Source of the DNA: a virus | Taxonomy: Duplodnaviria; Heunggongvirae; Uroviricota; Caudoviricetes | DNA: 64,000 nucleotides | Strand: one strand, 5' to 3' | Virus record (IMG/VR): IMGVR_UViG_3300043313_000558 | Shown here: in pieces, positions 1 through 64,000 of the stretch | How positions within the stretch are numbered: position 1 is the first letter of the stretch | Layout of the letters: the number at the start of each line of letters is the position of its first letter | Program-made: the position numbers and the translations under genes | The notes under the pieces: model-generated | Told to the model about the DNA's origin: nothing | Seen by the model: only the letters and a program-made list of their open reading frames with translations | Databases searched by the model: none

Positions 1-143
1 GCGGTCGGAACCGCGTAGCCCTCCTCGGCACCAGGATCCGGGGCGAGGTTGGGGTACCAGGTGGGATCGGTGTACCCCATGTCCTCCAGGGTCTGCTCTC
101 CACTGCCGTACGTCGACGGCGTGAACATCACCCCGGCCATCTG
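1..143 (-). CDS. hypothetical protein, 5' part only (gene continues past left edge)
   Basis: ATG at 143 preceded by purine-rich RBS (aggaagaag); reverse complement of 1-143 reads MAGVMFTPSTYGSGEQTLEDMGYTDPTWYPNLAPDPGAEEGYAVPTA without a stop. Confidence 0.4.
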
Positions 144-240
144 CGCTTCTTCTTCCTCTTGAGCTTGCGAGCCACCTTGCCGTTACCAAGGACATGCACG
201 GCGCTCTGGTCCGGCATGCCCTTGGAGATCCGGACCAGCT

Positions 241-477
241 TCACGACAGCTCGGGTGGCCGAACCGACTCCGCCTGGTGGGTGGCCCTCGGGTCCTTGTT
301 CGGCACCGCGAAGACGGCACCACCGGAGACCAGGGCGATCACCGCGGCGGTGACCCACTCGTTGGTCATCACCTTGGAGCCGCCGTCGCTGGTCTCCAGC
401 AGGGCAGCGCCGATGGCGGTCAGGAAGGGGACCAGAATCGCGGTTATGGCCTTGTAGTACGGGGCGATGGTTTCCAT
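241..477 (-). CDS. holin-like small membrane protein (78 aa, two hydrophobic helices)
   Basis: internal Met METIAPYYKAITAILVPFLTAIGAALL..VTAAVIALVSGGAVFAV of the 241..585 ORF; start lies 3 nt after the stop of the upstream M15 peptidase gene. Confidence 0.5.
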   Translation of the reverse strand: METIAPYYKAITAILVPFLTAIGAALLETSDGGSKVMTNEWVTAAVIALVSGGAVFAVPNKDPRATHQAESVRPPELS

Positions 478-479
478 GT

Positions 480-1064
480 TCAGCGTCCGTCCTTGTAGAT
501 CTTCGGGTTGGCCTTGGTCGCGCCGGAGCCCATGTCGATGTGCTTGACCTTCTTGGAGACCGAGCCGTAGCCGATGTGGGTGCACACCTGCCAGCTCTTC
601 ACCTTGGTGGTCGAGTAGTAGGGCTGGGTGTCACTGGCCAGCCCGGACAGGTGGCGCGAGGTGGCCGAGCCACCGATCGCCTTGTTGTGGCTGGCACACC
701 GGCAGGCCGAGACGACGGTGAAGCTGCGGCCACTCTTGGTGCGGTACTGCTCCATCATCTGGAAGGCCTTGCGCTTGTGCCAGATCCGCTGGCAGGAGGA
801 GTACTTGCCCCCACACCGGCAGCGGACCTCGGTGAAGGAAAAGTGCGCGCTGGCGGTCGGCTGACCCGCCTTACGCCGGGCCTCGGACTTCAGCAGGGCA
901 GCCGAGGTCTTCGCCCCCACGCTGCCGTCCACGCTGAGCGCGCTGCCCAGGTTCCAGCCCGCCTGGAAGTTCTTCACGCAGGTCTTGTACTCGCTGGTGG
1001 TACGAACCCGCCAGCCGAGGTTGCGCAGGATCTTGGTGGCCTGAGCTTGGGTGAGGTTGGCCAT
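480..1064 (-). CDS. endolysin: N-terminal peptidoglycan-binding domain + peptidase M15 (VanY/DD-carboxypeptidase-fold) domain
   Basis: N-terminus ATKILRNLGW..LSVDGSVGAKTSAALL resembles PG_binding_1; C-terminus ..ACRCASHNKAIGGSATSRHLSGLASD has the SxHxxGxAxD zinc-ligand motif of M15 peptidases. Confidence 0.7.
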   Translation of the reverse strand: MANLTQAQATKILRNLGWRVRTTSEYKTCVKNFQAGWNLGSALSVDGSVGAKTSAALLKSEARRKAGQPTASAHFSFTEVRCRCGGKYSSCQRIWHKRKAFQMMEQYRTKSGRSFTVVSACRCASHNKAIGGSATSRHLSGLASDTQPYYSTTKVKSWQVCTHIGYGSVSKKVKHIDMGSGATKANPKIYKDGR

Positions 1065-1072
1065 CAGGCGTC

Positions 1073-1240
1073 GTCTCCCTTCACGTGCGGGTCGACCTGA
1101 TCCACCAGGTCATCCAGGTCCTCGGTGTCCAGATCCTCGGGGATCTCCTCACCGGACAGGTCGAGCTCGCCGATGTCCTCCTGGTTGGGATCGGTGTGCT
1201 CGTCGTCGTCGATCACGTCGTGGTCGGGCTGGTCGCTCAT
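1073..1240 (-). CDS. small acidic protein (55 aa)
   Basis: MSDQPDHDVIDDDEHTDPNQEDIGELDLSGEEIPEDLDTEDLDDLVDQVDPHVKGDDA; ATGA overlap with upstream stop and TGATG overlap with lysin start; unlisted small ORF, hand-translated. Confidence 0.35.
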
Positions 1241-2637
1241 CGGCGGTCCTTCTTCTTCAGGGTCACAGTGGTCTCCGGATCCATCTTCTTGAGCAGCTTC
1301 TTGGTCGAGCGCTGGTTTTGTGGGAACTGGTTAGCTGCCACACCGCCGATCACACCGGCCGTGGTGCCCTCCATGATCCGCTTCACCGAGGTGGTCATGT
1401 TCAGCTTCTTGGCCACCAGCGTGGGCGCACCGACGAACCGGCCCGACTTCAGGTCCCGGGTACGTACTGAGGTCAGCGACTCAGTACGGGTGCTGTCGTC
1501 GTTGATCAGAGTCCCAGGCATCTCCATGAAGCTCTTGGAGACCGCACCGGTGGTGCTGGGGAGCTGACGAGGTCCGGTGCGCATCAGCTTGCGCTTGGGC
1601 CGCCGGGTGGTGTTCAGCACCCGCTGCGGGTTGCCCTGCTGCAGCTTAGGCAGCTCGGACAGGAAATGGATCGAGCCCCGGTGGTCGGTGATCGCCGCGA
1701 CACCCGGGATACGGGCTCCTTTGGCCATCGCCAGGTTCTTCTTGACGTGGGACTTGTTGCGGTTGATCTCGTAGCCGTGCTTGCCTGCCACACCCGCAGC
1801 AGCGATCCCGACCCCAGCCACGCCCACCTTGCGGGAGATCTTGGCCATGTCCCCGTAGGTCTTGGCGAAGTAGCGCTCCTGACCGGCTGATCCGTGCAGG
1901 GCTCCCACCTTGGCGGCGTGCTCCTTGGACCGACCAGCGAAGATCTTGTTCCGCTCACTGGCCAGCACACCGGTGGACTTCTCCGGCTTCACGTCCGGAA
2001 CCCGGTGCTTGCTGGGCTGGATCGTGTATCCGCCCGCCTTGGGGTTCATCTTCATCGCCTGGTGCAGGCTGGCTGCGGAGCGCTTGGACCACTTCTTGCC
2101 CTGGCGATCCAGCAGCGTGCTGACCCCACCACCGAGCACCGCCGTGCTGGCACCACCTGCAGTGATCGCATCGGCCTTGAAGTGGTCGCGCTTAGCGGCC
2201 TTGTGGACGCTCTTGCGCTTGCTGTGCTGGTAGGCCCCGGCCCCGACCAGCGCAGCACCACCTGCCAGCGCCACGTTGGAGGCCTTACGGCCGATGTTCA
2301 GGTGCCGGATGATGTCGGTCTCGGATGCACTGCGCCCGGCGAACTCCCCTTGCCGAAAGGCCTGCTTGCGGGTGGGGTTCTCGGTGCCCTTGGCCTTGGG
2401 CTTGAGGGTGAAGGTGTCGAACACGTGGTGAGCGTTATGCCGGTAGCCGAACTCACCAGCTCCGTAGGCCTTACCGGCGATCTTCGCCTTCTCCTTACGC
2501 CCTGAGGCGGTCTTGACGTCGGCCAGGTTGGCCCTGGACTTGGTGCCGGGAAGCCCACCGCCGACCAGACCGACCGTGCCCAGGGTGGTCCCGGCACCGA
2601 CCATCGTGCCGGAGTGGTCCTTCTTCTTGACAGGCAT
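1237..2637 (-). CDS. Lys/Gly/Ala-rich 466-aa protein; possible virion or head-morphogenesis protein
   Basis: long ORF immediately downstream of the portal-like gene; strongly basic and glycine-rich; no catalytic motif recognised. Confidence 0.45.
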   Translation of the reverse strand: MPVKKKDHSGTMVGAGTTLGTVGLVGGGLPGTKSRANLADVKTASGRKEKAKIAGKAYGAGEFGYRHNAHHVFDTFTLKPKAKGTENPTRKQAFRQGEFAGRSASETDIIRHLNIGRKASNVALAGGAALVGAGAYQHSKRKSVHKAAKRDHFKADAITAGGASTAVLGGGVSTLLDRQGKKWSKRSAASLHQAMKMNPKAGGYTIQPSKHRVPDVKPEKSTGVLASERNKIFAGRSKEHAAKVGALHGSAGQERYFAKTYGDMAKISRKVGVAGVGIAAAGVAGKHGYEINRNKSHVKKNLAMAKGARIPGVAAITDHRGSIHFLSELPKLQQGNPQRVLNTTRRPKRKLMRTGPRQLPSTTGAVSKSFMEMPGTLINDDSTRTESLTSVRTRDLKSGRFVGAPTLVAKKLNMTTSVKRIMEGTTAGVIGGVAANQFPQNQRSTKKLLKKMDPETTVTLKKKDRR

Positions 2638-4584
2638 CTACTTGCCCTTCTTCTTCGGCACGATCTTCTTCTTGGGTCCGACGGTCTTGGCGTTGGCCTG
2701 CTGCCGGGCCTGGGCTTCCTTGAGCTTGCCCAGGAACTTCTGACGGCGCAGGTCGGCGTCCTTGCCCTCCTGATCCCGCTTGAAGTCCTTCTCCTTGCCC
2801 TGCTGGTCGCGCTTGAAGTCGGCTTCCTTGCCCTTCTGGTCCCGCTCGTGGTCGACCTGCTTGAACTTGTTGTCGACCTCCTTGCCCTGAAGATCCAGCT
2901 CCTTGCCCTTCAGGTCCATCTCGTTGGTGGCCTGAGCGTTGGGGTCCTGGGCAGCCAGCGCCTGCATGTCGGCCTGGTGCTGCACCTCCATCGCCTGCTG
3001 CTGCTCCATCTGCGCCTGCTGGGAGCCCATCACCTCCGGGTCGACAGCGGCCCGTGCCTGCCCGCGAGCCTGGCCCACGGCCTCGTTCTCCATCTGGTCC
3101 TGGTGCGGGCTCTCAGAGGCCATCTGGGCCTGCTCTGGGGTCATCCCGCCTTGGACCATGCCGAACTTCTGGTTGGAGCCCATGAACTCCATCGCGGTCT
3201 GCTGCTGAGCCATCTCGCGCTTGGCCTCCAGCACCTCGTCCGGGATGGCAGGCAGGTGAGCGACCTCGCGCAGGAACTTCTCCATGTCCGGGTCGGGGAA
3301 GAACTGCATGCCCAGCCCGGCCATGGACGTCATGAACCCGGCCAGCTCGGCCAGGTTGGGCGGGTCCACATTGGTCGGACGCAGCTTGGGCAGCTCTTCC
3401 AGCTGCCAGTTGTTCAACTCGAACAGGCGGGGGATGGCGTGCCGGTTGAACACGTCCGCGATGGCCGTGGTGATGGAGTTCAGCGCAGAGCGGAAGATGC
3501 CGGTCTTGTCCACGTGCATCGCGTAGGAGCCGGTGCCCTCGTGGCCGAGCAGCAGGAAGTCGGCCATGGTGACCATCAACATCCGCTGCTCGTAGCGCTG
3601 GATCAGCTCGTTGGTGTTGAAGCTCTTACCGCCTGAGCTGCTCATCAGCTCGAAGCGGAAGAGCTCCTTGCCCTTCTCGTCGTACTCCAGGGGGAGAACA
3701 AGGCCCTCGTGTTCGTCGCGCCGAACGTTTTGGACCATTTTCTTGAAGCTCTTGTAGACCTTGTTCTCGTTGGTTCCCTCGGTCGCCTTCATGTACGAAG
3801 AAGGCAGCATGGCTACCGGCATGCCAGCGAGGTCACGCTCTACCCCGATCGCCTCGAACTCCTCTAGGCGCTTCTTGAAGAACCAGGGTCGGTACGCAGT
3901 ACGCAGGATCGAGGTGCCCTCGGGGTTGCCCTTGTGGATCCCGGTCCTAAAGAGCAGCGAGCGCTCGATCGGGATGACGCAGGTCTTGTAGTACGGGGGC
4001 GGGATCTGCACATAGGCCTTCACCCCTCCGCTCTCGTCGAAGACCCAGCGCAGGTGGGTCTCCTGAGCACGGATCGGGATCTTCCGCCAGCCGATCCGAC
4101 CGTCGGTGTACCGGCTGCGCTTCTTGGGGTCCTTCTCCTGCGGGCCGACCCGCTTCTTGTAGACGATCTCGTGCCAGGAGAAGCCGTAGACCAGCATCGA
4201 GAGGATCTCGGAGATCATGTCGTCCCAGGTGTGCGACATGTCCTCCATGCACTCTTCGACGAACTGGACCGCATCCGAGCTCTCCGGGGAGTTGTCGTCC
4301 CCGACCACGGTCCACTCGACCTGCCGGATCAGCTTCTCGATGGAGAACAGCATCGCCCCGATGATCGGGTCGTTCAGGGCCATCTCGCGGAACACCGCGA
4401 TGGCCTTGCGGCCGCGTAGCGCAGGCAGGAACTCCTCGTCGATCATCCCCGCAGCGCGCTTGACCCCGGTGACCCCGATCTCGGTCAGTGGGGAGACCCG
4501 AGTCGGCGCGGAATCCAGGTCGATGGTCAGGTCGTCGTAACGGGAGATGTCCCCGTAACGACCTTGGCCGGACGCGATGGTCAT
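2638..4584 (-). CDS. portal-like protein (648 aa) with highly charged repetitive C-terminal tail
   Basis: size, position downstream of terL in the transcription direction, acidic core and C-terminal D/K/E repeat region (DLKGKELDLQGKEVD..KRDQQGKEKDFKRDQEGKD) typical of portal barrel extensions; RBS acaggagg upstream; assignment is by inference only. Confidence 0.4.
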   Translation of the reverse strand: MTIASGQGRYGDISRYDDLTIDLDSAPTRVSPLTEIGVTGVKRAAGMIDEEFLPALRGRKAIAVFREMALNDPIIGAMLFSIEKLIRQVEWTVVGDDNSPESSDAVQFVEECMEDMSHTWDDMISEILSMLVYGFSWHEIVYKKRVGPQEKDPKKRSRYTDGRIGWRKIPIRAQETHLRWVFDESGGVKAYVQIPPPYYKTCVIPIERSLLFRTGIHKGNPEGTSILRTAYRPWFFKKRLEEFEAIGVERDLAGMPVAMLPSSYMKATEGTNENKVYKSFKKMVQNVRRDEHEGLVLPLEYDEKGKELFRFELMSSSGGKSFNTNELIQRYEQRMLMVTMADFLLLGHEGTGSYAMHVDKTGIFRSALNSITTAIADVFNRHAIPRLFELNNWQLEELPKLRPTNVDPPNLAELAGFMTSMAGLGMQFFPDPDMEKFLREVAHLPAIPDEVLEAKREMAQQQTAMEFMGSNQKFGMVQGGMTPEQAQMASESPHQDQMENEAVGQARGQARAAVDPEVMGSQQAQMEQQQAMEVQHQADMQALAAQDPNAQATNEMDLKGKELDLQGKEVDNKFKQVDHERDQKGKEADFKRDQQGKEKDFKRDQEGKDADLRRQKFLGKLKEAQARQQANAKTVGPKKKIVPKKKGK

Positions 4585-4689
4585 GAAGCCTCCTGTTCGG
4601 TCCCATTCTCTGACCGCAGTCGAGGGACCTTGCTGGTCTCGATAACCTTCAGGAAAACGAGGTGTGGGGGAAAAGTGGGCAAGGACGTC

Positions 4690-5013
4690 TTACTGCTGCT
4701 GGCTGTTGTCGTCTCCGGGGTGGTTCTGGCCTTCCTGTTCATGGGCTTCGTTCTGATCCCCGCTCTCGCTCTTCGCTGAGCCCTTCACCACCGAGTAGGT
4801 GGTGGTGGTGCCAGCCAGAAAGCCCGCCAGCAGGCCGATCAGGGTGTTGGTGATGTCAGCGATGTAGCGCGACGGGCCTTCCAGGTCGCTGGCCGGGTTG
4901 ATGAAAGCGAACACCCAGGAGACCACCGAGGTGAAGACCAGCCCGGCGCAGATCGTCCCGGCGATCAGGATTACCAGGATGTCCGCGGTAGGCCGGTCTC
5001 GAAAACGAGCCAT
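4690..5013 (-). CDS. 2-TM membrane protein with charged C-terminus (holin-like)
   Basis: ILVILIAGTICAGLVFTSVVSWVFAF and TLIGLLAGFLAG hydrophobic helices followed by an acidic tail. Confidence 0.45.
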   Translation of the reverse strand: MARFRDRPTADILVILIAGTICAGLVFTSVVSWVFAFINPASDLEGPSRYIADITNTLIGLLAGFLAGTTTTYSVVKGSAKSESGDQNEAHEQEGQNHPGDDNSQQQ

Positions 5014-5375
5014 CAGAAGCCAACGATGTCGCTCAGGTTGCGCTCAGATCCAGTTGGCACGCTGATGTAGACCGGAGCAGGATCCATCCCCTCCAGGTCG
5101 AAGGTCACTCGGTACTGCCAGTTCACCGGCTTGATGTCGATGTCGTCGGTGGCCATCAGGGTGATCGTGGCCTCGCCGTCCTCTAGGAAAGCGACCACTG
5201 GCCAGGCCGGGATGATCAGCCCGGCACCGGAGTGGGTCAGGAAGTCGGGCAAGGCCTTGAAGATCACCTTGCCCTGCACCGGGGTGGTCTCCATCTGGTC
5301 GTAGTCGTCCAGGACCAGCGAGTAAAGCTTGATGTGGATGACGCCCAGACCGACGCCGGTTGGTAGTGCAGCCAT
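5013..5375 (-). CDS. fibre-associated protein; paralogue of the N-terminal domain of 8660..9421
   Basis: VIFKALPDFL...LMATDDIDIKPVNWQYRVTFDLEG aligns with VYFTPTAEFL...LVATDNPNLEPVDYTYEVSFDLEQ of the 266-aa ORF. Confidence 0.5.
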   Translation of the reverse strand: MAALPTGVGLGVIHIKLYSLVLDDYDQMETTPVQGKVIFKALPDFLTHSGAGLIIPAWPVVAFLEDGEATITLMATDDIDIKPVNWQYRVTFDLEGMDPAPVYISVPTGSERNLSDIVGF

Positions 5376-5377
5376 GA

Positions 5378-7405
5378 TCAGGTCCCTATGTCTTCGACGA
5401 CGAACTGTCCGGGTGAGGTGGCGCTGCCCTGCATGGTGATCACGCCGGTGCCCGAGGCCCGGGCGACGGAGACCTTGAGGACGTGTGAGCCCGCGGTGAA
5501 CTGGCCGATGTAGGTGGCGGTCATGTTGAAGGCGGTGGTCGCCGGTGCCTGGCTGATCGAGGAGACCAGCGAGGTAGCGCCATCACGCAGGATCAGCTGG
5601 ATTCGGTCACCGGCCACAGTGGTGATGAAGTTGGCCCACACGTTCAGCTTGTACCAGCGACCCGCCACACAGGTGATCGTCGTGGTCAGCCCCGCGATAT
5701 CCACCGGGGTGGTGCTGTTGGCGGTGTTGGCGGTGTTCGCGGTGATCTGGCCCATCCCCATGATCCCCAGCGGACGGTAGTCGACCTCGGCGACCTTGTT
5801 GTCCACGTAGTTCTTGGTGGTGGCGTGGTCGGGGTTGACCGGGTCGGCCATCCCGTAGATCTTCTGGCCGTTCATGTTGAAGCTGACCCCGACGGTGATG
5901 TCGCCCATCCCCGCTGGGTTGTAGTCCAGCTTGGTAGTGCGGATCTCGGTCTTGCTGAACGGGTCGGGCGTGCTGCCCCCACTACCGCCACTGAAGGCCA
6001 CCCAGGCGTTGGTCGTACCACCGACCCAGATGTAGCTCAGCCCGGTGTCGGTCTCGTAGATGATCAGACCGTCCTGGACGAAGGTTGGCCGAGTAGAGCT
6101 GGTCACCGTCCACACGTTGGCGGCGCTGTAGACCCACTTCAGCCCGTCCCAGATCGCCAGGGCACGCTGGTTCTGGTTGTAGTACAGCTGCCCAGCCCCA
6201 CGCGGAGTGGGGAAGGAGAACAGCCCGCCGGTGTCGACATGGGTCTGGCAGCGCCAGGTCTGGGAGTCGGTGCCCAGCGTGGCCACCGGGTCGGTCTGGG
6301 TGAAGATCTTCATGTAGCTGGTGGTGCCAGCCAGCACCTTGACCTTGGCACCCTGGGTGACCTTGGCTGCGGTGTTCGCATCGGTAGCCCGGCTCCAGGC
6401 TCCGGCAGCTGCGACGTAGATCCCGTTGTCGAACGCGTTGGTCTGGTTCTTGACCAGGATCCGTTCGGTGGCGCTGAAGGCGTAGCCGTCGATGGTCGAA
6501 GTGCCGGACAGGGTGATGTTGGCGGTGGTCGCACAGGCGACCGGGGCCAGGTACCGATCCCCGCTGGCGGTGAGCACTGTCCCGTTGATCGTGGCCCCGC
6601 TGGCGGCCAGCTGGGTGAAAGTGGCCGCACCGGCCTGGGTGATCCTGGCGACCTCAGTGCCCGCGTTCTTCCAGGACAGGTCGGTGTACAGGATGTTGGC
6701 CTGGTACTTGTCCACCGTCGGCATCTCGTTGCCGGTCATCGGTCGGTCCAGGGCCCACTCGATCTCGCCCACCTGAGCAGCAGCACCAGGAGGTGCGGTC
6801 AGGGTGAACTCCACCTCGGAGAGCTGGTAGAAGCTGTTGTAGGCCTTCTGGATCAGCTGGTCGGGGCTACGGCGCACCTCGTCGACCGTGTTCAGGGTGT
6901 GCCAGCCCAGCCCATGCGGGGCGTAGTTGCAGTAGACCCGCACGCTGACCGACTCGGTCCAGGACACGTAGTAGTGACTGACGATGAACCAGCCGTAGGG
7001 AAAGCCGTAGAAGAAGCCGTTGAAGTTGACGTTGAGGACCACGTAGTTGTTCGCCGCGATGGTGAAGCCGCCCTCGTAGTCCCCGTCGAAGAACTGGTCG
7101 ACCTGGGCGTTGGACAGAGTGCCGAGCAGGGTCCCGCCGTTGCGGTCGTAGATCTTGGCGGTGACGGTCCAGCGCTCCCGGGCCTTGAACATCGCGTCGT
7201 TGAGCGCGCTTTGGTACAGGTGTCGGCCACCGAACGGGTTGGCGTTCATCACCAGGTCATCGTTGGACAAGGTGGCGTACCAACCGTTGCCGTTGCTGAT
7301 GTAGTGCTTGCCGTCGGTGGTGTTGAAGTAGGTGCTTCCGGCAGGCGCGATGGCAGGCGCGGTGGCATAGCGCTGCGCCCCGGTGATGCCGTATCGCTGC
7401 GGCAT
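5378..7405 (-). CDS. tail fibre protein (675 aa)
   Basis: real start MPQRYGITGAQRYATAPAIAPAGSTYFNTTDG at 7405 (ATGA overlap with upstream stop); the first 163 codons of the listed 838-aa ORF are R/H-rich out-of-context read-through; shares YFNT[AT]D and TKNYVD motifs with 7405..8652. Confidence 0.6.
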   Translation of the reverse strand: MPQRYGITGAQRYATAPAIAPAGSTYFNTTDGKHYISNGNGWYATLSNDDLVMNANPFGGRHLYQSALNDAMFKARERWTVTAKIYDRNGGTLLGTLSNAQVDQFFDGDYEGGFTIAANNYVVLNVNFNGFFYGFPYGWFIVSHYYVSWTESVSVRVYCNYAPHGLGWHTLNTVDEVRRSPDQLIQKAYNSFYQLSEVEFTLTAPPGAAAQVGEIEWALDRPMTGNEMPTVDKYQANILYTDLSWKNAGTEVARITQAGAATFTQLAASGATINGTVLTASGDRYLAPVACATTANITLSGTSTIDGYAFSATERILVKNQTNAFDNGIYVAAAGAWSRATDANTAAKVTQGAKVKVLAGTTSYMKIFTQTDPVATLGTDSQTWRCQTHVDTGGLFSFPTPRGAGQLYYNQNQRALAIWDGLKWVYSAANVWTVTSSTRPTFVQDGLIIYETDTGLSYIWVGGTTNAWVAFSGGSGGSTPDPFSKTEIRTTKLDYNPAGMGDITVGVSFNMNGQKIYGMADPVNPDHATTKNYVDNKVAEVDYRPLGIMGMGQITANTANTANSTTPVDIAGLTTTITCVAGRWYKLNVWANFITTVAGDRIQLILRDGATSLVSSISQAPATTAFNMTATYIGQFTAGSHVLKVSVARASGTGVITMQGSATSPGQFVVEDIGT

Positions 7406-8652
7406 CAGCCCACCACCACGACCCGGTAGCCAGCGCCCAGGTTGGGGCTGTAGCGCAGCACGGCGGTGTTGACCGTGGTGGCATCCCAGTCGACCTCCAC
7501 CGCGGTGTACGGGGATGCCCCGTTGAGCACGGTCAGGGAGATGTCGCGGGTGTTCAGGTTGTGGGTGACCGTCTCCGGGCTTGCTGTTCCGCTCAGGCCT
7601 GCAGCGAACTTGCGAGCTCCAGCTGCAGCAGCGATTGCCGCGTTCATCGAGGTGATCGTCGGGATCACTGCGGTGTCCACGGCCACGGAGTCCGCGGCCA
7701 CGGTGATACCGGTGCCTGCCCCCACGTCGAAGGTGTTGGCTGAAAGGGTAAGGCCAGCACCCCCGACGTAGGTTGCCCCACCGGTACCGAACTGGGCATA
7801 GGTGAGGTTGGTGGTGTCGATGGTGATCGGCAGGTTGGTGGTGAGCACCCAGGCGGTGTCGGCCTGGGTAGAGCCCTCCTGCACGAACACACACATGCCC
7901 GCGATCTCGTTAGCGCTGTCCACGTCGGTGGCCCGGTACCAGGCCCCGGACTGAACCACCCAGATCCCGTTCTGGGAGGCGGTGCTCTGGTTCTTCACCA
8001 GCACCCGGTCCTGCACCACGGTGGTGACCCCGTCGATGGTCAGGAAGCCGCTCAGCGCGGTATTGGCCGTGGTGGCCACCCGCACGGCGTCCTTCCAGGC
8101 CAGGCCGAACACGGTGGCGTCCACATAGTTCTTGGTCGCTGCGTCGCTGGGCACGTTGGGCTCAGCCAGGTTGGTGATCTTCTTGGAGTTGAAGGACACG
8201 TCCACGGACGGCACGGCCAGGGCGCTCAGCGGGATGGTGGAGTGCGCGGACGCATCGTGCGCGGGAGTGCCGTGGGTGTGGTCGCTACGGGAGAGCGAGG
8301 AGGCAGAGCCGTTGGCTGAGGCCAGCCCATAGGTGGTCTCGGCGGTGACCGAGCCGAACGCGGGCATCCCGTGCTTGTGGTCCTCGCGGGCGAAGTTGGC
8401 CCCGGTGCCTACTGTCCCGCCATCACCGATCGCCTGGGTGGTCACGGTGGAGGCCGGGGTTGCTCCAGCACCCGCCTTGGCGGCAGTCCAGATCGGCCCG
8501 GTGGTGTTGGTGCAGCAGTACAGCGTGGCGTCGGCGGTGTTGAAGTAGATCTGCCCCAGGACGGGGCTGGCCGGGGCACTGGACAGGTTCTGCACCTGGG
8601 CTTGGCGCAGCTCGTTCTTGGACAGGTCTACGGCCCCGTAGAAGGTCGCCAT
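7405..8652 (-). CDS. tail fibre protein (415 aa), paralogue of 5378..7405
   Basis: N-terminus ..ASPVLGQIYFNTADATLY and ..SDAATKNYVDATV motifs shared with the neighbouring fibre gene; Ala/Thr/Gly-rich beta-type composition. Confidence 0.6.
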   Translation of the reverse strand: MATFYGAVDLSKNELRQAQVQNLSSAPASPVLGQIYFNTADATLYCCTNTTGPIWTAAKAGAGATPASTVTTQAIGDGGTVGTGANFAREDHKHGMPAFGSVTAETTYGLASANGSASSLSRSDHTHGTPAHDASAHSTIPLSALAVPSVDVSFNSKKITNLAEPNVPSDAATKNYVDATVFGLAWKDAVRVATTANTALSGFLTIDGVTTVVQDRVLVKNQSTASQNGIWVVQSGAWYRATDVDSANEIAGMCVFVQEGSTQADTAWVLTTNLPITIDTTNLTYAQFGTGGATYVGGAGLTLSANTFDVGAGTGITVAADSVAVDTAVIPTITSMNAAIAAAAGARKFAAGLSGTASPETVTHNLNTRDISLTVLNGASPYTAVEVDWDATTVNTAVLRYSPNLGAGYRVVVVG

Positions 8653-8659
8653 GGTGCTC

Positions 8660-9421
8660 CTAGGACAGATAGGCCTCTCCGCCCAGGGAGGCGGAGAAGG
8701 TCAGTCGGATGGTGGAGGCACTCAGGTACTCGACGGTGCCGGGAAAGACCTGTTCCTTCAGGGAGTTGACCACGACCACGGAGGGCTGAAAGGTCAGTGG
8801 GTGGCTGATCGTCCAGGTAGTGGAGGCGCTGACCTGGTAGTGCGTGTAGGAGGAGGTGCCCCCGGCCACTGCGGAGACGGTGATGATCGCCTCGCCAGCA
8901 TCACCGAGGGTGACCAGCACCCCCTCACCACGAAAGTCCAGCAGGGAGGCTGCGGTCAGTACCGTGGTGTTGTCCTCCTGGACCATCACAGACCCACCGA
9001 CTCCGGGTACTCCAGGTGGCCCAGGAGGGCCCTGCACGTACCAGATCCCGTTGGCTGCGGGCACCGGGGAGATGTCGGCCAGCTGCCGGTCACTGCCCTC
9101 GGGAACGTCGATGTGAAAGCTGTCCAGGTGGACCTGCTCCAGGTCAAAGCTGACCTCGTAGGTGTAGTCCACTGGCTCCAGGTTGGGGTTATCGGTGGCG
9201 ACCAGCTCCACCTGGCCATCCCCGTTGGGGTCCAGGTAGGCGCTGTAGGCGTGCACCGGGTAGAGCACGTCGTTGGTCGCATCGCGCAGAAACTCCGCAG
9301 TCGGGGTGAAGTAGACCCGGCCCACCACGGGCTGGATCAGCTGCACCCCATTGACCGCGACGGAGTGGCGTAGCCGTATCCGGACGATCCCGGTGCCCAC
9401 GCCGATCGGGAGATCTGGCAT
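8660..9421 (-). CDS. tail fibre-like protein (~253 aa)
   Basis: internal start MPDLPIGVGTG preferred over the ORF start at 9460; contains GPPGPPGVPG triplet and Ig-like beta-rich C-terminus; N-terminal domain paralogous to 5013..5375. Confidence 0.5.
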   Translation of the reverse strand: MPDLPIGVGTGIVRIRLRHSVAVNGVQLIQPVVGRVYFTPTAEFLRDATNDVLYPVHAYSAYLDPNGDGQVELVATDNPNLEPVDYTYEVSFDLEQVHLDSFHIDVPEGSDRQLADISPVPAANGIWYVQGPPGPPGVPGVGGSVMVQEDNTTVLTAASLLDFRGEGVLVTLGDAGEAIITVSAVAGGTSSYTHYQVSASTTWTISHPLTFQPSVVVVNSLKEQVFPGTVEYLSASTIRLTFSASLGGEAYLS

Positions 9422-9463
9422 GTCCTCAGTCTCCCAGCGCACGCACCTGACCCTGAGCACAGC

Positions 9464-9499
9464 AAAGCGCCGGGCCCCCCTGCAAAGGCCCGGCGCTTT
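9464..9499 (-). terminator. 13-bp-stem hairpin downstream of the 193-aa gene
   Basis: aaagcgccgggcc / ggcccggcgcttt perfect inverted repeat. Confidence 0.4.
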
Positions 9500-9517
9500 A
9501 GCTGCAAATGCTACTGC

Positions 9518-10099
9518 TTACTTGCGCTTGCCCCGACCACGCGGGTCCACGACCGGAGGCTCGCCCTCGACCGGGATCTCGTTGGGAAGGGTGTTGTCGG
9601 GGTGCTCACCCGGATTGCCACCACCAGAGCCAGGGAGGGTGTTGTCCGGGTGCTCTCCGCCACCGCCGGTCTGCGGGTCGTTGGCCTCGAAGCCCGAGGA
9701 GAGGTCATCGAGGCGCTGCTTGGCGCTGTCGATGGTGGACACCAGGGCCTCGGAGTTCGCGACCTGGGCCTCCAGGGCGGCGTTGAGCTCGGTGTTCTCC
9801 GAGGAAGCCGCTTCGAGGGCGTCACGGGTCTCCTGCAGGTTGCGCTCGGCTTCCTGCCGAACCTGGTCGAGCTCGGTGGTGATCGCCTGCTGCAGGCGGT
9901 TGATGGACTCGTTGAGCGGTGCCATGTACTTCTCCAGTTCTGTAGAAACGTGTCGTTCGATGTGCCGTACCGCGGCCCGGATAGCCCGCAGCGTTTCCTT
10001 GTGCATTGCCTTCATGCCCTGCTGTTCTAGCCAGCTGACCATCCGCTCTCCTTGCTCTTGTAGCCAGTCTCCCAGGGCCTGCACGTCAGCCCTGCGCAT
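9518..10099 (-). CDS. coiled-coil protein with Gly-rich C-terminal tandem repeat; possible fibre assembly/chaperone protein
   Basis: heptad-like ELEKYMAPLNESINRLQQAITTELDQVRQEAERNLQE region; C-terminus GEHPDNTLP repeated twice (48-bp DNA period at 9585-9658). Confidence 0.45.
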   Translation of the reverse strand: MRRADVQALGDWLQEQGERMVSWLEQQGMKAMHKETLRAIRAAVRHIERHVSTELEKYMAPLNESINRLQQAITTELDQVRQEAERNLQETRDALEAASSENTELNAALEAQVANSEALVSTIDSAKQRLDDLSSGFEANDPQTGGGGEHPDNTLPGSGGGNPGEHPDNTLPNEIPVEGEPPVVDPRGRGKRK

Positions 10100-10307
10100 C
10101 CATCAGGACGTGCCCGAAGTCGTGGTCGGCCTTGACCGTGATGATCTGGGAGTCGATCAGCTTGGGCTCCCAGCCACACAGGCAGATGAACGTGGGCTGG
10201 GTGAACAGGCGTTGGTCGTTTGCATCCAGCACGACCGTCTTGACCAGGCCCTGCTCGGTGCAGCCCGACACCAGGCACTGGTAGATGTTCTTCAGGCGCT
10301 TCCTCAT
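10086..10307 (-). CDS. hypothetical 73-aa protein
   Basis: ORF between two fibre-module genes, overlapping the next start; no motif. Confidence 0.3.
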   Translation of the reverse strand: MRKRLKNIYQCLVSGCTEQGLVKTVVLDANDQRLFTQPTFICLCGWEPKLIDSQIITVKADHDFGHVLMDAQG

Positions 10308-10316
10308 GTGCTCCCC

Positions 10317-11576
10317 TTACCTCGTGGCCGCCTTGATGACGGTCCCGCTCAGGTTCTTGATGGTGACCCGGGGGTCATCACAGATGATCTGGCTCTCGCG
10401 GGCCACGAAGATCTCCCGAGGGGCACCACCGAAGGTGTTGTTGTTGCCCCAGAGCAGCACGCCACCGAAGTTGGACTCCAGGCGGGCCAGACCTCGGTTG
10501 CCGCCGAACATGCAGCTGTCCACGGAGATCTCGGTGTTGCCGCTGATCCCCTGGATGCCCTGGCCGCCCTTGAACGAGCAGGCAGTGAAGGCGAAGTTGT
10601 TCGCGCTGCCGTTGAAGCGCACCTGGTAGGACTCGGTGGGGTAGCCGTCCGGGGCATCGAACTCGGTGCCGATGCACCGGGAGTTGTGCCCGTAGGTGAC
10701 CTTGAGCTGGTAGCTCTTGCGCCGCGCACTGATCATCGCGGAGCCGATGACGGACTTGGAGCAGGAGAACTCGATGAAGGGCAGGTCAGCACCCATCCAG
10801 GTGGTGTTGCCGGAGTCCATGAACCCACCACCGAGGAACCACTTGCACTCGGATCCGCCCAGGGTGAGCGGGGTTGCTCCGGACATGGCCTGGAAGTTGT
10901 TGAACCCGCTCATGTCCAGGCCAGTGCCCCAGCCCTTGAAGATGTTGCGCCAGCCCACGAAGGAGCAGTTGTTGAAGTCCCAGTACCACTGCACGTAGTT
11001 GGAGTCGAAGCCCCCAGGAGCCCGAGGCAGGAAGTCCTTGTCACTTCCTGCGCTGAACTGGATGCCCGAGGCCACGAAGTCCCGGCTAACCCCGTTGGCG
11101 GGGTAGCTGTAGCCGGTGTTCTTGTAGAGCACGAACATCGAGGAGCCCGCAGGCCCGGTGTAGGTGATCGTGGGGGCCTTGCCGTACTCGAAGGCCCTGC
11201 CCTGGCTACCACGCCATCTACCAGGCGCAGTGGGGATCTGCACGTTGCAGTAGTGGTTGCGGAAGGCGAACTCCACCTCACCGGTCCAGCCCTGCTTCAT
11301 CTTGTTGGCCAGGTTGGTGAACCGCTCGTTGTCCGAGCTGCCCAGCGAGTCGAACGGGGTGCCGTTGCCGCTGCCCTGGGTGATCGTGCCACCAGAGCCA
11401 GAGCCAGCAGGTCCGGGTGGGCCCATCGGGCCTTCGGGTCCGGGAGGACCTTGTGGACCGGGAGGACCTGCTGGGCCTTGGCTGCCGGTGCCCACAGTGG
11501 GATAGGGCGGTAGGGGGACGAACTGGTCCAGATCGGGATCAAACACCTGCAGGTTGGCCATGCGCTTACCTTTCAT
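10317..11576 (-). CDS. collagen-like repeat + right-handed beta-helix (pectin-lyase-like) tail fibre/tailspike
   Basis: GSQGPAGPPGPQGPPGPEGPMGPPGPAGS Gly-X-Y run; C-terminal repeats with N/G/C-rich beta-helix turns (NNFAFTACSF, NTEISVDSCMFGGN). Confidence 0.6.
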   Translation of the reverse strand: MKGKRMANLQVFDPDLDQFVPLPPYPTVGTGSQGPAGPPGPQGPPGPEGPMGPPGPAGSGSGGTITQGSGNGTPFDSLGSSDNERFTNLANKMKQGWTGEVEFAFRNHYCNVQIPTAPGRWRGSQGRAFEYGKAPTITYTGPAGSSMFVLYKNTGYSYPANGVSRDFVASGIQFSAGSDKDFLPRAPGGFDSNYVQWYWDFNNCSFVGWRNIFKGWGTGLDMSGFNNFQAMSGATPLTLGGSECKWFLGGGFMDSGNTTWMGADLPFIEFSCSKSVIGSAMISARRKSYQLKVTYGHNSRCIGTEFDAPDGYPTESYQVRFNGSANNFAFTACSFKGGQGIQGISGNTEISVDSCMFGGNRGLARLESNFGGVLLWGNNNTFGGAPREIFVARESQIICDDPRVTIKNLSGTVIKAATR

Positions 11577-11590
11577 GGGGGTTGGTAGAG

Positions 11591-11950
11591 CTAAAGGTCC
11601 TTGTGCCGCTCCTCATCGTGGAAGATCTCGCTGCGCTCTCCTACGTAGGCGACATCCACCTCGGTTTGGCCCTTGTGCTGAGCAAAGCTGATCTCGTACA
11701 CCTTGGTGCAGCTCTCACACCAAAGCAGCAAGGTGATGGAGTGCCTGCGCACGCTGTGCCCATGAACACGCCCATCGTTGCGGATGTCGACGTCACCGCC
11801 AGCCAGGGCGATGTACACGTCCTTGATCGGCTGGTCCTCCATCCGGACCTCAGCATGGCAGTGATCGATGTGCGTGAAGGTCCCTTCGCACCCCGGACAT
11901 CGCAGCGCAGGGGGCGCGAACATGTTCGAGGAGTCGAAGGACAGGCTCAT
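11591..11950 (-). CDS. Cys/His-rich small protein (119 aa)
   Basis: RCPGCEG..HIDHCH...CESC putative metal-binding ligands. Confidence 0.4.
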   Translation of the reverse strand: MSLSFDSSNMFAPPALRCPGCEGTFTHIDHCHAEVRMEDQPIKDVYIALAGGDVDIRNDGRVHGHSVRRHSITLLLWCESCTKVYEISFAQHKGQTEVDVAYVGERSEIFHDEERHKDL

Positions 11951-12324
11951 GTGCTCTTGATCCTGCGCAGCTTGACCCGCTCATGGCCGACCAGGGAGCG
12001 CCAGTTGTGGATCGCGGTGTCGGTGTTGGAGGTGACCGGCTCGGCATGGGCCCAGTTGCCCTTGCGGTCCTGCACCAGGATCCAGTGGGTGGGCTTGGGT
12101 TGGGCTTCGGCCTCGGCCCTCCACCGGGCGTAGCGGGCCTCCTCGGCCTCCTTGAACACCCTGGAGTTCCAGGTGATCTTGCGGCCCTCGCACTCGATGT
12201 AGTCGAGGGACTCCATGCCCATGTCGGAGGCGTAGATCGCGGCCTCGATGGCCTCGGGCAGCGAGTCGAAGCTCTCCACCACGTACTGCCCGTAGACGTG
12301 GGCGAACTTCAGGGCCTTGGCCAT
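11947..12324 (-). CDS. hypothetical 125-aa protein
   Basis: ORF with ATGA coupling to both neighbours. Confidence 0.4.
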   Translation of the reverse strand: MAKALKFAHVYGQYVVESFDSLPEAIEAAIYASDMGMESLDYIECEGRKITWNSRVFKEAEEARYARWRAEAEAQPKPTHWILVQDRKGNWAHAEPVTSNTDTAIHNWRSLVGHERVKLRRIKST

Positions 12325-12512
12325 CAGGAGGCCTTGCGGTGCGAGATCTCGAAGTAGGTGTTGGTCAGGTAGCGGATCACCGCGCTCATCGACTCCATGT
12401 TCAGCTCCTGCTGCAAGGCCCGGATCCTGGCCTTCTCGGTCGGGCTCAACCTCACGAATACCAGGTCTGAGCGGGTCTCACCGTCGATGGTGATCTCCTT
12501 GCCTCGGGGCAT
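12324..12512 (-). CDS. ribbon-helix-helix (CopG/Arc-like) DNA-binding protein
   Basis: internal start MPRGKEITIDGETRSDLVFVRLSPTEKARIRALQQELNMESMSAVIRYL: beta-strand followed by two helices typical of RHH. Confidence 0.45.
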   Translation of the reverse strand: MPRGKEITIDGETRSDLVFVRLSPTEKARIRALQQELNMESMSAVIRYLTNTYFEISHRKAS

Positions 12513-12583
12513 CTGCTTCTCCTTTAGGTGGGGCTCCGCCAGGCCGCAGGCCCGCATCACGCAACGACCTGGCGGAGGTCTTG

Positions 12584-12787
12584 TTAGTGCCAGCGATAGT
12601 GCTCTGCCCAGTCGTACTCACTGTCGTGCTTGCGTCCAGTGAGCAGCAGCTGCTCATGGGTGGGCCAGGTGTAGTAGGAGTCGGTGAAGTTGGGGTGCAT
12701 GGCGCACCGGATCACCACCACGTTCTCGTCCCCCAGGCGCTCGTAGGCGCAGTTGAGGGCGTGCTGGGGGTCGTCGCGCTCACTCAC
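12584..12787 (-). CDS. hypothetical 67-aa protein
   Basis: ORF only. Confidence 0.3.
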   Translation of the reverse strand: MSERDDPQHALNCAYERLGDENVVVIRCAMHPNFTDSYYTWPTHEQLLLTGRKHDSEYDWAEHYRWH

Positions 12788-12975
12788 TTCTTCCTGCCCT
12801 TGAAGTCGTTGAACAGCTCGAAGCCCTCGATGGCCTTGGTCAGGGCCTGCGTGGCCTGGACCTGTGCTGCTCCCAGCAGGGCTTGGGCTGCCTGTGGGGC
12901 ATCCCGGTCGTACATCTTCTGGGCCTCGTTGAGCAGATGATCTGTGGTCATCGAGCTCCAGGGTGCCGGGATCAT
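12784..12975 (-). CDS. hypothetical 63-aa helical protein
   Basis: ORF only. Confidence 0.3.
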   Translation of the reverse strand: MIPAPWSSMTTDHLLNEAQKMYDRDAPQAAQALLGAAQVQATQALTKAIEGFELFNDFKGRKK

Positions 12976-13090
12976 CTGCTACCTACGCTTCCGTAACCTA
13001 CGCAGACGTAACTTTCGGTTGCGTAGGTTTGGTTTGGTGTGGTGGTGTATGCCGAAGCACCACTGCCGAAGCAACCACGCCAGGGGATCA

Positions 13091-13267
13091 CGAGATCACC
13101 TTGACCCGGATGACCACGATGCCCGGGTAGCGAGCCTGGAGTGCATACAGAGCTTGGTCGATACCTTCGTATACCGTGCTGGCCGCCAGGAGAGCTCCGC
13201 AGCCCTTGGCACCCTCGGTCACCCGGTACCGAAAGCCGTAGGGCAGCTGTTCCACGATCGCGCTCAT
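13091..13267 (-). CDS. hypothetical 58-aa protein
   Basis: hand-translated MSAIVEQLPYGFRYRVTEGAKGCGALLAASTVYEGIDQALYALQARYPGIVVIRVKVIS; ATGA overlap with the upstream gene stop. Confidence 0.3.
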
Positions 13268-13488
13268 AGCTGCTCCGCACTCACCAGCGGGTAGTTCCGG
13301 TTGGTGATGAAGTACTCGGCACGGGTGTACTCCTCATCCACTGGACTGAAGTAGTGCCACCGGTGGTCGCACACGCTGCAGATCCAGAACAGCTCAGTAC
13401 CTCGGTTGGGCAGCATCCCGATCGGTATCGCATCGTGGCCACACTCAGGACAGCTCGTCTTGGCGCTCTTCATCATCGACCTCCGCAC
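13264..13488 (-). CDS. zinc-ribbon small protein
   Basis: CPECGH...CSVCDH two CxxC pairs. Confidence 0.4.
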   Translation of the reverse strand: MRRSMMKSAKTSCPECGHDAIPIGMLPNRGTELFWICSVCDHRWHYFSPVDEEYTRAEYFITNRNYPLVSAEQL

Positions 13489-13687
13489 ACTTGTAGCCGT
13501 ACCAGAACGTTGGTGCCCATCCGGCTACCGGGACACCATCGATGAACGCGGTGAGGTTGCCTGCGGAGTCCACTTCCATCTCCTCGGCTTCGACCACGTC
13601 GTAGTCCTCCCTGGTGTTCACCTGCCAGGTCTTCACTTGTTCTTGGTCCCGATGTCCGCACCCACACTCGGGCTCTTCCGGTACCAC
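13445..13687 (-). CDS. acidic 80-aa protein
   Basis: ORF; CGCGH motif near N-terminus. Confidence 0.3.
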   Translation of the reverse strand: MVPEEPECGCGHRDQEQVKTWQVNTREDYDVVEAEEMEVDSAGNLTAFIDGVPVAGWAPTFWYGYKCAEVDDEERQDELS

Positions 13688-13763
13688 TCAGGTGTTGCCA
13701 GGTCATCCTTGCGCTTCGCGCTCTTCGGCTTCTTGGTTTCTTTCTTGGAGTCCTTGCCCTTGC

Positions 13764-14036
13764 TCACTTGCTGACCTCCACCCGGTCCTGGATGCTCAGG
13801 TCCTCCTCGCTGAACAGCGTGGATGCACCGTTGATCATCTCGTTGCTCTCCCGAAGCGCAGGGTGCGCCTGGTAGTAGCTGAGTATCTCTTCCTCGTTGT
13901 GCAGCTCGATCCGGGCTTCACGCAGCTCACGGTCCATCTGATCCACCTTGCCTCGAAGGCGTTCCACCAGCTTGCTCTGCTTATCCAGCTGTTCCTGAGC
14001 TCGCACAGCCATCTCCCGCGTTACTCCCTTGCTCAT
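13764..14036 (-). CDS. coiled-coil 90-aa protein
   Basis: internal start MSKGVTREMAVRAQEQLDKQSKLVERLRGKVDQMDRELREARIEL. Confidence 0.35.
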   Translation of the reverse strand: MSKGVTREMAVRAQEQLDKQSKLVERLRGKVDQMDRELREARIELHNEEEILSYYQAHPALRESNEMINGASTLFSEEDLSIQDRVEVSK

Positions 14037-14177
14037 CTGTTCTCCTCCATGATCCGCACCATCACGACCCGATGACCTTTCTTCTTGGCCTTGGCGGTCA
14101 TCACCTGGTAGCCCATGGACTGGAACTGCCTCCGTGCTGATGCCGCGTTGTTCTCGCTGTAGGTTTCTGCTACCCAC

Positions 14178-14516
14178 TCACCTGGATGTGCCTCCACCAT
14201 CTGCTGGAACTCGTTGATGTTCACGTTCGGTGGTCGTCCCACTCGCTTCGGCTTGTAGTTCGCTCCTAGTACTTCCGGCATCCGTGTTCTCCTCTGGGAT
14301 CTTTGCTTCAAAATCCGCTTGACCTGCTACTTCGTCATTCAGAGCGCTTAGCTTTGCTGCATGAACAGCGACCTGAGCACAGGTCTGGCAGATCGGGAAC
14401 CGCGGAACCTCACCGAGGAGGGTGTACAGCACCTTGGCGGTGGACTTGAAGTTCTCCTTCTTCCACCCGCACAGCGTGGCCGGTCGGTAGTTGTAGCTGG
14501 TCCTACCGCTGCTCAT
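14178..14516 (-). CDS. hypothetical 112-aa protein with CxxC
   Basis: internal start MSSGRTSYNYRPATLCGWKK..FPICQTCAQ of the 14178..14651 ORF. Confidence 0.3.
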   Translation of the reverse strand: MSSGRTSYNYRPATLCGWKKENFKSTAKVLYTLLGEVPRFPICQTCAQVAVHAAKLSALNDEVAGQADFEAKIPEENTDAGSTRSELQAEASGTTTEREHQRVPADGGGTSR

Positions 14517-14821
14517 CACCTGGCCAGAGGACTGGACCCAGATACAGATGTGGGTGACCTTGGTGGTCTGAAGGTAGGCGACGCTCTCCGCCACGGTGCT
14601 CTCTTCCCGGCGGCTTACAGGCCTGCCTCTGCTTGGACGTCGCACCCACACTTGTAGAGCTTGTCACCGAGCTCCCTGGCCAGGATGGGCGTCATGGTCA
14701 GTTCCACCGCATCGATCTTCAAGACGACCTTTCCGCCCTGCTTTTCGATGGTTACTTCCTTACCTTCTCCCTGCGTTCCCACTGAACCTACCTCCTCGGT
14801 GCAAGGGTTGTCAAGCCTGGT

Positions 14822-16327
14822 CTAGGTCAGGTTGTAGACGTCCTCGTCAACCTTGTGCACCTCGCCCTCACGCCAGGCCGTACCGGTGGCCAGCTGCTCC
14901 TTGTTCTGCTCGACCTGGTCGGCCATCCAGTTCCGCTCGCTCTTAGGGCTCGCCCAGGGGTTCACCGCCGGGAAGCGGTGCGAGACCAGCTTCCAGGCCA
15001 GTGCGGCGCTGCAGAAGCTGTCCGGGAGGTGGAAGTCCTTACCCCGGCTGTACAGGTCGTCAGTGGACGCGTAGAGGATCTCCCGGTAGAAGGAGCCGAT
15101 CCGGGGTGCAGTGATCTGACCCCGCTCCACCCCGGAGACGAACTCGGAGAGCATGTCGTCACGCTCACGTCCGGCCATCACGAAGTTGCGGACCCGGCTG
15201 TCCATCATGTCGGAGACCACCCGGCCCAGCCCGGTGGCGTCGTGGATGCCCGCCGCGTTGTAGCTCTTGGCCAGCTTGTTGAACCAGCCGACCATGTACG
15301 GGTAGGGCCTGCGCTGCATCCGGATGTAGTACACGCAGCGGATCGGTGCACTGGTCACGTCCCACACGGTGATCACGGTCCAGTCGATCGCCTGAGCCCA
15401 GTCCGCGGCGATCACGTAGTCGGTGTCGGAGCGCGGCTCCTCGTAGAGCACCTGTTCGAAGTCCCGGTCGGCCTTGATCGGCTCAGGGTTGGGCAGCGAG
15501 AACATCCGTTCTACTGCTTCGGAGTCGATCGCACGGTTGCCGATGCTGGGCTCACCGAGCTCGTACTCCACTCGCCAGCGCTCTCGGGACACCTCCAGCT
15601 TCTTCTGCTCGACGAACTCTTCGTCCAGCCAGCCGTCCCGGGCCCACATCGTGTCCTTGTAGCACCACTCGAAGATGGGCAGGCCCTCGTCCTTGAACCG
15701 GTGCATCTCCTTGGCCATGGTGCCGTCGGCGTACTGCAGCGTGGAGCCCATCATGGTCTGCTGCGGGATCCGCGCCCCCACGTGGTTGGGCTGCGGCATC
15801 GGCTGGCCCTTGGCGCTCTCCAGGATCTCGTAGTCCATCTCGTCGATCTCGTCCAGGATCAGTCGAGGTGGGTGAGGACCACGCACCGCCTTCTGGGACG
15901 CGGTCAGTGGGCGGATGATCGCCTTGTTGTGCAGGATCATCTTCTGGATCGCGTCGGTCTTGATCATCGACCGAGGTGCACCGGGGCTGTCCCAGGCCTT
16001 ACGCATGTGCTCCAGGACGTTCTGGGACTGGTTCTCGCTACCACCGACGATGTTGCAGTCGGTGCCCCAGATCACCGCGGTGGTCAGCCCGAGCAGGCTC
16101 ATCATCGCGCTCTTACCGCTCAGGCCTCGCGAGCCCAGGCAGAGCACCTGTGGGCTGCGGGCGAAGAAGCTGTGCGCGAAGGCGTCGAACGGGGCCTGGT
16201 GGTGGGCACAGTGCTTGTCCCGGGGGATGGTCACCCCCCAGAAGGCCTTGACCACCTCGTAGAGCTCACCGTCGTTGTGCGGCGGACGGGTCAGCTGATA
16301 GCTGGGCGGGACGGTGATCGTGCTCAT
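14822..16327 (-). CDS. terminase large subunit
   Basis: Walker A GSRGLSGKS, Walker B LILDEIDEM, and C-terminal RNaseH-like nuclease region with acidic residues (DWAQAIDWTVITVWD, GIHDATGLG). Confidence 0.8.
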   Translation of the reverse strand: MSTITVPPSYQLTRPPHNDGELYEVVKAFWGVTIPRDKHCAHHQAPFDAFAHSFFARSPQVLCLGSRGLSGKSAMMSLLGLTTAVIWGTDCNIVGGSENQSQNVLEHMRKAWDSPGAPRSMIKTDAIQKMILHNKAIIRPLTASQKAVRGPHPPRLILDEIDEMDYEILESAKGQPMPQPNHVGARIPQQTMMGSTLQYADGTMAKEMHRFKDEGLPIFEWCYKDTMWARDGWLDEEFVEQKKLEVSRERWRVEYELGEPSIGNRAIDSEAVERMFSLPNPEPIKADRDFEQVLYEEPRSDTDYVIAADWAQAIDWTVITVWDVTSAPIRCVYYIRMQRRPYPYMVGWFNKLAKSYNAAGIHDATGLGRVVSDMMDSRVRNFVMAGRERDDMLSEFVSGVERGQITAPRIGSFYREILYASTDDLYSRGKDFHLPDSFCSAALAWKLVSHRFPAVNPWASPKSERNWMADQVEQNKEQLATGTAWREGEVHKVDEDVYNLT

Positions 16328-16348
16328 GTGGGCATCGTCCCACCCGTG

Positions 16349-17374
16349 TCACACGTACTCGCGCCAGGTGAACTTCAGCCGCCCGCTGGTGGTTCCCTTG
16401 CCGTAGCAGATGTTGTAGTAGCTGCTCGTGGTGGACGTGGTGCCGTACATCATCCCGATGCCCCGGTACTCCCCGGACAAGAAGTTGTTGTGCCAGTCGC
16501 TCTTGAGCGTGATCGTCTTGCCCTCGCCACGGCCCAGGTCCACCGCGTTGTACTCACCGACCACCCGGTTCGACCCCGGCGAGCCGGAGGGCTGGGAGGT
16601 CAGGTCGTGGTGCCCGATCATGATGTTGCCGTCACCGGCGATGCCGTGTGAGGAGGAGGAGCGCTGCACGTAGAGCTCCACCTTGGTCAGGTCGTAGGCG
16701 TTCTTTATGAGGTTGTAGATGGCCGTGCCGTAGAACCAGAACCCCTGGAAGTTATCGCCACTACCTTGGTACACGTAGTTGTTGTCGGTACGCCATCCGT
16801 AAGAGCTGCGGTACGACGCACTGTCGGTGCAGGTGACGTACGCGGTCTTAGTGGTGAGCACCTTACTTGGTGCCGGGGGTAGCGGAGTGGTCGTGGTGTA
16901 CTGAGTCGGCGCGCTCCAGTTCCCGGAGGCATCGCGAGTCCATCCGGTCACGTAGTACTTGGTCCCCGAGCTAAGCGCGGGGGTGACCCGGGTGGTGGTG
17001 GACCCGGGTGCCCCGGTCCAGGACCAGTGCGGCTGGCCATCGGCTTGGGTATTGGTGAAGCTGTTGGCGTCGACCACGCCCGGGTTGGTCGGGTACGCGG
17101 TCTTGGACATCTTCAGGCAGCCACCAGTGACATCGACGTCAGCGGCCAGCTTGACCGTCACTGAGTAGGTCTTGGTGGTGGTGTTGTGTGCTCCAGCGCT
17201 GAAGACGATCACGCCCGGGGGCACCAGGTCGGCGTTGAACCGCTCGGTCCACACCGTCGGGGCGGTCTTCTCGTACAGGTGCACCACCGGCTTCCAGCTG
17301 GTGGCGTCCTTGGTGTAGAGCGGACCGGGCTTCCAGCCGTCTACGGTCTTGATGTAGATCGTGCCGAAGGCCAT
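16349..17374 (-). CDS. tail fibre/receptor-binding-like protein (341 aa)
   Basis: Thr/Ser/Gly-rich beta composition, SWTGAPGSTTTRVTP, YYVTGWTRDASGNWSAPTQYTTTTP repeats. Confidence 0.45.
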   Translation of the reverse strand: MAFGTIYIKTVDGWKPGPLYTKDATSWKPVVHLYEKTAPTVWTERFNADLVPPGVIVFSAGAHNTTTKTYSVTVKLAADVDVTGGCLKMSKTAYPTNPGVVDANSFTNTQADGQPHWSWTGAPGSTTTRVTPALSSGTKYYVTGWTRDASGNWSAPTQYTTTTPLPPAPSKVLTTKTAYVTCTDSASYRSSYGWRTDNNYVYQGSGDNFQGFWFYGTAIYNLIKNAYDLTKVELYVQRSSSSHGIAGDGNIMIGHHDLTSQPSGSPGSNRVVGEYNAVDLGRGEGKTITLKSDWHNNFLSGEYRGIGMMYGTTSTTSSYYNICYGKGTTSGRLKFTWREYV

Positions 17375-17703
17375 CAGGTCGTCTTCACGTACAGGTCACC
17401 CACCGTGCCCAGTGAGGAAGCCGGTGCGGCGGTGCCGCTGTAGACCATCGGCTGGGGCGGGTAGACCCGCTTCCAGGTGGTGCCGTCATAGACCTGGATG
17501 ACCTTGTCGGCAGTGATCCAGGCGACCTCACCGGCCACCGGGGTGGGCCGCTTGGTGGACAGGTCAGCGGACGTGGTGAACCGCTGGACGCTACGCAGCT
17601 CGGCGAAGATGCTGAGCAGGTAGAGCCAGTCGTTCATGTTGTTCATCGGCTCGTTGACGTCCGGGAACGGCCAGGCCTGGTTGGCCGTTGCACGCATGCT
17701 CAT
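17374..17703 (-). CDS. small fibre-associated protein (109 aa)
   Basis: C-terminus VYDGTTWKRV..GDLYVKTT echoes the GTIYIKTVDGWK start of the downstream 341-aa gene. Confidence 0.35.
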   Translation of the reverse strand: MSMRATANQAWPFPDVNEPMNNMNDWLYLLSIFAELRSVQRFTTSADLSTKRPTPVAGEVAWITADKVIQVYDGTTWKRVYPPQPMVYSGTAAPASSLGTVGDLYVKTT

Positions 17704-17711
17704 GAGATCTC

Positions 17712-18446
17712 CTAGGCGGGGTTGGTGCCGCCGATGTCGGCGATCGTGGTGGTCGGGGTAACGATCGATCCGGCCGGGCCGACAGGACCCTGTGGGCCGA
17801 TGTCGCCCTGGATGCCCTGAATGCCCTGGATACCTTGCACACCCTGCTGCCCGGCACCGGTCTTGTTAATCCACAGGTAGCCGGTCACGTTCAGCGTGGC
17901 GGTGTCGTTGTGGCTGACCTTGAAGTTGAGGATGTCGGTGCCCGAGGTGGAGCGCAGCGACAGCGGCAGGCGAATCACGGTGTTGACCAGGCTGTTGCTG
18001 GGGATTATGACCTCCCCGACGTTCACCGAGTTGTAGACGGCCTGGATGGCCCTAAAGCCGGTGCCGTTGACCGAGGTCTGCTTGAAGAAGTGGATCGACA
18101 CTTCGAGGTTGTAGTCCGACCCCGGGGCCAGCACGAAGTTGGTGGTGGAGGCCTGCGCACTGAGTTCATCACGCACCACGGTGCCGAAGCTGATCGTGGT
18201 CCAGGTGGTCGGGTAGTTGCTGGTGACCGTGGACAGCCCGATGCCCTGGGAGGAGGCGGTGAACTGAGAGCTGACCTGCTGCACCCCACCAGTGGGTCCT
18301 GGCACGCCCTGAGGGCCCGCATCGCCCTTCTCCCCCTTGGGGCCGGTAGAACCGGTAGGACCCTGTGGACCGATGCCCTGGATGGTGCCGGTGCGCACGC
18401 TCAGCGTGCCCCCGCTCTCCAGCCGAGTGACCTGTGAGCTGCTCAT
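17712..18446 (-). CDS. collagen-like repeat protein (244 aa), fibre-like
   Basis: GPQGPTGSTGPKGEKGDAGPQGVPGPTG and GVQGIQGIQGIQGDIGPQGPVGPAG Gly-X-Y runs at both ends. Confidence 0.6.
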   Translation of the reverse strand: MSSSQVTRLESGGTLSVRTGTIQGIGPQGPTGSTGPKGEKGDAGPQGVPGPTGGVQQVSSQFTASSQGIGLSTVTSNYPTTWTTISFGTVVRDELSAQASTTNFVLAPGSDYNLEVSIHFFKQTSVNGTGFRAIQAVYNSVNVGEVIIPSNSLVNTVIRLPLSLRSTSGTDILNFKVSHNDTATLNVTGYLWINKTGAGQQGVQGIQGIQGIQGDIGPQGPVGPAGSIVTPTTTIADIGGTNPA

Positions 18447-18829
18447 ACCGACCTCGTGATCCGCTTGTTGACGTACACGTTGCCCTGGACCAGGCGATGG
18501 ATCCTCGTGGCGTTGGTGTCCATGTTGTCCACGTAGGTGATGAACAGGTCGTACTGGTAGACCCCCGACGGGAAGCCCGAGGTGTCCTCGGCCGGGATGG
18601 TCAGCTGGATCAGCCCGGTGTCGGAGTTGTACAGGATGCTCTGGGACCCGGTGGTGTTCCCGTCCGAGGTGGCCAGGGTGTACATGGTGTTGCCGACGTC
18701 GTCGCGGATCTCCATCCGCATCGGGGCGAGCACGGTGTAGGGCTGCTGATCCATCGTCGTCCAGTAGAGCTGAACGCCGTAGTCAGCGCCCTGGTCGATC
18801 TCCAGATCGACGAGCGCAGCAGTACTCAT
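18443..18829 (-). CDS. hypothetical 128-aa beta-rich protein
   Basis: ORF coupled to both neighbours. Confidence 0.35.
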   Translation of the reverse strand: MSTAALVDLEIDQGADYGVQLYWTTMDQQPYTVLAPMRMEIRDDVGNTMYTLATSDGNTTGSQSILYNSDTGLIQLTIPAEDTSGFPSGVYQYDLFITYVDNMDTNATRIHRLVQGNVYVNKRITRSV

Positions 18830-19296
18830 CAGGCCTCCTCTTCCTGACCATCATCGCGTGCCGGGCCAGTCACCTGATGCTGCTCGCGACCTGCTCGAAG
18901 AGCCCGCTCATAGGCCTCCTTGCCACCGGAGACCACGATCACCTGGGTGGCGTTGGCCAGCTCATCCGGGCTGGGCTGGTCCAGGCGAAGCAGCTTCATC
19001 CGCTGGGCCATGATCTTGAGAGTGACCTCAGCCCCCTCCTTGTCGCCCTCGGTGCCCTGCACGTAGAACGGGATCATCATCTCGTCCAGGCGGGCCAGCT
19101 CCATAGCGATGATGTGGTCGCGCTCTTGCAGGGAGTACTCGCTGACCATGTCCACCATGTAGGCCCGGTAGCCCCGGATGCACTCGGGCACGGTCAGCTG
19201 CAGGCGCTCAGCGATCTCCTCAAAGGACAGCCCTGCGCGCTTGAAGTGGTAGATCTTCTTGTCGGTGTCGTCGACCGGGAACTGGATCACGCTCAT
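18829..19296 (-). CDS. small terminase subunit-like HTH protein (155 aa)
   Basis: internal start MSVIQFPVDDTDKKIYHFKRAGLSFEEIAERLQLTVPECIRGY (helix-turn-helix) followed by a helical oligomerisation-like region; lies upstream of terL in the same transcript direction. Confidence 0.4.
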   Translation of the reverse strand: MSVIQFPVDDTDKKIYHFKRAGLSFEEIAERLQLTVPECIRGYRAYMVDMVSEYSLQERDHIIAMELARLDEMMIPFYVQGTEGDKEGAEVTLKIMAQRMKLLRLDQPSPDELANATQVIVVSGGKEAYERALRAGREQHQVTGPARDDGQEEEA

Positions 19297-19712
19297 GCCG
19301 CCTCGATCCTGCGCATCGCGTCGTATACCTCCGCGATGGTGAGTGCGGCCGAGTCGACCGCTCGGAAGATCTCCTTCCGCTGTCGCATCGTAGTTCCGGC
19401 CCACAGGCCGTAGTCCTCGCGGTTGGTCAGCGCCTGGTACAAGCACTCATTGAAAACCGGGCACATCTCGCAGATGGCCCGGGCTTTGCGTATCGAGGTG
19501 AGCGTGTACGCGGGACGCTCCTCGGGGGTCGAGGAGCCAAAGAACACACTCTTGGAGGTGGTCCGGCATGCTGCCCTGGTGTGCCACTCGGGCATCAGGG
19601 AGATGATGGACCGGTACCGGGGGACATCGTCCACGTCGGCATGATCAGCGATGCTGAAAAAGTCATTGGCACTCTTCCAGTGTCCGTCCGTAGACGAAGA
19701 TCGCTGCAGCAT
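19293..19712 (-). CDS. whiB: WhiB-like Fe-S transcription factor
   Basis: four Cys: WHTRAACRTT ... CEMCPVFNEC plus the GLWAG turn. Confidence 0.65.
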   Translation of the reverse strand: MLQRSSSTDGHWKSANDFFSIADHADVDDVPRYRSIISLMPEWHTRAACRTTSKSVFFGSSTPEERPAYTLTSIRKARAICEMCPVFNECLYQALTNREDYGLWAGTTMRQRKEIFRAVDSAALTIAEVYDAMRRIEAA

Positions 19713-20118
19713 CAGTCAGATCCTGGTCTTGACCGCAGAGCGCTGCATAGTCTGGGTGCTCCTTACCTAGCCATAACGCCACATCATCCTTGCTCACGCC
19801 ACCTTTGCCAACTGTTGCTTTTTTCCAGCTGTCGACCGGGACCACGTGCACCCGGGCGTGTCGCGAAAGAACCATCCCCACCGTCTCGGCGATGAGGATG
19901 GTTGTTCGGATGTTGCGCACCCCTGCTAACACCGGTTCTTCCACGTAGATCACCGGGTCGGGGTCGGCCTCGATCAGCGTGTTGAGCCAGAGCTTCATGG
20001 CGTTCAGCTCGATGTTGCGGTTGGTCTTCTTGACCAGGATGTGGGCAGTGCGTGGCCCTGCCTCACCATCGGTGAACAGGGCCAGCTTCTTGGATGCCGG
20101 GTCGCAGCCCCAGATCAT
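19663..20118 (-). CDS. ruvC: RuvC-like Holliday junction resolvase
   Basis: N-terminal IWGCDPASKK (catalytic Asp), later IYVEEPV and VPVDSWKK acidic residues in RNaseH-fold spacing. Confidence 0.6.
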   Translation of the reverse strand: MIWGCDPASKKLALFTDGEAGPRTAHILVKKTNRNIELNAMKLWLNTLIEADPDPVIYVEEPVLAGVRNIRTTILIAETVGMVLSRHARVHVVPVDSWKKATVGKGGVSKDDVALWLGKEHPDYAALCGQDQDLTDAAAIFVYGRTLEECQ

Positions 20119-20561
20119 CCGAGGTTGGCGTCGTAGCGCTGTCGGGAGATGACGTCCTCCTGGGTAAGTCGGCGAGAGCCAAGGTCACAGTGCTTGCGAG
20201 CGGCTTCGATGAACGCTCGTAGTGGGCCCACGCGGACTCGATAGTACGGGTCGGACTTCTTCACCGCCCCGGTCCCCTCGCCCTCATGGATCAGCGCGTC
20301 GATCTCCTGAGCTCGGGAGTAGTAGGCCACCGCGCACTCCATCAGGCCCAGGTATGGGCTGTCGATCGGTGGGTCTACTCGTCCGAGGAGGACGTTCCAG
20401 TACTCGTGGAGCTCTCCCAGAATCTCTGGTACGTCTGGAAGACCTGCGGGGAGAGGGACCGAGGTGAGTCGTTCGCCGAACTGGACATGCGAAGGATGAC
20501 GGACCTCGCCTGGACTGCCGGATACGACATCTTCGGGCAGCTTGATGCGAACGGACACCAT
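20115..20561 (-). CDS. hypothetical protein
   Basis: ORF 20115..20588; its 5' part overlaps the 3' end of the RecB-like gene in another frame, so the true start may lie near 20342. Confidence 0.3.
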   Translation of the reverse strand: MVSVRIKLPEDVVSGSPGEVRHPSHVQFGERLTSVPLPAGLPDVPEILGELHEYWNVLLGRVDPPIDSPYLGLMECAVAYYSRAQEIDALIHEGEGTGAVKKSDPYYRVRVGPLRAFIEAARKHCDLGSRRLTQEDVISRQRYDANLG

Positions 20562-21244
20562 CGGTATGCGCCTTCTTTCTTCGTGCACTCCTCCAGCATG
20601 GGGAGCAGAGTCCTGTTGTCGGTGGCCTCGTTGAGCATCTCCAGGTCATCACGGACGGCAGCGACCTCGTTCTCGTCGCGCTCCACGAAAAACTCCAGCA
20701 GGTCGTTGGTGTTCTTGTTCTCGTAGACCACCCGGAAGGCGTCGGTGCCACTGGCCAGCATGTAGCTGTGGATCTGGTGCCGGTGCTCGGCCTTGGGCCC
20801 GAAAGCACGCACGCTGCCGAACCCGTTCTGGTTGATGCTCTTGTACTCCACCGGGATGCCCTTGGTGTCCAGGGCGTCCATGGTGCCGACCAGGTTCAGC
20901 TCGGGCAGGGTCACCGGCACCTCGGCATCGCGCAGGTAGCCAGCGCTCAACCCGACCACCTGATGGCGCAGGTGGACGTAGGTGCCGTTGAGGAAGATGT
21001 TCAGCCCGTGCTCGTCGGGGGTCTTACCGTCCATCCCCAGGTAGGAGAACTGACGTTGCCGCAGGCACTTGCCTGCCCCCGATGCTGCCCAGGACTGGGT
21101 GCGGTCACGCTCCGGGATGCCCAGCAGCCGATGCATATGGTTGCGCTCGGCTTCCACGTTGCGTGGGCCTGCCAGGTAGGCGGCGTAACGAGGTCGGATC
21201 CAGTCCATGGTCTTGGCGATCCGCATCGCCTCGCCGAGCTTCAT
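20375..21244 (-). CDS. RecB-family / Cas4-like PD-(D/E)xK exonuclease
   Basis: GTMDALDTKGIPVEYKS (D..E.K motif) and C-terminal Cys cluster CTKKEGAYRWCPFASSCP typical of Cas4/RecB nuclease Fe-S domain. Confidence 0.65.
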   Translation of the reverse strand: MKLGEAMRIAKTMDWIRPRYAAYLAGPRNVEAERNHMHRLLGIPERDRTQSWAASGAGKCLRQRQFSYLGMDGKTPDEHGLNIFLNGTYVHLRHQVVGLSAGYLRDAEVPVTLPELNLVGTMDALDTKGIPVEYKSINQNGFGSVRAFGPKAEHRHQIHSYMLASGTDAFRVVYENKNTNDLLEFFVERDENEVAAVRDDLEMLNEATDNRTLLPMLEECTKKEGAYRWCPFASSCPKMSYPAVQARSVILRMSSSANDSPRSLSPQVFQTYQRFWESSTSTGTSSSDE

Positions 21245-21576
21245 GAGGTCTTCTTCCCGTACTTGGAGGAGAGGTAGAGGTCCGGTCCGATGTAGAGCAC
21301 CTGATCTCCATCGGACCGGACGTACCCTTCGATGAGCAGCCCGGAGGATGCCCCTCGATTGTCTACCTCTTCGTGGTGCGCCCGGCAGAGCGCGAGGTGA
21401 TGGTAGGTCTCACCGGCTGCGTCCAGGACGGATCCACCTCGCCCCCGTGGGAGGACGTGGTGATCGTCCACAGGGGACTTGCCACACCTGACCCATGCTC
21501 GGTCGAGCCGGACCATGGCTTCGCAGTGGCCTTGAGACCTTCGTAGGACCTGTTCACGGATGTTCTCCTTCTTCAT
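21241..21576 (-). CDS. HNH endonuclease (111 aa)
   Basis: internal start MKKENIREQV..; VDDHHVLPRGRGGS...LALCRAHHEEVDN H-N-H core. Confidence 0.55.
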   Translation of the reverse strand: MKKENIREQVLRRSQGHCEAMVRLDRAWVRCGKSPVDDHHVLPRGRGGSVLDAAGETYHHLALCRAHHEEVDNRGASSGLLIEGYVRSDGDQVLYIGPDLYLSSKYGKKTS

Positions 21577-21893
21577 GTGCGGCGCTTCACGCCGGTCACG
21601 GCTTCGGTGTACCTGGCCATCTCGGCCGGGTCCATCTCGGTATCGATGGTCGGGCTCTTGGGGACCATCACGAACGGCTTGACTGGCTCTTCTTCCTGGC
21701 TGGCTGGTTCTGGTTCTTCGTTGGTCCGATTCAGCGCACTGTCGACCACCTGGTTGACGCAGGGCCATCCGCACACGTCGATGGCGATGCCCTCGCCCTC
21801 TTCCTCGACGAACGAAGCCGGGATGACCATCTCGATCATGTCGTCGCCGGGTCCGTAGTCCGTCCCGCAGACGTCGCACTTGATGATCCGCAT
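21573..21893 (-). CDS. acidic zinc-ribbon protein (106 aa)
   Basis: MRIIKCDVCGTDY ... IDVCGWPC. Confidence 0.4.
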   Translation of the reverse strand: MRIIKCDVCGTDYGPGDDMIEMVIPASFVEEEGEGIAIDVCGWPCVNQVVDSALNRTNEEPEPASQEEEPVKPFVMVPKSPTIDTEMDPAEMARYTEAVTGVKRRT

Positions 21894-21895
21894 AC

Positions 21896-24520
21896 CTAAC
21901 CTCCTACTAACGAGGCCATCGCCCCGGCGCTGTAGAGCACGGCGAGTTTGCCGATGCTCAGGTCCTTGTCCTCCAGGTAGGCGTAGACGCCGCTGACCTT
22001 TACGGGGTTGACCTTCTCGCAGAACTCATCGATGCTGCGATAGGGCTGAAAGGCCTCCACCTCCCGGGCTACCACCGGTCCGATCCCGTCGAGCGACAGA
22101 AGCCCCCTGCGGATAGCGCCGACGCTGTGGTCCACCGAGTAGGTGGCCCGGGAGCTGTTCACATCCGGCTTGAGCAGCTTGATCCCACGGTGCCGGGTGA
22201 CCCGCTGGTAGTGGGTCTCCTTGTCGGTGCCAGCGGCCACGGCCAGCAGCGCAGCGTGGAACTCCAGTGGGTGGTTCTTGATCAGCCAGGCGCAGTGGTA
22301 CGCGGTGATCCCGTACACGGTGGCGTGGGCCCGGTTGAACGAGTACTCGGCGAAGGCCTCCAGGGCCTTCCAAAGCCACTCCACGTCCCCGGCGGTCATT
22401 CCGGCCCTGTTGCACATTTTGGCCACGATCGGCTCATAGTGCTCCATCACCGCCTTGGCCCGCTCTACGCCCTTGTTGGAGGCCTTGACCGCCTTGAGGA
22501 AGGTGTTCAGGTCATCCGGGCTCATCCCCATCGAGCGCAGGATCTCGATCACCTGGTCCTGGTAGAGCAGGATGCCGAAGGTCTCGTTGGTGGCGTCGGC
22601 GATGATCTTGTGCCGCACTGGCAGTCGCTCGGTGCGGTTCTTGCGCTGCACGTAGGACTCCATCGCCCCGGAGTTCATCACCCCGGGCCGGAACAGGGCC
22701 ATCGCCGCGATCACGTCGCCGATCTTGGTCGGGTGCAGCCGCTTGATCTGTCGCTGGCTGGTGTAGCCCTCCAGTTGGAAGATGCCGTCCGTGTCCGCCG
22801 AGGCGATCATCGAGTAGGTGGCCCGGTCGGTGTACGGGATCCAGGACAGGCCCTCACCTGGATCCCGGCCCAGGTTCAGGATGGTCCGTCTCAGGACCGA
22901 GAGGGTCTTCACCCCGAGCACGTCCAGCTTGACCAGGCCGATCTCCTCTACGTCCTTCATGTCGTACTGGGTCACCCAGGTCTTGGACGAGGCGATCCAC
23001 TGCAGCGGCACGTACTTCTCTATGTCGGCCCGCGAGGAGGCCACCACCAGCCCTGCCGCGTGGGTGCCCGGCCCGGACACCAGGGACAGGGAGGAGAGCT
23101 GGTAGAGCAGCATCTTGTCCTCGGCGGTGGCGGTGGCCCAGTCCGCGCTGCCGGTGGTCTTGCGCTGCCGGGACAGGTACTTCACCCGCAGTGAGCCCTT
23201 ACCGGTGTCCCCGTCGATGCTGTAGGTCCCCCACGAGCAGATCTGGACCACCGCGTAGCGGGCCCCAATCCACTCCATCAGTTCCTTGCGTCGGTCGTGC
23301 TCGATGTCGATGTCGACGTCCGGGGGCTTGGTGCGGTCCTTGGTCAGAAAGCGGTCGAAGCGCAACTTCCAGGTCAGCGGGTCGTGGCTGGCGATCTTGA
23401 GCAGGTAGCAGACCAGTGAGCCCGCCGCACTGCCCCGGATCTGGAAGAACATCTTGACCTCACGCATGTGCTCACACACGTCGGCCACCATCAGCATGTA
23501 GTCGGCCATCCCGGCCGCCTTGATCACCGAGAGCTCTTCCTCCAGCCGGTCCTTGTAGACCTGCTTAGCAATCCCGAGAGCCTGGGCACACCGTGCCGCC
23601 AGTTCCACGTCGGGCAGCGGGTAGATCTGCGGGATCTTGAACTCGTAGGTGTCCATCTCCTCAATGGCCATGTCCCACTGGTTCAGCAGGCGTTGCAGAC
23701 CCGCGATCCCGGCCTCGAAGTGCTTGGGCTCGTGGTGCTCACGCATCCAGGCCTCGTCGACCATGTGGAAGCCGTCGCCGGGGAACTTGGCGTTGTCCGG
23801 CTCATCGGACCAGGAGACCAGTTCCTTGAGCGTGTCGTGGAACTCCTTCTCCTTCTCGTGCACGTAGTGGGAGTCCTGGGTGATCACCACCGGCAGGTTC
23901 AGTTCCCGGGCGATCCGGTACAGCAGACGGCAGATGGTCCGCTCGGACAGCCGCACATCGTGCTCGATGTTGTGGGCCTGGATCTCCACGTAGGTGTCGA
24001 ACCACAGGCTGAAGGTGGCCACCAGTTGCTTGGCCGCGGCGTAGCCGTCGTTGATCAGGGTCTGGATGACCATCCCGAAGTAACAGCCGGTGGTCAGTGC
24101 CAGGCCCTCGGTCTTCCCCTCCTGCGCCAGGTTGGCCAGGTCAGTCAGGTCCAGCAGTGGCCGGTGGTAGAAGTTGGCGTGGGAGAGCGTGGAGATCGCC
24201 ACCAGGTTGCGGTAGCCGGTCGTGGTGTAGGCCACCAGACCAGCGTGGTAGCGCTTCGCCTTCTTGTCGGCACGGTCCTTGACCAGGTACAACTCGGTCC
24301 CGGGCATCGGCTTGATGCCGACCTTCTTGCAGGCCTTGTAGAGCTGAACTGATGCGGCCATGTTGCCGTGATCGGTGATCGCCAAAGCGGGGTAGTGCAA
24401 GGCCGACGCCTGTGCCACCACTTCTGCCACCGATGGCAGCGCGTCGTTGAACGAGTACCGGCTGTGGGTGTGCAAAGAAAAGTAGCGGCTATTTGGCACG
24501 ATCCGTATCGACTGTGTCAT
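21896..24520 (-). CDS. dnaE: DNA polymerase III alpha subunit (DnaE-type) with N-terminal PHP domain
   Basis: HTHSRYSFNDALPSVAEVV..ALAITDHGNMAASV PHP motifs; 874 aa; C-family polymerase core layout. Confidence 0.8.
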   Translation of the reverse strand: MTQSIRIVPNSRYFSLHTHSRYSFNDALPSVAEVVAQASALHYPALAITDHGNMAASVQLYKACKKVGIKPMPGTELYLVKDRADKKAKRYHAGLVAYTTTGYRNLVAISTLSHANFYHRPLLDLTDLANLAQEGKTEGLALTTGCYFGMVIQTLINDGYAAAKQLVATFSLWFDTYVEIQAHNIEHDVRLSERTICRLLYRIARELNLPVVITQDSHYVHEKEKEFHDTLKELVSWSDEPDNAKFPGDGFHMVDEAWMREHHEPKHFEAGIAGLQRLLNQWDMAIEEMDTYEFKIPQIYPLPDVELAARCAQALGIAKQVYKDRLEEELSVIKAAGMADYMLMVADVCEHMREVKMFFQIRGSAAGSLVCYLLKIASHDPLTWKLRFDRFLTKDRTKPPDVDIDIEHDRRKELMEWIGARYAVVQICSWGTYSIDGDTGKGSLRVKYLSRQRKTTGSADWATATAEDKMLLYQLSSLSLVSGPGTHAAGLVVASSRADIEKYVPLQWIASSKTWVTQYDMKDVEEIGLVKLDVLGVKTLSVLRRTILNLGRDPGEGLSWIPYTDRATYSMIASADTDGIFQLEGYTSQRQIKRLHPTKIGDVIAAMALFRPGVMNSGAMESYVQRKNRTERLPVRHKIIADATNETFGILLYQDQVIEILRSMGMSPDDLNTFLKAVKASNKGVERAKAVMEHYEPIVAKMCNRAGMTAGDVEWLWKALEAFAEYSFNRAHATVYGITAYHCAWLIKNHPLEFHAALLAVAAGTDKETHYQRVTRHRGIKLLKPDVNSSRATYSVDHSVGAIRRGLLSLDGIGPVVAREVEAFQPYRSIDEFCEKVNPVKVSGVYAYLEDKDLSIGKLAVLYSAGAMASLVGG

Positions 24521-24555
24521 GCTGTGATCTCCAGGTTCAGAGCGCCTAGGACACG

Positions 24556-24587
24556 GAAGGCCCCCGGGTTGGTAGCCGGGGGCCTTC
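24556..24587 (-). terminator. GC hairpin between the 275-aa gene and dnaE
   Basis: gaaggcccccgg / ccgggggccttc 12-bp stem. Confidence 0.4.
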
Positions 24588-24598
24588 CCCTATGCCTT

Positions 24599-25426
24599 CT
24601 AGGACAGGGCGGCGACGAGCTGCTTGACCAGGTCGTCGTGGTCCTTGAAGGCGGGAACAGGGAGCTTCGCGATCCGGTAGACCTCGATGACCTCGTTCAC
24701 GTCCATTGCCTGGAGCTGTTCCATGGTGAGCTCCCGCTGACCCTCGTCCTGCTGGGCAGCGGGCTCAGAAGGGGGGTCGTCGGGGAACCTGTCCGCGTCC
24801 GCCATCGAGCGCGGCTTGTCCAGCGGCTTGAGGTAGCCCGCCGCCGTAATCGGCTCTTCCAGCCCGAACAGCTGACCACCTGAGTACTCCGGCTCGTCCG
24901 GCAGACCGCCCCAGACCTCCCGGAAGGCCTCCTTGAGCGCCTCCTGGTGGTCCTTGAGCTGGGTCTTGGCCTCGGTGAGGTCGGTGTCGGTCTTCTCCTC
25001 ACGGTCGATCGAGTACGAGGTCTTGTTGGCGACCTGGTCCTTGTAGATCGTGTAGGGCCGGTCCATGATCGTGCCGAACTTGTCGGACTGCCGCAGCAGG
25101 TCGTCGATCAGTGAGTACGGGATCTTGTAGAGGTCCACGTAGCCGGTCTCGGTGTTCAGCGCGTTGACGATGTAGCGCTTGGAGGCCTTGGCCTCGCGCT
25201 CGTTCTCGCTGTTGTGACCCGGGCAGGTCGGCCGGTCATCCGTGCACGGGTAGTCCCGGTTCTTGGTCTGGTTGAAGTGCATCCACACGCTGGTCCAGTC
25301 CTTGATCTCCTCCAGGAAGATCAGCGTGGTGGCCTTGTCCTTGAAGTACTTGATGTACGAGCCCTGGGAGCCGTTGGCCTCCGGGTCGTACGCAGGCTCT
25401 TGGGCCTGGGCAACACCGAACTGCAT
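24599..25426 (-). CDS. hypothetical 275-aa protein (possible ssDNA-binding/recombination accessory)
   Basis: internal start MQFGVAQAQEP; position within the replication module; CPGH motif; no definitive signature. Confidence 0.35.
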   Translation of the reverse strand: MQFGVAQAQEPAYDPEANGSQGSYIKYFKDKATTLIFLEEIKDWTSVWMHFNQTKNRDYPCTDDRPTCPGHNSENEREAKASKRYIVNALNTETGYVDLYKIPYSLIDDLLRQSDKFGTIMDRPYTIYKDQVANKTSYSIDREEKTDTDLTEAKTQLKDHQEALKEAFREVWGGLPDEPEYSGGQLFGLEEPITAAGYLKPLDKPRSMADADRFPDDPPSEPAAQQDEGQRELTMEQLQAMDVNEVIEVYRIAKLPVPAFKDHDDLVKQLVAALS

Positions 25427-25427
25427 G

Positions 25428-25739
25428 TCAGTCCTTTCGACGGGTGATCTTCGGGGTGAAGTAGTCCCGAAGCTCCTGAATGTCATCTGGGGTGTAGAGG
25501 TAGACCTTCATCTTGCCCTCCCAGACCTCGTGGGACGGGGCCTTCACCCTGCCCCGGTACATGGCCCGGCGGATCGTCATCTGGTCTTTCCCGAGGATGT
25601 CAGCGACCTCTGACAGGAGGTAATACTGCCCGTCCAGCGAGGACACCAGTCGGGCAGCGGGGGAGATGCCCCCGCCGGGCTGGTTGGTCCGCTTCACGAC
25701 TTCAGGAGTCGTCTGCGGCTCTGGTGCTGAATCGGACAC
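25428..25739 (-). CDS. helix-turn-helix DNA-binding protein
   Basis: YYLLSEVADILGKDQMTIRRAMYRG MerR/excisionase-like HTH. Confidence 0.45.
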   Translation of the reverse strand: MSDSAPEPQTTPEVVKRTNQPGGGISPAARLVSSLDGQYYLLSEVADILGKDQMTIRRAMYRGRVKAPSHEVWEGKMKVYLYTPDDIQELRDYFTPKITRRKD

Positions 25740-26142
25740 TGGGACGGTTCTTCCTCTCCGTGACGTGCTTGCCCACGGCGAACGGGTCGACCTCGCCGTG
25801 CTCCATACCCTCTTCGAGGGCTTTGCGGTCCAGAACGCGCTTGGTGAACTTCTCGTAGGTCTCCGTACCGAGCTCCTTCTCCAGGCCTACCTCGTCGATG
25901 ATCGGCGTGGTGGCCTGCAGAAACGTGGCGCGGTAGATCTTCCCGCCGTCCTGGACTTCGTGGGTCTTGATCTGCTGGGCCTCCATCTCGGCGGCCAGCG
26001 TCTTACGGACGGCTTCGAAGGCGTTCTGGGCGTCGGTCGCGGCCTGTTGCATCTCCGCGAACGACCCGACCAGCAGGTCCATCTTCAGCTTGGTGTTGTC
26101 GTCCATGACCCACACCCTGCCACCCTGGTCCACTCTTGTCAA
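25702..26142 (-). CDS. hypothetical 146-aa protein
   Basis: ORF; ATGA overlap with the primase stop. Confidence 0.35.
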   Translation of the reverse strand: MTRVDQGGRVWVMDDNTKLKMDLLVGSFAEMQQAATDAQNAFEAVRKTLAAEMEAQQIKTHEVQDGGKIYRATFLQATTPIIDEVGLEKELGTETYEKFTKRVLDRKALEEGMEHGEVDPFAVGKHVTERKNRPSVRFSTRAADDS

Positions 26143-26957
26143 GCGTAGGTCACTGCCAGGTGGTCGAACATCACCTTGCGGTCAGCGAGCGGGATCGCAG
26201 CCAGGTCCTTGTAGCCCTCCCAGACCAGGCGGTCCACCTTCACGTCGTGGCGCAGCACCTTGCGGACCTGCTCGGTGCCCGCGTGGCCCGCGTCGTCCTG
26301 GTCGTAGGCGACCAGCAGCACCTCCGGGTCGTAGGCCCGGATCAGGTCCGCCTGAGCCCGTGAGAGCCCGTTACGGAACGAGGCGACCGCGGAGGGCCAT
26401 CCGGCCTCCTCGGCTGCGATCGCGTCCGTAGCCCCCTCTGTGAGGATCAGGACGTCCCCCTCTGCCCGGTGCACGTTGTACAGGAAGCGGGAGATCGGCA
26501 CGTTGACCGGGTAGCGGTACTTGGGCCCGTGCCGAGAGAGCAGATCTCGACGGATCACCCCGTGCAGCTCCCCAGCCGGGTCCCGCACCGGGATGGTGGC
26601 AAACTGCCCGGTCATGTCCACCCCGAGCCGGTGGACCCGGCACAGCGCTCGGTTGAACCGGGAGAGCCAGTACTCCCCCGGTCCCAGCACGTCGTAGAAG
26701 TCCAGGTAGGACTCCGGCAGCGTTCGCACGTCCTCCTCCATCCGATCCAGCATGGAACGGACCGAGGCGGTGGCCTGAGCCGGAGTGAGCTCGGAGACCA
26801 GGTACTTCCCCTTGGCTCCGCACGCGTAGCAGAACCACAGTCCGGTCATCGAGTTAACGCTTGCCGAGGGGTTGGTGTCCCCGTGCACATGGCACCTGAA
26901 CTGCCGTTCCACCCCCTGGCCGTAGACCATCGCCTCAGCAAGTGAGCCGTAGCTCAT
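26139..26957 (-). CDS. DnaG-like DNA primase (zinc-binding + TOPRIM)
   Basis: CHVHGDTNPSASVNSMTGLWFCYACGAKG zinc ribbon; VLILTEGATDAIAAEEAGW and YDQDDAGHAG TOPRIM acidic motifs. Confidence 0.7.
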   Translation of the reverse strand: MSYGSLAEAMVYGQGVERQFRCHVHGDTNPSASVNSMTGLWFCYACGAKGKYLVSELTPAQATASVRSMLDRMEEDVRTLPESYLDFYDVLGPGEYWLSRFNRALCRVHRLGVDMTGQFATIPVRDPAGELHGVIRRDLLSRHGPKYRYPVNVPISRFLYNVHRAEGDVLILTEGATDAIAAEEAGWPSAVASFRNGLSRAQADLIRAYDPEVLLVAYDQDDAGHAGTEQVRKVLRHDVKVDRLVWEGYKDLAAIPLADRKVMFDHLAVTYA

Positions 26958-27081
26958 GCCACGACCTTGTCCAGCACGGCCTGACGGATCAGGTCCTGGA
27001 CTCGTTGATGATGCTCCTCCGCGGCGGCCCGGATGTCAGCGATTTCTTCCTCGGTGAAGAGGTCCTGGGTGTCGTCGGTGG

Positions 27082-28320
27082 TCATAGCCCGTCCTCGTCC
27101 CTGTCCTTGATCTCCTCCGCCTCGTCCTTGGTGATCTCGCGGAAGTCGCCGTGGTTGGCGTCGTAGAGGTTGAAGAACAGGTCACCGGAGGACCCGTGCC
27201 GGTTCTTCTCGATGGAGGACACCGCAGCGCCCTTGCCGAAACGCTTCATGGTGATCACCACGTCGCCGTCGTTGCCCAGGTGGTCGCTCTGGGCCAGGGT
27301 GTGCAGGGCTGGCGGACGCCACCGCACGCTCACTCCATCCCGGTTGATCTGGGAGGCGGCGATGATCGGGTGGTACTTGGCCAGACAGGTGGCTTTCAGC
27401 CCGTTGGAGATCTCGGCGATGATCCGGTAGTCCTTGATCGCAGGCAGGCCCTCGTCGTTGCGCATCAGCCCGACGTAGTCGATCACGGACAGGTCGAAGT
27501 CACCTGCGTGGCTGTTCACCAGGCCCGGGGTGACCAGCCCCATGGACATCTCGTGGATGTGCACCGAGCCGGGGACCTGCTCCTCGATGGACTGCAGCAA
27601 GTGCTTGTAGTCGGCGTGCGGCCAGGTCCGGCGCAGCATCGCGTTGGCATCGACCTTGTGCCCGAGGCGACGACCCAGCGCAGCGTGCAGACGGACCTGG
27701 GCCTGCCTGCGGGTCATCTCCAGCGAGTAGAAGACCACGCTCTTGCCGTGCACCGCCGCCTCGGCAGCCATGTCGAGCAGGAAGGAGGACTTGCCGTGGC
27801 CCTGCCGGGCGGCGAAGTACCACAGCTCACCGGCACCGATGCCGTTGGTCCGGGTCTCCAGCGAGTCCCAGGGGACCGGGATCCGGGGCTCTCGCACGTC
27901 CTCGTAGCCGTCCAGGAAGGCGTAGTCGACCAGGGCGTTGCCGGGCTTGGGGGATACCACGTTCATCTTGCAGTTCTCGAAGAGCTTGTAGGCCCCCTCC
28001 ACGTCGTCGCGGTCCAGGGCCATGGTGGCGTCACGCAGCCGTTGCTGCATCTTGCGGCGGTCGAACTTCATCCGGATCTCCCGGGCGGGCCAGCCTGCTG
28101 AGGCGTGGTCGGCCGCGTACGGGAAGGCCGGGAAGGCGGCCAGGAGTTGGGAGCCGGACGGACAGGTGCCGTACTGCCGGTAGTTGGTCAGCACCCACTC
28201 GTACTCGTTGCGGTGGCCGGTGAAGTGCTCGGGCCGCAGCCCGTAGGACTCCCCCAGACCGGGGTCGTTGCTGTTGACGATGGCGGAAATGAGCAGCGTT
28301 TCAGGAGTCGTCCGTGCCAT
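27082..28320 (-). CDS. dnaB: DnaB-family replicative helicase
   Basis: Walker A ARQGHGKSSFLLDMA; RecA-like C-terminal domain layout; conserved leader motif shared with dnaE. Confidence 0.75.
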   Translation of the reverse strand: MARTTPETLLISAIVNSNDPGLGESYGLRPEHFTGHRNEYEWVLTNYRQYGTCPSGSQLLAAFPAFPYAADHASAGWPAREIRMKFDRRKMQQRLRDATMALDRDDVEGAYKLFENCKMNVVSPKPGNALVDYAFLDGYEDVREPRIPVPWDSLETRTNGIGAGELWYFAARQGHGKSSFLLDMAAEAAVHGKSVVFYSLEMTRRQAQVRLHAALGRRLGHKVDANAMLRRTWPHADYKHLLQSIEEQVPGSVHIHEMSMGLVTPGLVNSHAGDFDLSVIDYVGLMRNDEGLPAIKDYRIIAEISNGLKATCLAKYHPIIAASQINRDGVSVRWRPPALHTLAQSDHLGNDGDVVITMKRFGKGAAVSSIEKNRHGSSGDLFFNLYDANHGDFREITKDEAEEIKDRDEDGL

Positions 28321-28353
28321 GCGGGGGTCCTTCCAGGTTCAGAGCGTCTGGCG

Positions 28354-28382
28354 AACCTAGCAGAGTTGCCTAGGGTTGACAA
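28354..28382 (-). promoter_or_regulatory. putative promoter upstream of dnaB (TTGTCA-17-TAGGTT on minus strand)
   Basis: plus-strand aaccta at 28354-28359 and tgacaa at 28377-28382 with 17-nt spacer. Confidence 0.3.
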
Positions 28383-28674
28383 TGGTCCGAACGGCCACAT
28401 CCTCGGGCCACACCCAGACCATCCGGGTCCTGCCCTGGACCTGCACTCCCCCGTTGTGCGGGCATGGCCAGGTGGTCTTGTGCCCACAGGTGGTACAGCG
28501 GGCATGGACCGAGGAGATCTGGCCGGAGAAGCAGGTCTTGCACAGGTAGGTGACCCGGAAGTAGGTGTCGTCGAGCTCACGAACAGGGCGGACGCGTCCG
28601 TCGTGCAGCTTGGGGCAGTCAGGGTGAGCGTGGACCGCGCCCTTGCGGAGCCGACCAGTGCCGTACCAGGTCAT
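28357..28674 (-). CDS. Cys-rich 105-aa protein
   Basis: internal start MTWYGTGRLRKGAVHAHPDCPKLH..CKTCFSG..CTTCGHKTTWPCPHNG. Confidence 0.35.
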   Translation of the reverse strand: MTWYGTGRLRKGAVHAHPDCPKLHDGRVRPVRELDDTYFRVTYLCKTCFSGQISSVHARCTTCGHKTTWPCPHNGGVQVQGRTRMVWVWPEDVAVRTIVNPRQLC

Positions 28675-28792
28675 GCGACCATCCTCCACCCGCAGGCGAG
28701 GCACCTGAAAAACGTTTTGGATTTTGACACAAAAATAGGACCAGAAGCCCCCGCCGAAGCGGGGGCATAAAGGTCCAGAAACACGAATATTT

Positions 28793-29188
28793 TCAGGAGC
28801 CCCCGTCCGCGAGGACGGGGGCATAGAGGGCAGGGCGGTACGACTTCAGTCGGTGACAGTTGGAGCAGAGGGTCTGTAGGTTCTCGGCACGGTGGTCAGA
28901 CCGGTCGCCGTTGATATGGTCCAGGTCCATCTGACACAGGTCACCCACGAAGCCGCAGCGCACGCAGGTGTTGGTCTTGTGGTCCTTGAAGGTGTTGCCA
29001 GCGCGGTCACGGTTCATCCGCTGCTGGTGGGCTCGATAGGCCACGTCACACCGGTAGGTGTTCCCGTAGACCTTGATCTTCACCGGCCCATCCACCGCGC
29101 ACACCGCGGTGAGGGCCTCGAAGTCCTTGTTGGTCAGCTTGTGTACTTTGACTCCCATGGGGACATAGTACACCCCACCCAAACGCAA
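28793..29188 (-). CDS. HNH endonuclease
   Basis: CVRCGF..DLDHINGDRSDHRAENLQTLCSNCHRLK canonical H-N-H. Confidence 0.7.
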   Translation of the reverse strand: MRLGGVYYVPMGVKVHKLTNKDFEALTAVCAVDGPVKIKVYGNTYRCDVAYRAHQQRMNRDRAGNTFKDHKTNTCVRCGFVGDLCQMDLDHINGDRSDHRAENLQTLCSNCHRLKSYRPALYAPVLADGGS

Positions 29189-29202
29189 AAATGGTCAGTA
29201 AG

Positions 29203-29238
29203 CCCTCCCTCGCGCCCCGGAGGTGGGCGCGGGGAGGG
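29203..29238 (-). terminator. long GC hairpin (about 15 bp, one mismatch) followed by a T-run on the minus strand
   Basis: ccctccctcgcgcccc / gggcgcggggaggg; aaaa run at 29186-29191 on plus strand. Confidence 0.45.
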
Positions 29239-29283
29239 ATAGGGCCGGTACTGCTGGCCCGATGGGTACTGTCCTCCGTGGGC

Positions 29284-29754
29284 TCAGAAATCCAGGACGG
29301 TGACCTTCTCGGTCTTCGCCTTGGGCTGGGCCATCGCGGCAAGGTCGCCGCCATTGACGGGCGCGTTACGCCCGGCGGTGCAGCAGTGGTTAGCTGCGTG
29401 CTCAGCGCCCTTACGGCCGTCGGCTCCTGTGCCGAACTGATGTGCTGAGCAGTGGTCGTTGTCGTAGGTGAACTCCTGACCACAGGAGGTACACCGGTAG
29501 CCCGAGCACTCGATCATGGTCCAGTCCCCTTGGTCAAGGAAACAGGTGCTGTCCTCGTTGTGACAGGCCCAGGTTGGAACTCCGACCAGGATCTTGGTCT
29601 CGCCCGCGAGGAAGGTATCGCCATCGTCATCGCGATACCCATTCGAGGTAACGAAGTAATGGCCCTTGCGAGGACCTTCTGACTCTTCGAAGTAGCAGTC
29701 ACAGCTGTTGCAGTAGTACTTGTGGACCCGAGTGAAGTGCTCGGCGTTGGCCAT
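29284..29754 (-). CDS. Cys-rich 156-aa protein
   Basis: CNSCDC ... CTSCGQ ... HCSAHQ multiple metal-ligand pairs. Confidence 0.4.
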   Translation of the reverse strand: MANAEHFTRVHKYYCNSCDCYFEESEGPRKGHYFVTSNGYRDDDGDTFLAGETKILVGVPTWACHNEDSTCFLDQGDWTMIECSGYRCTSCGQEFTYDNDHCSAHQFGTGADGRKGAEHAANHCCTAGRNAPVNGGDLAAMAQPKAKTEKVTVLDF

Positions 29755-29924
29755 TACGCTCTCACGCTCCTTACGTAGCTTTCAGCGATCTCACGTACCG
29801 CGTTTTGTAGCGCGGTTTCGAACACCCCCTTCCCTTGTGATCGGGCGATCCGACCGGCCGACGCGGTGAGCGCGATCAGCAGGATCTTGGCTGCGTTTGC
29901 CAGGGTGTTCAGCAGCTTTCTCAC
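29754..29924 (-). CDS. small single-TM protein (56 aa, GTG start)
   Basis: hand translation VRKLLNTLANAAKILLIALTASAGRIARSQGKGVFETALQNAVREIAESYVRSVRA; aaggaa RBS 7 nt upstream; TAATG overlap with the next gene start. Confidence 0.35.
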   Translation of the reverse strand: MRKLLNTLANAAKILLIALTASAGRIARSQGKGVFETALQNAVREIAESYVRSVRA

Positions 29925-29962
29925 GTACCACTTCCTTGCAGGGGATGAGGCGGATGGACCCG

Positions 29963-30002
29963 CGCCGTCCCCTCCCCGGACGTAGTGAGGGAGGGGACGG
30001 CG
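29963..30002 (-). terminator. perfect 14-bp-stem hairpin 25 nt downstream of the AAA ATPase stop
   Basis: cgccgtcccctccc / gggaggggacggcg with 12-nt loop. Confidence 0.45.
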
Positions 30003-30026
30003 GGAGTCCTGAGGAGATCTACCGGG

Positions 30027-31619
30027 TCAGACCCGGACAACCTCGTTGCGAACGGTGACGATCTCGCCCTTGAGGGTGATCCCGTCGCCCTTCAGCGTGG
30101 CCTGACCAGTGGTGTGACCGGCCATGGCGTCGACGATCGTGTCCTTGAGAACCGTGGACAGGCTGTCGCGGGTCCGGTCGTCGCTCTTCTCGGAGTGCAT
30201 CAGGTGCTGCGGACGCAGGATGTTGGCCGCGTTTACGAAGTCCTTGGTCCCGAGCTTGAACTTCCTCGGGTCCTTGGCTCCGCTGTCCGCCGCCCGGATC
30301 AGAGCCGCGGTCGCGGCCTGGTCGAACGTCTGCCGGACGAAGGCGGGCTCGAAGCCCTCCAGCGCCGTGTGCACCTCGGTGTAGTCGATGTCGTCCTCCA
30401 GGCGGTCCTTGCCGACCACCCGGCGGATCATCTCCTCCGTCGCCTCCCGATCCAGCGCACCGATCTCGATCATCCGATCGATGCGTCCGGCCCGGAGCAT
30501 GCCCTTGGAGAACTCGGCAGCCCGGTTGGAGGTCATCAGGAGCATGACCTTGTCCTCCTTGGACCCGAGACCGTCGAACATGTTGCTCAGACGGCTCTGG
30601 TACTGCGGGTCCTCGTTGGAGGCGTAGGTGTCGATGTCCTCGATCATGACCACCGACGGCTGGTAGAGCCGCGCTGTGGCGATGGTGCGGTCGAGGTCGT
30701 CGAGCGTGCCCTTGTTGGACTCGAACTTGAAGAAGGTCCACCCGTTGGCGTTGGCCACGCTTCCGGTGATCTTCCCGCACTCGGACTTGCCAGTGCCGTA
30801 CGGGCCGTGGAGCAGGACCCGGTTGTTCACCTTGCGGTTGTCGGCCGCCAGGATGTCGGCGTTGCGGATGACACCCCAGACGGTGTTCTCCAGGGCACCC
30901 ATGACCGCCTCGTTGTAGACGATGGTCTGGTCCTGGGCGGTGCCGATGAAGCGGATCTCGTCGATCCCATCGGCGGACTTGGACGTGCGCACGGACTTGC
31001 CCTTGTAGATGCTGTGCTCCTCCAGCTCACGCTGGATCATCTTGAAGAACCCGGCCACGCTGGCCCCGTACCGCTTGGGGCAGCTGATGGAGAGCTCGAA
31101 GAGCATCCCGTACTCGGAGTCCTGTGAAACCCCGAGCATGAGCAGGCCCTCGAAGGGGCTGAACTCGATGTGACCCCACGGAACCTGGACCGTTTCCGTG
31201 AGAGAGATCTCCACCTCCACCTGCTTGGGCGGGGTGGAGCCGAACATGGTACGGATCGGCACCCCCCGACCGGTGGTGCCGAAGAACTTGGACAGGACCT
31301 GGACCAGCGCGAACGCGCCGTCCCAGGGCCGGTACTTGAACACGCGCTGGAAGGTCTCCTTCTGGTCGAGCGCGATCGCCACGTCGGACAGGGCCTTGGA
31401 TCCCTGTGCCGGTGTCATCCCCTCCGGGAGGGAGATCTTGTTGGGCGGGTCGACGTGGTAGGCCACGCCCTGGTCCGCGGAGAACGTGTCGCCGTTGTAC
31501 TCGGCGAGGAGCTCCAGCAGGTGCTGCCGGAACTCCTTGGAGTTCACGTCGCGGAAGGGCTTGCCAGCCGGGTCGGCGGTGCGAGTTGCCACAGTGTTTC
31601 TCTTTCCCTGTTGGTCCAT
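30027..31619 (-). CDS. classical-clade AAA ATPase (530 aa) with ~270-aa N-terminal domain of unknown function
   Basis: Walker A LLHGPYGTGKS, Walker B VVMIEDID, sensor-1 LLMTSNR, second region of homology AGRIDRMIEIG. Confidence 0.75.
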   Translation of the reverse strand: MDQQGKRNTVATRTADPAGKPFRDVNSKEFRQHLLELLAEYNGDTFSADQGVAYHVDPPNKISLPEGMTPAQGSKALSDVAIALDQKETFQRVFKYRPWDGAFALVQVLSKFFGTTGRGVPIRTMFGSTPPKQVEVEISLTETVQVPWGHIEFSPFEGLLMLGVSQDSEYGMLFELSISCPKRYGASVAGFFKMIQRELEEHSIYKGKSVRTSKSADGIDEIRFIGTAQDQTIVYNEAVMGALENTVWGVIRNADILAADNRKVNNRVLLHGPYGTGKSECGKITGSVANANGWTFFKFESNKGTLDDLDRTIATARLYQPSVVMIEDIDTYASNEDPQYQSRLSNMFDGLGSKEDKVMLLMTSNRAAEFSKGMLRAGRIDRMIEIGALDREATEEMIRRVVGKDRLEDDIDYTEVHTALEGFEPAFVRQTFDQAATAALIRAADSGAKDPRKFKLGTKDFVNAANILRPQHLMHSEKSDDRTRDSLSTVLKDTIVDAMAGHTTGQATLKGDGITLKGEIVTVRNEVVRV

Positions 31620-31699
31620 CAGGAAAGCCCCCGGTCGGATACCGGAGGCCTTTGTGAGAGTGCTACTGGTTGTGCTGGTGGTGCTGGTGGTTCAGGACG

Positions 31700-31966
31700 T
31701 CAGAGCTCGTCCTGGCCGTCCTTGCGGTACATGCGCGGCATCGACTTCATCGACGCGCAGTCCCGGTCGTCCTCCTCGTGCTGGTGGATGTGCGATCCAC
31801 CGGCCTGGGCCTTGCCCTCGAACCCCATCGCGGGCAGCACCACGGCGACCATGTGGTCACCGAGGTTGTCACCCTGCTTGCGAAGGGTGTCCACGAGCTC
31901 CTCGGGGTCGAGCGTGCGGATGTCCGCGGTAACGCGAACGGTCTGGGGGTATCCGCCATCAGCCAT
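31700..31966 (-). CDS. hypothetical 88-aa protein
   Basis: ORF downstream of the 187-aa gene. Confidence 0.3.
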   Translation of the reverse strand: MADGGYPQTVRVTADIRTLDPEELVDTLRKQGDNLGDHMVAVVLPAMGFEGKAQAGGSHIHQHEEDDRDCASMKSMPRMYRKDGQDEL

Positions 31967-32522
31967 TTGGTTGTCTCCTCTTGCGTTGTGTTTCGATTTC
32001 TTGCTGGATATCCCGGCACATGCGCGTGATGTCGCCGAACATCCTCATATCCACCTGATCAAGGAGGGAGGTTGTCCACTTTCCATCGTTGTCCGGGATG
32101 TTCGTCTCCACGTCTCGCTCCATGCGGGAGATGACGATGTTGTTATCCGCCGAGATCGTGATGACGTACTTGGACTCCTTCTTCCGAACCTTCGTACCGT
32201 CTTCCTGTATCTCCCCGGCATAAGCACCGAGGTGAATGGATACTGCCAGGACTTTGCCGCCATGGAATCTGACGAACTCGGTAATCGGGATGTCGAAGAA
32301 GTCAGCGGGGGTGGTGTCCGTTACCCCCATGCTCACGTGGTCGATGAATCCTTCGTCCAGCATGAAGACGAAGGCGAACTGCGCGGTCCACTCGTGGTGA
32401 GCGGCCATGCAGGCCATGGTGTGCAGGTTGGAGACCTGCTCATCCTCACTGCGGCCTTCCCAGGCCTCAGGGTCAACGACCACCCTGGAGATCTCCAGGT
32501 CGATGTGATCAGGGTCGATCAC
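31959..32522 (-). CDS. hypothetical 187-aa protein
   Basis: ORF with protein-like composition. Confidence 0.4.
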   Translation of the reverse strand: MIDPDHIDLEISRVVVDPEAWEGRSEDEQVSNLHTMACMAAHHEWTAQFAFVFMLDEGFIDHVSMGVTDTTPADFFDIPITEFVRFHGGKVLAVSIHLGAYAGEIQEDGTKVRKKESKYVITISADNNIVISRMERDVETNIPDNDGKWTTSLLDQVDMRMFGDITRMCRDIQQEIETQRKRRQPNG

Positions 32523-32879
32523 GATGCCCGCAGCTCATCGATCAGAGCGCGGGTGGAGTCCGTGGGGACTCCGGTGCCGGAGTGGCGTACCTCCGGACCG
32601 CCTTCGGTATCGGTCACGATCACGGCGACGTAAGCCCCCGCGACGTTCCCGTTGGCGTTGAGCAGGTTGCTTTCGGCCCAACGCACCCGCCGATCATGCT
32701 CGGTGGCGGACATGCCCACGGTCTCCACGACCAGGGTGACCTGACGGACTGTTCTTTGTGCGTCTGCTGTCACTCTCCTTCTCTCCTCACCGATGTGCGG
32801 GGGCCCCCCTGCAGGAGCCCCCGCACACCTTTGTTGCCCCGGGTAGGGCCTTACTCTCGGAGGCTCGGATCCTCCAAGC

Positions 32880-33158
32880 TCATCGGTCCTTCTCCTCGGC
32901 CGCCTCCCACACCAGGTAGACCTTGCGACGACGGCCGTCGTGCCGCACGTGCAGGCCGTCGAAGTCGCAGACCTCGCCGGTGGTGAGGTGCCACAGCCCG
33001 TCGTTGTAGAACCGCTGGGCTGCGGTACCAGTGGGGGAAGAGACCATGACGATGGACCCGCGTGGCGGCTGTGGGTCACCTGCGTGCCACTGCCGCATCG
33101 TCGGCATCGAGACCACAATGGTCCCGTTACCGCGGTGCTTGTCCTCGACGGCGGTCAT
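32880..33158 (-). CDS. hypothetical 92-aa protein
   Basis: ORF; overlap with the upstream stop. Confidence 0.35.
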   Translation of the reverse strand: MTAVEDKHRGNGTIVVSMPTMRQWHAGDPQPPRGSIVMVSSPTGTAAQRFYNDGLWHLTTGEVCDFDGLHVRHDGRRRKVYLVWEAAEEKDR

Positions 33159-34318
33159 CAGAACACCTGAGCGAGGTCTCGGTAGACGAACGGGGTGGCG
33201 TCCCGCATCCCGCGCTGAACCGCACCGGCGATGTTCGGGTCGACGAACTTCTCGACCCAGTACGGAGCCTGTGCGATCGCGTGCTGCTTACGGATCACGT
33301 CAGCCAGCTCGCTGTTGATCTGGGTGGCCATCAGCGCACCCAGTCGGTACGCCTCGTCCTTGCCCTTGACGCCCAGCTTGAGCCGGGCATCCTTGTCGAT
33401 CGGCGTGCCGTTGGTCTCCTCGAAGTCCGCCGCCTTCTCGGCGACGATGCCCTCGAAGACGACGTCGTGAGCGGCCTTGATCTCCGGGAACTGGTCCTCG
33501 GAGGAGTACGCCTTGGCGTTGTGCAGGCGCATGGACGCTGCGTGCAGCATCATGTTCCAGCCGACGGCCAGGGTGTGCCGGAAGACCCAGTTGGTCATCG
33601 CGTTGACCCCGGAGGTCGCAGCGAAGATGTCGGTGTCCTTCTTGAAGGCGAGGTCGCGGAAGACGGCCACACCAAGGACACCGAGGTTCCAGGCAAGCCC
33701 AACAGCACCGGCGAGAACCCATGCCGGTGAGGTCAGGATCGCCGTCCACCAACCTGCCTCCCAGATGACGGCACGCTTGAGGCGACGCCACATCCGGTGC
33801 GGAAGGTCAACCAGCCACTGGCCGAAGGAACGGCGCTGCGGAGTGCGCTGAAGGCGCTCCAGCTCACTGACCAGCTCGTTGTGCTTGACCCGCTGCTCGT
33901 GGGCAGCGGCCTTAGCACCACCGTTGATGGTGCCGTTCATGATCAGCTCGCTGTGCAGCCGCTGGATGTCGTTCCCGCGACGCGCCTTGTCGATCACGTT
34001 CTGCAGGATGTCGACGGCCTCCAACAGCAAGATGTTGTAGCCGATCCCGCGCAGGAGGGCGGTACCGACCTTGGGGGCCATGGTGCGGATCGTGTCCGGG
34101 GCCATGGCAGCGCTGTAGTTGGCGCTGGCCTCGACCCAGGTGGCGGCGTCAGCAGCGCTGGCCTTGGTGACCTCAACGGCGTGACCCGCTGCGGCCTGGG
34201 CGGCCTCGGCGCTGTTGACAGCAGCGGCCTGGGCGGCGGCGGCCGTTCTGGCAGCGGACGCCGTGGTGATGTTGAAGCCCGCGGCGAGGCTTTCTCTGAA
34301 TGCTCGAAGCATGTTCAT
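33158..34318 (-). CDS. membrane protein (386 aa)
   Basis: Ala-rich N-terminus, central hydrophobic segments (AGWWTAILTSPAWVLAGAVGLAWNLGVLGVAVF). Confidence 0.45.
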   Translation of the reverse strand: MNMLRAFRESLAAGFNITTASAARTAAAAQAAAVNSAEAAQAAAGHAVEVTKASAADAATWVEASANYSAAMAPDTIRTMAPKVGTALLRGIGYNILLLEAVDILQNVIDKARRGNDIQRLHSELIMNGTINGGAKAAAHEQRVKHNELVSELERLQRTPQRRSFGQWLVDLPHRMWRRLKRAVIWEAGWWTAILTSPAWVLAGAVGLAWNLGVLGVAVFRDLAFKKDTDIFAATSGVNAMTNWVFRHTLAVGWNMMLHAASMRLHNAKAYSSEDQFPEIKAAHDVVFEGIVAEKAADFEETNGTPIDKDARLKLGVKGKDEAYRLGALMATQINSELADVIRKQHAIAQAPYWVEKFVDPNIAGAVQRGMRDATPFVYRDLAQVF

Positions 34319-34459
34319 GGTTGTCTGCTTTCTGCGTGGTTGGTTGGTTTACTGCGGTGGTTGGGCACTGCGTTTGGTGATGGGGCACTGATTTCCTGCA
34401 TGGCAGGCGAAAGGCCCCGGTCCTCCCCCACCAGAAGGAGAGCCGGAGCCAGTCGTCCG

Positions 34460-34615
34460 TCAGCGGAGAACGCCGGTGGAATCGGCTACCGCGAGGAGGT
34501 CCCGCTCGACTTGAGGAGCAAAGTCGCTCGGGAGGAAGGAAGCACAGACCTTGCACCAGATCCGGTCCTCCATGACGATGATGTGCTTGTGCTCGCAGTC
34601 CGGGTGCACGGCCAC
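34460..34615 (-). CDS. candidate 51-aa zinc-ribbon peptide (GTG start)
   Basis: hand translation VAVHPDCEHKHIIVMEDRIWCKVCASFLPSDF...; begins 2 codons after the upstream stop. Confidence 0.2.
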   Translation of the reverse strand: MAVHPDCEHKHIIVMEDRIWCKVCASFLPSDFAPQVERDLLAVADSTGVLR

Positions 34616-34618
34616 GAG

Positions 34619-35089
34619 CTACGCCTTGCCGATCTCAGCCAGGGCGGCGACGGCGTCGGCGGGGTTGCGGTACGGCCGAGCCGGGACGTCGCCCGACGGT
34701 TCGGGCACCGGAGTCAGCACGACGGTCTCGAAGAGCGCGGCATGCCGGGCCTTGTAGGAGCCGTCGTCACCGGCTCGGATCGCGTTGAGCCGTTCGGTGA
34801 ACTCCTCCTCGGACATCTGCGACCCGTTGATCGGGATCAGGATGTCGTCCTTGACCAGCTCCCGGATCGCCGGGGACTGCTCGATGGCCAGGATGTGGAT
34901 CTCCTCCAGGAACAGACCCAGTCGCTGGTTGTCACCCCCTGCTCGGTTGATCGCCATCCGGAGCAGGGCGTTCTCGATGCGGAACTGCTCGCGCTCGATG
35001 AGCGCGGCCTTGATCTGGTCGGGCGTCAGCTCGACATGGGACTCCGCAGTGTTGTCGGAGAGGGCTCGGGAAAAGACGTCGCTGTTCAT
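34619..35089 (-). CDS. hypothetical 156-aa protein
   Basis: internal start MNSDVFSRAL. Confidence 0.4.
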   Translation of the reverse strand: MNSDVFSRALSDNTAESHVELTPDQIKAALIEREQFRIENALLRMAINRAGGDNQRLGLFLEEIHILAIEQSPAIRELVKDDILIPINGSQMSEEEFTERLNAIRAGDDGSYKARHAALFETVVLTPVPEPSGDVPARPYRNPADAVAALAEIGKA

Positions 35090-35307
35090 TCGGTGCTGCC
35101 TTCCTGGGTGGGGTGGATACGGCGGTTGTTGTACAGGTCGCCCATCTCGGCGTTGCAGTGAGCACACAGGTGCGGGTGCCCATTGCCCGGGACGAACGCG
35201 TGCTGGTTGGCACGCCGGTCGTTGATCTTCTTCACCGTGCGCTGCTTCGGGCTCAGCTGAGCGCTCCTGGTGAGCTCCCGATGCGTCGGCGGGAAGCGGT
35301 TGGCCAC
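35086..35307 (-). CDS. zinc-binding 73-aa protein
   Basis: HPHLCAHCNAEMG. Confidence 0.35.
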   Translation of the reverse strand: MANRFPPTHRELTRSAQLSPKQRTVKKINDRRANQHAFVPGNGHPHLCAHCNAEMGDLYNNRRIHPTQEGSTE

Positions 35308-35308
35308 C

Positions 35309-36487
35309 TCAGACCGCCTCGTGGCCGTAGTGAGCCCTGACCAGCTCGTCGAGCTCGTCGTCGGTCATCGACTTCCACTCCAGCGGGATGACCGAAGCCC
35401 GGATGAGGCTCTGCAGGTCCTGCTCGGTCTCGGAGAACTTCAGGGCGGGAGAGAAGTCGCCCTGCAGTGCATCGAAGTACTGGACCGCCTCCTGCGACTG
35501 GTTGGGGTCGAACAGACCCAGGGTCCGGCAGATCCGACCGGGACCTGCGTCACCCTCGACGTTCAGCTGCAGCAGGTGCATGCCGATCTGCTCGCCCTTG
35601 CCGTACCGGTCGACCTCGACCAGGTAGACCGGGAGAGTGGACACCAGATCGCCCATCACCCGCTTCATCATCGAGATGGCGATCGGGTCCGACTTGGCCA
35701 GGTCCATCATGTCCTTGCCGATCAGGTCCTCCACCGTGGTGGACGCCCCGGCGTTGAAGGCCCGGTCCCGCAGGCCGGTGTGCTGAGCGGACGGGTGCCG
35801 CTGCATGGTCTCCGTGCGAGCCTTCTCCATCGGCTCGACGTACAGGAACCGGTGGTCCAGCACCTCCTCCAGGACGACCAGTGAGGCGTGCAGGAAGGCC
35901 TCCTCGTCGTCGTGCTCCTCGCCGGTGTCCAGGATGGCCATGATCCGTCGGTTCAGGACGGTCTCCAGCTCCTCCAGCTCGGTCTGGGACATCGTCTCCA
36001 GCTCCTCGCGGGCCAGCTTGACGTCGAAGTACGGGGAGTCCGCACCCGGCTTGAGCTCCAGCCCGTTGGCCTTGACCAGCGCCATGGCCTCCTCCCGGAC
36101 CTGGACCAGGCGGTCGAAGACGGTGACGTCACCCTCGGCCAGGTGTGCGGCCCACAGCTCGGTGCGGGAAGCACCGAGGTCGTAGGAGTCCTGCTTGCTC
36201 TCCTTGACCGCCTCGCGGATCTTCATGCCCGTCTGGTAGGTGGCGTAGCCCAGACCGAGCAGGTAGATCGTCGTGGAGATCTTGTTGCCACGCATGGTGG
36301 TCATCGTGTTGCCGAACTTGAACGAGCCCTTGAAGCCGAACTCGCGCATGGCCTTCACGGACAGGATGACCGCCGGGATGGCGGCGATGTTGGTGCCGAT
36401 CCGCGCCTTCGCGGTGCGGTCGAGCACGTCGAGGTCAGCGGTTGCAGCGGCGACGTTGGTAACGAAGTCGCGGAGGTGGAGCTTCAT
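35309..36487 (-). CDS. hypothetical 392-aa protein
   Basis: long ORF; acidic helical regions; N-terminal hydrophobic stretch. Confidence 0.45.
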   Translation of the reverse strand: MKLHLRDFVTNVAAATADLDVLDRTAKARIGTNIAAIPAVILSVKAMREFGFKGSFKFGNTMTTMRGNKISTTIYLLGLGYATYQTGMKIREAVKESKQDSYDLGASRTELWAAHLAEGDVTVFDRLVQVREEAMALVKANGLELKPGADSPYFDVKLAREELETMSQTELEELETVLNRRIMAILDTGEEHDDEEAFLHASLVVLEEVLDHRFLYVEPMEKARTETMQRHPSAQHTGLRDRAFNAGASTTVEDLIGKDMMDLAKSDPIAISMMKRVMGDLVSTLPVYLVEVDRYGKGEQIGMHLLQLNVEGDAGPGRICRTLGLFDPNQSQEAVQYFDALQGDFSPALKFSETEQDLQSLIRASVIPLEWKSMTDDELDELVRAHYGHEAV

Positions 36488-36565
36488 GACGGTTGGTGTC
36501 TCTTTCTTCTGGTTGGTGTTGGGTGCACAACAGTGGGGCCTCCTAATGCCAGGAGGCCCCGGGTA

Positions 36566-36739
36566 CTACTTCAGTCGCAGAGTTCGCAACCGTAGCCCTG
36601 CGGGTACGCGCTGGACTCGCCCATGTAAGCGAGATCGACGTACCGCACGACGTTGTTGAGCCGGACCTCAATGGCCCGGCAGCCGAGACACTGCCCGTAG
36701 ATGGGCTTGATCTCGACGTCTGCCTTGGTGTCGGCCATA
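36566..36739 (-). CDS. zinc-ribbon peptide (57 aa)
   Basis: hand translation MADTKADVEIKPIYGQCLGCRAIEV...GYGCELCD. Confidence 0.3.
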
Positions 36740-36747
36740 GCTCCCTC

Positions 36748-37116
36748 TCAGACGGCCCGCAGGCGCGGGCTGCTGTCGTCCTCGGCCTGCATCAAGGACG
36801 AGTAGAGCTCAGCGATCTTGCGCTGCTGAACCTCGACCATCCGAGCCAGGGCCCGGCTGGCCAGGTCCTGGTTGGTCGCGGCCACCACCTTGGCGGTGGC
36901 CTGCATCGGCAGCACGTCCTCCGGCTGGTTCAGGAAGTACCGAACCACCCCGGATAGCTCCGGGTGAAGGTGGACCAAGGTGTTGGCCAGGTTCCAACGG
37001 GTGGCGTGCACGACGTCGGTGCCGACGCCCTTGCACTTGACGCCCACAGCAACGCTGCAGGTCGGGCACTGGATGTCGGTGTACGAGCCGAGGACCTCGG
37101 CGTGGGCGATCTTCAT
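36748..37116 (-). CDS. 122-aa protein with N-terminal zinc ribbon
   Basis: internal start MKIAHAEVLGSYTDIQCPTCSVAVGVKCKG. Confidence 0.4.
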   Translation of the reverse strand: MKIAHAEVLGSYTDIQCPTCSVAVGVKCKGVGTDVVHATRWNLANTLVHLHPELSGVVRYFLNQPEDVLPMQATAKVVAATNQDLASRALARMVEVQQRKIAELYSSLMQAEDDSSPRLRAV

Positions 37117-37183
37117 GGTGGTACTGCCTTTCTGGTGGGTACAGCAGAAGGGGCCCCAGCGGTTGCTGGGGCCCCGGTGGTGC

Positions 37184-37396
37184 TCAGTTGGACATGATGA
37201 AGATGTTCGTGACCACGGTGGTGGAAGCAACCACCTGACCGTTCGCATCGAACAGGAACATCCGTCCTCTGATGACCTGGATCCTGGCCGCCTTGCGGGC
37301 CCAACCTTTGTCGTCGTGGATGAGCACGACGCCGACGTTGGGCCGGGCGATCACGGTGTAGCGCGACCCGGAGGCCGTGTCGACCGTTGCGCTCAT
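37184..37396 (-). CDS. hypothetical 70-aa protein
   Basis: internal start MSATVDTASG; first gene after the promoter/hairpin cassette. Confidence 0.35.
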   Translation of the reverse strand: MSATVDTASGSRYTVIARPNVGVVLIHDDKGWARKAARIQVIRGRMFLFDANGQVVASTTVVTNIFIMSN

Positions 37397-37497
37397 GTGG
37401 TTGGAGCACAGGATCGAGATGTCGGTGTTGCGGCGCACGTTCTGAAGCGCGGTAGTAGACACGGTGCAGTGTCCTTTCTGGTGGTGGGCATGAAAAA

Positions 37498-37543
37498 GCG
37501 GGCGGAGCCGTGTGCGTCTCTCGCAGGACACAGCTCCGCCCGC
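37498..37543 (-). terminator. 11-bp-stem hairpin followed by T5 on the minus strand, directly downstream of a TATAAT box
   Basis: gcgggcggagc / gctccgcccgc; plus-strand gaaaaa at 37492-37497. Confidence 0.5.
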
Positions 37544-37547
37544 TCCT

Positions 37548-37615
37548 TCTATTATAGGGCATTTTTGAGCCTTTTACCAACTATTTGGCCCCTTTTTGCC
37601 CCCTTTTTGCCTCCT
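37548..37615 (-). promoter_or_regulatory. conserved promoter-like element copy 1 (TCAAAAATGCCCTATAATAG on minus strand) with upstream GGCAAAAAGGGG direct repeats
   Basis: plus-strand attata at 37551-37556; second copy with the same core at 55172-55216. Confidence 0.45.
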
Positions 37616-38433
37616 TAGGCGTCGACCTTCGACATCTCCAGGAAGGCCCGCTCGACCGCCGCGAAATCGACCTCGGGGGCCTTCAGGTCCGCGAGCTCCT
37701 CGAAACGGTCGATGATCCGGTGCGCCTGGGACAGCAGCATCCGGTGCTGGATCTCCTTGCCCTGCTCGTCCCGGGCGAACAGGAAGTCCGCGTCGAACTC
37801 GTCGTCCAGGAAGGTGTCGAAGCAGCTGGCCATCTCGAAGACCTCAGAAGGCACCTTGGGCGCGTAGGCCATGGTGGCCGCCTCCCGGGCCTTCCAGACC
37901 CGCTCCTGAGCGTCACGGAGCAGATTCTGCCGGTTGATCTGGTCCTTGGCGGCGATCACCTCCTGACAGGCCTTGATCGTCTCCCTGGCCATGAAGATCT
38001 TGGCGTCGCGCTCACCACGACGGCGCAGCCGCTCCCAGTGCCGGACGTTGTTGACCAGCCGGTCGGTGAGGATCTGCATCCAGACCTCCAGGCCACCGTT
38101 GCCGACCAGGTAGGTGCCCACGGTGCGGTGGGCCAGGTCCAGGGCCTTCATCGAGCAGGCCGGGCAGAGCAGCCGGGCCTCACGCTGGACGACAGGGTCA
38201 TCCTCGCCAGGCCCGGTGGAGATCTCGTAGGTCTTCAGCTCGGTGTGCTTGCACAGCGAGTCGTTGACCCCGTGAATCATCCGGGCCAGGAACTTGTCGG
38301 AGCAGGCGGGCAGGTCGGAGATGTCCGGGTCGCCGGTCTCCCAGGCGATCACGTTCATCGCGCAGCCGTAGCCGGATCCCCTCAGGTGGGATCCGACGGC
38401 CAGGCGCAGGGGTTCGGTGATGGAAGTGGTCAT
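37615..38433 (-). CDS. hypothetical 272-aa protein
   Basis: internal start MTTSITEPLR; ATGA overlap with upstream stop. Confidence 0.45.
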   Translation of the reverse strand: MTTSITEPLRLAVGSHLRGSGYGCAMNVIAWETGDPDISDLPACSDKFLARMIHGVNDSLCKHTELKTYEISTGPGEDDPVVQREARLLCPACSMKALDLAHRTVGTYLVGNGGLEVWMQILTDRLVNNVRHWERLRRRGERDAKIFMARETIKACQEVIAAKDQINRQNLLRDAQERVWKAREAATMAYAPKVPSEVFEMASCFDTFLDDEFDADFLFARDEQGKEIQHRMLLSQAHRIIDRFEELADLKAPEVDFAAVERAFLEMSKVDA

Positions 38434-39239
38434 GAGTCGTCCTCGTCGTCGGGGGTGGGCATGTCGGGCGGGATCATGTTCTGCAGGATCCGGGTGATCA
38501 CCTCGGGGATCTTCTCCTCGGGGTCTCGGGTGTCCTGGCGACCGATCGGTCCCAGGTCGTGGGTAAACCACATTGCGCAGTCCTGGCCCCGAGCACCGGC
38601 GTAGTAACCGGCGAACAGGGCCTCGATGTAGACCCCGGTCATGATGGTGGCCATCGCGAACCGGGCGTCGTTGGGGTCCAGGACCAGGAAAGCTGCCTTG
38701 AAGTCGTCCATCTCGGCCATCGCACCGTCGGCGTAGCGCGCCATCCGGTTACCGATCGCGTCGATGAACTTCTGCCCGAGCATGATGTTCATGTACTCGG
38801 GCCTGGTCTCGTGGTAGTAGTACGTGTGCTGGATGGCCCGCAGGAACTGCTCGTGCAGCGCAGCGTCGGGAAAGGCCTTGAGGTCATCCATGATCGTGTC
38901 GTTGGTAGGACCACGCAGCGGGTCGAAGTTGAAGTCCATCAGGTCGGTCATGCTCTCGGGGTTGACCCGCATGGCGTTCTTGAACTCCTCGATCGCCGCG
39001 TTGCGCTCCTCGTCGGTCTCGGCCGCGGTCATCCTCGCCAGGATGGCGATGAACTCCTCGATCTCGGCGTCGGTGTAATCGTGCTCCTCTCGGTTCTCGA
39101 CCAGGTAGGCCACCGAGGCAGCAAAGCCCTCGATGTCCTCGTTGGTTCGTACCAGGCCGGGCTTTGCGTACTCCTTGTAGATCAGATCCCGGATGTGTTC
39201 CCGGAACTCGTTGGGGTTATCCAGGCAGGTCAAGCACAT
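38430..39239 (-). CDS. hypothetical 269-aa acidic protein
   Basis: internal start MCLTCLDNPNEF preceded by aaaggagag RBS. Confidence 0.45.
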   Translation of the reverse strand: MCLTCLDNPNEFREHIRDLIYKEYAKPGLVRTNEDIEGFAASVAYLVENREEHDYTDAEIEEFIAILARMTAAETDEERNAAIEEFKNAMRVNPESMTDLMDFNFDPLRGPTNDTIMDDLKAFPDAALHEQFLRAIQHTYYYHETRPEYMNIMLGQKFIDAIGNRMARYADGAMAEMDDFKAAFLVLDPNDARFAMATIMTGVYIEALFAGYYAGARGQDCAMWFTHDLGPIGRQDTRDPEEKIPEVITRILQNMIPPDMPTPDDEDDS

Positions 39240-39266
39240 TGCGTACGCTCTCCTTTTGAACGTAGA

Positions 39267-39312
39267 AAAGGCCCCCGGTTCACTCATTGGGTTGAGTTGG
39301 CCGGGGGCCTTT
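39267..39312 (-). terminator. intrinsic terminator: 12-bp perfect stem + TTTT on minus strand
   Basis: aaaggcccccgg / ccgggggccttt with 22-nt loop. Confidence 0.55.
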
Positions 39313-39811
39313 CGCGGAGTATCTCTGGAAGGACTTCTCCTCTGCTTCACTCACTAGCTGCTCGGGGAGCCTTTGAGCGAAACGGTTACAAGCGGGTCGG
39401 TGGGCCGCACTCTCGTGGCGACTCACAGGCGGTTATTCCCGCGTTGTGCTTCTATTGTATCACGGTTGTGTCAGACCTTCAAGCAGTCCTTTGATCGACT
39501 CCACGTGGTCCCCGGGAAGGCGGATCTCGTGGGAGGTCATCAGCACCACCGTGATCGGTTCACTGCCTCGTAGTTCGCGCAGGTACACACCCTCGACCTT
39601 CGAGGGGAACACCCACACGTGGTCGAAGATCTCGATCACCTCATACTCCTTATCTCCCGCTCCAGGGCTTCCACCTGGTGCCTCTTGATGTGCTGCCACG
39701 CGGAGGTAACCGCGTCGAGGTGTCGGTAGGCGTAGTCCGCCCAGCTCCCACACAAGCGACACGAGACCCGCCATCGGAAAGGCGGGAACGTGTAGTGCCT
39801 CCGGATCCGGA

Positions 39812-40084
39812 TCATCTTCCAAGTTCGGCTGGCTCTGCGGGTTGGTTCCAGGTCACCGCCACTACCGGGGAGGTGATAGTGGTGGGCAACGTGCCGTTTG
39901 GATTGATCCACGGCCACAGGATGACCAGGCCGATCTCGGTCTGTGCGAGTGCTTGATACGGCCTCCACTCGCCATCAACTCCCACTCGGGGGGTCGGGTC
40001 GTTGACCCCGCTCAGGCGGCGGATCCGGCGAAGTCGCTCGTCCACTTCGTAGAGCGAGTTCGCGGTCTGGTACCGGACGGTCAT
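39812..40084 (-). CDS. hypothetical 90-aa protein
   Basis: ORF. Confidence 0.35.
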   Translation of the reverse strand: MTVRYQTANSLYEVDERLRRIRRLSGVNDPTPRVGVDGEWRPYQALAQTEIGLVILWPWINPNGTLPTTITSPVVAVTWNQPAEPAELGR

Positions 40085-40393
40085 GGAGCTCCTTTCGGAT
40101 TGCGTTCAGGTCCTCGACGACGGTGTTGTGCCAGTCGTCGTGGACGTCGGTGTCGAGCACGAGCACCCCGCACTCCTGGCAGATCACGGTGATCTCCAGG
40201 GTGTAGGAGGGCTCGTAGCGGGTCAGCCCGGCCATCGCGAAGCCGGGGACCTCGCGGTGGTGGGTGTACAGGTGACCGTTCTTGGAGACCCAGCCCTCGT
40301 ACCCGCAGCCGCATCGACCCCGCGCCTTCTCGGTCACGGGGTCGATCCACAGGTCCACAGGACGCCGTGACGGGCACGGCGATGACCCGCGCA

Positions 40394-40726
40394 TCAGATG
40401 CCATGCGGAAGGTCTGGGGTGCGCTCAGAGAGCTGTTCCTGGAGCTTCAGGAGCCGCTCCCGCTGGTCGCTGGTCATCCCCTGCGGCGGGACCTTGCCGT
40501 CGACCATGTCCTCGAAGGACAGACCGCGCTGGAAGGTCTCGACCGCCTCGATCCGCTCGGTGGTGATCTGGAGCAACCCCAAGGTCACCTCCTGCAGCAC
40601 GGCCATCCGCTGCACCACGTCGGTCATCTTGGAGATCAACGTCATCTCCAGGCTGACCTCCTCCTCCAGGTTCTCTTCCTCGGCCATCAGTTCTTCCTCT
40701 CGACTTGGTGGTCCAGGTAGTTGCAC
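40394..40726 (-). CDS. acidic coiled-coil 110-aa protein
   Basis: EEE-rich N-terminus and heptad helices. Confidence 0.4.
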   Translation of the reverse strand: MQLPGPPSREEELMAEEENLEEEVSLEMTLISKMTDVVQRMAVLQEVTLGLLQITTERIEAVETFQRGLSFEDMVDGKVPPQGMTSDQRERLLKLQEQLSERTPDLPHGI

Positions 40727-40846
40727 ACGCAGGTCACCCGACGGTCGATGATCCGGTCGTAGGTGGTGCCGTCGCAGTCGGTGTGGTTACCGGTCTGGCA
40801 CTGCGGACAGATCATGTTGTTCAGGTCCTCGATGGTGACCGCCTCG

Positions 40847-41413
40847 TCATCGGGGGACACGGTCACCGTCTTCGCGGTCCTGGTGCATCGGCTTGGCCGC
40901 CTCCGCGGAGCCGATCGGGTGCATCCCGGCGTCGATCGGGCGCTCACCGGAGTCGATGGTGTAGTCCCCGGAGTCCTTGGCGATCACCGAGGACACCTCA
41001 GAGCTGCCACCGTGGATCACCCGCTCCTGCACCTCATTGGCCTTGCGCTGCTCCTCGGCGTCGTGGTCACGGACCATCTTGATCACCATCCGGGCCACCG
41101 AGGTGAAGGACTCGGTGACCCGAGCACCGGTCAGGCTGGCAGCCATCTTGGCGATCTGGTCACCGACCTCGTCGCGGAACTTCTCCTCGGCCGTGGGCCG
41201 GGACAAGATGGTGATGAACCGGATGTTCTCCCAGGGCACCCAGTAGCGCGAGACGTAGACCCCGCCGTTGTGGATCGAACGGTGGCCTTCCTGCATCGGT
41301 TCGATGCCGGTGATCCGGCCCTCCATCATCGTCTCGTCGAAGAGCTGGACCCGTGCCCGGTCACCGACTTCGAGCTGGTTGAACCTGCCGTGCAGGCTGT
41401 TCTGGTTGATCAC
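40847..41413 (-). CDS. hypothetical 188-aa protein (possible partner of the upstream toxin-like fusion)
   Basis: ATGA-coupled directly downstream of 41410..41907. Confidence 0.4.
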   Translation of the reverse strand: MINQNSLHGRFNQLEVGDRARVQLFDETMMEGRITGIEPMQEGHRSIHNGGVYVSRYWVPWENIRFITILSRPTAEEKFRDEVGDQIAKMAASLTGARVTESFTSVARMVIKMVRDHDAEEQRKANEVQERVIHGGSSEVSSVIAKDSGDYTIDSGERPIDAGMHPIGSAEAAKPMHQDREDGDRVPR

Positions 41414-41907
41414 GATGCTTTGCCTCTCATTCGCTTTGCCTGAGCATCCTTCTTCAGGAAGGAGGACCAGGCGTTGGGGATGGACCGGTGATCAGACGGG
41501 GTGACCGGCAAGCTCATCAGGAACTCGCCGGTGACCTTGTCCACCACGCGGTAGTGGGATCCGCCCATCTCGACTCGGTAGCCGTGATCGAGGATCCGCT
41601 TGACCAGCGCCTTCATCGTGGTGGGACCGGTCTTCCCGGCACCACCAGGCGCTTTGCTGCCTGCCCTTGACTCGTGATGGTGGTCAACCATCACGCTCAT
41701 GATCACCGGGCGCTTTGGCTCCCGGTAGCCCACGACCACGATGACGTCTCCTGCTCGATACCTCACGATCAGGTGACCGACCTCGTGGGAGCGTGGGTCT
41801 AACTGCGGGTTGGTCTTGTTGGTGACAATCAGTTCAACGTCGTCCGGGGTGAGCCCATAGGACTGCGCGTACTCCTTGGCGTCGTCGTGCCAATCAATGC
41901 TCGCCAT
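41410..41907 (-). CDS. two-domain toxin-like protein: N-terminal BrnT/DUF497 (RelE-fold)-like domain fused to C-terminal HicA(YcfA)-like domain
   Basis: N-terminus IDWHDDAKEYAQSYGLTPDDVELIV ... DPRSHEVGHLIVRYRAGDVIVVVGYREPKRPVIMSVMV parallels the BrnT FEWDxxKAxxNxxKHGxxFEEA...RLLVVVYTER pattern; C-terminus KALVKRILDHGYRVEMGGSHYRVVDKVTGEFLMSLPVTPSDHRSIPNAWSSFLKK parallels HicA ..GSH.....vtvP.H...l..gtl.sIlKq. Confidence 0.5.
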   Translation of the reverse strand: MASIDWHDDAKEYAQSYGLTPDDVELIVTNKTNPQLDPRSHEVGHLIVRYRAGDVIVVVGYREPKRPVIMSVMVDHHHESRAGSKAPGGAGKTGPTTMKALVKRILDHGYRVEMGGSHYRVVDKVTGEFLMSLPVTPSDHRSIPNAWSSFLKKDAQAKRMRGKAS

Positions 41908-41955
41908 GTGCGTTGCCTTTCGGGCATAGGGAAAGCCCCGGCCAATGAACCGGGG

Positions 41956-42279
41956 CTACAGCTTGCGGGTGATGATCTCCTTGTAGTTCATGTTGCTCCG
42001 GTGGCAGATCGCACACGCGAAGCCGTTCAAACCGTGGTGCACACAGCAGTGTGCGATCCAGCCCTGGATGTAGATCACGCAGGGCTCACAAAGCAGGATG
42101 GTGCACCCGCTCTGCGCACCGACATGAGAACCAAGCCAGGTGGCCGGTTCCTTGTGGTGGCTCTTGCAGCGCTTCTTGCGCACGTCGCACGGAACGGACT
42201 CGTCGAAGTCCTCCATGGTGATGGTGTCGAAGTCCAGACCCTCGTGGGTGAGCTCGTCGATGCCGGGGATCGAGGTCAT
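41956..42279 (-). CDS. Cys-rich 107-aa protein
   Basis: internal start MTSIPGIDEL; CKSHH..CTILLCEPC..HCCVHH..CAICH. Confidence 0.4.
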   Translation of the reverse strand: MTSIPGIDELTHEGLDFDTITMEDFDESVPCDVRKKRCKSHHKEPATWLGSHVGAQSGCTILLCEPCVIYIQGWIAHCCVHHGLNGFACAICHRSNMNYKEIITRKL

Positions 42280-42599
42280 GTCGGTTCTCCTTGGATGTCG
42301 GTTGGAATGTCGGAGAGGTCTACGTAGTCGGCCATGGGTGCCGTGTACTGGTTGAAGGAGGGGAACAGGTGCTCGGCCATGCACTGCATAACGTCGCACT
42401 GTTCTCCGTTCTGGAAGTCGTTGAACTGTTGGGTGACCTTGGCGATGAGCCGTAACCTGCACATGTCGCAGGCGAGGAAGACCTTCTCGCAGTCCCCGGT
42501 GAAGTCGGGCTTCGGGTGGAGGACTACGTACTGCTTTTCTCTGGGGGTCTCGGAGAAGTGCGAGCACGCTCCGAACGGTTCGAGGTACTGGGTCGTCAT
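42276..42599 (-). CDS. Cys-containing 107-aa protein
   Basis: GDCEKVFLACDMCRL. Confidence 0.4.
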   Translation of the reverse strand: MTTQYLEPFGACSHFSETPREKQYVVLHPKPDFTGDCEKVFLACDMCRLRLIAKVTQQFNDFQNGEQCDVMQCMAEHLFPSFNQYTAPMADYVDLSDIPTDIQGEPT

Positions 42600-42819
42600 C
42601 GAACTCCTTGGTGCTGGTGGCCACCGTGGTGGCCTCGGACTCCTTCGGAGCCTGTTCTTTTTGGGCGCAGCAACTCATTGGCATCAACAGCCCTAGAGCT
42701 CGCTACAGGGAAGTTAGGCCCAGTGAGTGCCACAGGCCGGTTCGCTCCACGCTGGTGTTCCGGTGCACCGCTGCCAGGCCCTGGCTCAGCGGTATGGGCG
42801 TCAGCACCATGCCCTGGCG

Positions 42820-43080
42820 CTACATGACGCCCTTGAGGAAGGAGGGCTGCTCCACTGGAGCACGCTCCCTGCGCTTGGCATCCCGCATGTTGCTGCGGTG
42901 CCCGTTACGGCGCTTCCAGGCCTTGAACCGGGCCTCGTGGACGTTGTGCCGACCTACGCCCTGGCACCGGTCTCCGGGCCAGGCGTTGCACTGCGGGCAC
43001 TGGACGTTGGTGGCCAGGTCCTTCTTGGTCTTCTTGCGGGCACCCACGATCGACATCGCGGCTCCGCGGCTTCCCTTCAT
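42820..43080 (-). CDS. basic zinc-ribbon protein (86 aa)
   Basis: CPQCNAWPGDRC followed by a Lys/Arg-rich tail. Confidence 0.4.
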   Translation of the reverse strand: MKGSRGAAMSIVGARKKTKKDLATNVQCPQCNAWPGDRCQGVGRHNVHEARFKAWKRRNGHRSNMRDAKRRERAPVEQPSFLKGVM

Positions 43081-43214
43081 TGGGCTTGGTACCTCCTGCG
43101 GTGTTGTGCAGCGCAGAGGGAGCCCGTAGGCTCAGCCCTGCGCGTCCGACAAACGCAACGTACAGCCCCCGCCAGGACCCGGTCAACACCGGCGAGCGGG
43201 GGCTGTACGGCGTA

Positions 43215-43463
43215 CTACCTGCTGAGGCCTCGTCTGAGACGCCGGTAGTCCTCCCGCGACCGGGAGTGTCGGCCACGGTCGCCCCAGTGGACCAGGTCGA
43301 TCCACATGAAGTGACGGCCGAGGCCGAGGTTGATGCGACGGTTCGGGCCTTCGCTGTGGACCGTGCCGTCGTCCCAGGTCCAGGTGCCTACGAAGGCCTG
43401 GCACTCCTTGTCCCACCCGCAGTAGTGCAGGCGGAAGAAGGGCCAGGGTGTGCCGATCTTCAT
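43215..43463 (-). CDS. hypothetical 82-aa Trp-rich protein
   Basis: ORF. Confidence 0.35.
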   Translation of the reverse strand: MKIGTPWPFFRLHYCGWDKECQAFVGTWTWDDGTVHSEGPNRRINLGLGRHFMWIDLVHWGDRGRHSRSREDYRRLRRGLSR

Positions 43464-43744
43464 CTTGTAGCCCCATGACCCCGGGGCGCGGGGATGGTTA
43501 CCCGCCCACGTCCAGCAGGACGCAGGCGATGATGAACACGATCGGGCCGAAGATCAGGACGATCCCCAACCAGAACCCGACCGGGTCCTCCTTCACGGGG
43601 TGGGTGGCACCCCGTAGGAGCGGTCCAGTTCCTCCCAGACGATGTGCTCGAAATCCTTGAGCAGAGCCCGGATGATGGTTCTGGCGGTGTCCTCAGTGAA
43701 CTCTGGGGGGTCCACAGGGGGCACCGCCTTCAGCCTGCTCTGCC

Positions 43745-44014
43745 TCATGGTTCCTCGACCCCTTCTTCGTTGGCGATCTGGGCGATCATGGCCGAGCCCA
43801 TCACCCGCCTAGCCAGGGCTATTGCACCCTCCTCGCGGGGGTGGCGCAAGCGACCCTTGTAGGTGGTGGGCTCGCTCTGGGTGGTTCCGAGCTGCCGCTT
43901 GGTGACCGTCCACTCGTACAGGTGGCCGTCCTTGTTGGACCGGTTCGAGAGCCGTACCGCCCGCCAGGTGACCAGGGTGGAGTTGTTCAACTTGATGTCG
44001 CCGGTCAGTGGCAT
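43745..44014 (-). CDS. hypothetical 89-aa protein
   Basis: internal start MPLTGDIKLNN; ATGA overlap with upstream stop. Confidence 0.35.
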   Translation of the reverse strand: MPLTGDIKLNNSTLVTWRAVRLSNRSNKDGHLYEWTVTKRQLGTTQSEPTTYKGRLRHPREEGAIALARRVMGSAMIAQIANEEGVEEP

Positions 44015-44226
44015 CAGGCGGGCTTCCCCCAGGGCCGCTTCTGCCCGGAGTTCTTGGGGATCGTGTAGAGCCCCTTGACCGCGTGGCAGTCCCGACAACG
44101 GTGCATGTCGTCCCAGTGGCCGATGGTGCCGCCGTCGAGGTGGTAGCCCCGACGCCAGCAGACCCAGTGGCCCTTGATGTGCCTGAACTCGATCTCCAGG
44201 CGCTCGCGGATGCTCTTCTTGTGCAT
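44014..44226 (-). CDS. His/Cys-rich 70-aa protein (HNH-like)
   Basis: HIKGHWVCWRRGYHLDGGTIGHWDDMHRCRDCHAVKG. Confidence 0.35.
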   Translation of the reverse strand: MHKKSIRERLEIEFRHIKGHWVCWRRGYHLDGGTIGHWDDMHRCRDCHAVKGLYTIPKNSGQKRPWGKPA

Positions 44227-44552
44227 CAGTCCTCCATGAACGACGTGAGCGACAGATCGAGGCGTGCGGCATTCATGCCGTCGCTCAACCCCATGACGTA
44301 GATGCGCCAGATCACGTTCCTGCGCCTGCCGTGGACGTAGCCCTGGTAGGGGAACGCGTCCCTGACCGTTTGGCAGGGCTCGCCGGGCTTGGCCTCGCAG
44401 ACCGGACAGAGCACCAGCTCGACGGCCTTCTTCATCAGCCGATCGCGGTGGTGCTCGACCAGGCTCTGGTGCTGGTCCAGACGCCGTTGCCGTTCGTCCT
44501 GAGCGTGCTCGATCTGCTCTCTGGTCCTGGTCCCGAGGTCGCTGATGGTCAT
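44226..44552 (-). CDS. hypothetical 108-aa protein with CxxC
   Basis: internal start MTISDLGTRT; LCPVCEAKPGEPCQ. Confidence 0.35.
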   Translation of the reverse strand: MTISDLGTRTREQIEHAQDERQRRLDQHQSLVEHHRDRLMKKAVELVLCPVCEAKPGEPCQTVRDAFPYQGYVHGRRRNVIWRIYVMGLSDGMNAARLDLSLTSFMED

Positions 44553-44845
44553 GCCGCCACCTTCTTGGCCTTGGCGAGCTCGAAGACGCAGCACTTCTCG
44601 CACCAGCCGATGGCGCGGGTGAGCTCCTTCTGGTCTCGGCCGTGCGACCACAGCGCGTCCAGTACCGCCCAGGGAAGCTTGATGGCGTTCTCTCCGGCGC
44701 ACGGGTTAGACGCGTGCATCACGTTGTTGGCCGATAGGAAGTGCAGCTCTTTCGGGTATCTGAGCCCAAACCGGTTCAGATCGCCGTAGTAGAAGTTCGG
44801 CCCGGGGGCCATGTAGATCTCGTGCTTCAGTTCGTCGATGATCAT
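44549..44845 (-). CDS. hypothetical 98-aa protein
   Basis: ORF, ATGA coupled. Confidence 0.35.
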   Translation of the reverse strand: MIIDELKHEIYMAPGPNFYYGDLNRFGLRYPKELHFLSANNVMHASNPCAGENAIKLPWAVLDALWSHGRDQKELTRAIGWCEKCCVFELAKAKKVAA

Positions 44846-45193
44846 CTGCCTTTTCTCTCCTTATTGATGAGCGCCCGCAGGTGCGGGCGCATGTCCTTGC
44901 CTCTCTCTCCGATGGGGACGCCGTCCTCATCGAAGCCCTGAACCCCGAGATCCCGTAGGCGGGACTCGGCGATCAGCTGGTCCCAGAGCGGGTGCCCTGG
45001 TCGCAGGTACTGCTCTGCCTGTGCTTCTGGACTTGGGTCCAACTGGGGCTGCCTTTTGCGCCTCCAAAGCCTCACAGGTCCTTCATCTCCTTCCGCCGAC
45101 GTACTCGTTGGCGTTGTTTACGTAACCGACGAGCGATTGCCCATCGGTGGTACTTGCCGCCGTAGCCGAACAGCCCGTCGTAGCCGGTGAGTT

Positions 45194-45544
45194 TCATGAG
45201 GCCAGGTAGGACGCGGTGTTGGCCGCGAAAGCACCTTGCCAGCCCCACTTATTGAGGACGTACTGCTCGAAGCTGCGCTCGTCGAGGTCGATGGTGTCGC
45301 CCTCAGCCCAGTCCACCATCGAGATGGCGGTGTCGTAGGACTCGGTGTAGTCCTGCGGCTCGGGCAGCCGGAAGGCCATGTCGATCTTCCCGCCCTCACG
45401 AGCCCGCTGTAGGCGGGAGTCCAACAGCTTGATGACCTCTTCGCGGTACACCTCCTGGGCGTCCAGGAACATCTGCCGATGCACCTTGCGGTTCTTTCTC
45501 AGCGTCTTGAGCAGGCGCTTCTTCTTGACCTTGATGATCTCCAT
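45194..45544 (-). CDS. hypothetical 116-aa protein
   Basis: ORF with basic N-terminus. Confidence 0.4.
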   Translation of the reverse strand: MEIIKVKKKRLLKTLRKNRKVHRQMFLDAQEVYREEVIKLLDSRLQRAREGGKIDMAFRLPEPQDYTESYDTAISMVDWAEGDTIDLDERSFEQYVLNKWGWQGAFAANTASYLAS

Positions 45545-45777
45545 CAGGCGACCTCCTTGGGGTTGTTCTCGTCGGTGATGTCGATGACCGGCTGCATGGT
45601 CGCCTCCAGCATCCTGCCGAGCTCACTACGAACCTCGTCCAGGTTCTCTCCGGTAGGCGGTGCGGGGTTGACCGTCCAGCCGATCTGACCTTCCGGGCCG
45701 TAGTAGACCTCCCGGATGGCGAACTCGACTTCACCGGCGAGCTCACGCCGGGTAACGCGGTAGTTCCAGTGGCTCAT
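45544..45777 (-). CDS. hypothetical 77-aa protein
   Basis: ORF. Confidence 0.35.
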   Translation of the reverse strand: MSHWNYRVTRRELAGEVEFAIREVYYGPEGQIGWTVNPAPPTGENLDEVRSELGRMLEATMQPVIDITDENNPKEVA

Positions 45778-45792
45778 CGGTTCACCTCCGTT

Positions 45793-46200
45793 TCACGTGA
45801 AACGCTCGATCAGCTCATCCAGCCAGCGCTCGTGCGCGGCCTCCATCTTCTTCTTGCGAGCGACCCGGCCGGCGTACCGGCCGGAGGTCTTCGCAGCGAA
45901 CCCCGGCATTGGCAGTCCGTCGTAGTACTTGGACTTCCAGCCGGGGAAGTAGTCGCATCCACAGCCCAGTGGGCCGATGGAGGTGACGATGGTGTTGTCC
46001 ACCGGGTCGATGGAGTACTCGCACCGCCCCCAAGGACATAGGACCTGGTAGGTCCGGTCCATCACCTTGCGGGCGTGCAGGTAGCCCTTCATGAACTCCG
46101 GGTCTTCCATCTGCTTGCGCAGGTAGTCGTCGAAGGTCTCCCGGTCCAGCCGCTCTGCCTCACTCACCGGGTTGCCTCGATCGTTGGATGGTGACCACAA
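45793..46200 (-). CDS. hypothetical 135-aa protein with Cys pairs
   Basis: CPWGRCEY..GCGCDY. Confidence 0.4.
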   Translation of the reverse strand: MWSPSNDRGNPVSEAERLDRETFDDYLRKQMEDPEFMKGYLHARKVMDRTYQVLCPWGRCEYSIDPVDNTIVTSIGPLGCGCDYFPGWKSKYYDGLPMPGFAAKTSGRYAGRVARKKKMEAAHERWLDELIERFT

Positions 46201-46655
46201 TGCCCGGGTCGTCGGTACGCTGGCCGACCGCGTAGGCGAGGGTCACCCGGTACCGCAACCCGTTCTGATCGGTGACGACGATCCGGTTCCGTAAGGCCTC
46301 CAATGCGTTGGCGGCCGCCACGACCTGCTCTCCTAGTTCGCTCATTTACTCTCCTCTGTCGTTCCAGACGATGACCGCGATCATCACGATGATGGCGACC
46401 GCGATGATCCCAAAGCAGCCGAGAACGAACGGGTCGTTCATCCACTCGGGCATCCACTGCGGTGGCCAAGGATCAGGTGCGGGTTCCATTGGTTCCCCTT
46501 AGGTGTTCTCCAAGCCTGCCCTCTCTTTCAAGGAGGTCTCCAACCCCCAGATGGCCATGTAGAGAGAGAACCACCAGGTGCCCTGCTGGATTGGGGGTGG
46601 GACCAGCCAGGTGGCCGTGTACGCCACCCCCAATGCCAACAGGATCTTGGTCTGC

Positions 46656-46925
46656 TTACTCAAGGCCCAGTTCTCGTCTAAGAGCCCGCACGACTTCCTG
46701 CGGGTCCGCGGCCCTGCCTGCCCCGCTCAGGATGGACGCGACGATCGCTGGTTGTCCTCCCAAGCACGGTATGCACTTGCTGTCGATGTTCGGGTCCACG
46801 AAGGCCTTCTCAGAGCCCGGGGACAGCCAGCACTGGTGACCGCAGCCAGCGGTCACCTCGTAGGCCTCCGGCACCCACTTGGCGTGGGTTACCGGGGACA
46901 GGACCAAGACGGCGTGCTCACTCAT
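46656..46925 (-). CDS. Cys-containing 89-aa protein
   Basis: GCGHQCW...CIPCLG. Confidence 0.35.
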   Translation of the reverse strand: MSEHAVLVLSPVTHAKWVPEAYEVTAGCGHQCWLSPGSEKAFVDPNIDSKCIPCLGGQPAIVASILSGAGRAADPQEVVRALRRELGLE

Positions 46926-47108
46926 AGCCCAGGTCCGTCAGGGCCTTGTCGAAGATGTGCCGCAGCACCGGGGCCACGGTGTCCTCGATGCTGGCCCCCT
47001 CCTCGGGAACCAGCTGGGCGACCACCTCGTTGCCGAAGAGGACCTCGACGAGGTCACCGTCGGTGTCCGGGACGGTGCGGGCGGTCAGCTTGGCCAGGTC
47101 GGTGTCGT

Positions 47109-47477
47109 TCATTCGTAACGCTCCTTGTTGAGTGCGGACTTCGCCTTGTGGCGGGCCCGTCGGTTCTGCCTTCTGCGGTAGTACTGCGAGGTGCACAGCT
47201 GGCACCCGCAGTCGCTCTTGATCCGGCCGTGCAGGCCGATGTACGGGTCCGGGGACCAGTAGCACTGGACCCGGTTTAGGTGAAACATCCCGTTCCACTT
47301 GGACTGCCAGATCCGGAACATGGTCGGCGGTATCGAGGTCGGGTGGTGCCCGGTCAACGGGGGCAGGTTGCAGTTCTTCGGGTCTGCCAAACACTCGCGG
47401 GAGTGCACCGGTTGGGCGGTGCGGTCTCCCTCAACAGCCTGCACCCGCCATGGGCGGGTCTTGTCGGTCTTACTCAC
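47109..47477 (-). CDS. small Cys-rich protein (122 aa), last member of tandem array
   Basis: CGCQLCTSQYY; basic C-terminus. Confidence 0.4.
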   Translation of the reverse strand: MSKTDKTRPWRVQAVEGDRTAQPVHSRECLADPKNCNLPPLTGHHPTSIPPTMFRIWQSKWNGMFHLNRVQCYWSPDPYIGLHGRIKSDCGCQLCTSQYYRRRQNRRARHKAKSALNKERYE

Positions 47478-47724
47478 TCTTCTCCTCTTTCTTCACCCCG
47501 CCTTCGGGGAACATCAGCGCCTGGTACATGGCGTTCTCGCTGCGCAGCGTGTACACCTGCTTCATCAGCTCGATGACGCAGTCGGGGCAGATCGCCTCGG
47601 GCTTGTGGTCCTTGCCCTTCCACGGGCCGATGTGCCCGCAGAGGCCGGTCACTAGGTGGCCGACCTTGGTGTCGTCGTCGACGACCTCGGTGATGTGGCC
47701 GAGCTCGTCGTTGGGAGTTCCCAT
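47470..47724 (-). CDS. small zinc-ribbon protein (84 aa), tandem array member
   Basis: internal start MGTPNDELGH; CGHIGPWKGKDHKPEAICPDC. Confidence 0.4.
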   Translation of the reverse strand: MGTPNDELGHITEVVDDDTKVGHLVTGLCGHIGPWKGKDHKPEAICPDCVIELMKQVYTLRSENAMYQALMFPEGGVKKEEKSE

Positions 47725-47726
47725 CG

Positions 47727-47984
47727 TCACGCTTCTCCTAGGATCGTCCAGTGGTTTTGGACTTGTAGCGGTCGGTTGCATTTGTTGCACCCGACGGTGA
47801 GCTCGGGCTTTCCTTCGTAGCTGCGGATCGTCGCGGTGCACTGCTCGCAGACGTAGACGACCTGGTAGTCGCCGCACAACGAGCAGTTGATCCGCATGAT
47901 GTGGGTGCCCCGGTGGATCGACGGGTCACCGTGGAAGTGGCACTTTTTGGGCAACGCCTCCTGACCTCGAACTACCTGGGCCAT
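47727..47984 (-). CDS. small Cys-rich protein (85 aa), tandem array member
   Basis: internal start MAQVVRGQ; CHFHG..CSLCGDYQVVYVCEQC..CNKCNRP..HWTILGEA. Confidence 0.45.
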   Translation of the reverse strand: MAQVVRGQEALPKKCHFHGDPSIHRGTHIMRINCSLCGDYQVVYVCEQCTATIRSYEGKPELTVGCNKCNRPLQVQNHWTILGEA

Positions 47985-47995
47985 CACCAGCTCCT

Positions 47996-48346
47996 TTACT
48001 GTGCGACGTCGCCGATGGTCTTCCAGAGCACCCGGGATTCGCTGACCCCATTGCAGTCCTTGCAGCGGGACCGCGAACCCGTGTTCTGCTGGTAACTGTC
48101 CACGTCCATGGCGCAGTGGGCGCACACCGAGACGATCTTGAAGACGCCGCACTTTTGGCAGTCGACTCGTAGGTACCGGCACGAGATCACCCCCGGCTGG
48201 CCGACGGCATCGTGGAAGTAGCAGAACTCACTGGGCTCCTTCTTCTTGCTGATGACGGTGACGATGTCGCCCGCGCTGCCGCTGGTGGTAGCGGTCCAGG
48301 TGACCCCGTTGCCGACGATGGTGAGGTTGTTGACGAGTACGGCCAT
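47996..48346 (-). CDS. small Cys-rich protein (116 aa), tandem array member
   Basis: internal start MAVLVNNL; CRYLRVDCQKCG..CAHCAM..CKDCNG..LWKTIGDVAQ. Confidence 0.45.
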   Translation of the reverse strand: MAVLVNNLTIVGNGVTWTATTSGSAGDIVTVISKKKEPSEFCYFHDAVGQPGVISCRYLRVDCQKCGVFKIVSVCAHCAMDVDSYQQNTGSRSRCKDCNGVSESRVLWKTIGDVAQ

Positions 48347-48615
48347 CAGGCCCTCCCGAGGATGTCCATGCCCACCGGCATACGGCGGTTCTTGTGGCAG
48401 CCCATGCATCTCCACCTGGGCCGTTGGTCCAGCGGCATCTCCCTGGCGAAGTTGTTGCGACGCTCGATGTACTCCTTGCAGTCGTCGCAGATCTCCAGCA
48501 CCTGGAAGTAGTCGCACTTGTCGCAGGTCCGGCGCAGCAACCACTTTGCTGGCTTCCGGTTGCAGACCGTGGTCCGCTGGCACATGCCCAGCGGGTTGTT
48601 GGCGTAGACGGCCAT
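48346..48615 (-). CDS. small Cys-rich protein (89 aa), tandem array member
   Basis: internal start MAVYANNPLG; CDKCDYFQVLEICDDC..CMGCHKN..MDILGRA. Confidence 0.45.
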   Translation of the reverse strand: MAVYANNPLGMCQRTTVCNRKPAKWLLRRTCDKCDYFQVLEICDDCKEYIERRNNFAREMPLDQRPRWRCMGCHKNRRMPVGMDILGRA

Positions 48616-48863
48616 TACTCCGCCACGCTCTCGTAGAGCGTCCAGGCCAGGTTCGCCTCCATCGACCGCTTGCACTTCGGGCACCAGGTGTAGGCACCCC
48701 AGCCCTTGTCGATGTAGGCCCGGAAGACCTTGGCGCAGGCGGTGCACATGCCGGTGATCGACATGTGCCCACACCGCGGACACGAGTGCCGCACGTAGTG
48801 GGTGATCGGTTCCAGGTTGCGTACCGGGTGGCCCTGACCTGCGATTTCACAGAACATGCTCAT
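48615..48863 (-). CDS. small Cys-rich protein (82 aa), tandem array member
   Basis: CPRCGHMSITGMCTAC...CPKCKRS. Confidence 0.45.
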   Translation of the reverse strand: MSMFCEIAGQGHPVRNLEPITHYVRHSCPRCGHMSITGMCTACAKVFRAYIDKGWGAYTWCPKCKRSMEANLAWTLYESVAE

Positions 48864-49120
48864 CAGACGCTCCCTAAGATCGCCCAGTAGTCCCGGACGC
48901 GGCCCTCGTGGTGGCAGTACGAGCAGTGCATCGAGGTGTTGGCCCTGATCTTCTCCTCGACGTGGTCACGGCAGGTTGGGCACAGGGCCTTGATCTTGTA
49001 GTAGCTGCAGCGCTCCGGGTGGTACGGGCAGGTGCTGCGCATGAGGACCACGGCAAACCGGTTGGAGTGGTCTGATCGGTAGGTGCAGTACTGGGGCTCC
49101 ATTTCTCTCCTTGCGGACAT
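48863..49120 (-). CDS. small Cys-rich protein (85 aa), first member of tandem array
   Basis: CPYHPERC..CPTCRDH..CSYCHHEG..YWAILGSV. Confidence 0.45.
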   Translation of the reverse strand: MSARREMEPQYCTYRSDHSNRFAVVLMRSTCPYHPERCSYYKIKALCPTCRDHVEEKIRANTSMHCSYCHHEGRVRDYWAILGSV

Positions 49121-49126
49121 GAAGAA

Positions 49127-49160
49127 GCCCCCTGGTCGAAGGCAGTGACGACCAGGGGGC
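49127..49160 (-). terminator. 12-bp-stem hairpin upstream of the Cys-rich array
   Basis: gccccctggtcg / cgaccagggggc. Confidence 0.4.
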
Positions 49161-49226
49161 CCCGAACGGGTGCAGCGGAAGATCGCGCTCCCGCTCAGGC
49201 CAACCTGGGAGGCATTTCCAGGTTGG

Positions 49227-50075
49227 TCACTTGGTGATGGTATTGGGGTCGGTCAGCTCAAAGTCCGCCAACGCCTCCTCCACCGAGGTGTAAACCGGTA
49301 GGTCAGGATATCTACTCCTGATCCTCTGCATCGCGTACTCATCCGGCTGGAAGGTGTGCGGGAACTGTCGCCGGATGTCGGCCATGAACGCCATCTGCAT
49401 GCTGTGGTAGCCGTTGCTGGCCTTGGTGTAGTTCCTCCAGCGGCGCTTGTGGACCTTGCCCACCACGGCCATCACCACAGTGCCCGACCAGCAGATCAAG
49501 GTCGGGATCGGAAACGGCAGCACCGTGGTGAAGGTCAGCACCAGCCCGAAGACCAGCAGGAACACCGCGGCGAACATCCCGAACCACAGCAGCCTCATGC
49601 TGGGCATCTTGGGCTCGCCGGGCTTCTCCTCGTACGCCGCGAGGGTGTCCTCGTCGTCGTAGGCCAGGGCCAGGATCTCCATCTTCTCGGAGCGGAAGCC
49701 CTGGTCACCGTAGGTGAGCCGACCGTAGGCCTTGACGATCGCGAAGACCCCGCCGACCGGCAGGTAGGTGTAGGCCCTCTTCTGGGTGAAGTAGGCGTAG
49801 AACCCACAGGAGCATTCCTGCATGGCCACCTTGTGGTCGACCAGCCCCTTCTCGGTGTACGCCTTGCCCATGTGGCCAACTCGGACCTGACGACGGACCA
49901 GCAGCCCACCGTCGTTGTAGTTGATGCAACCCGCCACGTTGGTATTGGTCGGGTTCCACACGAAGTGCTGCTGCGGGGAGTGGATGTACCCGCTGGCTGT
50001 GATCGTCATTGCCCTTATCCCCACCAGGTACCCCGGGTATACCGGGGCCGCGTGTCGGGAGAAGTAGTCCTCCAT
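49227..50075 (-). CDS. 282-aa protein with central transmembrane segment
   Basis: LLWFGMFAAVFLLVFGLVLTFTTVLPFPIPTLICWSGTVVMAVVG hydrophobic block between two soluble domains. Confidence 0.45.
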   Translation of the reverse strand: MEDYFSRHAAPVYPGYLVGIRAMTITASGYIHSPQQHFVWNPTNTNVAGCINYNDGGLLVRRQVRVGHMGKAYTEKGLVDHKVAMQECSCGFYAYFTQKRAYTYLPVGGVFAIVKAYGRLTYGDQGFRSEKMEILALAYDDEDTLAAYEEKPGEPKMPSMRLLWFGMFAAVFLLVFGLVLTFTTVLPFPIPTLICWSGTVVMAVVGKVHKRRWRNYTKASNGYHSMQMAFMADIRRQFPHTFQPDEYAMQRIRSRYPDLPVYTSVEEALADFELTDPNTITK

Positions 50076-50101
50076 TGTTTGCCTTTCGGTGCGAAAGGGA
50101 A

Positions 50102-50144
50102 GGCCGCCCCCAGGCCGGGGTCCAGTCGGGACCTGAGGGCGGCC
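50102..50144 (-). terminator. 8-bp GC stem hairpin between genes
   Basis: ggccgccc / gggcggcc. Confidence 0.35.
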
Positions 50145-50159
50145 GCTGGTGGGGTAGGC

Positions 50160-50480
50160 CTAGGAGACCTTGTTCAGCTCGCCCTTGAAGGTGAGGTCCT
50201 CGGCGGTGTGCTTGCCGTTGTCGGGGTCCTCGCACTTGCAGTAGTACTGGTCGCGGTAGCCGTACTGGACGCACCTCCAGCACAGCCGGACGGTGTGGTA
50301 CTTCTCCTTGTCGGCCTGCGTCTTGCAGCAGTCGGAGTTGTCGACCTCGACCATGATGATCGCCGGGACGTCGTCACCACCGCGGTGGTTGACGTACTGG
50401 CACTTCTTGCCGGTCTCGCGGTACGGGTCGAAGGCCTCGTCTTCGGCCATCCGCTCGACGTTCACCTTGTAGTTACTCAT
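50160..50480 (-). CDS. Cys-rich 106-aa protein
   Basis: SDCCKTQ..LCWRCVQYGYRDQYYCKCED. Confidence 0.4.
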   Translation of the reverse strand: MSNYKVNVERMAEDEAFDPYRETGKKCQYVNHRGGDDVPAIIMVEVDNSDCCKTQADKEKYHTVRLCWRCVQYGYRDQYYCKCEDPDNGKHTAEDLTFKGELNKVS

Positions 50481-50520
50481 CCTGTTCCTGCCTCTTCCTT
50501 TTGGTGGGGTGGTGCTGGGT

Positions 50521-51261
50521 CTAAGCGGGCCGGACCTTGTAGCCCATGGCCTCCAGGTCTGCGACCATCTCGTCCAAGGTCACGCCGCCGGGCATGGTGA
50601 TGACCGCTGCGGTCTCCACCTCCGGCAGCAGGAAGCCGATCTCGACGAACTGCTCGCGGGCCCACTCCAGGTCCTCAGCGGAGCCGCCACAGCGGCTCCA
50701 GAGGTCTGTGAGCAGCTTCAGGACGTCGTAGTCCTGGGTCTCCTCGTAGCCGTCCGCCGGTGCCGTCTCGGACAGCCCGGCCTCGGGCTCGGCAACAGCC
50801 CCGTCGGTGGCCGTAGGGGGCTCTGCAGGCCACGCAGGCGCGGTGACCAGCTGAGGGCCCTTGGAGCCCTCTCCGGCCCGCTGAGCGGCCTCGTGGATGG
50901 CCTCGATGACCTCCTTGGGCTGCTTGGCTACCGCCGCCTTCTTGGTGCTGCGACGGCCGCCTTCACGGTCCGGGGGCGGGTCCTTCAAGCCCAGGTCCTT
51001 CATGATCCGGTCCCGCAGCTGCAGGACGTCCACGTGGGCTGGAGGACGGACCTGCTTGGGCGTGATCTTGGTACCCGTCGGGTTCTGGAAGCTCTTGGGT
51101 ACTTCGGTCAGCGAGTACGTGAAGCACCTGCCGTCCTTGGCGATCCAGACCCGGTACTCCGGGGTGTAGATGTGGTACGTCTTCCGGTTGGTTTGGTAGA
51201 CGTAGCCCTCGTAAAACCGCTTTCCTTCCATCAGGTGATGGCGGAAAGCGGTGGTCTTCAT
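50521..51261 (-). CDS. hypothetical 246-aa protein
   Basis: internal start MKTTAFRHHLMEGKRFYEGYVYQT; acidic C-terminal half. Confidence 0.4.
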   Translation of the reverse strand: MKTTAFRHHLMEGKRFYEGYVYQTNRKTYHIYTPEYRVWIAKDGRCFTYSLTEVPKSFQNPTGTKITPKQVRPPAHVDVLQLRDRIMKDLGLKDPPPDREGGRRSTKKAAVAKQPKEVIEAIHEAAQRAGEGSKGPQLVTAPAWPAEPPTATDGAVAEPEAGLSETAPADGYEETQDYDVLKLLTDLWSRCGGSAEDLEWAREQFVEIGFLLPEVETAAVITMPGGVTLDEMVADLEAMGYKVRPA

Positions 51262-51586
51262 GATCGTGGCGCGGTTCACGCTCGACTCCTCAAATACTTG
51301 GTGGTCATCAACGCGCCCATGATCAGGCCGAAGAAGACCCAGTTCTCGGTGGCTAGTGCTGCGAACGCACAGACGGCGATGAAGCACCAGAAAAACAGGA
51401 AGGCCCCCACCAGGGCCGCGAACAGTTGGAAGAACAGCATTGGCTGGCCCTTCTAGGCGGGGACCTTTTCAGGCTCCTTGACGGGCTCCTTAGCAGGAGC
51501 AGGCTCAGGCTGGGTTGCCGGAACCTCGATGGGCTCGAACTCGACCTCGTGGGGGTCCTCACCGATGTTTCCCATGGGGCTGCCTT

Positions 51587-51862
51587 TCAGTTGGAGAGGG
51601 AAATAAGGGTGAAGATCACCCAGATGAAAAAGATCGCCGTGCCTCCGAGCACGACGACGATCAGCCACCATTTGGCGGCTGTTTGGAGCCAGGGCTTGGC
51701 CTTGGGATCTTGGCGGACCATGTTCTGGGAGGTCATCCGGCCCTGGTCGTTGATCTGCACCTCGGACTTGAACCGGGGCTTGGACCACCACAGGCGGACT
51801 ACTGCCGCGCCCATGGTGGTGATCGAGGCCAGGACCGCGAAGAACGGCGCGATAACCCTCAT
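51587..51862 (-). CDS. 2-TM small membrane protein (91 aa)
   Basis: internal start MRVIAPFFAVLASITTMGAAVV; second helix WWLIVVVLGGTAIFFIWVIFTLI. Confidence 0.4.
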   Translation of the reverse strand: MRVIAPFFAVLASITTMGAAVVRLWWSKPRFKSEVQINDQGRMTSQNMVRQDPKAKPWLQTAAKWWLIVVVLGGTAIFFIWVIFTLISLSN

Positions 51863-52098
51863 CGGCCGACCTTCTTCCCGGTCACGACCTCGTAGATGAT
51901 GACGCCGACCCAGCCCAAGATGACCAGCAACGTGCCGACCATCGACAGCAGCCCGATCAGCTCGAACTGGTCGGGCGCGACGAAGAAAGCGATCATCACG
52001 CAGAGCTGGAACAGGGCCAGGGCGCACAGCCCTAGCAACAGCGGAAGTGGCATCCCGGCGAACCACCTGACCAGGCGGTTCATCGGTTCATCTCCCAC
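51859..52098 (-). CDS. 2-TM small membrane protein (79 aa)
   Basis: PLPLLLGLCALALFQLCVMIAFFV and LLSMVGTLLVILGWVGVIIY. Confidence 0.4.
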   Translation of the reverse strand: MGDEPMNRLVRWFAGMPLPLLLGLCALALFQLCVMIAFFVAPDQFELIGLLSMVGTLLVILGWVGVIIYEVVTGKKVGR

Positions 52099-52448
52099 AG
52101 CAGGAGGTTGCCGATGGCGAGACCCACGAGGATCCCGCCCAAGATGGCCGCCATGTACTTGGCGACCGAGTGAATGCGATCTCTCATGTGGCCTCCAATG
52201 CCAGGTAGATCATGCAGCCGGTCGAGATCAGGATGCAGATCGTCAGAACGATCCCGATCAGGAAGTCGACCAGGTCGTCGGGCTTCTGCTTCTTGCTCAC
52301 GTGAGCGCCCAGGCCATGACGCCGAGGATGGCGACAACGGCGACGAGGGCGACGAACTGGAGTTCTCCATCGGTCATGCCCCCCTCACTAGCACAGCGGC
52401 GAACAGGACGACGATCACGAGCCAGGCACCCAGAGCCAGGTGCATGAA
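52080..52448 (-). other. cluster of three to four tiny (25-40 aa) single-TM peptide ORFs
   Basis: hand translations MRDRIHSVAKYMAAILGGILVGLAIGNLLLWEMNR; VSKKQKPDDLVDFLIGIVLTICILISTGCMIYLALEAT; MTDGELQFVALVAVVAILGVMAWALT; MFMHLALGAWLVIVVLFAAVLVRGA. Confidence 0.3.
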
Positions 52449-52653
52449 CATCTCGAAGCGGCGCTGCGACCGCTCCTCGTTCAAAGCTGCTCCAGGACGT
52501 TGTAGAGCTGGTTGATGCCGGTTCCCAGCAGCACCAGCCCGTAGCTGCGCATCTCCCGGTCGGTCATCTCGCCGGAGTCGAGCGCCCGAGTACAGGCGGC
52601 ACATCGAGTCCGACAGTGACCTAGTTCCAGGACCCCTTCCGGGTCGATGTGGT

Positions 52654-52926
52654 TCATAGCGCCTCCTTACAGGTCGGGTCGTTCGGCACGACGCTGATCG
52701 CGTCGTTGCTGGCCGTCTGGTAGATCCGGTTGCCGTGGTCGCAGGTGGTGGCGATCTTGGCGAACCCCGTGGGCATCAGGACGATGTCCCCGCTCTTGGT
52801 GGAGGTCTGACCCTCCTCGGAGTGCGGGTACTCACCGCAGGCCACCAGGGTGGCTCCGATGACGAAGATGACACCGGCGATCTTGAGCCGCTTGATGTCC
52901 GATCTGGTGAACAGAGGGCGCTTCAT
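52654..52926 (-). CDS. small lipoprotein (90 aa)
   Basis: signal peptide with lipobox IGATLVACG. Confidence 0.5.
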   Translation of the reverse strand: MKRPLFTRSDIKRLKIAGVIFVIGATLVACGEYPHSEEGQTSTKSGDIVLMPTGFAKIATTCDHGNRIYQTASNDAISVVPNDPTCKEAL

Positions 52927-53205
52927 GGGAGAAACACCTCCGCCAGCGCGTAGCCGAGGGCTACGAAGAACGCGATCCGGAAGGGCAGCATCTTCCTGCT
53001 CCAGAACCAGTTCATGAGTCCTCCCGGATCTCCAGCTGCCAGCGGTCCCCGTTGTAGACCAACGAGACCTCCTGGTCGCGGGTGTTCTCGGTAAGCCGGA
53101 CCTCGCTGCGCACCAGGAAGCCGAGGCCGTTGGCGGCGTCCTCGATGGCCTGCTGGGTCTCTACGGCCTGCCGGGCCAGCTCGAAGGGCAGGATCGCGAT
53201 GGTCC

Positions 53206-53496
53206 TCACGACTCCTCCTCGACGGGCTTGATCTCGTCCTCGTCGGTGAGGGTGACCTGGAAGACGGTCTTGTCGCCGATCGCCTTCTTGGCGGCCTCGA
53301 TGTCTCCCCACCAGCACTGGAAGCCCCAGACGCCCTTGCCGTCGTCGAGCAGGATGTAGGGGTTCTTGATCCCCAGCTCCTTGAATGGGCTGACGTCCGG
53401 AACGCGGTTACCGACGTAGGTGCCCTCGCCGAACACGTGGACGGAGACGTCGGTGGACTTCTGCATGGCCATCACCTTGGCCCCGACGGCGGTCAC
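53206..53496 (-). CDS. hypothetical 96-aa protein
   Basis: ORF. Confidence 0.35.
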   Translation of the reverse strand: MTAVGAKVMAMQKSTDVSVHVFGEGTYVGNRVPDVSPFKELGIKNPYILLDDGKGVWGFQCWWGDIEAAKKAIGDKTVFQVTLTDEDEIKPVEEES

Positions 53497-54413
53497 GGGT
53501 TCACCAGCGCGTTGCCGTAGGTGGGCTGCCAGGGGTTGATCCCCTTGGCGACCGCCTGCGCCTTGGCCCAGGCCTCGGCACCGCCGTAGCTACGGATCTC
53601 CGCAGCTCGGATCTGCGCCTCGATCTGGGCGACCTTGAGCTCGGCCTCCTTCTGGGAGACCTGGCTGTTGGCTGCCGCCTCCGCAGCCGAAGCGTCCGCC
53701 TTGGCCTTGGCCTCGGTGGCCTTGGCAGCGGCGATCGCCTCCTCCTGAGAGCGCACTGAGGCGACCAGGGACTCCGGGGCGATCGGCTGGGTGACCAGCA
53801 CCGAGTAGCCCTGGAAGAAGTCCTCCTGGCCCTCCATCTGCTGGTTGATCAGCCGGGCGATCGTCTCGTTGACGTCGGCGTTGATCTTGTCCTTGATCGA
53901 CGGATCGGAGCGCAGCTCGTTCCAGGTGTACTGCTTGGCGAGCCGGTCCAGCGAGGCGTCCAGCGGAGGTGCCATGTAGAGGTTGAGCACCTTGGTCCAG
54001 CCGTCACCGGTCTGGTTGTCCTCCATGTAGGCCCGGTACCGGTTCCCGATCAGGTCGTGGAACCGCTGCAGGACCTTGCAGTCGGTGTTGAGCACGAAGC
54101 TCAGCGTGCCCGGGATGGTCAGGGTCTGACCGTCCTTGGACACCACCTCGAAGGGCCCACGGTCGCTGCCGTTGACCCCGCGGAAGTCGAAGACCCGCTG
54201 GTTCTGGGGGTAGGCGTAGTAGTCGTCGCCCATCCCGGTACCCCAGTTGATCTGTCGGGTGGCTGCCGGGACGCAGCCCTTGTCCTCGTGGCCCTCGGAG
54301 ATACCGGAGCCCTTGTGCACGAACACCTCGTCAGCCTGGGTGCTGGGTGCGGAACACCCGGCAAGCGCCAGAGCTGCGAGGATGCCGCCTGCAACTGCCT
54401 TATTCATCTTCAT
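53493..54413 (-). CDS. lipoprotein (306 aa) with Ala/Glu-rich coiled-coil C-terminus
   Basis: lipobox LALAGCSAP; C-terminal ..AAAKATEAKAKADASAAEAAANSQVSQKEAELKVAQIEAQIRAAEIRSYGG coiled coil, reminiscent of SPFH/band-7 tails. Confidence 0.5.
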   Translation of the reverse strand: MKMNKAVAGGILAALALAGCSAPSTQADEVFVHKGSGISEGHEDKGCVPAATRQINWGTGMGDDYYAYPQNQRVFDFRGVNGSDRGPFEVVSKDGQTLTIPGTLSFVLNTDCKVLQRFHDLIGNRYRAYMEDNQTGDGWTKVLNLYMAPPLDASLDRLAKQYTWNELRSDPSIKDKINADVNETIARLINQQMEGQEDFFQGYSVLVTQPIAPESLVASVRSQEEAIAAAKATEAKAKADASAAEAAANSQVSQKEAELKVAQIEAQIRAAEIRSYGGAEAWAKAQAVAKGINPWQPTYGNALVNP

Positions 54414-54804
54414 TCTCTGCCTCTTCTTCTGTGATTGGAGTCAGTTGCGACTCGATGATGTGCGGTGTTTTCAACGTCTCAAGTGCCTCTTTGTGGCCCT
54501 CAAGCGCTTCCTGCTCGTTCGTGTACCGCCTGCAGTAGACCGAGCTGCGGTCCTCGTCATCAGGCATCCGAACGAAGATCATGGTTTCGAAGATGACCGG
54601 GTCACCTTCGTGGCTCCAGTTGTGGTTGATGCCGAGCCAGATGGTGGAGACGTCGAAGTCCCCGTACTGGTCGAAGGCCACCCGCCGGTAGTCCATCCAG
54701 TTCTTGGAGTCCCCAAGCAGCTCCACATACTGCTGGAAGCTGATCTTGTTGCCCTCACGGTCGTAGATGTCCATGTCGGGCAGGTCGGGGTACTTACGCG
54801 CCAT
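54400..54804 (-). CDS. hypothetical 134-aa acidic protein
   Basis: ORF. Confidence 0.4.
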   Translation of the reverse strand: MARKYPDLPDMDIYDREGNKISFQQYVELLGDSKNWMDYRRVAFDQYGDFDVSTIWLGINHNWSHEGDPVIFETMIFVRMPDDEDRSSVYCRRYTNEQEALEGHKEALETLKTPHIIESQLTPITEEEAENEDE

Positions 54805-55093
54805 CTCCGGTCTCCTCGGGGTCCGCGTAGAAGACCCCCAGGCAGCCCTGGGGGTGGGTGGTGACCTTGAAGCGCTGGGCGTCCAGGTCGTAGTGGTCGT
54901 AGATCATCGACCAGGTGGTGCCGAACAAGGACCAGGCCTCGGTGCGGGCGTCCTCCTCGTTGTCGGCCACGATGATGACGTACCCGTCTGGGTGCATGCC
55001 CAGGGGGTGTGGGTGGGTGCGGTACTGCACCCCGAAGGTGACGTAGAAGACGTGCTCCCGCGGGGTGGAAGCGGGGATCATCGGCTCTGCCAT
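54794..55093 (-). CDS. hypothetical 99-aa protein; first gene downstream of the promoter/hairpin cassette
   Basis: ORF with gaaaggg RBS. Confidence 0.4.
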   Translation of the reverse strand: MAEPMIPASTPREHVFYVTFGVQYRTHPHPLGMHPDGYVIIVADNEEDARTEAWSLFGTTWSMIYDHYDLDAQRFKVTTHPQGCLGVFYADPEETGDGA

Positions 55094-55124
55094 CGTGCTT
55101 CCCTTTCTGTTTAGGGCAGCAAAA

Positions 55125-55166
55125 AGCGCCCTGCTCCCAGGCCGGGCGTGGCCTGAAAGAGGGCGC
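55125..55166 (-). terminator. compound hairpin + T5 on minus strand, 18 nt downstream of a TATAAT box
   Basis: outer stem gcgccct / agggcgc, imperfect inner stem caggcc / ggcctg; plus-strand aaaaa at 55120-55124. Confidence 0.45.
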
Positions 55167-55171
55167 GAAAA

Positions 55172-55216
55172 CTTGCGTACCCCTATTATAGCAGTTTTTG
55201 ACCCGTTTTTACTACT
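55172..55216 (-). promoter_or_regulatory. conserved promoter-like element copy 2 (GGTCAAAAACTGCTATAATAG, extended -10 TGnTATAAT)
   Basis: plus-strand attata at 55185-55190; the core matches copy 1 at 37548-37600. Confidence 0.45.
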
Positions 55217-55582
55217 TTATGGCAGTGATATTGCCAGCGCAGCCGAGGGCACCGAGAACTTCTTCCCGGCCAGCACGGGCTGTGCTTGGGGCAGCGGAAC
55301 CGAGTACTCCATGTCCCCGTTGTACTGGGCGTTCCAGCCCACCACGTGAGTGACCCGGGTAGCGGGCATCCCGGTCCAGGTGATGTCCGAGGTGTTGAAG
55401 ATGGCCCGTCCGTCCGGGTCACCGAAGACCACCTTGATCCGGGCATAGGAGCCGCCGAAGACCTCGGAGGCGTAGGCCCCGGCGATGTTCGGGTCATCGA
55501 AAGCCAAGCCCAGCCAGAGCGTGGTCAGATCAGCCAGCCACAGGTTGATCCGGTAGTCGGAGAACAGTCCTTGTGCCGCCAT
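55217..55582 (-). CDS. small tail protein (121 aa), last gene of tail operon
   Basis: coupled to the 724-aa tail gene; beta-rich composition. Confidence 0.4.
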   Translation of the reverse strand: MAAQGLFSDYRINLWLADLTTLWLGLAFDDPNIAGAYASEVFGGSYARIKVVFGDPDGRAIFNTSDITWTGMPATRVTHVVGWNAQYNGDMEYSVPLPQAQPVLAGKKFSVPSAALAISLP

Positions 55583-57756
55583 CAGGCACCTCCTTCAGCA
55601 TGGAACAGCCTGCCCAGGAAGTAGACCGGCTTGGTGCCCTGGTCGTCGCAGTAGATCATGATGTAGCCCAGCCCAGCGAGCTTGTCCTTGCGGGTCTTCT
55701 CGGCCCGGTACCGGTCGAACTGGGTGGCTCCGGTGGTGTCGAAGGACCAGGTCTGCTCCTCGGAGAGCAGCCCGGTCTTGACCCCTCCACGGGACTGTCG
55801 TCCCGGCCAGTAACCAGCACCCTCGTAGGCGTTGCCGAAGCCCACCCACAGGTCAGAGCCCTCGGCGACCAGCCGGGCCGGGTTGTTGGTGTCGGTGCCG
55901 TCCTCACGCTTGGCCTCGAACGCTCCCGGATAGAACGGGTAGTGCATGGCCGCCTTGTAGTAGGGCTTACGTGGGCCGTACTTACCATCCAGCGAGGCCG
56001 GGATCGAGGGCATCGCCTTCACCGTGGTCCCGTTGTTGCCGTAGAAGGACACGTGGAAGCGGCAGGGCAGCACGTTGCCGTTCTCGTCGTAGGCGGCGAT
56101 CTGGGTCAGCCGGATGTTGCCGGACTGGCTCATCCGGATCGGCAGCGAGGCCCAGTACAGGCCCTCCTTAGTCACCCCGGACCAGTTCAGGTTGGCGTCG
56201 GTGCTCTGCTTCGGGATCTTGATGTAGTAGCCCGGGTACTTCTTCGGCGGGTACTTGCGGGTGGTGTTGGTCCAGGGGAACTTCTCCTCGGCAGGCATCT
56301 TGGTCAGGAACAGCTTGGAGGCGTCGAAGGCCCCACCGCCGGAGGGGATGATCCCGGCCCCGTGGCTGTAGCTCCAGGGCAGGATCTGGTCCTGGACCTG
56401 CACCGAGTAGGCCCCGACCTTGAGCAGCCGGACCGGGTCCAGCGCATCGCGGGTCATCGCCCGGACCTCGTAGACCGTCTTGGCGTCGCGGTACTTGGTG
56501 TCCAGGGTCAGCGAGACGGTCATGTCCATCGGGGAGACGTTGGACTCGGTGATGTGGAAGAGCATGTCGGCTCCGCGCACCCCGTGCACCACGATCCCCT
56601 GACCAGCCCGGATCAGGAGCCGGTTGTACGGGATCCCACCCCGCAGCGGGTCAGTGCTCAGCCGTAGCTGCCCGGTGTACCCCGGGTCAGCGAACTTGCG
56701 CAGGTGACCCTCGGCGACCGTCTTGGCCTCCAGCTGGCTCATCCCGGCTGGGAACTCCAGACGGGACTCGTTGCGCCGGATCTTGTCGTTGACCCGCGGG
56801 TTGTCCGCGGTGGCCGGATACACGCTGGGCAGCGCCGCGAACGGCTCGTAGTAGGTGGTCGACCCGTCCCGGGTGACCTGCTGGCCGGAGAACGCGCTCC
56901 CCGCCAGGTCGGAGCCAGAGCCGAAGATCACGTTGGTGGACTGGGTGAAGTCCCGGGACAGGCTCAGCTCCACGCTAGGAGCCCCGTACCAGACGTGCAG
57001 GGTGTCCTCGGTCGGGGCGGTGATCTCCGGGCGGATCATCAGCACCGGGGTGCGGCCGGTCTCCTTCTTGACCGTCCACTGGCCACCACCCTCGGTGTAC
57101 ATAATCGAGAGCAGGGTCTGCACGAAGCCGGTCAGCAGCGGGTCCCAGGAGCCGGTGTTGCGGGTGGTGAACCCGGTCCACTTCGCTCCGGGCTTGATCC
57201 CCCACGGGGTCAGGTACCAGAAGTTGGTGCTGCGCTCCTTGGGCACCACCTGGCTCCAGTCCGCTGGGAAGTCGATCCGCAGTGGAGAGGTCCGCAGCCC
57301 GATCCGCATGTTCGGGTCGAAGGAGTCCCGGATCAGCAGTTCGTAGGGCACCGGGCGCTGCGGGTACCAGGGCTTGGCCTTGTAGTTGTCGAGCTCGAAC
57401 AGGGCCCCCTTGAGGGTCAGAGCCAGGCCGTCGTTGCTGATCTCCTCGGAGACCATGAACCCTTCCCAGACCCAGGTGGTCGGAGAGCCGTCGTCGTTGT
57501 ACCAGGCGATGTCGACCATCACCCAGGGCACCATCCACCACAGGTCCCCGTAGCCGGGCCGCTCGAACCCGCTGACCTGCGGGAAGTTCAGCTGGGCGGT
57601 GGCGTCCCCGAACGGGTCCACCGAGCTCATCGAGTTGATCTGGATCGGGGAGCCCCGGAACTTGGTGATGTCCACCAGCTGTCCGTTGGGCGCGTGCACC
57701 ATGACCCGGAAGTACCCGGAGCTGCCGCGGATCTGGTCGATCCAGGGGGTTGCCAT
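55582..57756 (-). CDS. large minor tail protein (724 aa), tail tip/endopeptidase-tail-like
   Basis: size, position after distal tail genes, Trp/Tyr/Gly-rich beta composition. Confidence 0.55.
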   Translation of the reverse strand: MATPWIDQIRGSSGYFRVMVHAPNGQLVDITKFRGSPIQINSMSSVDPFGDATAQLNFPQVSGFERPGYGDLWWMVPWVMVDIAWYNDDGSPTTWVWEGFMVSEEISNDGLALTLKGALFELDNYKAKPWYPQRPVPYELLIRDSFDPNMRIGLRTSPLRIDFPADWSQVVPKERSTNFWYLTPWGIKPGAKWTGFTTRNTGSWDPLLTGFVQTLLSIMYTEGGGQWTVKKETGRTPVLMIRPEITAPTEDTLHVWYGAPSVELSLSRDFTQSTNVIFGSGSDLAGSAFSGQQVTRDGSTTYYEPFAALPSVYPATADNPRVNDKIRRNESRLEFPAGMSQLEAKTVAEGHLRKFADPGYTGQLRLSTDPLRGGIPYNRLLIRAGQGIVVHGVRGADMLFHITESNVSPMDMTVSLTLDTKYRDAKTVYEVRAMTRDALDPVRLLKVGAYSVQVQDQILPWSYSHGAGIIPSGGGAFDASKLFLTKMPAEEKFPWTNTTRKYPPKKYPGYYIKIPKQSTDANLNWSGVTKEGLYWASLPIRMSQSGNIRLTQIAAYDENGNVLPCRFHVSFYGNNGTTVKAMPSIPASLDGKYGPRKPYYKAAMHYPFYPGAFEAKREDGTDTNNPARLVAEGSDLWVGFGNAYEGAGYWPGRQSRGGVKTGLLSEEQTWSFDTTGATQFDRYRAEKTRKDKLAGLGYIMIYCDDQGTKPVYFLGRLFHAEGGA

Positions 57757-58688
57757 CAGGAAGCTCCGTAGATGTCGGCCATTGCGGTGATGATCTGCTC
57801 GGGGGTCATCTCCCCATTGAACGCGTACGGGAAGATGGTCAGCTCGAACAGGTTCAGGTCCAGCGTGGTGTTCCCGGACAGGTCTTCACCCAGGATCACG
57901 TTCAGCGACCGAGTGGCGTCCTTGTTGGGGATGCGGACCTTGTGGATCTGGGTGATCCCGTTGCTCACCCGTAGCTCGGTCTTCTCCGGGTCGTTGATCA
58001 GCACCAGGTAGAACGGCTGCATCTGAGCCGGGTGGACCAGTGGAATCAGGGTGGCGGTGCCGTACTGGTTGCGCAGGTAGAAGTTCTCGTCCACCTCAAC
58101 GATCACCGAGTTGCCCACGGTGTCGCCGACCCGGATCAGCGAAGCCCGCTCGGAGGAGTTGATCGTCCCGGCCAGCGCGATCATGAACGAGGAGGCGTCA
58201 TCCAGGCCGGAGTTGAACGCGGAGATCAGCGAGGTCTCCTCCTGCAGACGCACCGAGGAGAACTCGTAGAACAGCTTGCCGATGGTGTAGTCGATGGTGT
58301 CCAGGCGGGGCTCTACGCCGCCCAGGGGGTAGCTGAACGAGTAATCCACCCCGGAGGTGTACAGCGGCAGCCAGCGGCCCCCTATCGGGTCCCAGAGGTT
58401 GTCCATGGCCACGAAGCGGGTGTGCGCTCCGCTGAACTCCCCTTCCCAGGGGTAGACGCCCTCGTCGACGTGCAGACCCTCGGTGCTGATCAGGTAGTTG
58501 CTGCTCACGTGCAGCATCGGCTCGTAGGGGAAGCCGTCCTTGAGCACGTACTCCACCGGACGCACCGAGGAGGCGATCAGCGGGGTCCGGCTGTCGTCGA
58601 TCGGCTTCCCGGCGATGTTGCGACGTCGGGTTCTGGCGATCGGTCGAAAAACCTTGGACGCGCCGATCGTGATGTTGCGGGTGGTCAC
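57756..58688 (-). CDS. minor tail protein (310 aa)
   Basis: position in tail operon; beta-sandwich-like composition. Confidence 0.45.
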   Translation of the reverse strand: MTTRNITIGASKVFRPIARTRRRNIAGKPIDDSRTPLIASSVRPVEYVLKDGFPYEPMLHVSSNYLISTEGLHVDEGVYPWEGEFSGAHTRFVAMDNLWDPIGGRWLPLYTSGVDYSFSYPLGGVEPRLDTIDYTIGKLFYEFSSVRLQEETSLISAFNSGLDDASSFMIALAGTINSSERASLIRVGDTVGNSVIVEVDENFYLRNQYGTATLIPLVHPAQMQPFYLVLINDPEKTELRVSNGITQIHKVRIPNKDATRSLNVILGEDLSGNTTLDLNLFELTIFPYAFNGEMTPEQIITAMADIYGAS

Positions 58689-59113
58689 GTGACCTCCCGC
58701 CAGCCAGCCAGCTCGATCGACAGGCTGATCGACCCAGGCGGCAGGAAGGTCTGGTCCCCCAGCGAGATGTCGTACATGTCGGCGTCTCCGGCGTAGAGCA
58801 CCCGGCCTCCGACCTCGGAGTCGCAGATCACCCAGCCGACGATCCCAGCCCAGTCGTCCACTCCGGGAATCGGAAAGGTGATCAGCACCGTGTTGCTGGC
58901 CGTGCCGTACGCGATCGTCCAGGACTCCGGGCCGATGCTGATCGGCACCCGGAAGTAGTCGCCGCTGGTCGGCTCGGAGATGCTCTCCCCGGACTCCGAA
59001 GCTCCAACCGCCTCAGTGACCAGCCCGATCCAGTACTCCGGCAGGATCTCCTCGACCCCGGTGAACAGCGACATCAGGTAGTCGGCACCGTCGGTGGTGA
59101 TGAACCCGGCCAT
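58685..59113 (-). CDS. minor tail protein (142 aa)
   Basis: position; ATGA coupling. Confidence 0.4.
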   Translation of the reverse strand: MAGFITTDGADYLMSLFTGVEEILPEYWIGLVTEAVGASESGESISEPTSGDYFRVPISIGPESWTIAYGTASNTVLITFPIPGVDDWAGIVGWVICDSEVGGRVLYAGDADMYDISLGDQTFLPPGSISLSIELAGWREVT

Positions 59114-60570
59114 CAGATCACCTCGTAGCTGACCTGGGGCAGCCGGGGAACCTGCAGCCGCATCATCGCCCGAGTGTTGTGCATGTTGATGTGCCCGCGC
59201 TGGATGGTGTAGTCCGCGCTCTGGCAGGACCAGGTCTCAGCGTGGTCGCCCATGGTCAGCCGGATCCGGAACGAGGGCTGGGAGATCAGCTCTTCGAGCA
59301 GCAGCATGTTCTCGGTGACCTGGTTCTGCGAGGAGCCCAGGATGCCGACGACCAGGCTCTCCTGGACGTTCTCGCGCACTGAGTGCACCAGATAGGTCCC
59401 GTCGTAGAACGGGGAGGAGGCGGTGACCCGGCGCAGCACCTGGGCCTTGTCCCCGAAGTCCTCGGCACTCATGTAGAACCGGTAGCCGTCGGTCAGGCTG
59501 TACCAGGAGGTGCCCGAGGAGATCGCCACCTCGAAGTTCTCCAGCCGATCCCCGTCCCGCTTGATTCGCTCCGTGTGCCGTGGCGAGAAGGTGCCTACCG
59601 GCTCATCGACCACCGAGTTGAAGTCGCGGAAGTACAGCGTCCCGGCCGTCTGCATCGGGTCCGGCCGGGTGGCGTAGACCACCGCGAAGTCGTCGGCATA
59701 GGCGAACACGGAGGCTCCAGCGCCAGCGTCCAGGCCCTGGCTGAAGGTGCCCCGGCGCACGAAGGTGTCCCCGTCGTAGAGCATCCAGGACCACTGGCCC
59801 TGCGCGGGGTACAGGGTCTGGTCCTGGTAGATGATCCCCAGGTCACCCCCTGCTGAGACGATTCCCGGATCTCCGGTGCCGTCAATAACAGGCAGGGTAG
59901 GGCCCCAAGTCCCGGTGGACAGGTCTCGGGTGGTGTACAGGATCCGGTCGCTGCCGCTGAAGGTGAAGTACGGGCCCTCGCGCATCACCAGGTGAATGGT
60001 GGAACCGACCACTGCGATCCGCGGGTGCACGTTGTCCATCGTTGTCAGCTGGCTGGCCAGGCCCAGCGAGGTCCAGGTGGTCAGGTTGGTCGAGCTGTAG
60101 AGCTTGGCCACGTAGGGGGAGTTGGTAGCGGTCTTGATCGTGACAGCCAGGTAGTAGGTCCCGTTCGCGAACACCAGGTCGGAGACCACCGAGTGGAAGT
60201 CAAGCAGCGGGATGCTGGTGAACGCGGTCCATCCGGTGATTCCGTTGGGCGAGGTGACGTGCAGGTTGTTGTTGATCCCACCGGGCACCCCCATCTCGCC
60301 CAGGGTCATGACGAAGTTGGACCCGTTGTGCACCACTCCGCCCAGGCGGTAGTCGTAGCCCGGCACCCCGTCCCAGACCGACACCGGGGTACTCCACGAG
60401 GTCCGGTTCTGCGAGGTGGACACCATGATGTCGGAGGGGGAGGGCTTACCCAGATCGGGGGCGGTCCGCCAGTACGCGTAGATGGTGTCCCCGACCACGC
60501 AGGTACGGACCGCTTCAGCTCCGACGACCTGGGCGATCAGCCGGTTCTCACCGATCATGTGGAAGCTCAT
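59113..60570 (-). CDS. tail protein at distal-tail (Dit) position with Asp-box/BNR beta-propeller repeats
   Basis: repeated S-x-D/N-x-G-x-T-W-like boxes: STSQNRTSWSTP, SPNGITGWTAF, SSTNLTTWTSLG, RDLSTGTWGPT; immediately follows the tape measure gene. Confidence 0.5.
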   Translation of the reverse strand: MSFHMIGENRLIAQVVGAEAVRTCVVGDTIYAYWRTAPDLGKPSPSDIMVSTSQNRTSWSTPVSVWDGVPGYDYRLGGVVHNGSNFVMTLGEMGVPGGINNNLHVTSPNGITGWTAFTSIPLLDFHSVVSDLVFANGTYYLAVTIKTATNSPYVAKLYSSTNLTTWTSLGLASQLTTMDNVHPRIAVVGSTIHLVMREGPYFTFSGSDRILYTTRDLSTGTWGPTLPVIDGTGDPGIVSAGGDLGIIYQDQTLYPAQGQWSWMLYDGDTFVRRGTFSQGLDAGAGASVFAYADDFAVVYATRPDPMQTAGTLYFRDFNSVVDEPVGTFSPRHTERIKRDGDRLENFEVAISSGTSWYSLTDGYRFYMSAEDFGDKAQVLRRVTASSPFYDGTYLVHSVRENVQESLVVGILGSSQNQVTENMLLLEELISQPSFRIRLTMGDHAETWSCQSADYTIQRGHINMHNTRAMMRLQVPRLPQVSYEVI

Positions 60571-63500
60571 CAGTGCCGACCCTTCAGCGTTTCCAGGGCC
60601 TTCTTGGCCTGAAGCTTGCGCAGCATCTCGTCAGGGTCCTGGGACTGCACGGTGATCGGCCCGGTGATCTGGGTGCTCTTGTCGATCCGTGAGTAGTAGC
60701 TCACGGTGTTGCCCTGAAGCGGAACTCCTCCGGACGCCACCAGAGCGCGTTTGGAGTCGGAGGAGTTCCGCTTCATCACTTCGAACAGGAAGTCCACACC
60801 GCGTTGGTTAAGCGGCAGGACAGCCTCCGGGCCGTTCTCGCCCACCCCGATCTGCTGCTTGCCCCCGAAGACCGCGCCCTCGCCGTACCAGTGCGGGGTG
60901 TGGCTGTTCCAGAAGTCCCAGGCCTTGCTCGGGTTTCCGTAGCGCTGGGCGATGTACTGCAGCCCGTACTTGCCCTGCAGGGTGGGGTCGGAGGTCTTGT
61001 GCCCACCCACGCCCTTCCAGGTGGAGTTGAGGAACTGGAACAGGCCGTACGCGCTGGAGGTCGGGTTCTGGGCCTTGGGGTTCCAGGAGGACTCGTGCGC
61101 GACCAGCTGGTCCAGGTCCCGCCACTGGTTACCGGTCCAGCCCCGCTGAGCAGCCAGTTGCTGCACGATCGCCTTGGCCGAACCGCCACCGGTGGGGTTG
61201 TAGTCGAAGTCGACCGCACCGCCGGGGGCAGCGCTCATCACCATCCCCACCTTGGCGATCTTCCTGGCCAGCCAGTCCTTGCCCATCGCGTTGGCCCCGT
61301 TGAGGTCGTTGGCGTCCATGGCCTTGGAGAACTTCTGCACCGAGGCCAGCTTCTGAACCAGGTCGACCAGGCCCTTCTCGGTGCCGTCCCAGCCGCCACC
61401 GCCACCCACACCGGCTGCACCGGCCAGGCCGTTCATCGACTGCATCGCCCAGTGCACGTGGTTCCAGTGGTCGCCCTTGGTGACGCTGTCCATCTTCCAG
61501 GGCTTACCGCGCAGGATGGTCCGGCCATCGGCGGGTGCGTAGAAGAGCTGGTGGATCTTGTTGCCGAAGGCGGACAGGATCGTGTTGAAGGTGTTCATGC
61601 TGGGTGCGAGGTCGAGCGCCTTGCCCTGGGAGTGCATCGAGACGTTGCCCAGTGCGGTGATCGCGCCAGGCCGATAAGAGCTGGTGATCTGGACCTTGGG
61701 CAGGTTCTTGCCCAGCCAGGCTTCCATCTGCTTGTAGACCATGCCGCCGTCGGCGAACTTGGGGAGCTTGCGGTCCTTGACCGCGTCCATGAAGTCCTTG
61801 CCGTAGTACTGCACCGCATCCACCGGAAGCATGTACTCCCCGGCCGTGGCCATGATCGGGATGTTGTCGGCCCGCTTGTGCGGGGAGCGACCACCGATCT
61901 CACCACCGGCAGCGAACTGCCCGTAGTTGTAGGTCTGGCCGCCGACCTTGACCGTGCCGGTCATCTTCTTGCCGCCACCAGGAGTGGTCAGCGCGCCGCC
62001 GGTGTCGATCCCCAGGGACTGGAACAGCGCGTTGACCTCACGGGCGCTGGTCCCCGTAGCCGCAGTGATCGAGGTGGACAGGGAGTTGATGTTGTCCAGG
62101 ACCGCGGTCAGCTGGTCCTTGGCAGCCCCGGACAGCCCGGCCAGGGCTTCCTTCTGCAGCTCTGCGAAGGTGCCGGTCACCTCGGTCATCGAGCGGTTGA
62201 AGGCGTCCGCAGAGCGGTCCATCCCGGTGTCGTACGCGGTGGCCTGCCGGTCCATCGAGTTCTCGAACTGCTCAGCCTGGCGGGTCATCGCCTGGTTGTA
62301 GTCCTCTTCGCCCTGGTCCATCGAGCGCTTGAACTGGTAGCGCATCTCCTGCCACTGGGTGTTGGACTCGTCGGTGTTGATTTGCCCAGCGACCGCGTTG
62401 CGCTTCTTGGCCATGTCGTTGAACGCTTTGACCATCTTCGGGTCATTGGCCATGTCGTCAGCCAGGCGAGCGAGCTGTTGCATGTTGGCCGGGTCGTTTA
62501 GACCCATCTGCTCGATGGTGGCGTTGGACATCCCGGCCCTACGCAGCCGGTCCAGGTTCTTTTGCTGGTCCTCCAGGTTCTTCTGCTGGTCGGCCATGTT
62601 CTGGTACAGGTTGGCCGCGTCCCAGGTCCGCTCGGTGGTCTGCCGCTCGTAGATGTTGGTCATCGTCTTGGCCGTGTTCTTGGCCATCGTCTCGACCTGG
62701 TGGTTGAAGTTCTGCTCAGCCCTCAGCCGGTTCTTGGTGTAGTCCATGAAGGCCCACTCGCGCTGCCGGGCGAAGTCCTCCTCGGCATACCCACGCTGGA
62801 GCTGGTAGTCGTCCTCAGCCTGCTGGCGCGAGATGTTGAACTCGCGCATCGAGTTGACCATCGTCTTGACCCGCTGGAACTGCTCCTGCTTGAAGGCCTC
62901 GGCCGCAGCCCGGTCCTCCTCGCGGTGCGCTCCGGTGACCTCGGAAGGCCGGGACAGGTCCGCAGCCAGCGAGGTCCGGTAGTTCTGCATGAGCTCAGCA
63001 CCACGGCCCGCCGTGGTCATGTAGCCCATCTCCTCGGACTGGGCCTGACGAGTGCGGGCTCGGGCCTGCTGAGCCATCGCACCGAGCTGGGTGGCCGCTC
63101 CACCCGCAGCAGCGGTCATCTCGTCCAGGTGGACCGACGCCTCACCGAAGGACTGGGTCAGCCCGATCGAGACGTCCGACAGCGTCTTCATCGCGGTCCA
63201 CTGGGCTGCGACATCGTTCTCGTTGGCCAGCGCCCGCTGAACAGCCCGTCCAGGTCCACCGGTGCCGCTGCCACCGAAGACCGCGGTGGCGGTGGCGTTC
63301 AGGTTCCCCTGCTGGTAATCGACGTAGCCCGGCGTTCCCGGCCTTGCGTCCTTGTAGTCCACCCCGCGCAGCCGGTTCAGGGCCATCTGGTCGATGCCTG
63401 CGGTACCTGCCCAGCCGGACTGGTAGGTGCGCATGTTGGGCAGCGTCGTCGCCGCCATGTTGTAGCCCGGGCCAGCAGCAGCCTGTGCCGCCTTGAGCTC

Positions 63501-63995
63501 AGCACCGATCCTGGTGTCGCCCTGAGTCAGCTGACGCTGAACACCGATCGGGTCGCCCTTGTTGTCCATCAGCGCATCGGCGATGGCTCTGACGCTGTCC
63601 TCGTCGACGTTCTCGCCCAGGATGCCCTTGGCGTAACCGCGGGCCGCATTGCGCAGGGCCAGCTGGTTGCGGTTGTTGGCACCGGAGCCACCAGGGCCAG
63701 CAGGCCCGGCCTTGACCTGGCTGGCAGTCAGCGCGTTCAGCGAGGCGATCGTGGTCTGACCGGCCTGCTTAGTCCCCGGCCCGGACAGGGCGATCTGCTC
63801 CTGGATCGTGCTGGCCACTCCAGCGGAGGCCGCGATCGCCTGGTCGTTGAGCTTGAACTGGTTGGCGAAGCCCTGACGGCGGTAGGCCTGCTGGAACATC
63901 CCGGTCAGCTCTGGCGCATTGGCCATATTGCCGGTGTTCATCACGTTCTCGACCCGAGCCAGGCCAGCCGCGTCGGACCCGTAGAGCCGGACCAT
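60570..63995 (-). CDS. tape measure protein with embedded M15-family peptidase and SLT lytic transglycosylase motifs (N-terminus may extend beyond window)
   Basis: 1141-aa Ala/Gln-rich helical protein; ITSSYRPGAITALGNVSMHSQGKALDL (SxHxxGxAxD-type M15 motif) and LVAHESSWNPKAQNPTSSAYGLFQFLNSTW (SLT E-S...GLMQ motif) in the C-terminal third. Confidence 0.65.
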   Translation of the reverse strand: MVRLYGSDAAGLARVENVMNTGNMANAPELTGMFQQAYRRQGFANQFKLNDQAIAASAGVASTIQEQIALSGPGTKQAGQTTIASLNALTASQVKAGPAGPGGSGANNRNQLALRNAARGYAKGILGENVDEDSVRAIADALMDNKGDPIGVQRQLTQGDTRIGAELKAAQAAAGPGYNMAATTLPNMRTYQSGWAGTAGIDQMALNRLRGVDYKDARPGTPGYVDYQQGNLNATATAVFGGSGTGGPGRAVQRALANENDVAAQWTAMKTLSDVSIGLTQSFGEASVHLDEMTAAAGGAATQLGAMAQQARARTRQAQSEEMGYMTTAGRGAELMQNYRTSLAADLSRPSEVTGAHREEDRAAAEAFKQEQFQRVKTMVNSMREFNISRQQAEDDYQLQRGYAEEDFARQREWAFMDYTKNRLRAEQNFNHQVETMAKNTAKTMTNIYERQTTERTWDAANLYQNMADQQKNLEDQQKNLDRLRRAGMSNATIEQMGLNDPANMQQLARLADDMANDPKMVKAFNDMAKKRNAVAGQINTDESNTQWQEMRYQFKRSMDQGEEDYNQAMTRQAEQFENSMDRQATAYDTGMDRSADAFNRSMTEVTGTFAELQKEALAGLSGAAKDQLTAVLDNINSLSTSITAATGTSAREVNALFQSLGIDTGGALTTPGGGKKMTGTVKVGGQTYNYGQFAAGGEIGGRSPHKRADNIPIMATAGEYMLPVDAVQYYGKDFMDAVKDRKLPKFADGGMVYKQMEAWLGKNLPKVQITSSYRPGAITALGNVSMHSQGKALDLAPSMNTFNTILSAFGNKIHQLFYAPADGRTILRGKPWKMDSVTKGDHWNHVHWAMQSMNGLAGAAGVGGGGGWDGTEKGLVDLVQKLASVQKFSKAMDANDLNGANAMGKDWLARKIAKVGMVMSAAPGGAVDFDYNPTGGGSAKAIVQQLAAQRGWTGNQWRDLDQLVAHESSWNPKAQNPTSSAYGLFQFLNSTWKGVGGHKTSDPTLQGKYGLQYIAQRYGNPSKAWDFWNSHTPHWYGEGAVFGGKQQIGVGENGPEAVLPLNQRGVDFLFEVMKRNSSDSKRALVASGGVPLQGNTVSYYSRIDKSTQITGPITVQSQDPDEMLRKLQAKKALETLKGRH

Positions 63996-64000
63996 GTCGG

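Follow-up and report, generated by a model that had tools for sequence, protein, structure and literature searches.

A portal gene set apart from the terminase gene in an uncultured phage of about 83 kb, with evidence for gene blocks at two junctions of its head module

Introduction

Cluster AL Arthrobacter phages have a canonical gene order with large insertions (PMC5513430), so an interrupted canonical order is not new. In Kovu and Ottawa, for example, the insertions lie between terL and the portal gene and between the protease and capsid genes (PMC5513430). In other clusters of Arthrobacter phages, lysis genes are found within the head module and tail genes beside terL (PMC5513430).

The stretch of DNA analysed here, called the window, covers 64 kb of the ~83-kb genome of an uncultured phage, which was recovered in four independent assemblies (JGI, Logan and two from ENA). 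The tail of this phage is long and non-contractile, and with 64% G+C the phage probably infects an actinobacterium. As in Cluster AL (PMC5513430), terL is followed in canonical order by the portal, protease, capsid and tail genes, with multi-gene inserts in between. The portals of Cluster AL phages (Laroye and Salgado; also Kovu and Ottawa) are the closest among cultured phages, with 43-44% identity to the annotated Arthrobacter phage proteins, and the capsid and cement proteins are related as well. However, the Cluster AL inserts consist of SSB, nuclease and RNA-ligase genes, whereas those described below carry fibres and lysis genes. The Cluster AL terL has no detectable similarity to the one found here, the 1075-aa and KG466 genes described below are missing from that cluster, and its genomes are smaller, about 60 kb.

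In T4, the order of genes 17-18-19-20 places the sheath and tube genes between the large terminase and the portal, and such a separation is therefore compatible with normal assembly. T4 belongs to an unrelated lineage, and its gap of ~3 kb is filled by those tail sheath and tube genes rather than by fibres.

Results

The 648-aa protein belongs to a family of phage portals

The gene at the centre of this study is encoded on the minus strand, as are all the features listed in this report. Its ATG is at position 4584 and is preceded by AGGAGG.

2638..4584 (-), portal protein, 648 aa, stop codon included (Pfam, PHROG and PDB homologues)
3208..4488 (-), portal core, residues 33-459 (homology to solved portals)

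The protein matched the Pfam family Portal_Mu (PF06074) with 114.7 bits for a cut-off of 23.9 (E 7.4e-33). The match spans residues 63-428, that is profile positions 2-325 of 336. A second portal family, PF21919, was also above threshold (31.4 bits, cut-off 27), and the PHROG portal family phrog_113 matched with E 1e-90. The initial annotation, which had called the gene portal-like, left room for a different virion protein and proposed a comparison with portal structures. In a phmmer search of the PDB, residues 33-459 matched solved portals 11bp_A (E 2.3e-73), 9mt4 (2.6e-66) and 9c39 (8e-65), the alignment covering residues 16-450 of the 479 in 11bp_A. The G20c and P23-45 portals were matched more distantly (E 4e-6).

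Among the closest solved portals, 11bp is that of the Pakpunavirus P7-1. P7-1, Bas63 (9mt4) and Sf14 (9c39) are myoviruses of Gram-negative hosts, and their portals are homologous to the present protein over the whole core, with 29-32% identity in Foldseek alignments. Among more than 3000 portal homologues, both portal Pfam domains were precomputed in 120 out of 120 of the matches listed. An alignment of 35 homologues contained 146 invariant columns, all inside residues 37-486.

Evidence at the level of the fold is weak, because the AF2 model computed from a 35-sequence alignment was poor (mean pLDDT 54, pTM 0.35). Used as a Foldseek query, this low-confidence model nevertheless returned portal or neck entries as its top 40 hits, with probability 1.00 for the first 13 and TM-scores of just 0.25-0.37.

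Judged by sequence homology, the ORF at 2638-4584 is thus a true phage portal protein, of the Mu gp29 / P23-45-type family. As had been noticed from the sequence, the core is acidic, though mildly so (residues 31-460, pI 5.85), and is followed by a repetitive tail, to which we return below. It was also said to be the only portal candidate, and indeed no second portal gene was present in the window, nor in the sequence read from the ~19 kb outside it. By analogy with its family, the protein would form a dodecameric ring, through which the terminase encoded at 14822-16327 would pump DNA into the head.

The terminase gene and the terL-portal gap

The stop codon of terL precedes the portal start by 10,237 bp, in agreement with the distance of about 10 kb first estimated.

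14822..16327 (-), large terminase subunit, 501 aa (PHROG, PDB nuclease match, Walker motifs)
11591..14782 (-), about 11 small ORFs of 55-137 aa with no known function (ORF list)
4690..5013 (-), predicted membrane protein, 107 aa, immediately before the portal gene (hydrophobic residues 7-41)

Among 50,697 records of cultured phages, terL found only two matches, both weak. PHROG 9 matched its residues 70-173 (E 1e-7), and the single sequence matched the nuclease domain of the G20c/P74-26 TerL in the PDB with E 1e-5. With a profile of the clade, the latter match improved to E 3e-10, over residues 288-447. The Pfam Terminase_6C model stayed below cut-off on the single sequence (19.9 for 22.6). 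A Walker A motif (GSRGLSGKS) and a Walker B motif (LILDEIDE) were recognized, in which G68, G71 and K72, and D159 and E160, respectively, were invariant in 8 homologues. On these motifs and matches, the protein is a large terminase, with ATPase motifs and a C-terminal RNase H-like nuclease domain.

The initial annotation placed regulatory genes and a fibre cluster in the gap. The fibre-like cluster was recovered, as described in the next section; a regulatory role of the small ORFs at 11591-14782 was not supported, since they gave no Pfam match at cut-off, and only weak, sub-threshold Zn-ribbon matches. At the corresponding position, three related contigs (L012, L022 and L035) also have a comparable small-gene block, of 1.9-2.6 kb. 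For the 107-aa protein, Pfam gave a sub-threshold DUF389 match only.

A fibre-like cluster between terL and portal

Seven genes make up the fibre-like cluster, which occupies 5013..11576 (-).

10317-11576 (-), fibre-like protein, 419 aa, with a collagen-like Gly-Pro tract
between the 419-aa and 193-aa genes (-), 73-aa protein
9518-10099 (-), 193-aa protein, coiled-coil-like
8660-9460 (-), 266-aa protein
7405-8652 (-), 415-aa protein, phrog_2647
5378-7405 (-), 675-aa protein
5013-5375 (-), 120-aa protein

None of these proteins matched Pfam. In PHROG, they matched tail-fibre, tail-protein and 'head decoration' families, and the labels of their cultured homologues are just as diverse: head decoration, capsid decoration, tail fibre or hypothetical. 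These genes could then encode head fibres or a capsid decoration, and so belong to the head module rather than to an inserted tail-fibre cassette. The best match of all, between the 415-aa protein and phrog_2647 (E 7e-56), is to a 'head decoration' family, and homologues in Phrappuccino, GMA6, E3 and PSS2 bear head or capsid decoration labels, by annotation only. However, the same proteins match tail-fibre families too, and gp88 of Rhodococcus phage E3 is labelled tail fibre in one record (again by annotation only). The collagen-like Gly-Pro tract of the 419-aa protein is typical of tail fibres. Among relatives, the analogous block of contig L036 includes the tail-fibre chaperone LtfC, and the homologues in contig L037 lie upstream of terL beside minor-tail-like genes. 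We regard head fibres as a rather unlikely alternative, under which part of what is here called an insert would belong to the head module.

A lysis cassette and the KG466 gene follow the portal gene

Downstream of the portal gene, the window contains five further genes, the last of which runs off its end.

1237..2637 (-), K/G/A-rich basic protein of 466 aa, here KG466 (ATG right after the portal stop)
1064..1240 (-), highly acidic 58-aa ORF between KG466 and the endolysin (gene call in four assemblies)
480..1064 (-), endolysin, Peptidase_M15_3, 194 aa (PF08291, phrog_894)
241..477 (-), holin-like protein, 78 aa (hydrophobic segments at residues 8-30 and 40-60)
1..140 (-), first part of a gene for a 332-aa protein, cut by the window edge (contigs L003 and L024)

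The ATG of KG466 directly follows the TAG stop of the portal gene. The protein had been described as Lys/Gly-rich, and its composition bears this out (G 11.8%, A 11.8%, K 11.4%, R 7.3%; pI 10.9). It matched nothing in Pfam or PHROG, nor any cultured phage by tblastn, and its family is small and uncharacterised, with 178 cluster representatives. The S78 protease gene is followed directly by a KG466 homologue in contigs L036 and L037, and in contig L039 the two form a fusion, so that the link to the protease consists of two neighbourhoods and one fusion. No partner domain was detected by Pfam on nine other long members of the family. KG466 has no homology with the other K/G-rich sequences of the genome, namely the 543-aa protein encoded after the protease and the N-terminus of the protease; the likeness is compositional. 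AF2 was confident for residues ~170-265 only, and Foldseek with this model gave nothing significant, the top hits, at best a lead, being ClyA-type alpha-pore-forming toxins (E >=0.49). KG466, whose gene begins right at the portal stop and whose family adjoins the prohead protease, with one member fused to it, is predicted to be head-associated and most likely head-internal.

The initial annotation passed directly from this protein to an M15 endolysin with a holin-like neighbour. The endolysin was borne out by PF08291 (52.6 bits, cut-off 23.2, E 5.6e-14) and phrog_894 (E 1e-17), but the two genes are not contiguous: all four assemblies have a gene call for the D/E-rich ORF of 58 aa, which had been missed. 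This ORF matched no family. The 78-aa protein next to the endolysin has two hydrophobic segments, and matched no described holin family in Pfam or PHROG. Its homologues occupy the same post-portal slot in related contigs. Those of L010 and L035 come straight after an endolysin of the amidase type, and no endolysin was identified beside those of L019 and L038. Together, the M15 endolysin and the 78-aa protein form a putative lysis cassette, in which the latter would play the role of holin.

The remaining head and tail genes lie in canonical order

Past position 1 of the window, contigs L003 and L024 continue with genes for the 332-aa protein, the 1075-aa protein, a MuF-like protein (688 aa), a Peptidase_S78_2 protease (328 aa), the 543-aa protein, a scaffold-like protein (277 aa), a cement protein (PF09956) and the major capsid protein. 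The search for this last gene in the rest of the genome, suggested at the outset as a check, was thus successful (phrog_1005, E 1.8e-54), and the gene occupies its canonical place. An HK97 gp10-like connector, a tail tube and a tape measure of 1942 aa were also located. The 1141-aa ORF at 60570-63995 is the C-terminal part of this tape measure, which begins outside the window.

For the 1075-aa protein, neither tblastn against cultured phages nor Pfam and PHROG gave a match, and positions 1-9500 of the window matched no cultured phage by megablast. No promoter-like site was detected in positions 1-17000, terminator-like sites were no commoner there than in shuffled sequence, and a tRNA scan found none.

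It is very probable that the portal is genuine, and that a canonical head order is interrupted by gene blocks at two junctions. The suspicion of an unusual head module was therefore right as to the two interruptions, but not as to the relative order of the genes, which is the canonical one. The genes keep the order terL, portal, MuF-like, prohead protease, scaffold, cement, capsid, connectors and tail, the head-assembly genes lying on one strand with one long late direction of transcription. Under this reading, the junction between terL and portal would have gained 10.2 kb of small ORFs and fibre-like genes. The junction between portal and the post-portal gene that the clade conserves, encoding ~1000-1270 aa, would have gained 3.5 kb, comprising KG466, the 58-aa ORF, the endolysin, the holin-like gene and the 332-aa gene. 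Such a placement would lead to co-expression of lysis and host-recognition genes with the late structural genes.

The two junctions vary among relatives

The distance from terL to portal was compared among related contigs. The two genes abut, with a gap of 12-49 bp, in four contig lineages (L015, L016/17, L018 and L021). The gap is ~0.7 kb in L037, 1.9-2.6 kb in L012, L022 and L035, and 8.3 kb in L036, where it contains a fibre cluster unrelated to that of the window. The second junction varies as well. In L015, L018, L037 and L039, the portal gene is immediately followed by the homologue of the 1075-aa gene. A lysis cassette, with an endolysin of M15 or Amidase_2 type, separates them in L010, L035 and the P0002 contig, and a homologue of the holin-like gene does so in L019 and L038.

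Because the contents of the junctions vary among relatives, and because in distant relatives terL abuts portal and portal abuts the 1075-aa gene, both junctions are best read, on these comparisons, as hot spots of insertion or exchange. The preference for insertion here over deletion in the relatives follows from parsimony on an unrooted set of about a dozen contigs.

It could be, conversely, that the split arrangement is ancestral and that deletions produced the tight terL-portal-1075-aa adjacency. Cluster AL relatives in culture also hold genes between terL and portal (PMC5513430), and several lineages have small-gene blocks of ~2 kb there. However, different lineages have non-homologous inserts: the fibre cluster of L036 is unrelated to that of the window, the endolysin is of the M15 type in some lineages and of the Amidase_2 type in others, and it is an SSB gene that Kovu has in its terL-portal gap. 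Repeated independent gain fits such non-homologous inserts better than shared ancestry, and we find an ancestral split improbable.

Much less probable still is an assembly chimera of different phages as the source of the unusual order. The window does come from metagenomic assemblies, and its G+C content dips slightly, to 0.55-0.60, at 12.9-14.4 kb. Against this, the same order and identical proteins were recovered independently by JGI, by Logan and in two ENA assemblies, relatives with 86-93% portal identity have a similar layout, with large fibre-type genes upstream of the portal and a variable slot downstream, and the genes from portal to holin-like are tightly packed or overlapping.

Finally, that the 648-aa protein is some other virion protein, the true portal being elsewhere, is hardly credible: apart from the low-confidence AF2 model, it has in its favour only the odd site, 10.2 kb from terL and beside lysis genes, while its score with the curated Pfam portal model is about five times the cut-off, solved portals match the whole core, a portal homologue comes directly after terL in the four related contig lineages, and no other portal-family gene exists in the window or in what was read of the remaining genome.

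Neither distance from terL nor a neighbouring lysis cassette is a ground to doubt portal calls in this clade. A full head and tail module is now mapped for a lineage of ~83-kb soil phages whose portal has more than 3000 homologues in metagenomes. Exchange of host-recognition and lysis genes would take place at the terL/portal and portal/post-portal hot spots, and this may be of use to studies of host-range evolution, or to engineering.

A conserved C-terminal extension of the portal

The solved portals of P7-1, Bas63 and Sf14 (479-488 aa) stop ~30 residues past the core, whereas the 648-aa protein runs for ~190 further residues.

2641..3204 (-), portal C-terminal extension, residues 461-648 (composition, repeats, AF2 and homologue alignment)
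2719-2916 (-), charged repeats of 11 residues, portal residues 557-622 (lag-11 autocorrelation)
2641-2688 (-), polybasic end, portal residues 633-648 (composition)

This tail, first noted as K/E/D-rich, is repetitive and rich in K, D, E and Q. A Q/M/A-rich linker is followed by the repeats, detected as a peak of similarity autocorrelation at a lag of 11 residues, and then by the polybasic end, with 8 Lys in 16 residues. AF2 predicted a helix at residues 550-632 (pLDDT ~80; 72-82 in 10-residue blocks from residue 561 onward). The extension is clade-wide: among 121 aligned sequences, the tail measures at least 100 aa in 120 (range 99-241), and 114 have the polybasic end. The extension is probably a long helix that reaches inside the capsid and carries a DNA-binding basic tip.

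More tentatively, and as a rather doubtful proposal, the portal extension (100-240 aa), KG466 and the ~1000-1270-aa post-portal protein may form a specialised internal apparatus at the portal vertex. If so, the extension would be a P22-like inner tube or a DNA anchor in a long-tailed phage, and KG466, together with the large post-portal protein, would be packaged in the head as internal or ejection proteins, a head-internal set previously undescribed for siphophages. For structural work, concrete targets are offered by the conserved portal tail and by the KG466 family with its link to the protease.

In P22, a C-terminal portal barrel of ~15 nm has been described, thought to project into the capsid (PMC4992974); the helix predicted here would measure ~12 nm by comparison. 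The likeness lies in the long C-terminal alpha-helix past the crown (residues 550-632 in the AF2 model). Beyond the general portal fold, the two proteins have no kinship in sequence or fold. No P22-family HMM matched the 648-aa protein in the Pfam scan, and the P22 procapsid portal came out of Foldseek, queried with the low-confidence model, with E 0.44 and probability 0.08. Unlike the P22 barrel, the tail described here has an 11-residue repeat, is very poor in hydrophobic residues and ends in a poly-Lys tip. At the DNA level, a 33-bp tandem repeat is present at 2752-2846, inside the region that encodes it.

Identity of the portal gene

The 648-aa ORF at 2638-4584 (minus strand) starts with an ATG at 4584, just behind an AGGAGG, and by sequence the initial annotation was correct in calling it portal-like. 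Pfam Portal_Mu (PF06074) matched it at E 7.4e-33 (114.7 bits, cut-off 23.9), with almost the full model spanned, the cut-off of PF21919 (P23-45 portal family) was also exceeded, and PHROG 113, "portal protein", matched at E 1e-90. Among all PDB sequences, the top matches were solved portals (E 2.3e-73, 2.6e-66 and 8e-65; residues 33-459), which Foldseek names as those of Pakpunavirus P7-1, Bas63 and Sf14; the portals of G20c, P23-45 and P74-26 followed at about E 4e-6. In cultured phages it is matched best, with 43-44% identity, by the annotated portals of five Arthrobacter phages (Kovu, Waltz, Laroye, Salgado and Ottawa). Among the candidates scored, 3147 proteins reached E <= 1e-10, which makes this a large family, and both portal Pfam domains were present in 120 of 120 homologues among the matches listed. 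The AF2 model is poor (mean pLDDT 54), and each of its 40 best Foldseek matches is a portal or neck entry. The protein does not belong to the P22 portal family. A wrong portal assignment, the alternative raised at the outset, gained nothing: neither a confident non-portal fold nor a canonical portal elsewhere turned up.

Genes around terL and portal

All convincing window genes are on the minus strand, so that transcription runs from 64000 to 1. Apart from the portal itself, the genes concerned are, in that direction:

14822-16327, minus: candidate terL (large terminase subunit), with 10,237 bp between its end and the portal start
11591-14782: about eleven small ORFs, between terL and portal
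5013-11576: seven fibre-like genes, between terL and portal
4690-5013: 107-aa membrane protein, between terL and portal
1237-2637, minus: KG466, a basic K/G/A-rich protein of 466 aa
1064-1240, minus: 58-aa ORF, very acidic, flanked by the very basic KG466 and by the endolysin
480-1064: Peptidase_M15_3 endolysin (52.6 bits, cut-off 23.2)
241-477: 78-aa protein with two hydrophobic segments

The gap of about 10 kb and the fibre cluster that the initial annotation had placed between terL and portal are real, but its "regulatory" genes are not supported, as the small ORFs at 11591-14782 gave Zn-ribbon matches only, all sub-threshold. Its order of portal, Lys/Gly-rich 466-aa protein, M15 endolysin and holin-like protein was borne out, with the 58-aa ORF, not mentioned there, in between. 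The portal stop (TAG) immediately abuts the ATG of KG466. The 58-aa ORF (Asp+Glu about 43%) overlaps each neighbour by 1-4 nt and is called in all assemblies. Within the fibre cluster, a mechanical 838-aa ORF (5378-7894, minus) begins at a GTG that lies in the fibre gene before it; both the gene callers and the pattern of overlaps favour a 675-aa product starting at 7405.

The terL assignment holds by sequence comparison, for a gene that is very divergent from cultured-phage terL. The single sequence matched PHROG 9 weakly (E 1e-7) and scored under the Terminase_6C cut-off. A profile of eight clade homologues matched the solved TerL nuclease domains of G20c and P74-26 (E 3e-10, residues 288-447), and the Walker A (G68, G71, K72) and Walker B (D159, E160) residues are invariant among the eight. 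In 50,697 cultured phage records only two weak matches were obtained, one being an annotated Thermus phage TerL. No gene for a small terminase subunit was recognised. Fibre-type genes flank terL on both sides, because a conserved block directly upstream (16349-18829, minus), also present in related contigs L012, L035 and L037, consists of a 128-aa gene, a 244-aa collagen-like fibre, a 109-aa gene and a 341-aa minor-tail-like gene. In L035, whose portal is 63% identical, the terL homologue (L035:5680-7926) has 748 aa and bears an intein (PF14890, Intein_splicing).

The head and tail module beyond the window

Exact-protein look-ups showed the window to be part of contigs of 82.8-83.7 kb. A chimeric origin of the gene order is ruled out, because the independently made JGI, Logan and two ENA assemblies share it identically. 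From window position 1 onward (L003 being a stretch of the same phage), the module comprises:

past position 1, first 140 nt inside the window: 332-aa protein
L003:10364-13591, minus: 1075-aa protein, about 0.9 kb beyond position 1, after the 332-aa gene
next: MuF / SPP1 gp7-like head-morphogenesis protein, 688 aa (phrog_3517, E 8e-11; PF04233 sub-threshold)
L003:15654-16640, next: Peptidase_S78_2 (S78) prohead protease, 328 aa
L003:16640-18271, next: K/G-rich protein, 543 aa
next: scaffold-like acidic protein, 277 aa
next: cement protein, 136 aa (PF09956)
next: major capsid protein (phrog_1005, E 1.8e-54; 47% identity to the Kovu capsid protein)
window 60570-64000: C-terminal part of the tape measure
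window 55.6-60.6 kb: minor tail genes, after the tape measure

The major capsid gene, which the initial annotation proposed to look for elsewhere in the genome, was thus found beyond position 1, its start about 12.8 kb downstream of the portal stop. It is followed by connectors (DUF6093, HK97 gp10-like), a tail tube protein, chaperones and the 1942-aa tape measure. The genome order is canonical (terL, portal, MuF, protease, scaffold, capsid, connectors, tail), interrupted by additional genes at two of its junctions. The 1075-aa protein had no Pfam, PHROG or cultured-phage match; it is conserved after the portal throughout the clade, at least 11 contigs carrying a homologue (939-1268 aa), and may be an internal virion protein.

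Between the two connector genes, an HNH_3 endonuclease is called on the opposite strand of an ENA contig (L006:1230-1631), and is absent from the JGI and Logan gene calls of the same phage (including L007). Either a mobile HNH polymorphism or a mere gene-calling difference could account for this. Non-structural genes of the window, including replication genes (21896-24520, 27082-28320, 30027-31619 and 53493-54413, minus), encode a DNA polymerase III alpha-type polymerase (PHP, DNA_pol3_alpha and finger domains), a DnaB-like helicase, an AAA ATPase and a Band_7 protein. A scan of the window for tRNA genes found none.

Two junctions vary among relatives

Homologues of the reference genes were mapped on 20 related contigs.

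Gap between terL and portal, with its content
12-49 bp: L015, L016/L017, L018, L021 (portal identity 44-55%); no content
about 0.7 kb: L037; a single reverse-strand gene
1.9-2.6 kb: L012, L022, L035; small genes
8.3 kb: L036; fibre cluster and LtfC chaperone, non-homologous to the window fibres
10.2 kb: window; the small ORFs plus the fibre-like cluster
more than 10 kb: P0002 contig, L038 (portal identity 93% and 86%); large fibre-type genes

L037 has its homologues of the window 415-aa fibre upstream of terL instead. The second junction, from the portal to the 1075-aa gene, also varies: the two overlap or abut in L015, L018, L037 and L039, are separated by small genes (1.0-1.8 kb) in L036, L022 and L016, and lie 3.5 kb apart in the window and 3.9 kb in the P0002 contig, which have the M15 endolysin type in common. 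An Amidase_2-type endolysin followed by the holin-like family of the window occupies this place in L010 and L035 (insert of 5.7 kb in L035); in L019 and L038 the holin-like gene is represented there by a homologue, and no endolysin was identified at that junction. Because the inserted content is non-homologous from lineage to lineage, the most economical reading is that of two hot spots repeatedly gaining or swapping cargo, a direction of change that we infer.

Such layouts have precedents. In T4, tail sheath and tube genes lie between gene 17 (terL) and gene 20 (portal). Among the Arthrobacter phages of Klyczek et al. (PMC5513430), those of Cluster AL (Laroye and Salgado, which rank among the best cultured portal matches of the window) retain the canonical order despite large insertions, with five genes separating terL and portal and eight the protease and capsid genes; a lysis gene lies between terminase and protease genes in Cluster AT, and large tail genes lie upstream of terL in Cluster AQ (PMC5513430). 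The Kovu and Ottawa genomes show the Cluster AL pattern at both places, and the window resembles it in having genes between terL and portal. Given these precedents, the arrangement is one more example of a pattern already known from related actinobacteriophages. The head module suspected at first to be unusually arranged does contain inserted genes, but its canonical order is kept and the pattern was familiar already. Some residual interest of the locus comes from its clade, soil phages of about 80 kb marked by the conserved giant post-portal gene, the KG466 family and a tailed portal, and having no close cultured representative.

The portal C-terminal tail

The tail (residues 461-648) has three parts: an acidic, Q/M/A-rich linker (461-545), about six 11-residue repeats of the type D-F-K-R-D-Q-x-G-K-E/D-x (557-622), and a terminus in which 8 of 16 residues are Lys. 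The repeats give a similarity autocorrelation peak at a lag of 11 residues, and the DNA has a 33-bp repeat at 2752-2846. AF2 predicts a single helix for residues 550-632 (pLDDT about 80), which would be about 12 nm long. When the window protein was aligned with 120 homologues (n=121), tails of at least 100 residues were found in 120 (range 99-241, median 166), a polybasic end in 114 and the lag-11 signal in 35. In contrast, the solved relatives (479-488 aa) and the Kovu portal (484 aa) have no such tail. An inward-pointing helical barrel of about 15 nm is described for the P22 portal (PMC4992974), and it is plausible, by analogy, that the tail has a comparable function.

The KG466 family

KG466 (11.8% G, 11.8% A, 11.4% K; pI 10.9) had no match in Pfam, PHROG or cultured phages, and only 178 relatives came up when 1.84 billion cluster representatives were searched with a profile. 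The family core of about 300 residues is stand-alone in some proteins and lies within proteins of up to 1061 aa in others. The structure prediction for KG466 is confident only for helices around residues 170-265, with no significant fold match.

Prohead proteases work inside the procapsid in HK97-type assembly. In L036 and L037 the gene directly behind the S78 protease is a true KG466 homologue (29-30% identity, E 2e-15 to 5e-20), with common motifs including GILGFR, IIRHMK and PWPK. In L039 a fusion protein carries the core N-terminal to the S78 protease domain, and its gene takes the place of the protease in a module that is otherwise canonical (portal, 1024-aa protein, MuF, KG+S78, scaffold, cement, capsid). 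Because the family adjoins or fuses to a protease acting in the procapsid, and the KG466 start abuts the portal stop, we infer with modest confidence that KG466 is head-internal.

The N-terminal ~140 residues of the S78 protease and the 543-aa protein are also K/G/A-rich, with short Gly/Ala hydrophobic segments as in KG466, without being homologous to it; the resemblance is compositional. The opening ~25 residues of the 543-aa protein (MPYKSDAQRRYLH...) are also found, with 79-85% identity, in viral contigs that are otherwise unrelated.

What the first reader, a model, noticed from the sequence alone, without database searches (positions are those of the whole stretch)
5013..11576. Second fibre cluster with duplicated domains and a collagen plus beta-helix protein
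The 415-aa and 675-aa fibres share N-terminal YFNT[AT]D and C-terminal TKNYVD motifs and are recent paralogues. The 120-aa protein (5013..5375) and the N-terminus of the 266-aa ORF (8660..9421) share a ~60-aa domain. The 419-aa protein combines a 30-residue collagen triple-helix run with pectin-lyase-like beta-helix repeats. Together with the 16.3-18.8-kb cluster, the phage carries at least seven fibre-like genes. That suggests multiple receptor-binding proteins or a broad or switchable host range.
Basis: seen in the sequence. Interest (0 to 1): 0.55.

Follow-up and report, generated by a model that had tools for sequence, protein, structure and literature searches.

The report
Mosaic phage fibre cassette between terminase and portal
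An uncultured ~83-kb high-GC phage with a long non-contractile tail carries a fast-evolving block of mix-and-match fibre and spike genes, most likely for sticking to its host's surface, inserted between two head-assembly genes; the parts are ordinary and only their position is unusual.

Summary

- **415-aa and 675-aa proteins.** They are not recent paralogues. They share a ~75–100-aa module at 50% amino-acid and about 72% DNA identity, a 35-aa TKNYVD motif placed in a different order, and a weak YFNT hairpin. The rest of the two proteins is unrelated.
- **120-aa protein.** The whole protein (118 aa, 36% identity, E=7e-22), not ~60 aa, matches the N-terminus of the 253-aa protein. This is an N-terminal attachment domain with 1,026 cluster representatives. 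In a sister phage the same gene continues into collagen plus a 340-aa distal part, so here it is an anchor-only stub.
- **419-aa protein.** It has 10 uninterrupted G-X-Y triplets. A confident AlphaFold model is a right-handed β-helix that matches tailspike depolymerases.
- **Context.** The phage is a siphovirus whose canonical tail-tip genes lie elsewhere in the genome. Distant relatives have terminase directly next to portal, so this cassette is a lineage-specific insertion. It diverges much faster than the flanking head genes.
- **Switching.** There is no sign of a switch: no long, well-matched inverted repeats and no DGR-like repeats.

It is a new member of a known kind, modular receptor-binding fibres. 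Arthrobacter cluster AQ phages are a precedent for tail genes upstream of terminase. Whether the fibres attach to the tail or the head is unresolved.

The parts
10317..11576 (-). Collagen-stalked beta-helix protein. It is 419 aa from the ATG at 11576, and more likely 414 aa from the ATG at 11561. It has a short conserved N-terminal peptide, then the G-X-Y run at 11397-11486, then a conserved ~350-aa right-handed beta-helix domain at 10320-11369.
   Evidence: Ten G-X-Y triplets. There are 21 homologues with variable stalks, either collagen or acidic coiled coil, and a conserved C-terminal domain. The AlphaFold2 model has pLDDT 83.7. Foldseek matches Kp32gp38, CBA120 TSP3, Sf6/HK620/Dettilon tailspikes and phi29 gp12, and BFVD pectate-lyase-superfamily tail fibres. 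There is no Pfam hit.
10086..10307 (-). 73-aa Cys-rich small protein of unknown role. It is conserved next to the beta-helix gene.
   Evidence: ORF. It is 89% identical in sister phage L009. Its only family match is a weak DUF7045 hit at E=0.084.
9518..10099 (-). 193-aa (or 174-aa) coiled-coil protein with two GEHPDNTLP repeats and a basic tail. It is a possible fibre assembly or adaptor factor.
   Evidence: It gives many weak coiled-coil family hits. The repeats are at residues 148 and 164. It is 80% identical in L009.
8660..9421 (-). 253-aa fibre. It has an N-terminal anchor domain (9068-9421), a short collagen run GPPGPPGVPGVGG (8987-9031) and a ~63-aa C-terminal tip domain (8663-8851).
   Evidence: BLASTP against the 120-aa protein gives E=7e-22. 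PHROG hits are tail fibre/tail protein families 14726 and 15881 at the N-terminus, and 30556 and others at the C-terminus. The AlphaFold2 model is poor, pLDDT 58.
7405..8652 (-). 415-aa fibre. It has an N-terminal YFNTAD hairpin region (8482-8652), two R-x-D-H-x-H-G motifs, a TKNYVD motif (8110-8208), the shared module X (7783-8085) and a C-terminal small domain. Residues 179-415 match PDB 9nx3.
   Evidence: phrog_2647 at E=7e-56. 9nx3 at E=1.3e-16 over residues 179-415. An orthologue in L014 is 49-68% identical.
5378..7405 (-). 675-aa multi-domain fibre, translationally coupled to the 415-aa gene (TGATG). Its parts are a YFNTTD hairpin (7271-7405), a rare globular domain (6545-7270), module X (6251-6541), hairpin repeats (5981-6250), a TKNYVD motif (5792-5896) and a C-terminal domain with almost no homologues (5381-5773).
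   Evidence: The domain map comes from BLAST coverage of 120 homologues. Module X matches the LME-1 tail fibre 9efk and 9nx3. L009 has a 790-aa version with a ~115-aa insertion.
5013..5375 (-). 120-aa anchor-domain-only protein, a stub of a longer fibre gene.
   Evidence: It is 72% identical to residues 1-118 of a 492-aa protein at the same position in L009. That protein continues into collagen plus a ~340-aa distal part. It matches the N-terminus of phrog_14726 tail fibre. The family has 1,026 representatives and the domain is N-terminal in nearly all of the 150 best hits.
4690..5013 (-). 107-aa small membrane protein (candidate holin). It closes the cassette just upstream of the portal gene.
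   Evidence: Residues 8-40 form a strong hydrophobic stretch. Relatives L016 and L020 carry a Pfam Phage_holin_2 gene within the corresponding cassette. There is no direct family hit.
16349..18829 (-). Second cluster upstream of terminase. It has a 128-aa weakly LtfC-like beta-sandwich protein (18443-18829), a 244-aa protein with two collagen runs (17712-18446), a 109-aa protein (17374-17703) and a 341-aa minor-tail-like protein (16349-17374).
   Evidence: PHROG tail-fibre and minor-tail hits. PF23926 LtfC at E=1.9e-5, 25.6 bits, below the 27-bit cutoff.
14822..16327 (-). Large terminase. It is the upstream boundary of the inserted region.
   Evidence: It has only distant TerL matches. It is 96% identical in L009. 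In distant relatives it lies directly next to the portal gene.
2638..4584 (-). Portal protein. It is the downstream boundary of the inserted region.
   Evidence: phrog_113 at E=1e-90. Portal_Mu PF06074.
55217..60570 (-). Canonical tail-tip module downstream of the tape measure gene. It encodes 485-aa, 142-aa (Gp80-like), 310-aa, 724-aa and 121-aa (Gp80-like) proteins, which are candidate docking partners for the remotely encoded fibres.
   Evidence: The gene order is tail tube protein, chaperones, 1942-aa tape measure, then these genes. PF23140 'podophage GP4 fiber I protein gp80' matches at E=4e-11 and E=1e-13.

Best explanation
The region is an accessory host-adhesion cassette of an uncultured ~83-kb high-GC siphovirus. 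The host is probably an actinobacterium. The cassette sits in a recombination hotspot between the large terminase and portal genes.

**What it encodes.** It encodes at least four trimeric fibre or spike proteins assembled from exchangeable modules.
1. A collagen-stalked right-handed beta-helix protein. It most likely binds a cell-envelope polysaccharide and perhaps cleaves or modifies it.
2. A short fibre made of an anchor domain, a collagen run and a small tip domain.
3. A 415-aa fibre and a 675-aa fibre that share a widespread ~100-aa module, a TKNYVD motif and a YFNT hairpin.

The cassette also encodes an anchor-only stub of 120 aa, two small accessory proteins and a small membrane protein that is probably the holin.

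**Proposed mechanism (inferred).**
- The N-terminal parts dock the fibres onto the virion. There are three kinds: a beta-sandwich anchor domain, a short conserved peptide ahead of collagen, and a hairpin region.
- The most probable docking site is the tail tip or a collar around it.
- The distal domains make reversible first contacts with surface glycans. This precedes irreversible binding by the canonical tail tip.
- Module exchange and insertions or deletions in the cassette retune host specificity between related phages.

**Shown.** The gene structures, the homologies, the beta-helix fold, the stub relationship, the fast divergence and the lineage-specific insertion.

**Inferred.** Virion association, attachment to the tail, glycan binding or enzymatic activity, and any role in host range.
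For: **Virion type and position.** The phage is a siphovirus with a separate canonical tail module. The cassette lies between terminase and portal.

**Module homologies.**
- Searches give the pairwise matches.
- Module X occurs in more than 140 hit proteins, often in 2-4 tandem copies. Its partners include Collar, Gp53-like_C, YadA_stalk and DUF5907 (confirmed), and Peptidase_S74, SASA, GDSL and Beta_helix (precomputed); the coverage map is.
- Module X also lies in the Legionella phage LME-1 tail fibre, which has been seen by cryo-EM.

**Anchor domain.**
- It has 1,026 cluster representatives and is N-terminal in nearly all of the 150 best hits.
- Its partners include Collagen (19 of 149), Phage_tail_C (9), PTR (4), pectate-lyase and Beta_helix domains (5), K1-lyase_C, GDSL and BppL_N.
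- It is present in Arthrobacter phage Amigo gp18, annotated 'minor tail protein'. That gene lies upstream of terminase (PMC5513430).

**Beta-helix fold.**. The family keeps 39 invariant positions, including E125, R160, D161, D174, E238, D249, K269, D302, D305, K331 and D396.

**Stub.**

**Fast divergence against conserved flanks.**

**Variable cassette content in relatives.** L014, L016 and L020.

**Insertion.** Terminase is directly adjacent to portal in the more distant relatives.

**Candidate docking proteins.** Two Gp80-like small proteins sit in the tail module. A Gp80-like gene also sits inside the cassette of L016 and L020.
Against: - There is no direct evidence that any of these proteins is in the virion, or where it would sit.
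- The phage is known only from metagenomic contigs.
- The closest solved relative of the 415-aa protein was named 'Capsid decoration protein' by its depositors. phrog_2647 is labelled 'head decoration'.
- The cassette sits inside the head-gene block, not the tail block.
- The anchor-domain model was poor (pLDDT 58) and gave no significant structural match. Its docking partner is therefore unknown.
- The LtfC-like hit for the 128-aa protein is below Pfam's threshold and has no PDB sequence support.
- The beta-helix protein has no sequence-family match. Foldseek TM-scores are modest at 0.3-0.45, and no catalytic site was identified.
- A homologue of the beta-helix protein sits after the lysis genes in an unrelated temperate phage. 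That leaves room for a role outside the virion.
Confidence: 0.55

Rival explanations
1. Some or all of these proteins are head or neck fibres. On this reading they are adhesins anchored on the capsid or at the head-tail joint, comparable to phi29 head fibres, T4 Hoc or whiskers, or the head fibres of flagellotropic phage 7-7-1. They would be encoded where head genes are expressed and would increase the encounter rate with the host surface.
For: - The cassette lies between terminase and portal, inside the head-gene block.
- Residues 179-415 of the 415-aa protein match PDB 9nx3, named 'Capsid decoration protein' (E=1.3e-16).
- phrog_2647 is labelled 'head decoration' and matches at E=7e-56.
- Proteins bearing the TKNYVD motif are annotated as capsid decoration in cyanophage PSS2 and in the Myrna and Phabba mycobacteriophages. 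In Phabba the gene lies about 5 kb downstream of the major capsid gene.
Against: - The 9nx3 chain is the C-terminal 242 aa of a 1151-aa 'virion structural protein' of Bixzunavirus phages. That gene sits next to minor tail protein and endolysin genes.
- No capsid protein homologous to a cluster C major capsid protein was found in the PDB. I could not find evidence that the entry shows the chain bound to a capsid, or a paper describing it.
- The same families are annotated 'tail fibre' in other records.
- Module X is part of a tail fibre seen by cryo-EM in LME-1.
- The partners of the anchor domain are tail-tip and tailspike domains.
Confidence: 0.25
2. The collagen and beta-helix protein is not a virion component. 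On this reading it is a soluble or released polysaccharide-degrading enzyme that works with the lysis genes. It would help progeny escape through, or spread in, a capsule or cell-wall glycan layer.
For: - In the unrelated temperate phage L010 the 65%-identical homologue P0005 sits directly after an endolysin-like gene and a holin gene, and before the integrase region.
- In this lineage, holin-type genes are part of the same variable region.
- The conserved part of the family is the beta-helix domain. The stalk is freely exchanged.
Against: - Collagen or coiled-coil trimerising stalks and a conserved short N-terminal peptide are typical of proteins mounted on a particle.
- All the best structural matches are virion tailspikes and tail fibres.
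- No signal peptide or lysis-related domain was detected.
Confidence: 0.12
3. One reading: the 415-aa and 675-aa genes are recent tandem duplicates, and the fibre set gives a switchable host range.
For: The two genes are adjacent and translationally coupled (TGATG). They share three motif or module matches.
Against: - The shared parts are about 50% identical in amino acids and 72% in DNA, and they cover only about 110-135 of 415 residues.
- The order of the shared parts differs between the two proteins.
- The pair was already separate genes in the distant relative L014.
- Between 4.5 and 19 kb there is no inverted repeat longer than 30 nt. The longest are only about 70% complementary and the best-matched arms are 18-21 nt at about 90%. 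There is no long near-identical direct repeat of the kind a diversity-generating retroelement needs.
Confidence: 0.04

Closest known systems
Arthrobacter phage Amigo (cluster AQ) gp18/gp19, 'minor tail proteins' upstream of the large terminase (Klyczek et al. 2017, PMC5513430)
   Same: Both are siphoviruses of an actinobacterial host with large predicted tail genes encoded upstream of terminase, away from the canonical tail module. Amigo gp18 carries the same N-terminal anchor domain, followed by a collagen-like run (36% identity over 126 aa, E=5e-7).
   Different: In Amigo the two genes lie before terminase only, and terminase is adjacent to portal. Here a second, larger cassette of about 6.9 kb of fibre genes, within a 10.2-kb terminase-portal gap, is inserted between terminase and portal. 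Otherwise the genomes are unrelated, with no DNA match and only distant terminase matches.
Bixzunavirus (cluster C mycobacteriophage) 1151-aa virion structural protein gp242, C-terminal 242 aa = PDB 9nx3 'Capsid decoration protein'; PHROG 2647/2824
   Same: Residues 179-415 of the 415-aa protein align end to end with the 242-aa chain, covering module X plus the C-terminal small domain (E=1.3e-16). phrog_2647 matches at E=7e-56.
   Different: The N-terminal 180 aa here have no counterpart in the solved fragment. These are the hairpin, the two H-x-H motifs and TKNYVD. The mycobacteriophage protein is 1151 aa, belongs to a myovirus and is encoded beside minor tail genes. Its location on the particle could not be verified here.
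Legionella phage LME-1 tail fibre orf22 (PDB 9efk; PMC12407071)
   Same: Module X (675:291-384) matches residues 282-382 of this tail fibre, which has been visualised by cryo-EM (E=2.3e-7).
   Different: LME-1 is a T7-like podovirus of a Gram-negative host. Only the ~100-aa module is shared.
Right-handed beta-helix tailspikes and depolymerases (Klebsiella phage Kp32gp38 9qrm, CBA120 TSP3, Sf6, HK620 and Dettilon tailspikes, phi29 gp12)
   Same: The fold of the C-terminal ~350 aa of the 414/419-aa protein matches (Foldseek E=9e-5 to 1e-3, probability ~1.0). The protein has a trimerising stalk ahead of the beta-helix.
   Different: Sequence identity is 8-14% and TM-scores are 0.3-0.45. Pfam Beta_helix and Pectate_lyase models do not match. 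The stalk is collagen rather than a globular particle-binding domain. No catalytic residues were identified.
T5-like phage DT57C lateral tail fibre attachment (LtfC collar plus LtfA; PMC10713586)
   Same: This is a conceptual model. A small beta-sandwich protein forms a ring around the tail tip, and fibres dock by adding short N-terminal strands to its sheets. The 128-aa protein at the head of the second cluster gives a weak LtfC-like Pfam hit. The collagen fibres here have short N-terminal peptides with predicted strands.
   Different: The Pfam hit scores 25.6 bits, below the 27-bit threshold. There is no sequence match to any PDB chain. This is a lead, not a membership.

Membership tests
Collagen-like triple-helix repeat proteins | An uninterrupted run of G-X-Y triplets, proline-rich, long enough to form a triple helix | tested here: met
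   There are 10 consecutive triplets, GSQ GPA GPP GPQ GPP GPE GPM GPP GPA GSG. The 253-aa protein has a shorter run, and the 244-aa protein has two runs of 9-10 triplets.
Collagen-like triple-helix repeat proteins | Match to Pfam PF01391 above threshold | tested here: not met
   hmmscan gave no family at E<=0.1 for the 419-aa protein. Only PHROG tail-fibre families hit the run, and several homologues carry precomputed PF01391.
Pectate-lyase-like right-handed beta-helix (tailspike/depolymerase) | Right-handed parallel beta-helix fold | tested here: met
   The AlphaFold2 model has pLDDT 83.7, with most of the C-terminal domain above 90. All top Foldseek hits in PDB and BFVD are beta-helix tailspikes, epimerases or lyases.
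Pectate-lyase-like right-handed beta-helix (tailspike/depolymerase) | Sequence-family membership (PF12708/PF13229 or similar) | tested here: not met
   There is no Pfam hit at E<=0.1. PHROG hits cover only the collagen region.
Pectate-lyase-like right-handed beta-helix (tailspike/depolymerase) | Catalytic acidic residues in a groove, and glycan-degrading activity | not testable with these tools
   Invariant D, E, R and K positions exist in the family. Their spatial clustering could not be inspected and activity needs an assay.
Phage tail fibre / receptor-binding protein | Homology to proteins experimentally located in a tail fibre | tested here: met
   Module X matches the LME-1 tail fibre 9efk. 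The partners of the anchor domain include Phage_tail_C and BppL_N.
Phage tail fibre / receptor-binding protein | Gene located in the tail module downstream of the tape measure, Dit and Tal genes | tested here: not met
   The canonical tail module is at 55.2-60.6 kb. The fibre cassette lies between terminase and portal.
Phage tail fibre / receptor-binding protein | Physical presence on the tail, and binding to a host receptor | not testable with these tools
   The phage is known only from metagenomes.
Capsid decoration / head fibre proteins | Homology to a protein shown bound to a capsid lattice | tested here: inconclusive
   9nx3 is named 'Capsid decoration protein'. It is a C-terminal fragment of a 1151-aa protein. 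No capsid protein homologous to a cluster C major capsid protein was found in the PDB, and no describing paper was found.
Recent tandem paralogues (415 aa and 675 aa) | High identity at DNA level over most of the gene length | tested here: not met
   DNA identity is 72% over 98 nt and 47 nt only. Amino-acid identity is 50% over 74 aa, and the rest is unrelated.
Switchable tail-fibre systems (invertible segments, diversity-generating retroelements) | Flanking inverted repeats, or a template/variable repeat pair near the fibre C-terminus | tested here: not met
   The longest inverted repeats are 30 nt or shorter at about 70% complementarity, and the best-matched arms are 18-21 nt at about 90%. 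There are no long near-identical direct repeats. A recombinase or reverse transcriptase was not searched for systematically.
LtfC-type fibre-attachment collar (128-aa protein) | Match to PF23926 above the gathering threshold | tested here: not met
   The score is 25.6 bits against a cutoff of 27, E=1.9e-5. There is no PDB sequence hit.

The most novel reading that the evidence does not exclude
The terminase-portal cassette may encode capsid- or neck-anchored adhesin fibres of an actinobacterial siphovirus, rather than tail fibres. The anchor-only 120-aa protein would then be a functional plug. It would occupy the fibre docking sites and so tune how many full-length fibres each particle carries. 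Stand-alone anchor proteins of 111-136 aa recur among the family representatives, which makes this a testable general idea.
Probability: 0.15. Interest if true: 0.55.

Novelty: new member of a known kind. Interest (0 to 1): 0.3.

Why it matters
This is a clean example of how phage host-recognition genes evolve by module exchange at a defined hotspot.

- The same lineage shows terminase next to portal, a 2.6-kb insert, and 10-13-kb fibre and holin cassettes with different contents.
- It also delineates two widespread fibre modules that have no model in the Pfam copy searched here. One is an N-terminal anchor domain with more than 1,000 cluster representatives. The other is a ~100-aa shaft module.
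- It flags conflicting 'capsid decoration' and 'tail fibre' annotations for one protein family.
- None of this changes current understanding. It is mainly useful for annotation and for engineering the host range of actinobacteriophages.

Tried and rejected
- **Megablast of the region against 50,697 phage records.** No match.
- **tblastn of terminase.** Only 24% identity to Thermus and Microcystis phages.
- **Pfam on all cassette proteins.** Nothing useful apart from coiled-coil noise.
- **Shared C-terminal tip domain in the 253-aa and 415-aa proteins.** By eye the tip domains look alike, but hhalign gave E=0.23, so I do not claim it.
- **AlphaFold2 model of the 253-aa protein, made to identify the anchor fold.**
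  - The accepted run gave pLDDT 58.
  - Foldseek against the PDB then gave nothing below E=0.05.
- **PDB sequence searches.** Searches with the 341-aa, 244-aa and 128-aa proteins and with the 253-aa profile gave nothing beyond collagen.
- **Literature on PDB 9nx3.** Nothing found.
- **Check for a capsid protein in the PDB.** A search with a Myrnavirus capsid protein found none from cluster C phages.
- **Portal scan of 185,579 bacterial genomes for a prophage or host.** No relative found.
- **Exact-match look-up of the 1141-aa ORF.** It failed because the ORF is the C-terminal part of a 1942-aa tape measure gene that runs off the window.
- **Contexts of three other anchor-bearing proteins.** The contigs were too short, or carried no recognisable tail or head genes, to show adjacency.
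- **Consensus promoter and terminator scan.** Nothing above the shuffled expectation.

Full report
**What the window is.**
- All genes in the 64-kb window lie on the minus strand and GC is 62-66%.
- Exact-protein look-ups place the region on metagenomic contigs of 82.8-83.7 kb from several samples. The window is therefore about three quarters of an ~83-kb phage genome.
- There is no nucleotide match in 50,697 phage records. The large terminase is only ~24% identical to its best matches. The lineage is novel.
- The phage is a siphovirus. A tail tube protein (PF25595), two chaperone-sized genes and a 1942-aa tape measure are followed by proteins of 485, 142, 310, 724 and 121 aa, at window 55.2-60.6 kb. 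The 142- and 121-aa proteins match Pfam 'podophage GP4 fiber I protein gp80'.
- The finding's region is elsewhere in the genome. In transcription order it runs as follows:
  - the second cluster (128, 244, 109 and 341 aa);
  - the large terminase (14822-16327);
  - about 3 kb of small genes;
  - the cassette (414/419, 73, 193, 253, 415, 675, 120 and 107 aa);
  - the portal (2638-4584; phrog_113 at E=1e-90, Portal_Mu).

**Checking the observation.**
- BLASTP with compositional adjustment shows three matches between the 415- and 675-aa proteins.
  - A 74-aa stretch is 50% identical (E=6e-14).
  - A 35-aa stretch contains TKNYVD (E=2e-5).
  - The YFNT region gives only E=0.014.
- The similarities are real, but they are modules and not whole-gene paralogy.
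  - TKNYVD precedes the shared module in the 415-aa protein and follows it in the 675-aa protein.
  - The DNA of the shared module is only 72% identical.
  - An orthologous gene pair already exists in a distant relative (L014).
- The 120-aa protein aligns over its whole length with the N-terminus of the next fibre (36% identity, E=7e-22). That fibre is 253 aa from the ATG at 9421.
- The collagen run in the 414/419-aa protein is exactly ten G-X-Y triplets.

**The beta-helix protein.**
- Twenty-one homologues share a conserved ~350-aa C-terminal domain with 39 invariant positions. Their N-terminal stalks are swapped between collagen and acidic coiled coils.
- An AlphaFold2 model built on this alignment has mean pLDDT 83.7, with most of the C-terminal domain above 90.
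- Foldseek returns only right-handed beta-helix proteins.
  - From the PDB: Klebsiella depolymerase Kp32gp38, CBA120 TSP3, the Sf6, HK620 and Dettilon tailspikes, phi29 gp12 and alginate epimerases.
  - From BFVD: 'pectate lyase superfamily' tail fibres and tailspikes.
- Sequence-family membership is not met and catalysis is untested.
- A 65%-identical homologue sits after the holin in an unrelated temperate phage. The module is mobile, and a role outside the virion cannot be excluded.

**The shared ~100-aa module ('X').**
- A database search with the 675-aa protein gives 451 hits. Coverage of the 120 listed hits piles up on residues ~281-385.
- The module often occurs in two to four tandem copies per protein.
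- It is combined with Collar, Gp53-like_C, YadA stalk and DUF5907 domains. Precomputed annotations add Peptidase_S74, SASA, GDSL esterase, Beta_helix and Mtd_N.
- It has two solved relatives.
  - One is the tail fibre of Legionella podophage LME-1 (PDB 9efk), seen as a tail fibre by cryo-EM.
  - The other is PDB 9nx3, 'Capsid decoration protein'.
- The 9nx3 chain is identical to the C-terminal 242 aa of a 1151-aa 'virion structural protein' of cluster C mycobacteriophages. That gene is encoded beside minor tail protein and endolysin genes.
- I found no paper on 9nx3 and no capsid protein homologous to a cluster C major capsid protein in the PDB. The 'decoration' label therefore could not be verified.
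- Annotations of the family flip between 'head decoration' and 'tail fibre'.

**The anchor domain and the stub.**
- A profile built from the 120-aa protein and the 253-aa N-terminus finds 1,026 cluster representatives. The domain is N-terminal in nearly all of the 150 best hits, which range from 111 to 967 aa.
- Among 149 of them the downstream partners are Collagen (19), Phage_tail_C (9), phage tail repeat (4), pectate-lyase and Beta_helix domains (5), K1-lyase_C, GDSL and BppL_N.
- This is the signature of a general virion-attachment module for fibres and spikes.
- In the sister phage L009 the gene at the position of the 120-aa gene encodes 492 aa. The first 118 aa are 72% identical, followed by collagen and a ~340-aa distal part.
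- The window's 120-aa gene stops exactly before the collagen would begin. It is therefore an anchor-only stub.
- The anchor fold itself remains unresolved.

**Evolutionary context.**
- Compared with L009, terminase, portal and the downstream genes are 96-100% identical. The cassette genes are 67-91% identical and carry two large indels.
- Other relatives fill the same gap differently. L016 and L020 have an anchor-bearing fibre, a second large protein, a Pfam holin, a Gp80-like protein and, in L016, a 1424-aa protein.
- In six more distant relatives, with 45-59% portal identity, terminase abuts portal. Two intermediate relatives have a 2.6-kb insert. This window has 10.2 kb and L016 has 12.7 kb.
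- The cassette is therefore a lineage-specific, rapidly changing insertion at a hotspot.
- One distant relative (L027) keeps its fibre-like and probable lysis genes upstream of terminase instead.
- Arthrobacter cluster AQ phages are a published precedent. [quoted passage not shown] Amigo gp18 carries the same anchor domain.

**Switching.** Between 4.5 and 19 kb there is no inverted repeat longer than 30 nt, and the longest are only about 70% complementary. There is also no long near-identical direct repeat. Nothing supports an invertible or mutagenic switch.

**Verdict.**
- The best explanation is a modular accessory host-adhesion cassette.
- The fibres most likely mount on the tail tip or on a collar. 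They probably make first contact with envelope glycans, and one member is a probable glycan-binding or glycan-degrading beta-helix spike.
- I give the tail-mounted version 0.55. I give a head- or neck-mounted version 0.25. I give a non-virion role for the beta-helix protein 0.12.
- The components belong to known kinds. The position is uncommon but has a precedent.
- Interest is modest.

Noticed in passing
window 4584-14822 compared with loci L024, L027-L030, L032-L034, L016: The gap between terminase and portal is an insertion hotspot. The two genes are adjacent in distant relatives. The gap is 2.6 kb in two intermediate relatives, 10.2 kb here and 12.7 kb in L016, and its contents differ.
   Followed up: partly
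L001 1830-2339 (equivalent to window ~16327-16349) and L006 1230-1631: One near-identical contig (ENA ERZ27257245) carries an HNH endonuclease gene between the 341-aa gene and terminase. It carries another among the head-tail connector genes. Both are absent from the other contigs, and the first is absent from the window. This looks like a homing-endonuclease polymorphism.
   Followed up: no
window 7405-8652, residues 89-95 and 122-128 of the 415-aa protein: There are two R-x-D-H-x-H-G motifs 33 residues apart (REDHKHG and RSDHTHG). From memory they resemble the metal-binding H-x-H motifs of some phage fibre shafts. This was not tested.
   Followed up: no
window 2638-2976, C-terminal ~113 aa of the portal: The portal ends in a long K/Q/D/E-rich low-complexity tail with repeated 'K-G-K-E-x-D-x-K/R' units. 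It contains 23 K, 14 Q and 13 D in 113 aa.
   Followed up: no
window 9518-10099: The 193-aa coiled-coil protein has two exact GEHPDNTLP repeats at residues 148 and 164 and a basic C-terminal RGRGKRK. Its function is unknown.
   Followed up: no
window 55217-55582 and 58685-59113; L016 10707-11081; L020 6149-6523: Two small proteins in the tail-tip module match Pfam PF23140 (podophage GP4 fiber I protein gp80). In relatives a third copy sits inside the terminase-portal cassette. They may be fibre adaptors linking the two regions.
   Followed up: partly
PDB 9nx3 / locus L012 1187-4642: The PDB chain named 'Capsid decoration protein' is the last 242 aa of a 1151-aa Bixzunavirus virion protein encoded beside minor tail genes. 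The same family is annotated 'head decoration', 'tail fiber' or 'hypothetical' in different records.
   Followed up: partly
window 480-1064 and 1237-2637: A Peptidase_M15_3 (endolysin-like) gene and a 466-aa protein with no family match sit directly after the portal, ahead of the putative capsid gene. Lysis-type genes are thus interleaved with head genes.
   Followed up: no
window 19293-19712: This ORF looks WhiB-like by eye, with four Cys and a G-L-W-A-G motif. That would fit an actinobacterial host. It was not checked with a profile search.
   Followed up: no

What the first reader, a model, noticed from the sequence alone, without database searches (positions are those of the whole stretch)
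14822..19296. Fibre-like genes, one with collagen repeats, lie between the small and large terminase genes
The order on the transcribed strand is terS-like (18829..19296), then a 128-aa protein, a 244-aa collagen-repeat protein, a 109-aa protein and a 341-aa fibre-like protein, then terL (14822..16327). Structural-looking genes splitting the terminase pair is atypical. It suggests either a mobile moron insertion or that these are head fibres or decoration proteins rather than tail fibres. The collagen-repeat protein has Gly-X-Y runs at both termini (GPQGPTGSTGPKGEKGDAGPQGVPGPTG and GIQGIQGIQGDIGPQGPVGPAG).
Basis: partly seen in the sequence, partly recalled or inferred. Interest (0 to 1): 0.6.

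Follow-up and report, generated by a model that had tools for sequence, protein, structure and literature searches.

The report
Side tail-fibre genes upstream of terminase
In an uncultured high-GC phage genome, four genes that most likely build side tail fibres sit between a small DNA-binding protein that may be the small terminase and the large terminase gene. The order is real and conserved in relatives, but it has precedents and is not a recent insertion.

Summary
The gene order and the two Gly-X-Y runs are exactly as described. The 501-aa protein is a genuine large terminase. The four genes in between are not a moron: the same order, WhiB-HTH-128-collagen-109-341-TerL, recurs in metagenomic relatives down to 57% TerL and about 30% HTH identity. 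GC content matches the flanks and the start and stop codons overlap.

The genes look like a lateral tail-fibre module, not head fibres. The 128-aa protein folds like the T5 p132 / DT57C LtfC collar that anchors side fibres (Foldseek E 8e-7, TM 0.67). It is followed by a collagen-like protein whose N-terminus is its best-conserved part. The 341-aa protein matches the C-terminal end of giant minor tail proteins of Streptomyces phages.

The "terS" call is plausible but unproven. The protein belongs to phrog_645, whose members overlap terL in Jace, Lilmac1015 and Hendrix. Its best fold matches are the P74-26/G20c small terminases, but those matches are not significant, and no TerS Pfam family is hit. 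In a deeper clade (TerL 41%) the HTH and fibre genes stay together, about 9.5 kb from terL on the opposite strand.

Tail genes upstream of terL are already known in L5, Bxb1, Arthrobacter cluster AQ and T5. Interest is modest.

The parts
19293..19712 (-). WhiB-like transcription factor; last recognisable gene of the replication/early arm, overlaps the HTH gene by 4 nt (context)
   Evidence: Pfam Whib 1.5e-19; WhiB precedes the HTH gene in all relatives
18829..19296 (-). 155-aa HTH + helical-hairpin protein of family phrog_645; candidate small terminase (TerS-like), not proven
   Evidence: phrog_645 3e-13. AF2 model: HTH 11-52, helices 56-82 and 86-104, disordered acidic tail. Foldseek top 4 are P74-26/G20c TerS, E 0.08-0.19. 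Family members overlap terL in Jace, Lilmac1015 and Hendrix. No TerS Pfam hit.
18443..18829 (-). 128-aa LtfC/p132-like beta-sandwich protein: predicted collar that anchors lateral tail fibres
   Evidence: Pfam LtfC 1.9e-5 (25.6 bits, just under the 27 cut-off). Most of 50 homologues carry a precomputed PF23926 hit. AF2 pLDDT 81.7. Foldseek top hits are DT57C LtfC 8hqz_Q and T5 p132 7qg9_L, E 8e-7 and 1e-6, TM 0.65-0.67. Chain identities confirmed.
17712..18446 (-). 244-aa collagen-like fibre protein: conserved N-terminal ~24 aa, Gly-X-Y 26-55, variable globular middle, Gly-X-Y 199-228, conserved C-terminal tail
   Evidence: Pfam Collagen 4.9e-7; many PHROG tail-fibre families; repeat runs and shuffle test; conservation pattern in the 8-sequence alignment A5
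17374..17703 (-). 109-aa small protein, inferred fibre connector or adaptor
   Evidence: Only weak PHROG hits of unknown function; conserved in position in all relatives, 30-59% identity; role inferred from position only
16349..17374 (-). 341-aa distal fibre protein, inferred receptor-binding tip
   Evidence: phrog_11445 minor tail protein 2.3e-19, aligned to positions 1696-1996 of 2001. tblastn 30% over 87% to the C-terminal end of Streptomyces phage Yaboi gp66, a 2,004-aa minor tail protein. Most divergent member of the cassette between relatives.
14822..16327 (-). large terminase subunit (TerL)
   Evidence: followed 10 kb downstream by the portal at 2638-4584

Best explanation
The four genes encode a multi-part lateral (side) tail fibre. 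The 128-aa protein is proposed to form a collar on the tail tip, as T5 p132 / DT57C LtfC does. The conserved N-terminus of the 244-aa collagen-like protein is proposed to dock into that collar, with its Gly-X-Y runs trimerising the shaft. The 109-aa protein would act as a joint, and the 341-aa protein would be the distal, fast-evolving host-binding tip. The cassette is an old, vertically inherited part of this phage lineage. It lies at the junction between the replication arm and the head genes. It appears to be co-transcribed, and partly translationally coupled, with a phrog_645 HTH protein upstream and terL downstream. That HTH protein is the best available candidate for the small terminase. 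If it is, terS and terL in this lineage are separated by a variable tail-fibre locus. Shown: gene order, conservation, the LtfC-like fold, collagen repeats, homology of the 341-aa protein to tail-protein C-termini, and TerL identity. Inferred: virion location, collar/fibre docking, the roles of the 109-aa and 341-aa proteins, co-transcription, and TerS function.
For: Fold. The p128 model (pLDDT 81.7) matches LtfC and p132 over its full length at E 8e-7 to 3e-6, TM 0.61-0.67. The next hits are generic Ig V domains at E >= 2.5e-5, TM <= 0.5. Chain names were checked. LtfC is the dodecameric collar that anchors lateral fibres, and ltfC is followed by the fibre genes ltfA/ltfB in T5-like phages (PMC10713586), the same micro-synteny as here.

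Collagen protein. The N-terminal ~24 residues and the C-terminal Gly-X-Y run plus tail are the conserved parts, and the middle is variable.

p341. It corresponds to the last ~300 residues of giant minor tail proteins at the end of the tail operon in Streptomyces BE phages.

Conservation of order. It holds in near-identical 83-kb contigs, L018 (TerL 77%), L006/L008/L009 (57-60%), L031 (61%) and L036. Divergence increases toward the distal gene: against L018, p128 is 70%, the collagen protein 57%, p341 48% and TerL 77%.

No sign of foreign origin.

TerS candidacy. HTH plus helical hairpin plus acidic tail. The top four Foldseek hits are TerS of P74-26/G20c, aligned over about 137 columns. The window's portal and TerL are distantly P23-45/P74-26-like. 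phrog_645 genes overlap terL in Jace, Lilmac1015 (annotated terS) and Hendrix. The family is large, with 3,660 50%-identity cluster representatives at E <= 0.001; the best 150 listed are nearly all about 140-190 aa.
Against: No protein here has been seen in a virion.

The window's own Pfam LtfC score (25.6 bits) is just below the gathering cut-off, and Ig-like sandwiches are common folds.

In the L012/L013 clade (TerL 41%), the HTH-LtfC-fibre genes sit at the end of the replication arm on the strand opposite terL, about 9.5 kb away. In a more distant contig (L035) the HTH gene is again followed by collagen- and Collar-domain genes, with no TerL in the next 7 kb. In Mycobacterium B4 and Gordonia Fresco-type phages, phrog_645 lies in a small non-structural operon far from the terminase. 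These placements fit a regulator as well as they fit a TerS.
Confidence: 0.6

Rival explanations
1. The 155-aa HTH protein is not a small terminase but a late-gene or fibre-gene transcription regulator (sigma-70 region 4 / LuxR-like HTH with an oligomerising coiled coil). It would be encoded as the last gene of the replication arm. On this reading no terminase pair is split; the fibre genes are simply the first late genes, ahead of terL.
For: Only HTH families are hit: Sigma70_r4_2 in 36 of 111 family members, then HTH_23, HTH_38 and GerE, and NarL/GerE in the PDB profile search. The HTH-fibre linkage survives where terL is on the other strand and in L035. The HTH gene always follows WhiB and overlaps the LtfC-like gene by 1-4 nt. 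phrog_645 sits in non-structural operons in B4 mycobacteriophages and Gordonia Fresco.
Against: The family sits in the canonical TerS position, overlapping terL, in three unrelated isolated phage groups. The only full-length structural matches are TerS proteins. No other TerS candidate was found next to terL in the window: the small ORFs downstream of it that were scanned gave no hit. Uniform small size and an acidic disordered C-tail are typical of TerS (established knowledge of SPP1/Sf6/P74-26-type small terminases).
Confidence: 0.3
2. The four proteins are head fibres or capsid decoration proteins, placed next to the head and packaging genes because they act on the capsid.
For: They lie beside terL and upstream of the portal. 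Collagen-like and Ig-like proteins can decorate capsids. A neighbouring gene beyond terL (7405-8652) hits phrog_2647, labelled 'head decoration', at 7e-56.
Against: None of the four hits a head-fibre or decoration family. p128 specifically matches the tail collar proteins LtfC/p132, ahead of all other Ig-like folds. p341 matches tail-protein C-termini. The collagen protein's PHROG hits that carry a function label are nearly all tail-fibre or tail families. In the L020 clade the cassette is far from the head genes and continues into Collar-domain-like fibre genes.
Confidence: 0.07
3. The cassette is a recently acquired mobile moron or host-range island inserted between an originally adjacent terS-terL pair.
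For: The number of genes between HTH and terL varies between relatives: 4 in the window, 8 in L031, at least 9 with no TerL in sight in L030. A homing HNH_3 gene sits at the p341/terL junction in one near-identical genome. phrog_645 and terL are adjacent in other phages.
Against: The core four genes are present in the same order in all relatives of this clade, with divergence tracking that of the flanking genes. There is no compositional difference, no own promoter or terminator, and the codons overlap both neighbours. Any insertion would have to be ancient, which is not what 'moron' means.
Confidence: 0.03

Closest known systems
T5 p132 / DT57C LtfC-LtfA lateral tail fibre attachment system (PDB 7qg9, 8hqz; PMC10713586)
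   Same: A ~130-140-aa single beta-sandwich protein whose predicted fold is the best match. Its gene lies immediately upstream of the fibre gene(s). The fibre protein has a conserved N-terminus and a trimerising shaft.
   Different: No detectable sequence similarity to p132/LtfC in a PDB sequence search. The shaft is collagen-like rather than an alpha-helical coiled coil. The fibre is split into three small proteins. The host is a high-GC (probably actinobacterial) organism. In T5 the ltf genes lie at the far end of the tail operon, not next to terL. The dodecameric ring and its docking partner were not tested.
Small terminases of Thermus phages P74-26 / G20c (Pfam TerS_N PF21434 + TerS_C PF22412; PDB 6v1i, 4xvn)
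   Same: N-terminal HTH followed by long helices, and similar length. They are the top four Foldseek hits for the HTH155 model. The portal and TerL of the window are distantly related to those of this phage group.
   Different: Not significant by sequence or profile. In P74-26, terS overlaps terL; here four genes intervene.
phrog_645 proteins of actinobacteriophages (Gordonia Jace gp1, Arthrobacter Lilmac1015 gp1, Microbacterium Hendrix gp4, DelaGarza gp1; mislabelled 'RNase E' in PHROGs/RefSeq)
   Same: Same family (E 3e-13 to 5e-25), same size and architecture. In DelaGarza the gene is also separated from the terminase gene, by six small genes that include an annotated minor tail protein.
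   Different: In Jace, Lilmac1015 and Hendrix the gene overlaps terL directly. Only a few records call it terS. In B4 mycobacteriophages and Gordonia Fresco it is far from the terminase.
Tail genes upstream of terL in isolated phages: Mycobacterium L5 (gp5, gp6) and Bxb1 (gp2, gp4, gp6), Arthrobacter cluster AQ, T5 pb5; displaced minor tail genes of cluster S (Marvin-like) phages
   Same: Minor tail or receptor-binding genes are encoded ahead of the large terminase gene or away from the tail operon (PMC5513430; PMC9872701).
   Different: In those phages no TerS-like gene is documented on the far side of the tail genes; in T5, pb5 lies upstream of both terS and terL. Those proteins are not homologous to the ones here.
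Giant minor tail proteins of Streptomyces BE-cluster phages (e.g. Yaboi gp66, 2,004 aa; phrog_11445)
   Same: The 341-aa protein aligns to their last ~300 residues (30% identity, E 3e-14; phrog 2.3e-19).
   Different: Here the domain is a free-standing small protein rather than the end of a 2,000-aa fibre.

Membership tests
Terminase small subunit (TerS) | Small protein (~100-200 aa) with an N-terminal DNA-binding HTH | tested here: met
   155 aa. The AF2 model has HTH helices 11-52. Weak HTH Pfam hits for this protein, and stronger ones across the family.
Terminase small subunit (TerS) | Central helical oligomerisation domain that forms a ring of 8-12 subunits | tested here: inconclusive
Terminase small subunit (TerS) | Sequence membership in a curated TerS family (Pfam Terminase_2/4, TerS_N/TerS_C, etc.) | tested here: not met
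   No TerS family at E <= 1 for 17 close homologues. Among 111 diverse members only 3 weak Terminase_5 (HTH region) hits. hhalign against the P74-26 TerS family gives probability 23%.
Terminase small subunit (TerS) | Gene immediately upstream of, or overlapping, terL | tested here: not met
   In the window four genes (about 2.5 kb) intervene. In the L012/L013 clade the gene is on the opposite strand, 9.5 kb away. The feature is met for family members in Jace, Lilmac1015 and Hendrix.
Terminase small subunit (TerS) | Binds the pac/cos region and regulates TerL ATPase/nuclease | not testable with these tools
   No pac-like repeat array was seen in 18400-20200, which is uninformative.
LtfC / p132 lateral-fibre collar (Pfam PF23926) | Single ~130-140-aa beta-sandwich domain with the LtfC fold | tested here: met
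   AF2 pLDDT 81.7, all-beta. The best PDB matches are LtfC (8hqz_Q/T) and p132 (7qg9_L/J), E 8e-7 to 3e-6, TM 0.61-0.67. Chain names verified.
LtfC / p132 lateral-fibre collar (Pfam PF23926) | Passes the Pfam gathering threshold | tested here: inconclusive
   The window protein scores 25.6 bits against a cut-off of 27. Most of its 50 homologues carry a precomputed PF23926 hit, and L018 and L036 are marked weak.
LtfC / p132 lateral-fibre collar (Pfam PF23926) | Gene adjacent to the fibre gene whose product it anchors | tested here: met
   Overlaps the collagen-like gene by 4 nt. The same pairing occurs in all relatives. T5/DT57C order is ltfC-ltfA.
LtfC / p132 lateral-fibre collar (Pfam PF23926) | Dodecameric ring around the tail tip that holds fibre N-termini by beta-strand augmentation | not testable with these tools
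   No multimer modelling was available. Conservation of the N-terminus of the collagen protein is compatible but indirect.
Collagen-like phage fibre protein | Uninterrupted Gly-X-Y repeats long enough for a triple helix | tested here: met
   Two runs of 9-10 triplets; Pfam Collagen above threshold.
Moron / recently inserted accessory cassette | Presence/absence polymorphism among close relatives, deviant composition, own promoter and terminator | tested here: not met
   Present in all relatives. GC 0.635-0.645, like the flanks. No promoter- or terminator-like sites on the - strand inside the cassette (a weak test for a high-GC host).
Head fibre / capsid decoration protein | Homology to a known head-fibre or decoration family, or placement inside the head operon | tested here: not met
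   None of the four proteins hits such a family in Pfam, PHROGs or NCBIfam. Their function-labelled hits are nearly all tail families.
Large terminase (TerL) | N-terminal Walker A/B ATPase plus C-terminal RNase H-like nuclease | tested here: met
   phrog_9 1e-7 over residues 70-173; Terminase_6C 7.7e-4 over 306-379 (below the Pfam cut-off); BLASTP to the P74-26 TerL nuclease domain E 2e-10.

The most novel reading that the evidence does not exclude
The phrog_645 HTH gene and the LtfC-type fibre cassette form one heritable unit. They are always overlapping or translationally coupled, and they stay together when terL is elsewhere. One possibility is that a genuine small terminase is genetically tied to host-range genes rather than to its enzymatic partner, so that packaging specificity and adsorption specificity travel together. 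The other is that phrog_645, routinely sitting in the 'terS slot' of many actinobacteriophages, is not a terminase subunit at all but a late or fibre-gene regulator. In that case many of these phages would lack an identified TerS.
Probability: 0.2. Interest if true: 0.5.

Novelty: new variant of a known kind. Interest (0 to 1): 0.3.

Why it matters
The finding gives a concrete, testable assignment for four unannotated genes that are conserved across a clade of uncultured 60-85-kb high-GC phages: collar, collagen shaft, linker and tip. It extends the T5-type collar mechanism of side-fibre attachment to a very different phage group, with a collagen shaft in place of a coiled coil. It also flags a large protein family (phrog_645, at least 3,660 cluster representatives, mislabelled 'RNase E') whose role as small terminase or regulator is unsettled and whose gene position relative to terL is unusually plastic. 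For annotation pipelines the lessons are practical. 'Gene upstream of terL' is not a safe rule for calling terS, and fibre genes next to terL need not be head fibres. None of this overturns current understanding.

Tried and rejected
- Megablast of the region against 50,697 phage records found nothing. TerL has only two remote tblastn hits among isolated phages, so isolated relatives could not be used directly.
- A viral-contig scan with the HTH protein alone found nothing. Relatives were reached instead through TerL, through exact-protein look-ups and through the L013 HTH protein.
- PDB sequence searches gave only designed repeat proteins, generic HTH regulators or noise. This covered HTH155 as a profile of 17 and as a profile of 111 sequences, p128 as a single sequence and as a profile, and p341.
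- hhalign of the HTH family against P74-26 TerS, alone or as an 11-sequence family, stayed below a convincing probability.
- NCBIfam gave nothing useful.
- DelaGarza gp5 ('minor tail protein') shows no similarity to the 109-aa protein.
- The search for pac-like repeats or hairpins around the HTH gene found only short chance-level matches.
- The promoter/terminator scan was at or below shuffle expectation.
- A scan of 185,579 species' genomes with TerL gave one 41% hit on a short MAG contig labelled Acidobacteria, so the host is unresolved.
- The SPP1 G1P sequence in the RefSeq record looks frameshifted at its C-terminus, so it was not used as a comparator.
- Considered and rejected: recent moron, and head fibres (see the rival explanations).

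Full report
**1. Observation**

Independent gene calls on near-identical metagenome contigs of 83,700 and 83,065 bp give the same six genes. Those two lengths suggest a genome of about 83 kb.

The genes are tightly packed:

| Junction | Spacing |
|---|---|
| WhiB / HTH | 4-nt overlap |
| HTH / 128 | 1-nt overlap |
| 128 / 244 | 4-nt overlap |
| 244 / 109 | 8-nt gap |
| 109 / 341 | 1-nt overlap |
| 341 / TerL | 21-nt gap |

The 244-aa protein carries two uninterrupted Gly-X-Y runs, at residues 26-55 and 199-228. Only 4 of 20,000 shuffles reach a run of 8 triplets. It passes the Pfam Collagen threshold.

The window as a whole is a 64%-GC phage genome with almost every gene on the minus strand. 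In order of transcription it runs: tape measure and minor tail genes (55-64 kb), a replication arm with DnaB, primase and Pol III alpha, then RuvC, WhiB, the region in question, small genes, more fibre-like genes, and the portal at 2638-4584.

**2. The large terminase is real**

- PHROG 'terminase large subunit' scores 1e-7 over the Walker A/B region.
- Pfam Terminase_6C hits the nuclease domain at 7.7e-4, just under threshold.
- A direct BLASTP to the nuclease domain of the biochemically studied P74-26 TerL gives 25% identity over 173 residues, E 2e-10.
- The portal hits Portal_Mu (7e-33) and the P23-45 portal model (9.7e-8).

The packaging module is therefore distantly of the P23-45/P74-26 kind.

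**3. The cassette is conserved, not a moron**

No isolated phage is close. Metagenomic relatives give a graded series. All of the following have the order WhiB-HTH-128-collagen-~109-~341-TerL:

| Relative | TerL identity |
|---|---|
| Near-identical contigs | ~100% |
| L018 | 77% |
| L031 | 61% (with four extra genes before TerL) |
| L006 / L008 / L009 | 57-60% |
| L036 | not compared (HTH ~30%) |

L030 has the same start of the cassette, followed by at least five more genes and no TerL within 8 kb.

Divergence rises along the cassette. Against L018, p128 is 70% identical, the collagen protein 57% and p341 48%, while TerL is 77%. This is what is expected if the last protein contacts the host.

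GC content equals that of the flanks. No promoter- or terminator-like sites lie inside the cassette.

The only presence/absence polymorphism among close relatives is a 169-aa HNH_3 homing-endonuclease gene at the p341/TerL junction of one 83.7-kb contig.

**4. What the four proteins are**

*The 128-aa protein.* It scores 25.6 bits on Pfam LtfC (cut-off 27). Most of its 50 homologues carry that hit. An AlphaFold model built on 32 sequences (pLDDT 81.7) is an all-beta sandwich. Its four best PDB matches are DT57C LtfC and T5 p132, at E 8e-7 to 3e-6 and TM 0.61-0.67 over the full length. Generic Ig domains follow at E 2.5e-5 or worse. I confirmed that those chains are p132 and the 'L-shaped tail fiber assembly' protein.

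In T5-like phages, twelve LtfC copies form a collar around the tail tip. The collar holds the N-terminal strands of the lateral fibre protein, and ltfC is followed by ltfA and ltfB (PMC10713586; PMC12617516). The same micro-synteny is seen here.

*The 244-aa collagen protein.* Its best-conserved parts are the first ~24 residues and the C-terminal Gly-X-Y run plus tail. The globular middle is variable. In the deep L020 clade only the N-terminal 32 residues remain alignable, at 56%.

*The 341-aa protein.* It aligns to positions 1696-1996 of the 2001-position 'minor tail protein' family phrog_11445. It also aligns to the last ~300 residues of Yaboi gp66, a 2,004-aa minor tail protein that closes the tail operon.

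*The 109-aa protein.* It has no informative hit. Its role as a joint is inferred from position only.

None of the four hits a head-fibre or decoration family. I therefore read the cassette as a four-part lateral tail fibre: collar, collagen shaft, linker, tip. Virion location and docking are inferred, not shown.

**5. Is the 155-aa protein a small terminase?**

For:
- The model shows an HTH (11-52), a helical hairpin (56-82, 86-104) and a disordered acidic tail.
- The only near-full-length Foldseek matches, and the top four overall, are the P74-26 and G20c small terminases. That phage group is where the window's TerL and portal have their distant relatives.
- The protein belongs to phrog_645, a label ('RNase E') that is clearly a misnomer.
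- Members of the family overlap terL in Gordonia phage Jace, Arthrobacter phage Lilmac1015 (annotated terS) and Microbacterium phage Hendrix.
- An exhaustive profile search finds 3,660 cluster representatives at E <= 0.001. The best 150 listed are nearly all about 140-190 aa.

Against:
- The Foldseek E-values are 0.08-0.19, with TM of only 0.26-0.31.
- hhalign against an 11-member P74-26 TerS family gives probability 23%, covering only the HTH and half a helix.
- Pfam sees only sigma-70 region 4 / LuxR-type HTH domains in the family.
- The gene's position is plastic:
  - In Microbacterium phage DelaGarza it is separated from the terminase gene by six small genes, one annotated as a minor tail protein.
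  - In B4 mycobacteriophages and Gordonia Fresco it lies in a small non-structural operon about 55 kb from the terminase gene.
  - In the L012/L013 clade (TerL 41%) the HTH gene, the LtfC-like gene and a long run of fibre genes sit at the end of the replication arm. They are on the strand opposite terL and about 9.5 kb from it.
  - In a still more distant contig (L035) the HTH gene is followed by a collagen protein, a GDSL lipase and a Collar-domain protein.

Thus the HTH-fibre linkage is more conserved than the HTH-terL linkage. I put TerS at roughly 60-65% and a regulator at roughly 30%.

**6. Comparison with what is known**

Tail genes ahead of terL are not new:
- L5 gp5/gp6 and Bxb1 gp2/gp4/gp6 lie upstream of the lysis cassette and terL.
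- T5 encodes its receptor-binding protein pb5 immediately upstream of terS-terL.
- Cluster S mycobacteriophages have displaced minor tail genes (PMC9872701).

What differs here is the combination of three things:
- a TerS-like gene on one side and terL on the other;
- an LtfC-type collar gene in a high-GC phage;
- a collagen shaft in place of the T5 coiled coil.

That makes this a new variant of known kinds rather than a new kind.

**7. Verdict**

Interest is modest (0.3).

The most novel reading not excluded is that phrog_645 and the fibre cassette form a functional unit. That would mean either a TerS coupled to host-range genes or a mis-assumed 'TerS' that is really a late or fibre regulator. 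I give it a probability of about 0.2.

Noticed in passing
window 5378-11576 (- strand): A second batch of fibre-like genes lies between terL and the portal: 419 aa (Gly-X-Y run at residues 31-60), 266 aa (short Gly-X-Y run), 415 aa (phrog_2647 'head decoration', 7e-56) and an 838-aa ORF. In relatives L005/L006/L007 the portal starts only 1.7-3.7 kb after terL. In the L020 clade homologues of these genes are contiguous with the HTH-LtfC cassette. So in this genome terL looks embedded in a split fibre locus.
   Followed up: partly
L014 12970-13479 (near-identical 83.7-kb contig): A 169-aa HNH_3 endonuclease gene is inserted between the 341-aa gene and terL. It is absent from the window and from two other near-identical contigs (L015, L016), which suggests a mobile homing endonuclease at this junction.
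   Followed up: no
L013 9983-12283: The TerL of this 41%-identical relative is 766 aa, against 521 aa in its near-twin L012. The difference is an intein-like insertion after the motif WQYPSG.
   Followed up: no
window 2638-4584 and 14822-16327: The portal hits Pfam P23-45_portal_barrel (9.7e-8) as well as Portal_Mu. The TerL nuclease domain aligns to P74-26 TerL (E 2e-10). The head-packaging module of this high-GC phage is distantly related to that of the Thermus phages P23-45/P74-26/G20c.
   Followed up: partly
PHROGs/RefSeq annotation of phrog_645 (e.g. Jace gp1, Hendrix gp4, Cooper): The family is labelled 'RNase E' in PHROGs and in many RefSeq records, but it shows only an HTH plus coiled-coil architecture. 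The label appears to be a propagated annotation error.
   Followed up: partly
window 7405-7894: The 838-aa ORF (GTG at 7894) overlaps the end of the 415-aa gene by about 490 nt in another frame. Its true start is probably well downstream of the listed one.
   Followed up: no
window 12324-12560 (- strand): A 78-aa ORF among the small genes downstream of terL has a ribbon-helix-helix-like sequence (…RLSPTEKARIRALQQELNMESMSAVIRYL…). It may be a small DNA-binding protein. This reading rests on the sequence alone; no family search was run on it.
   Followed up: no
L042 (JAKIXW010000046.1, 18.5-kb contig of a MAG labelled Acidobacteria): This is the only hit for this TerL among 185,579 species' genomes (41% identity). 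It is probably a phage contig binned into the MAG. The host of the window phage remains unresolved, though WhiB and 64% GC point to Actinobacteria.
   Followed up: no
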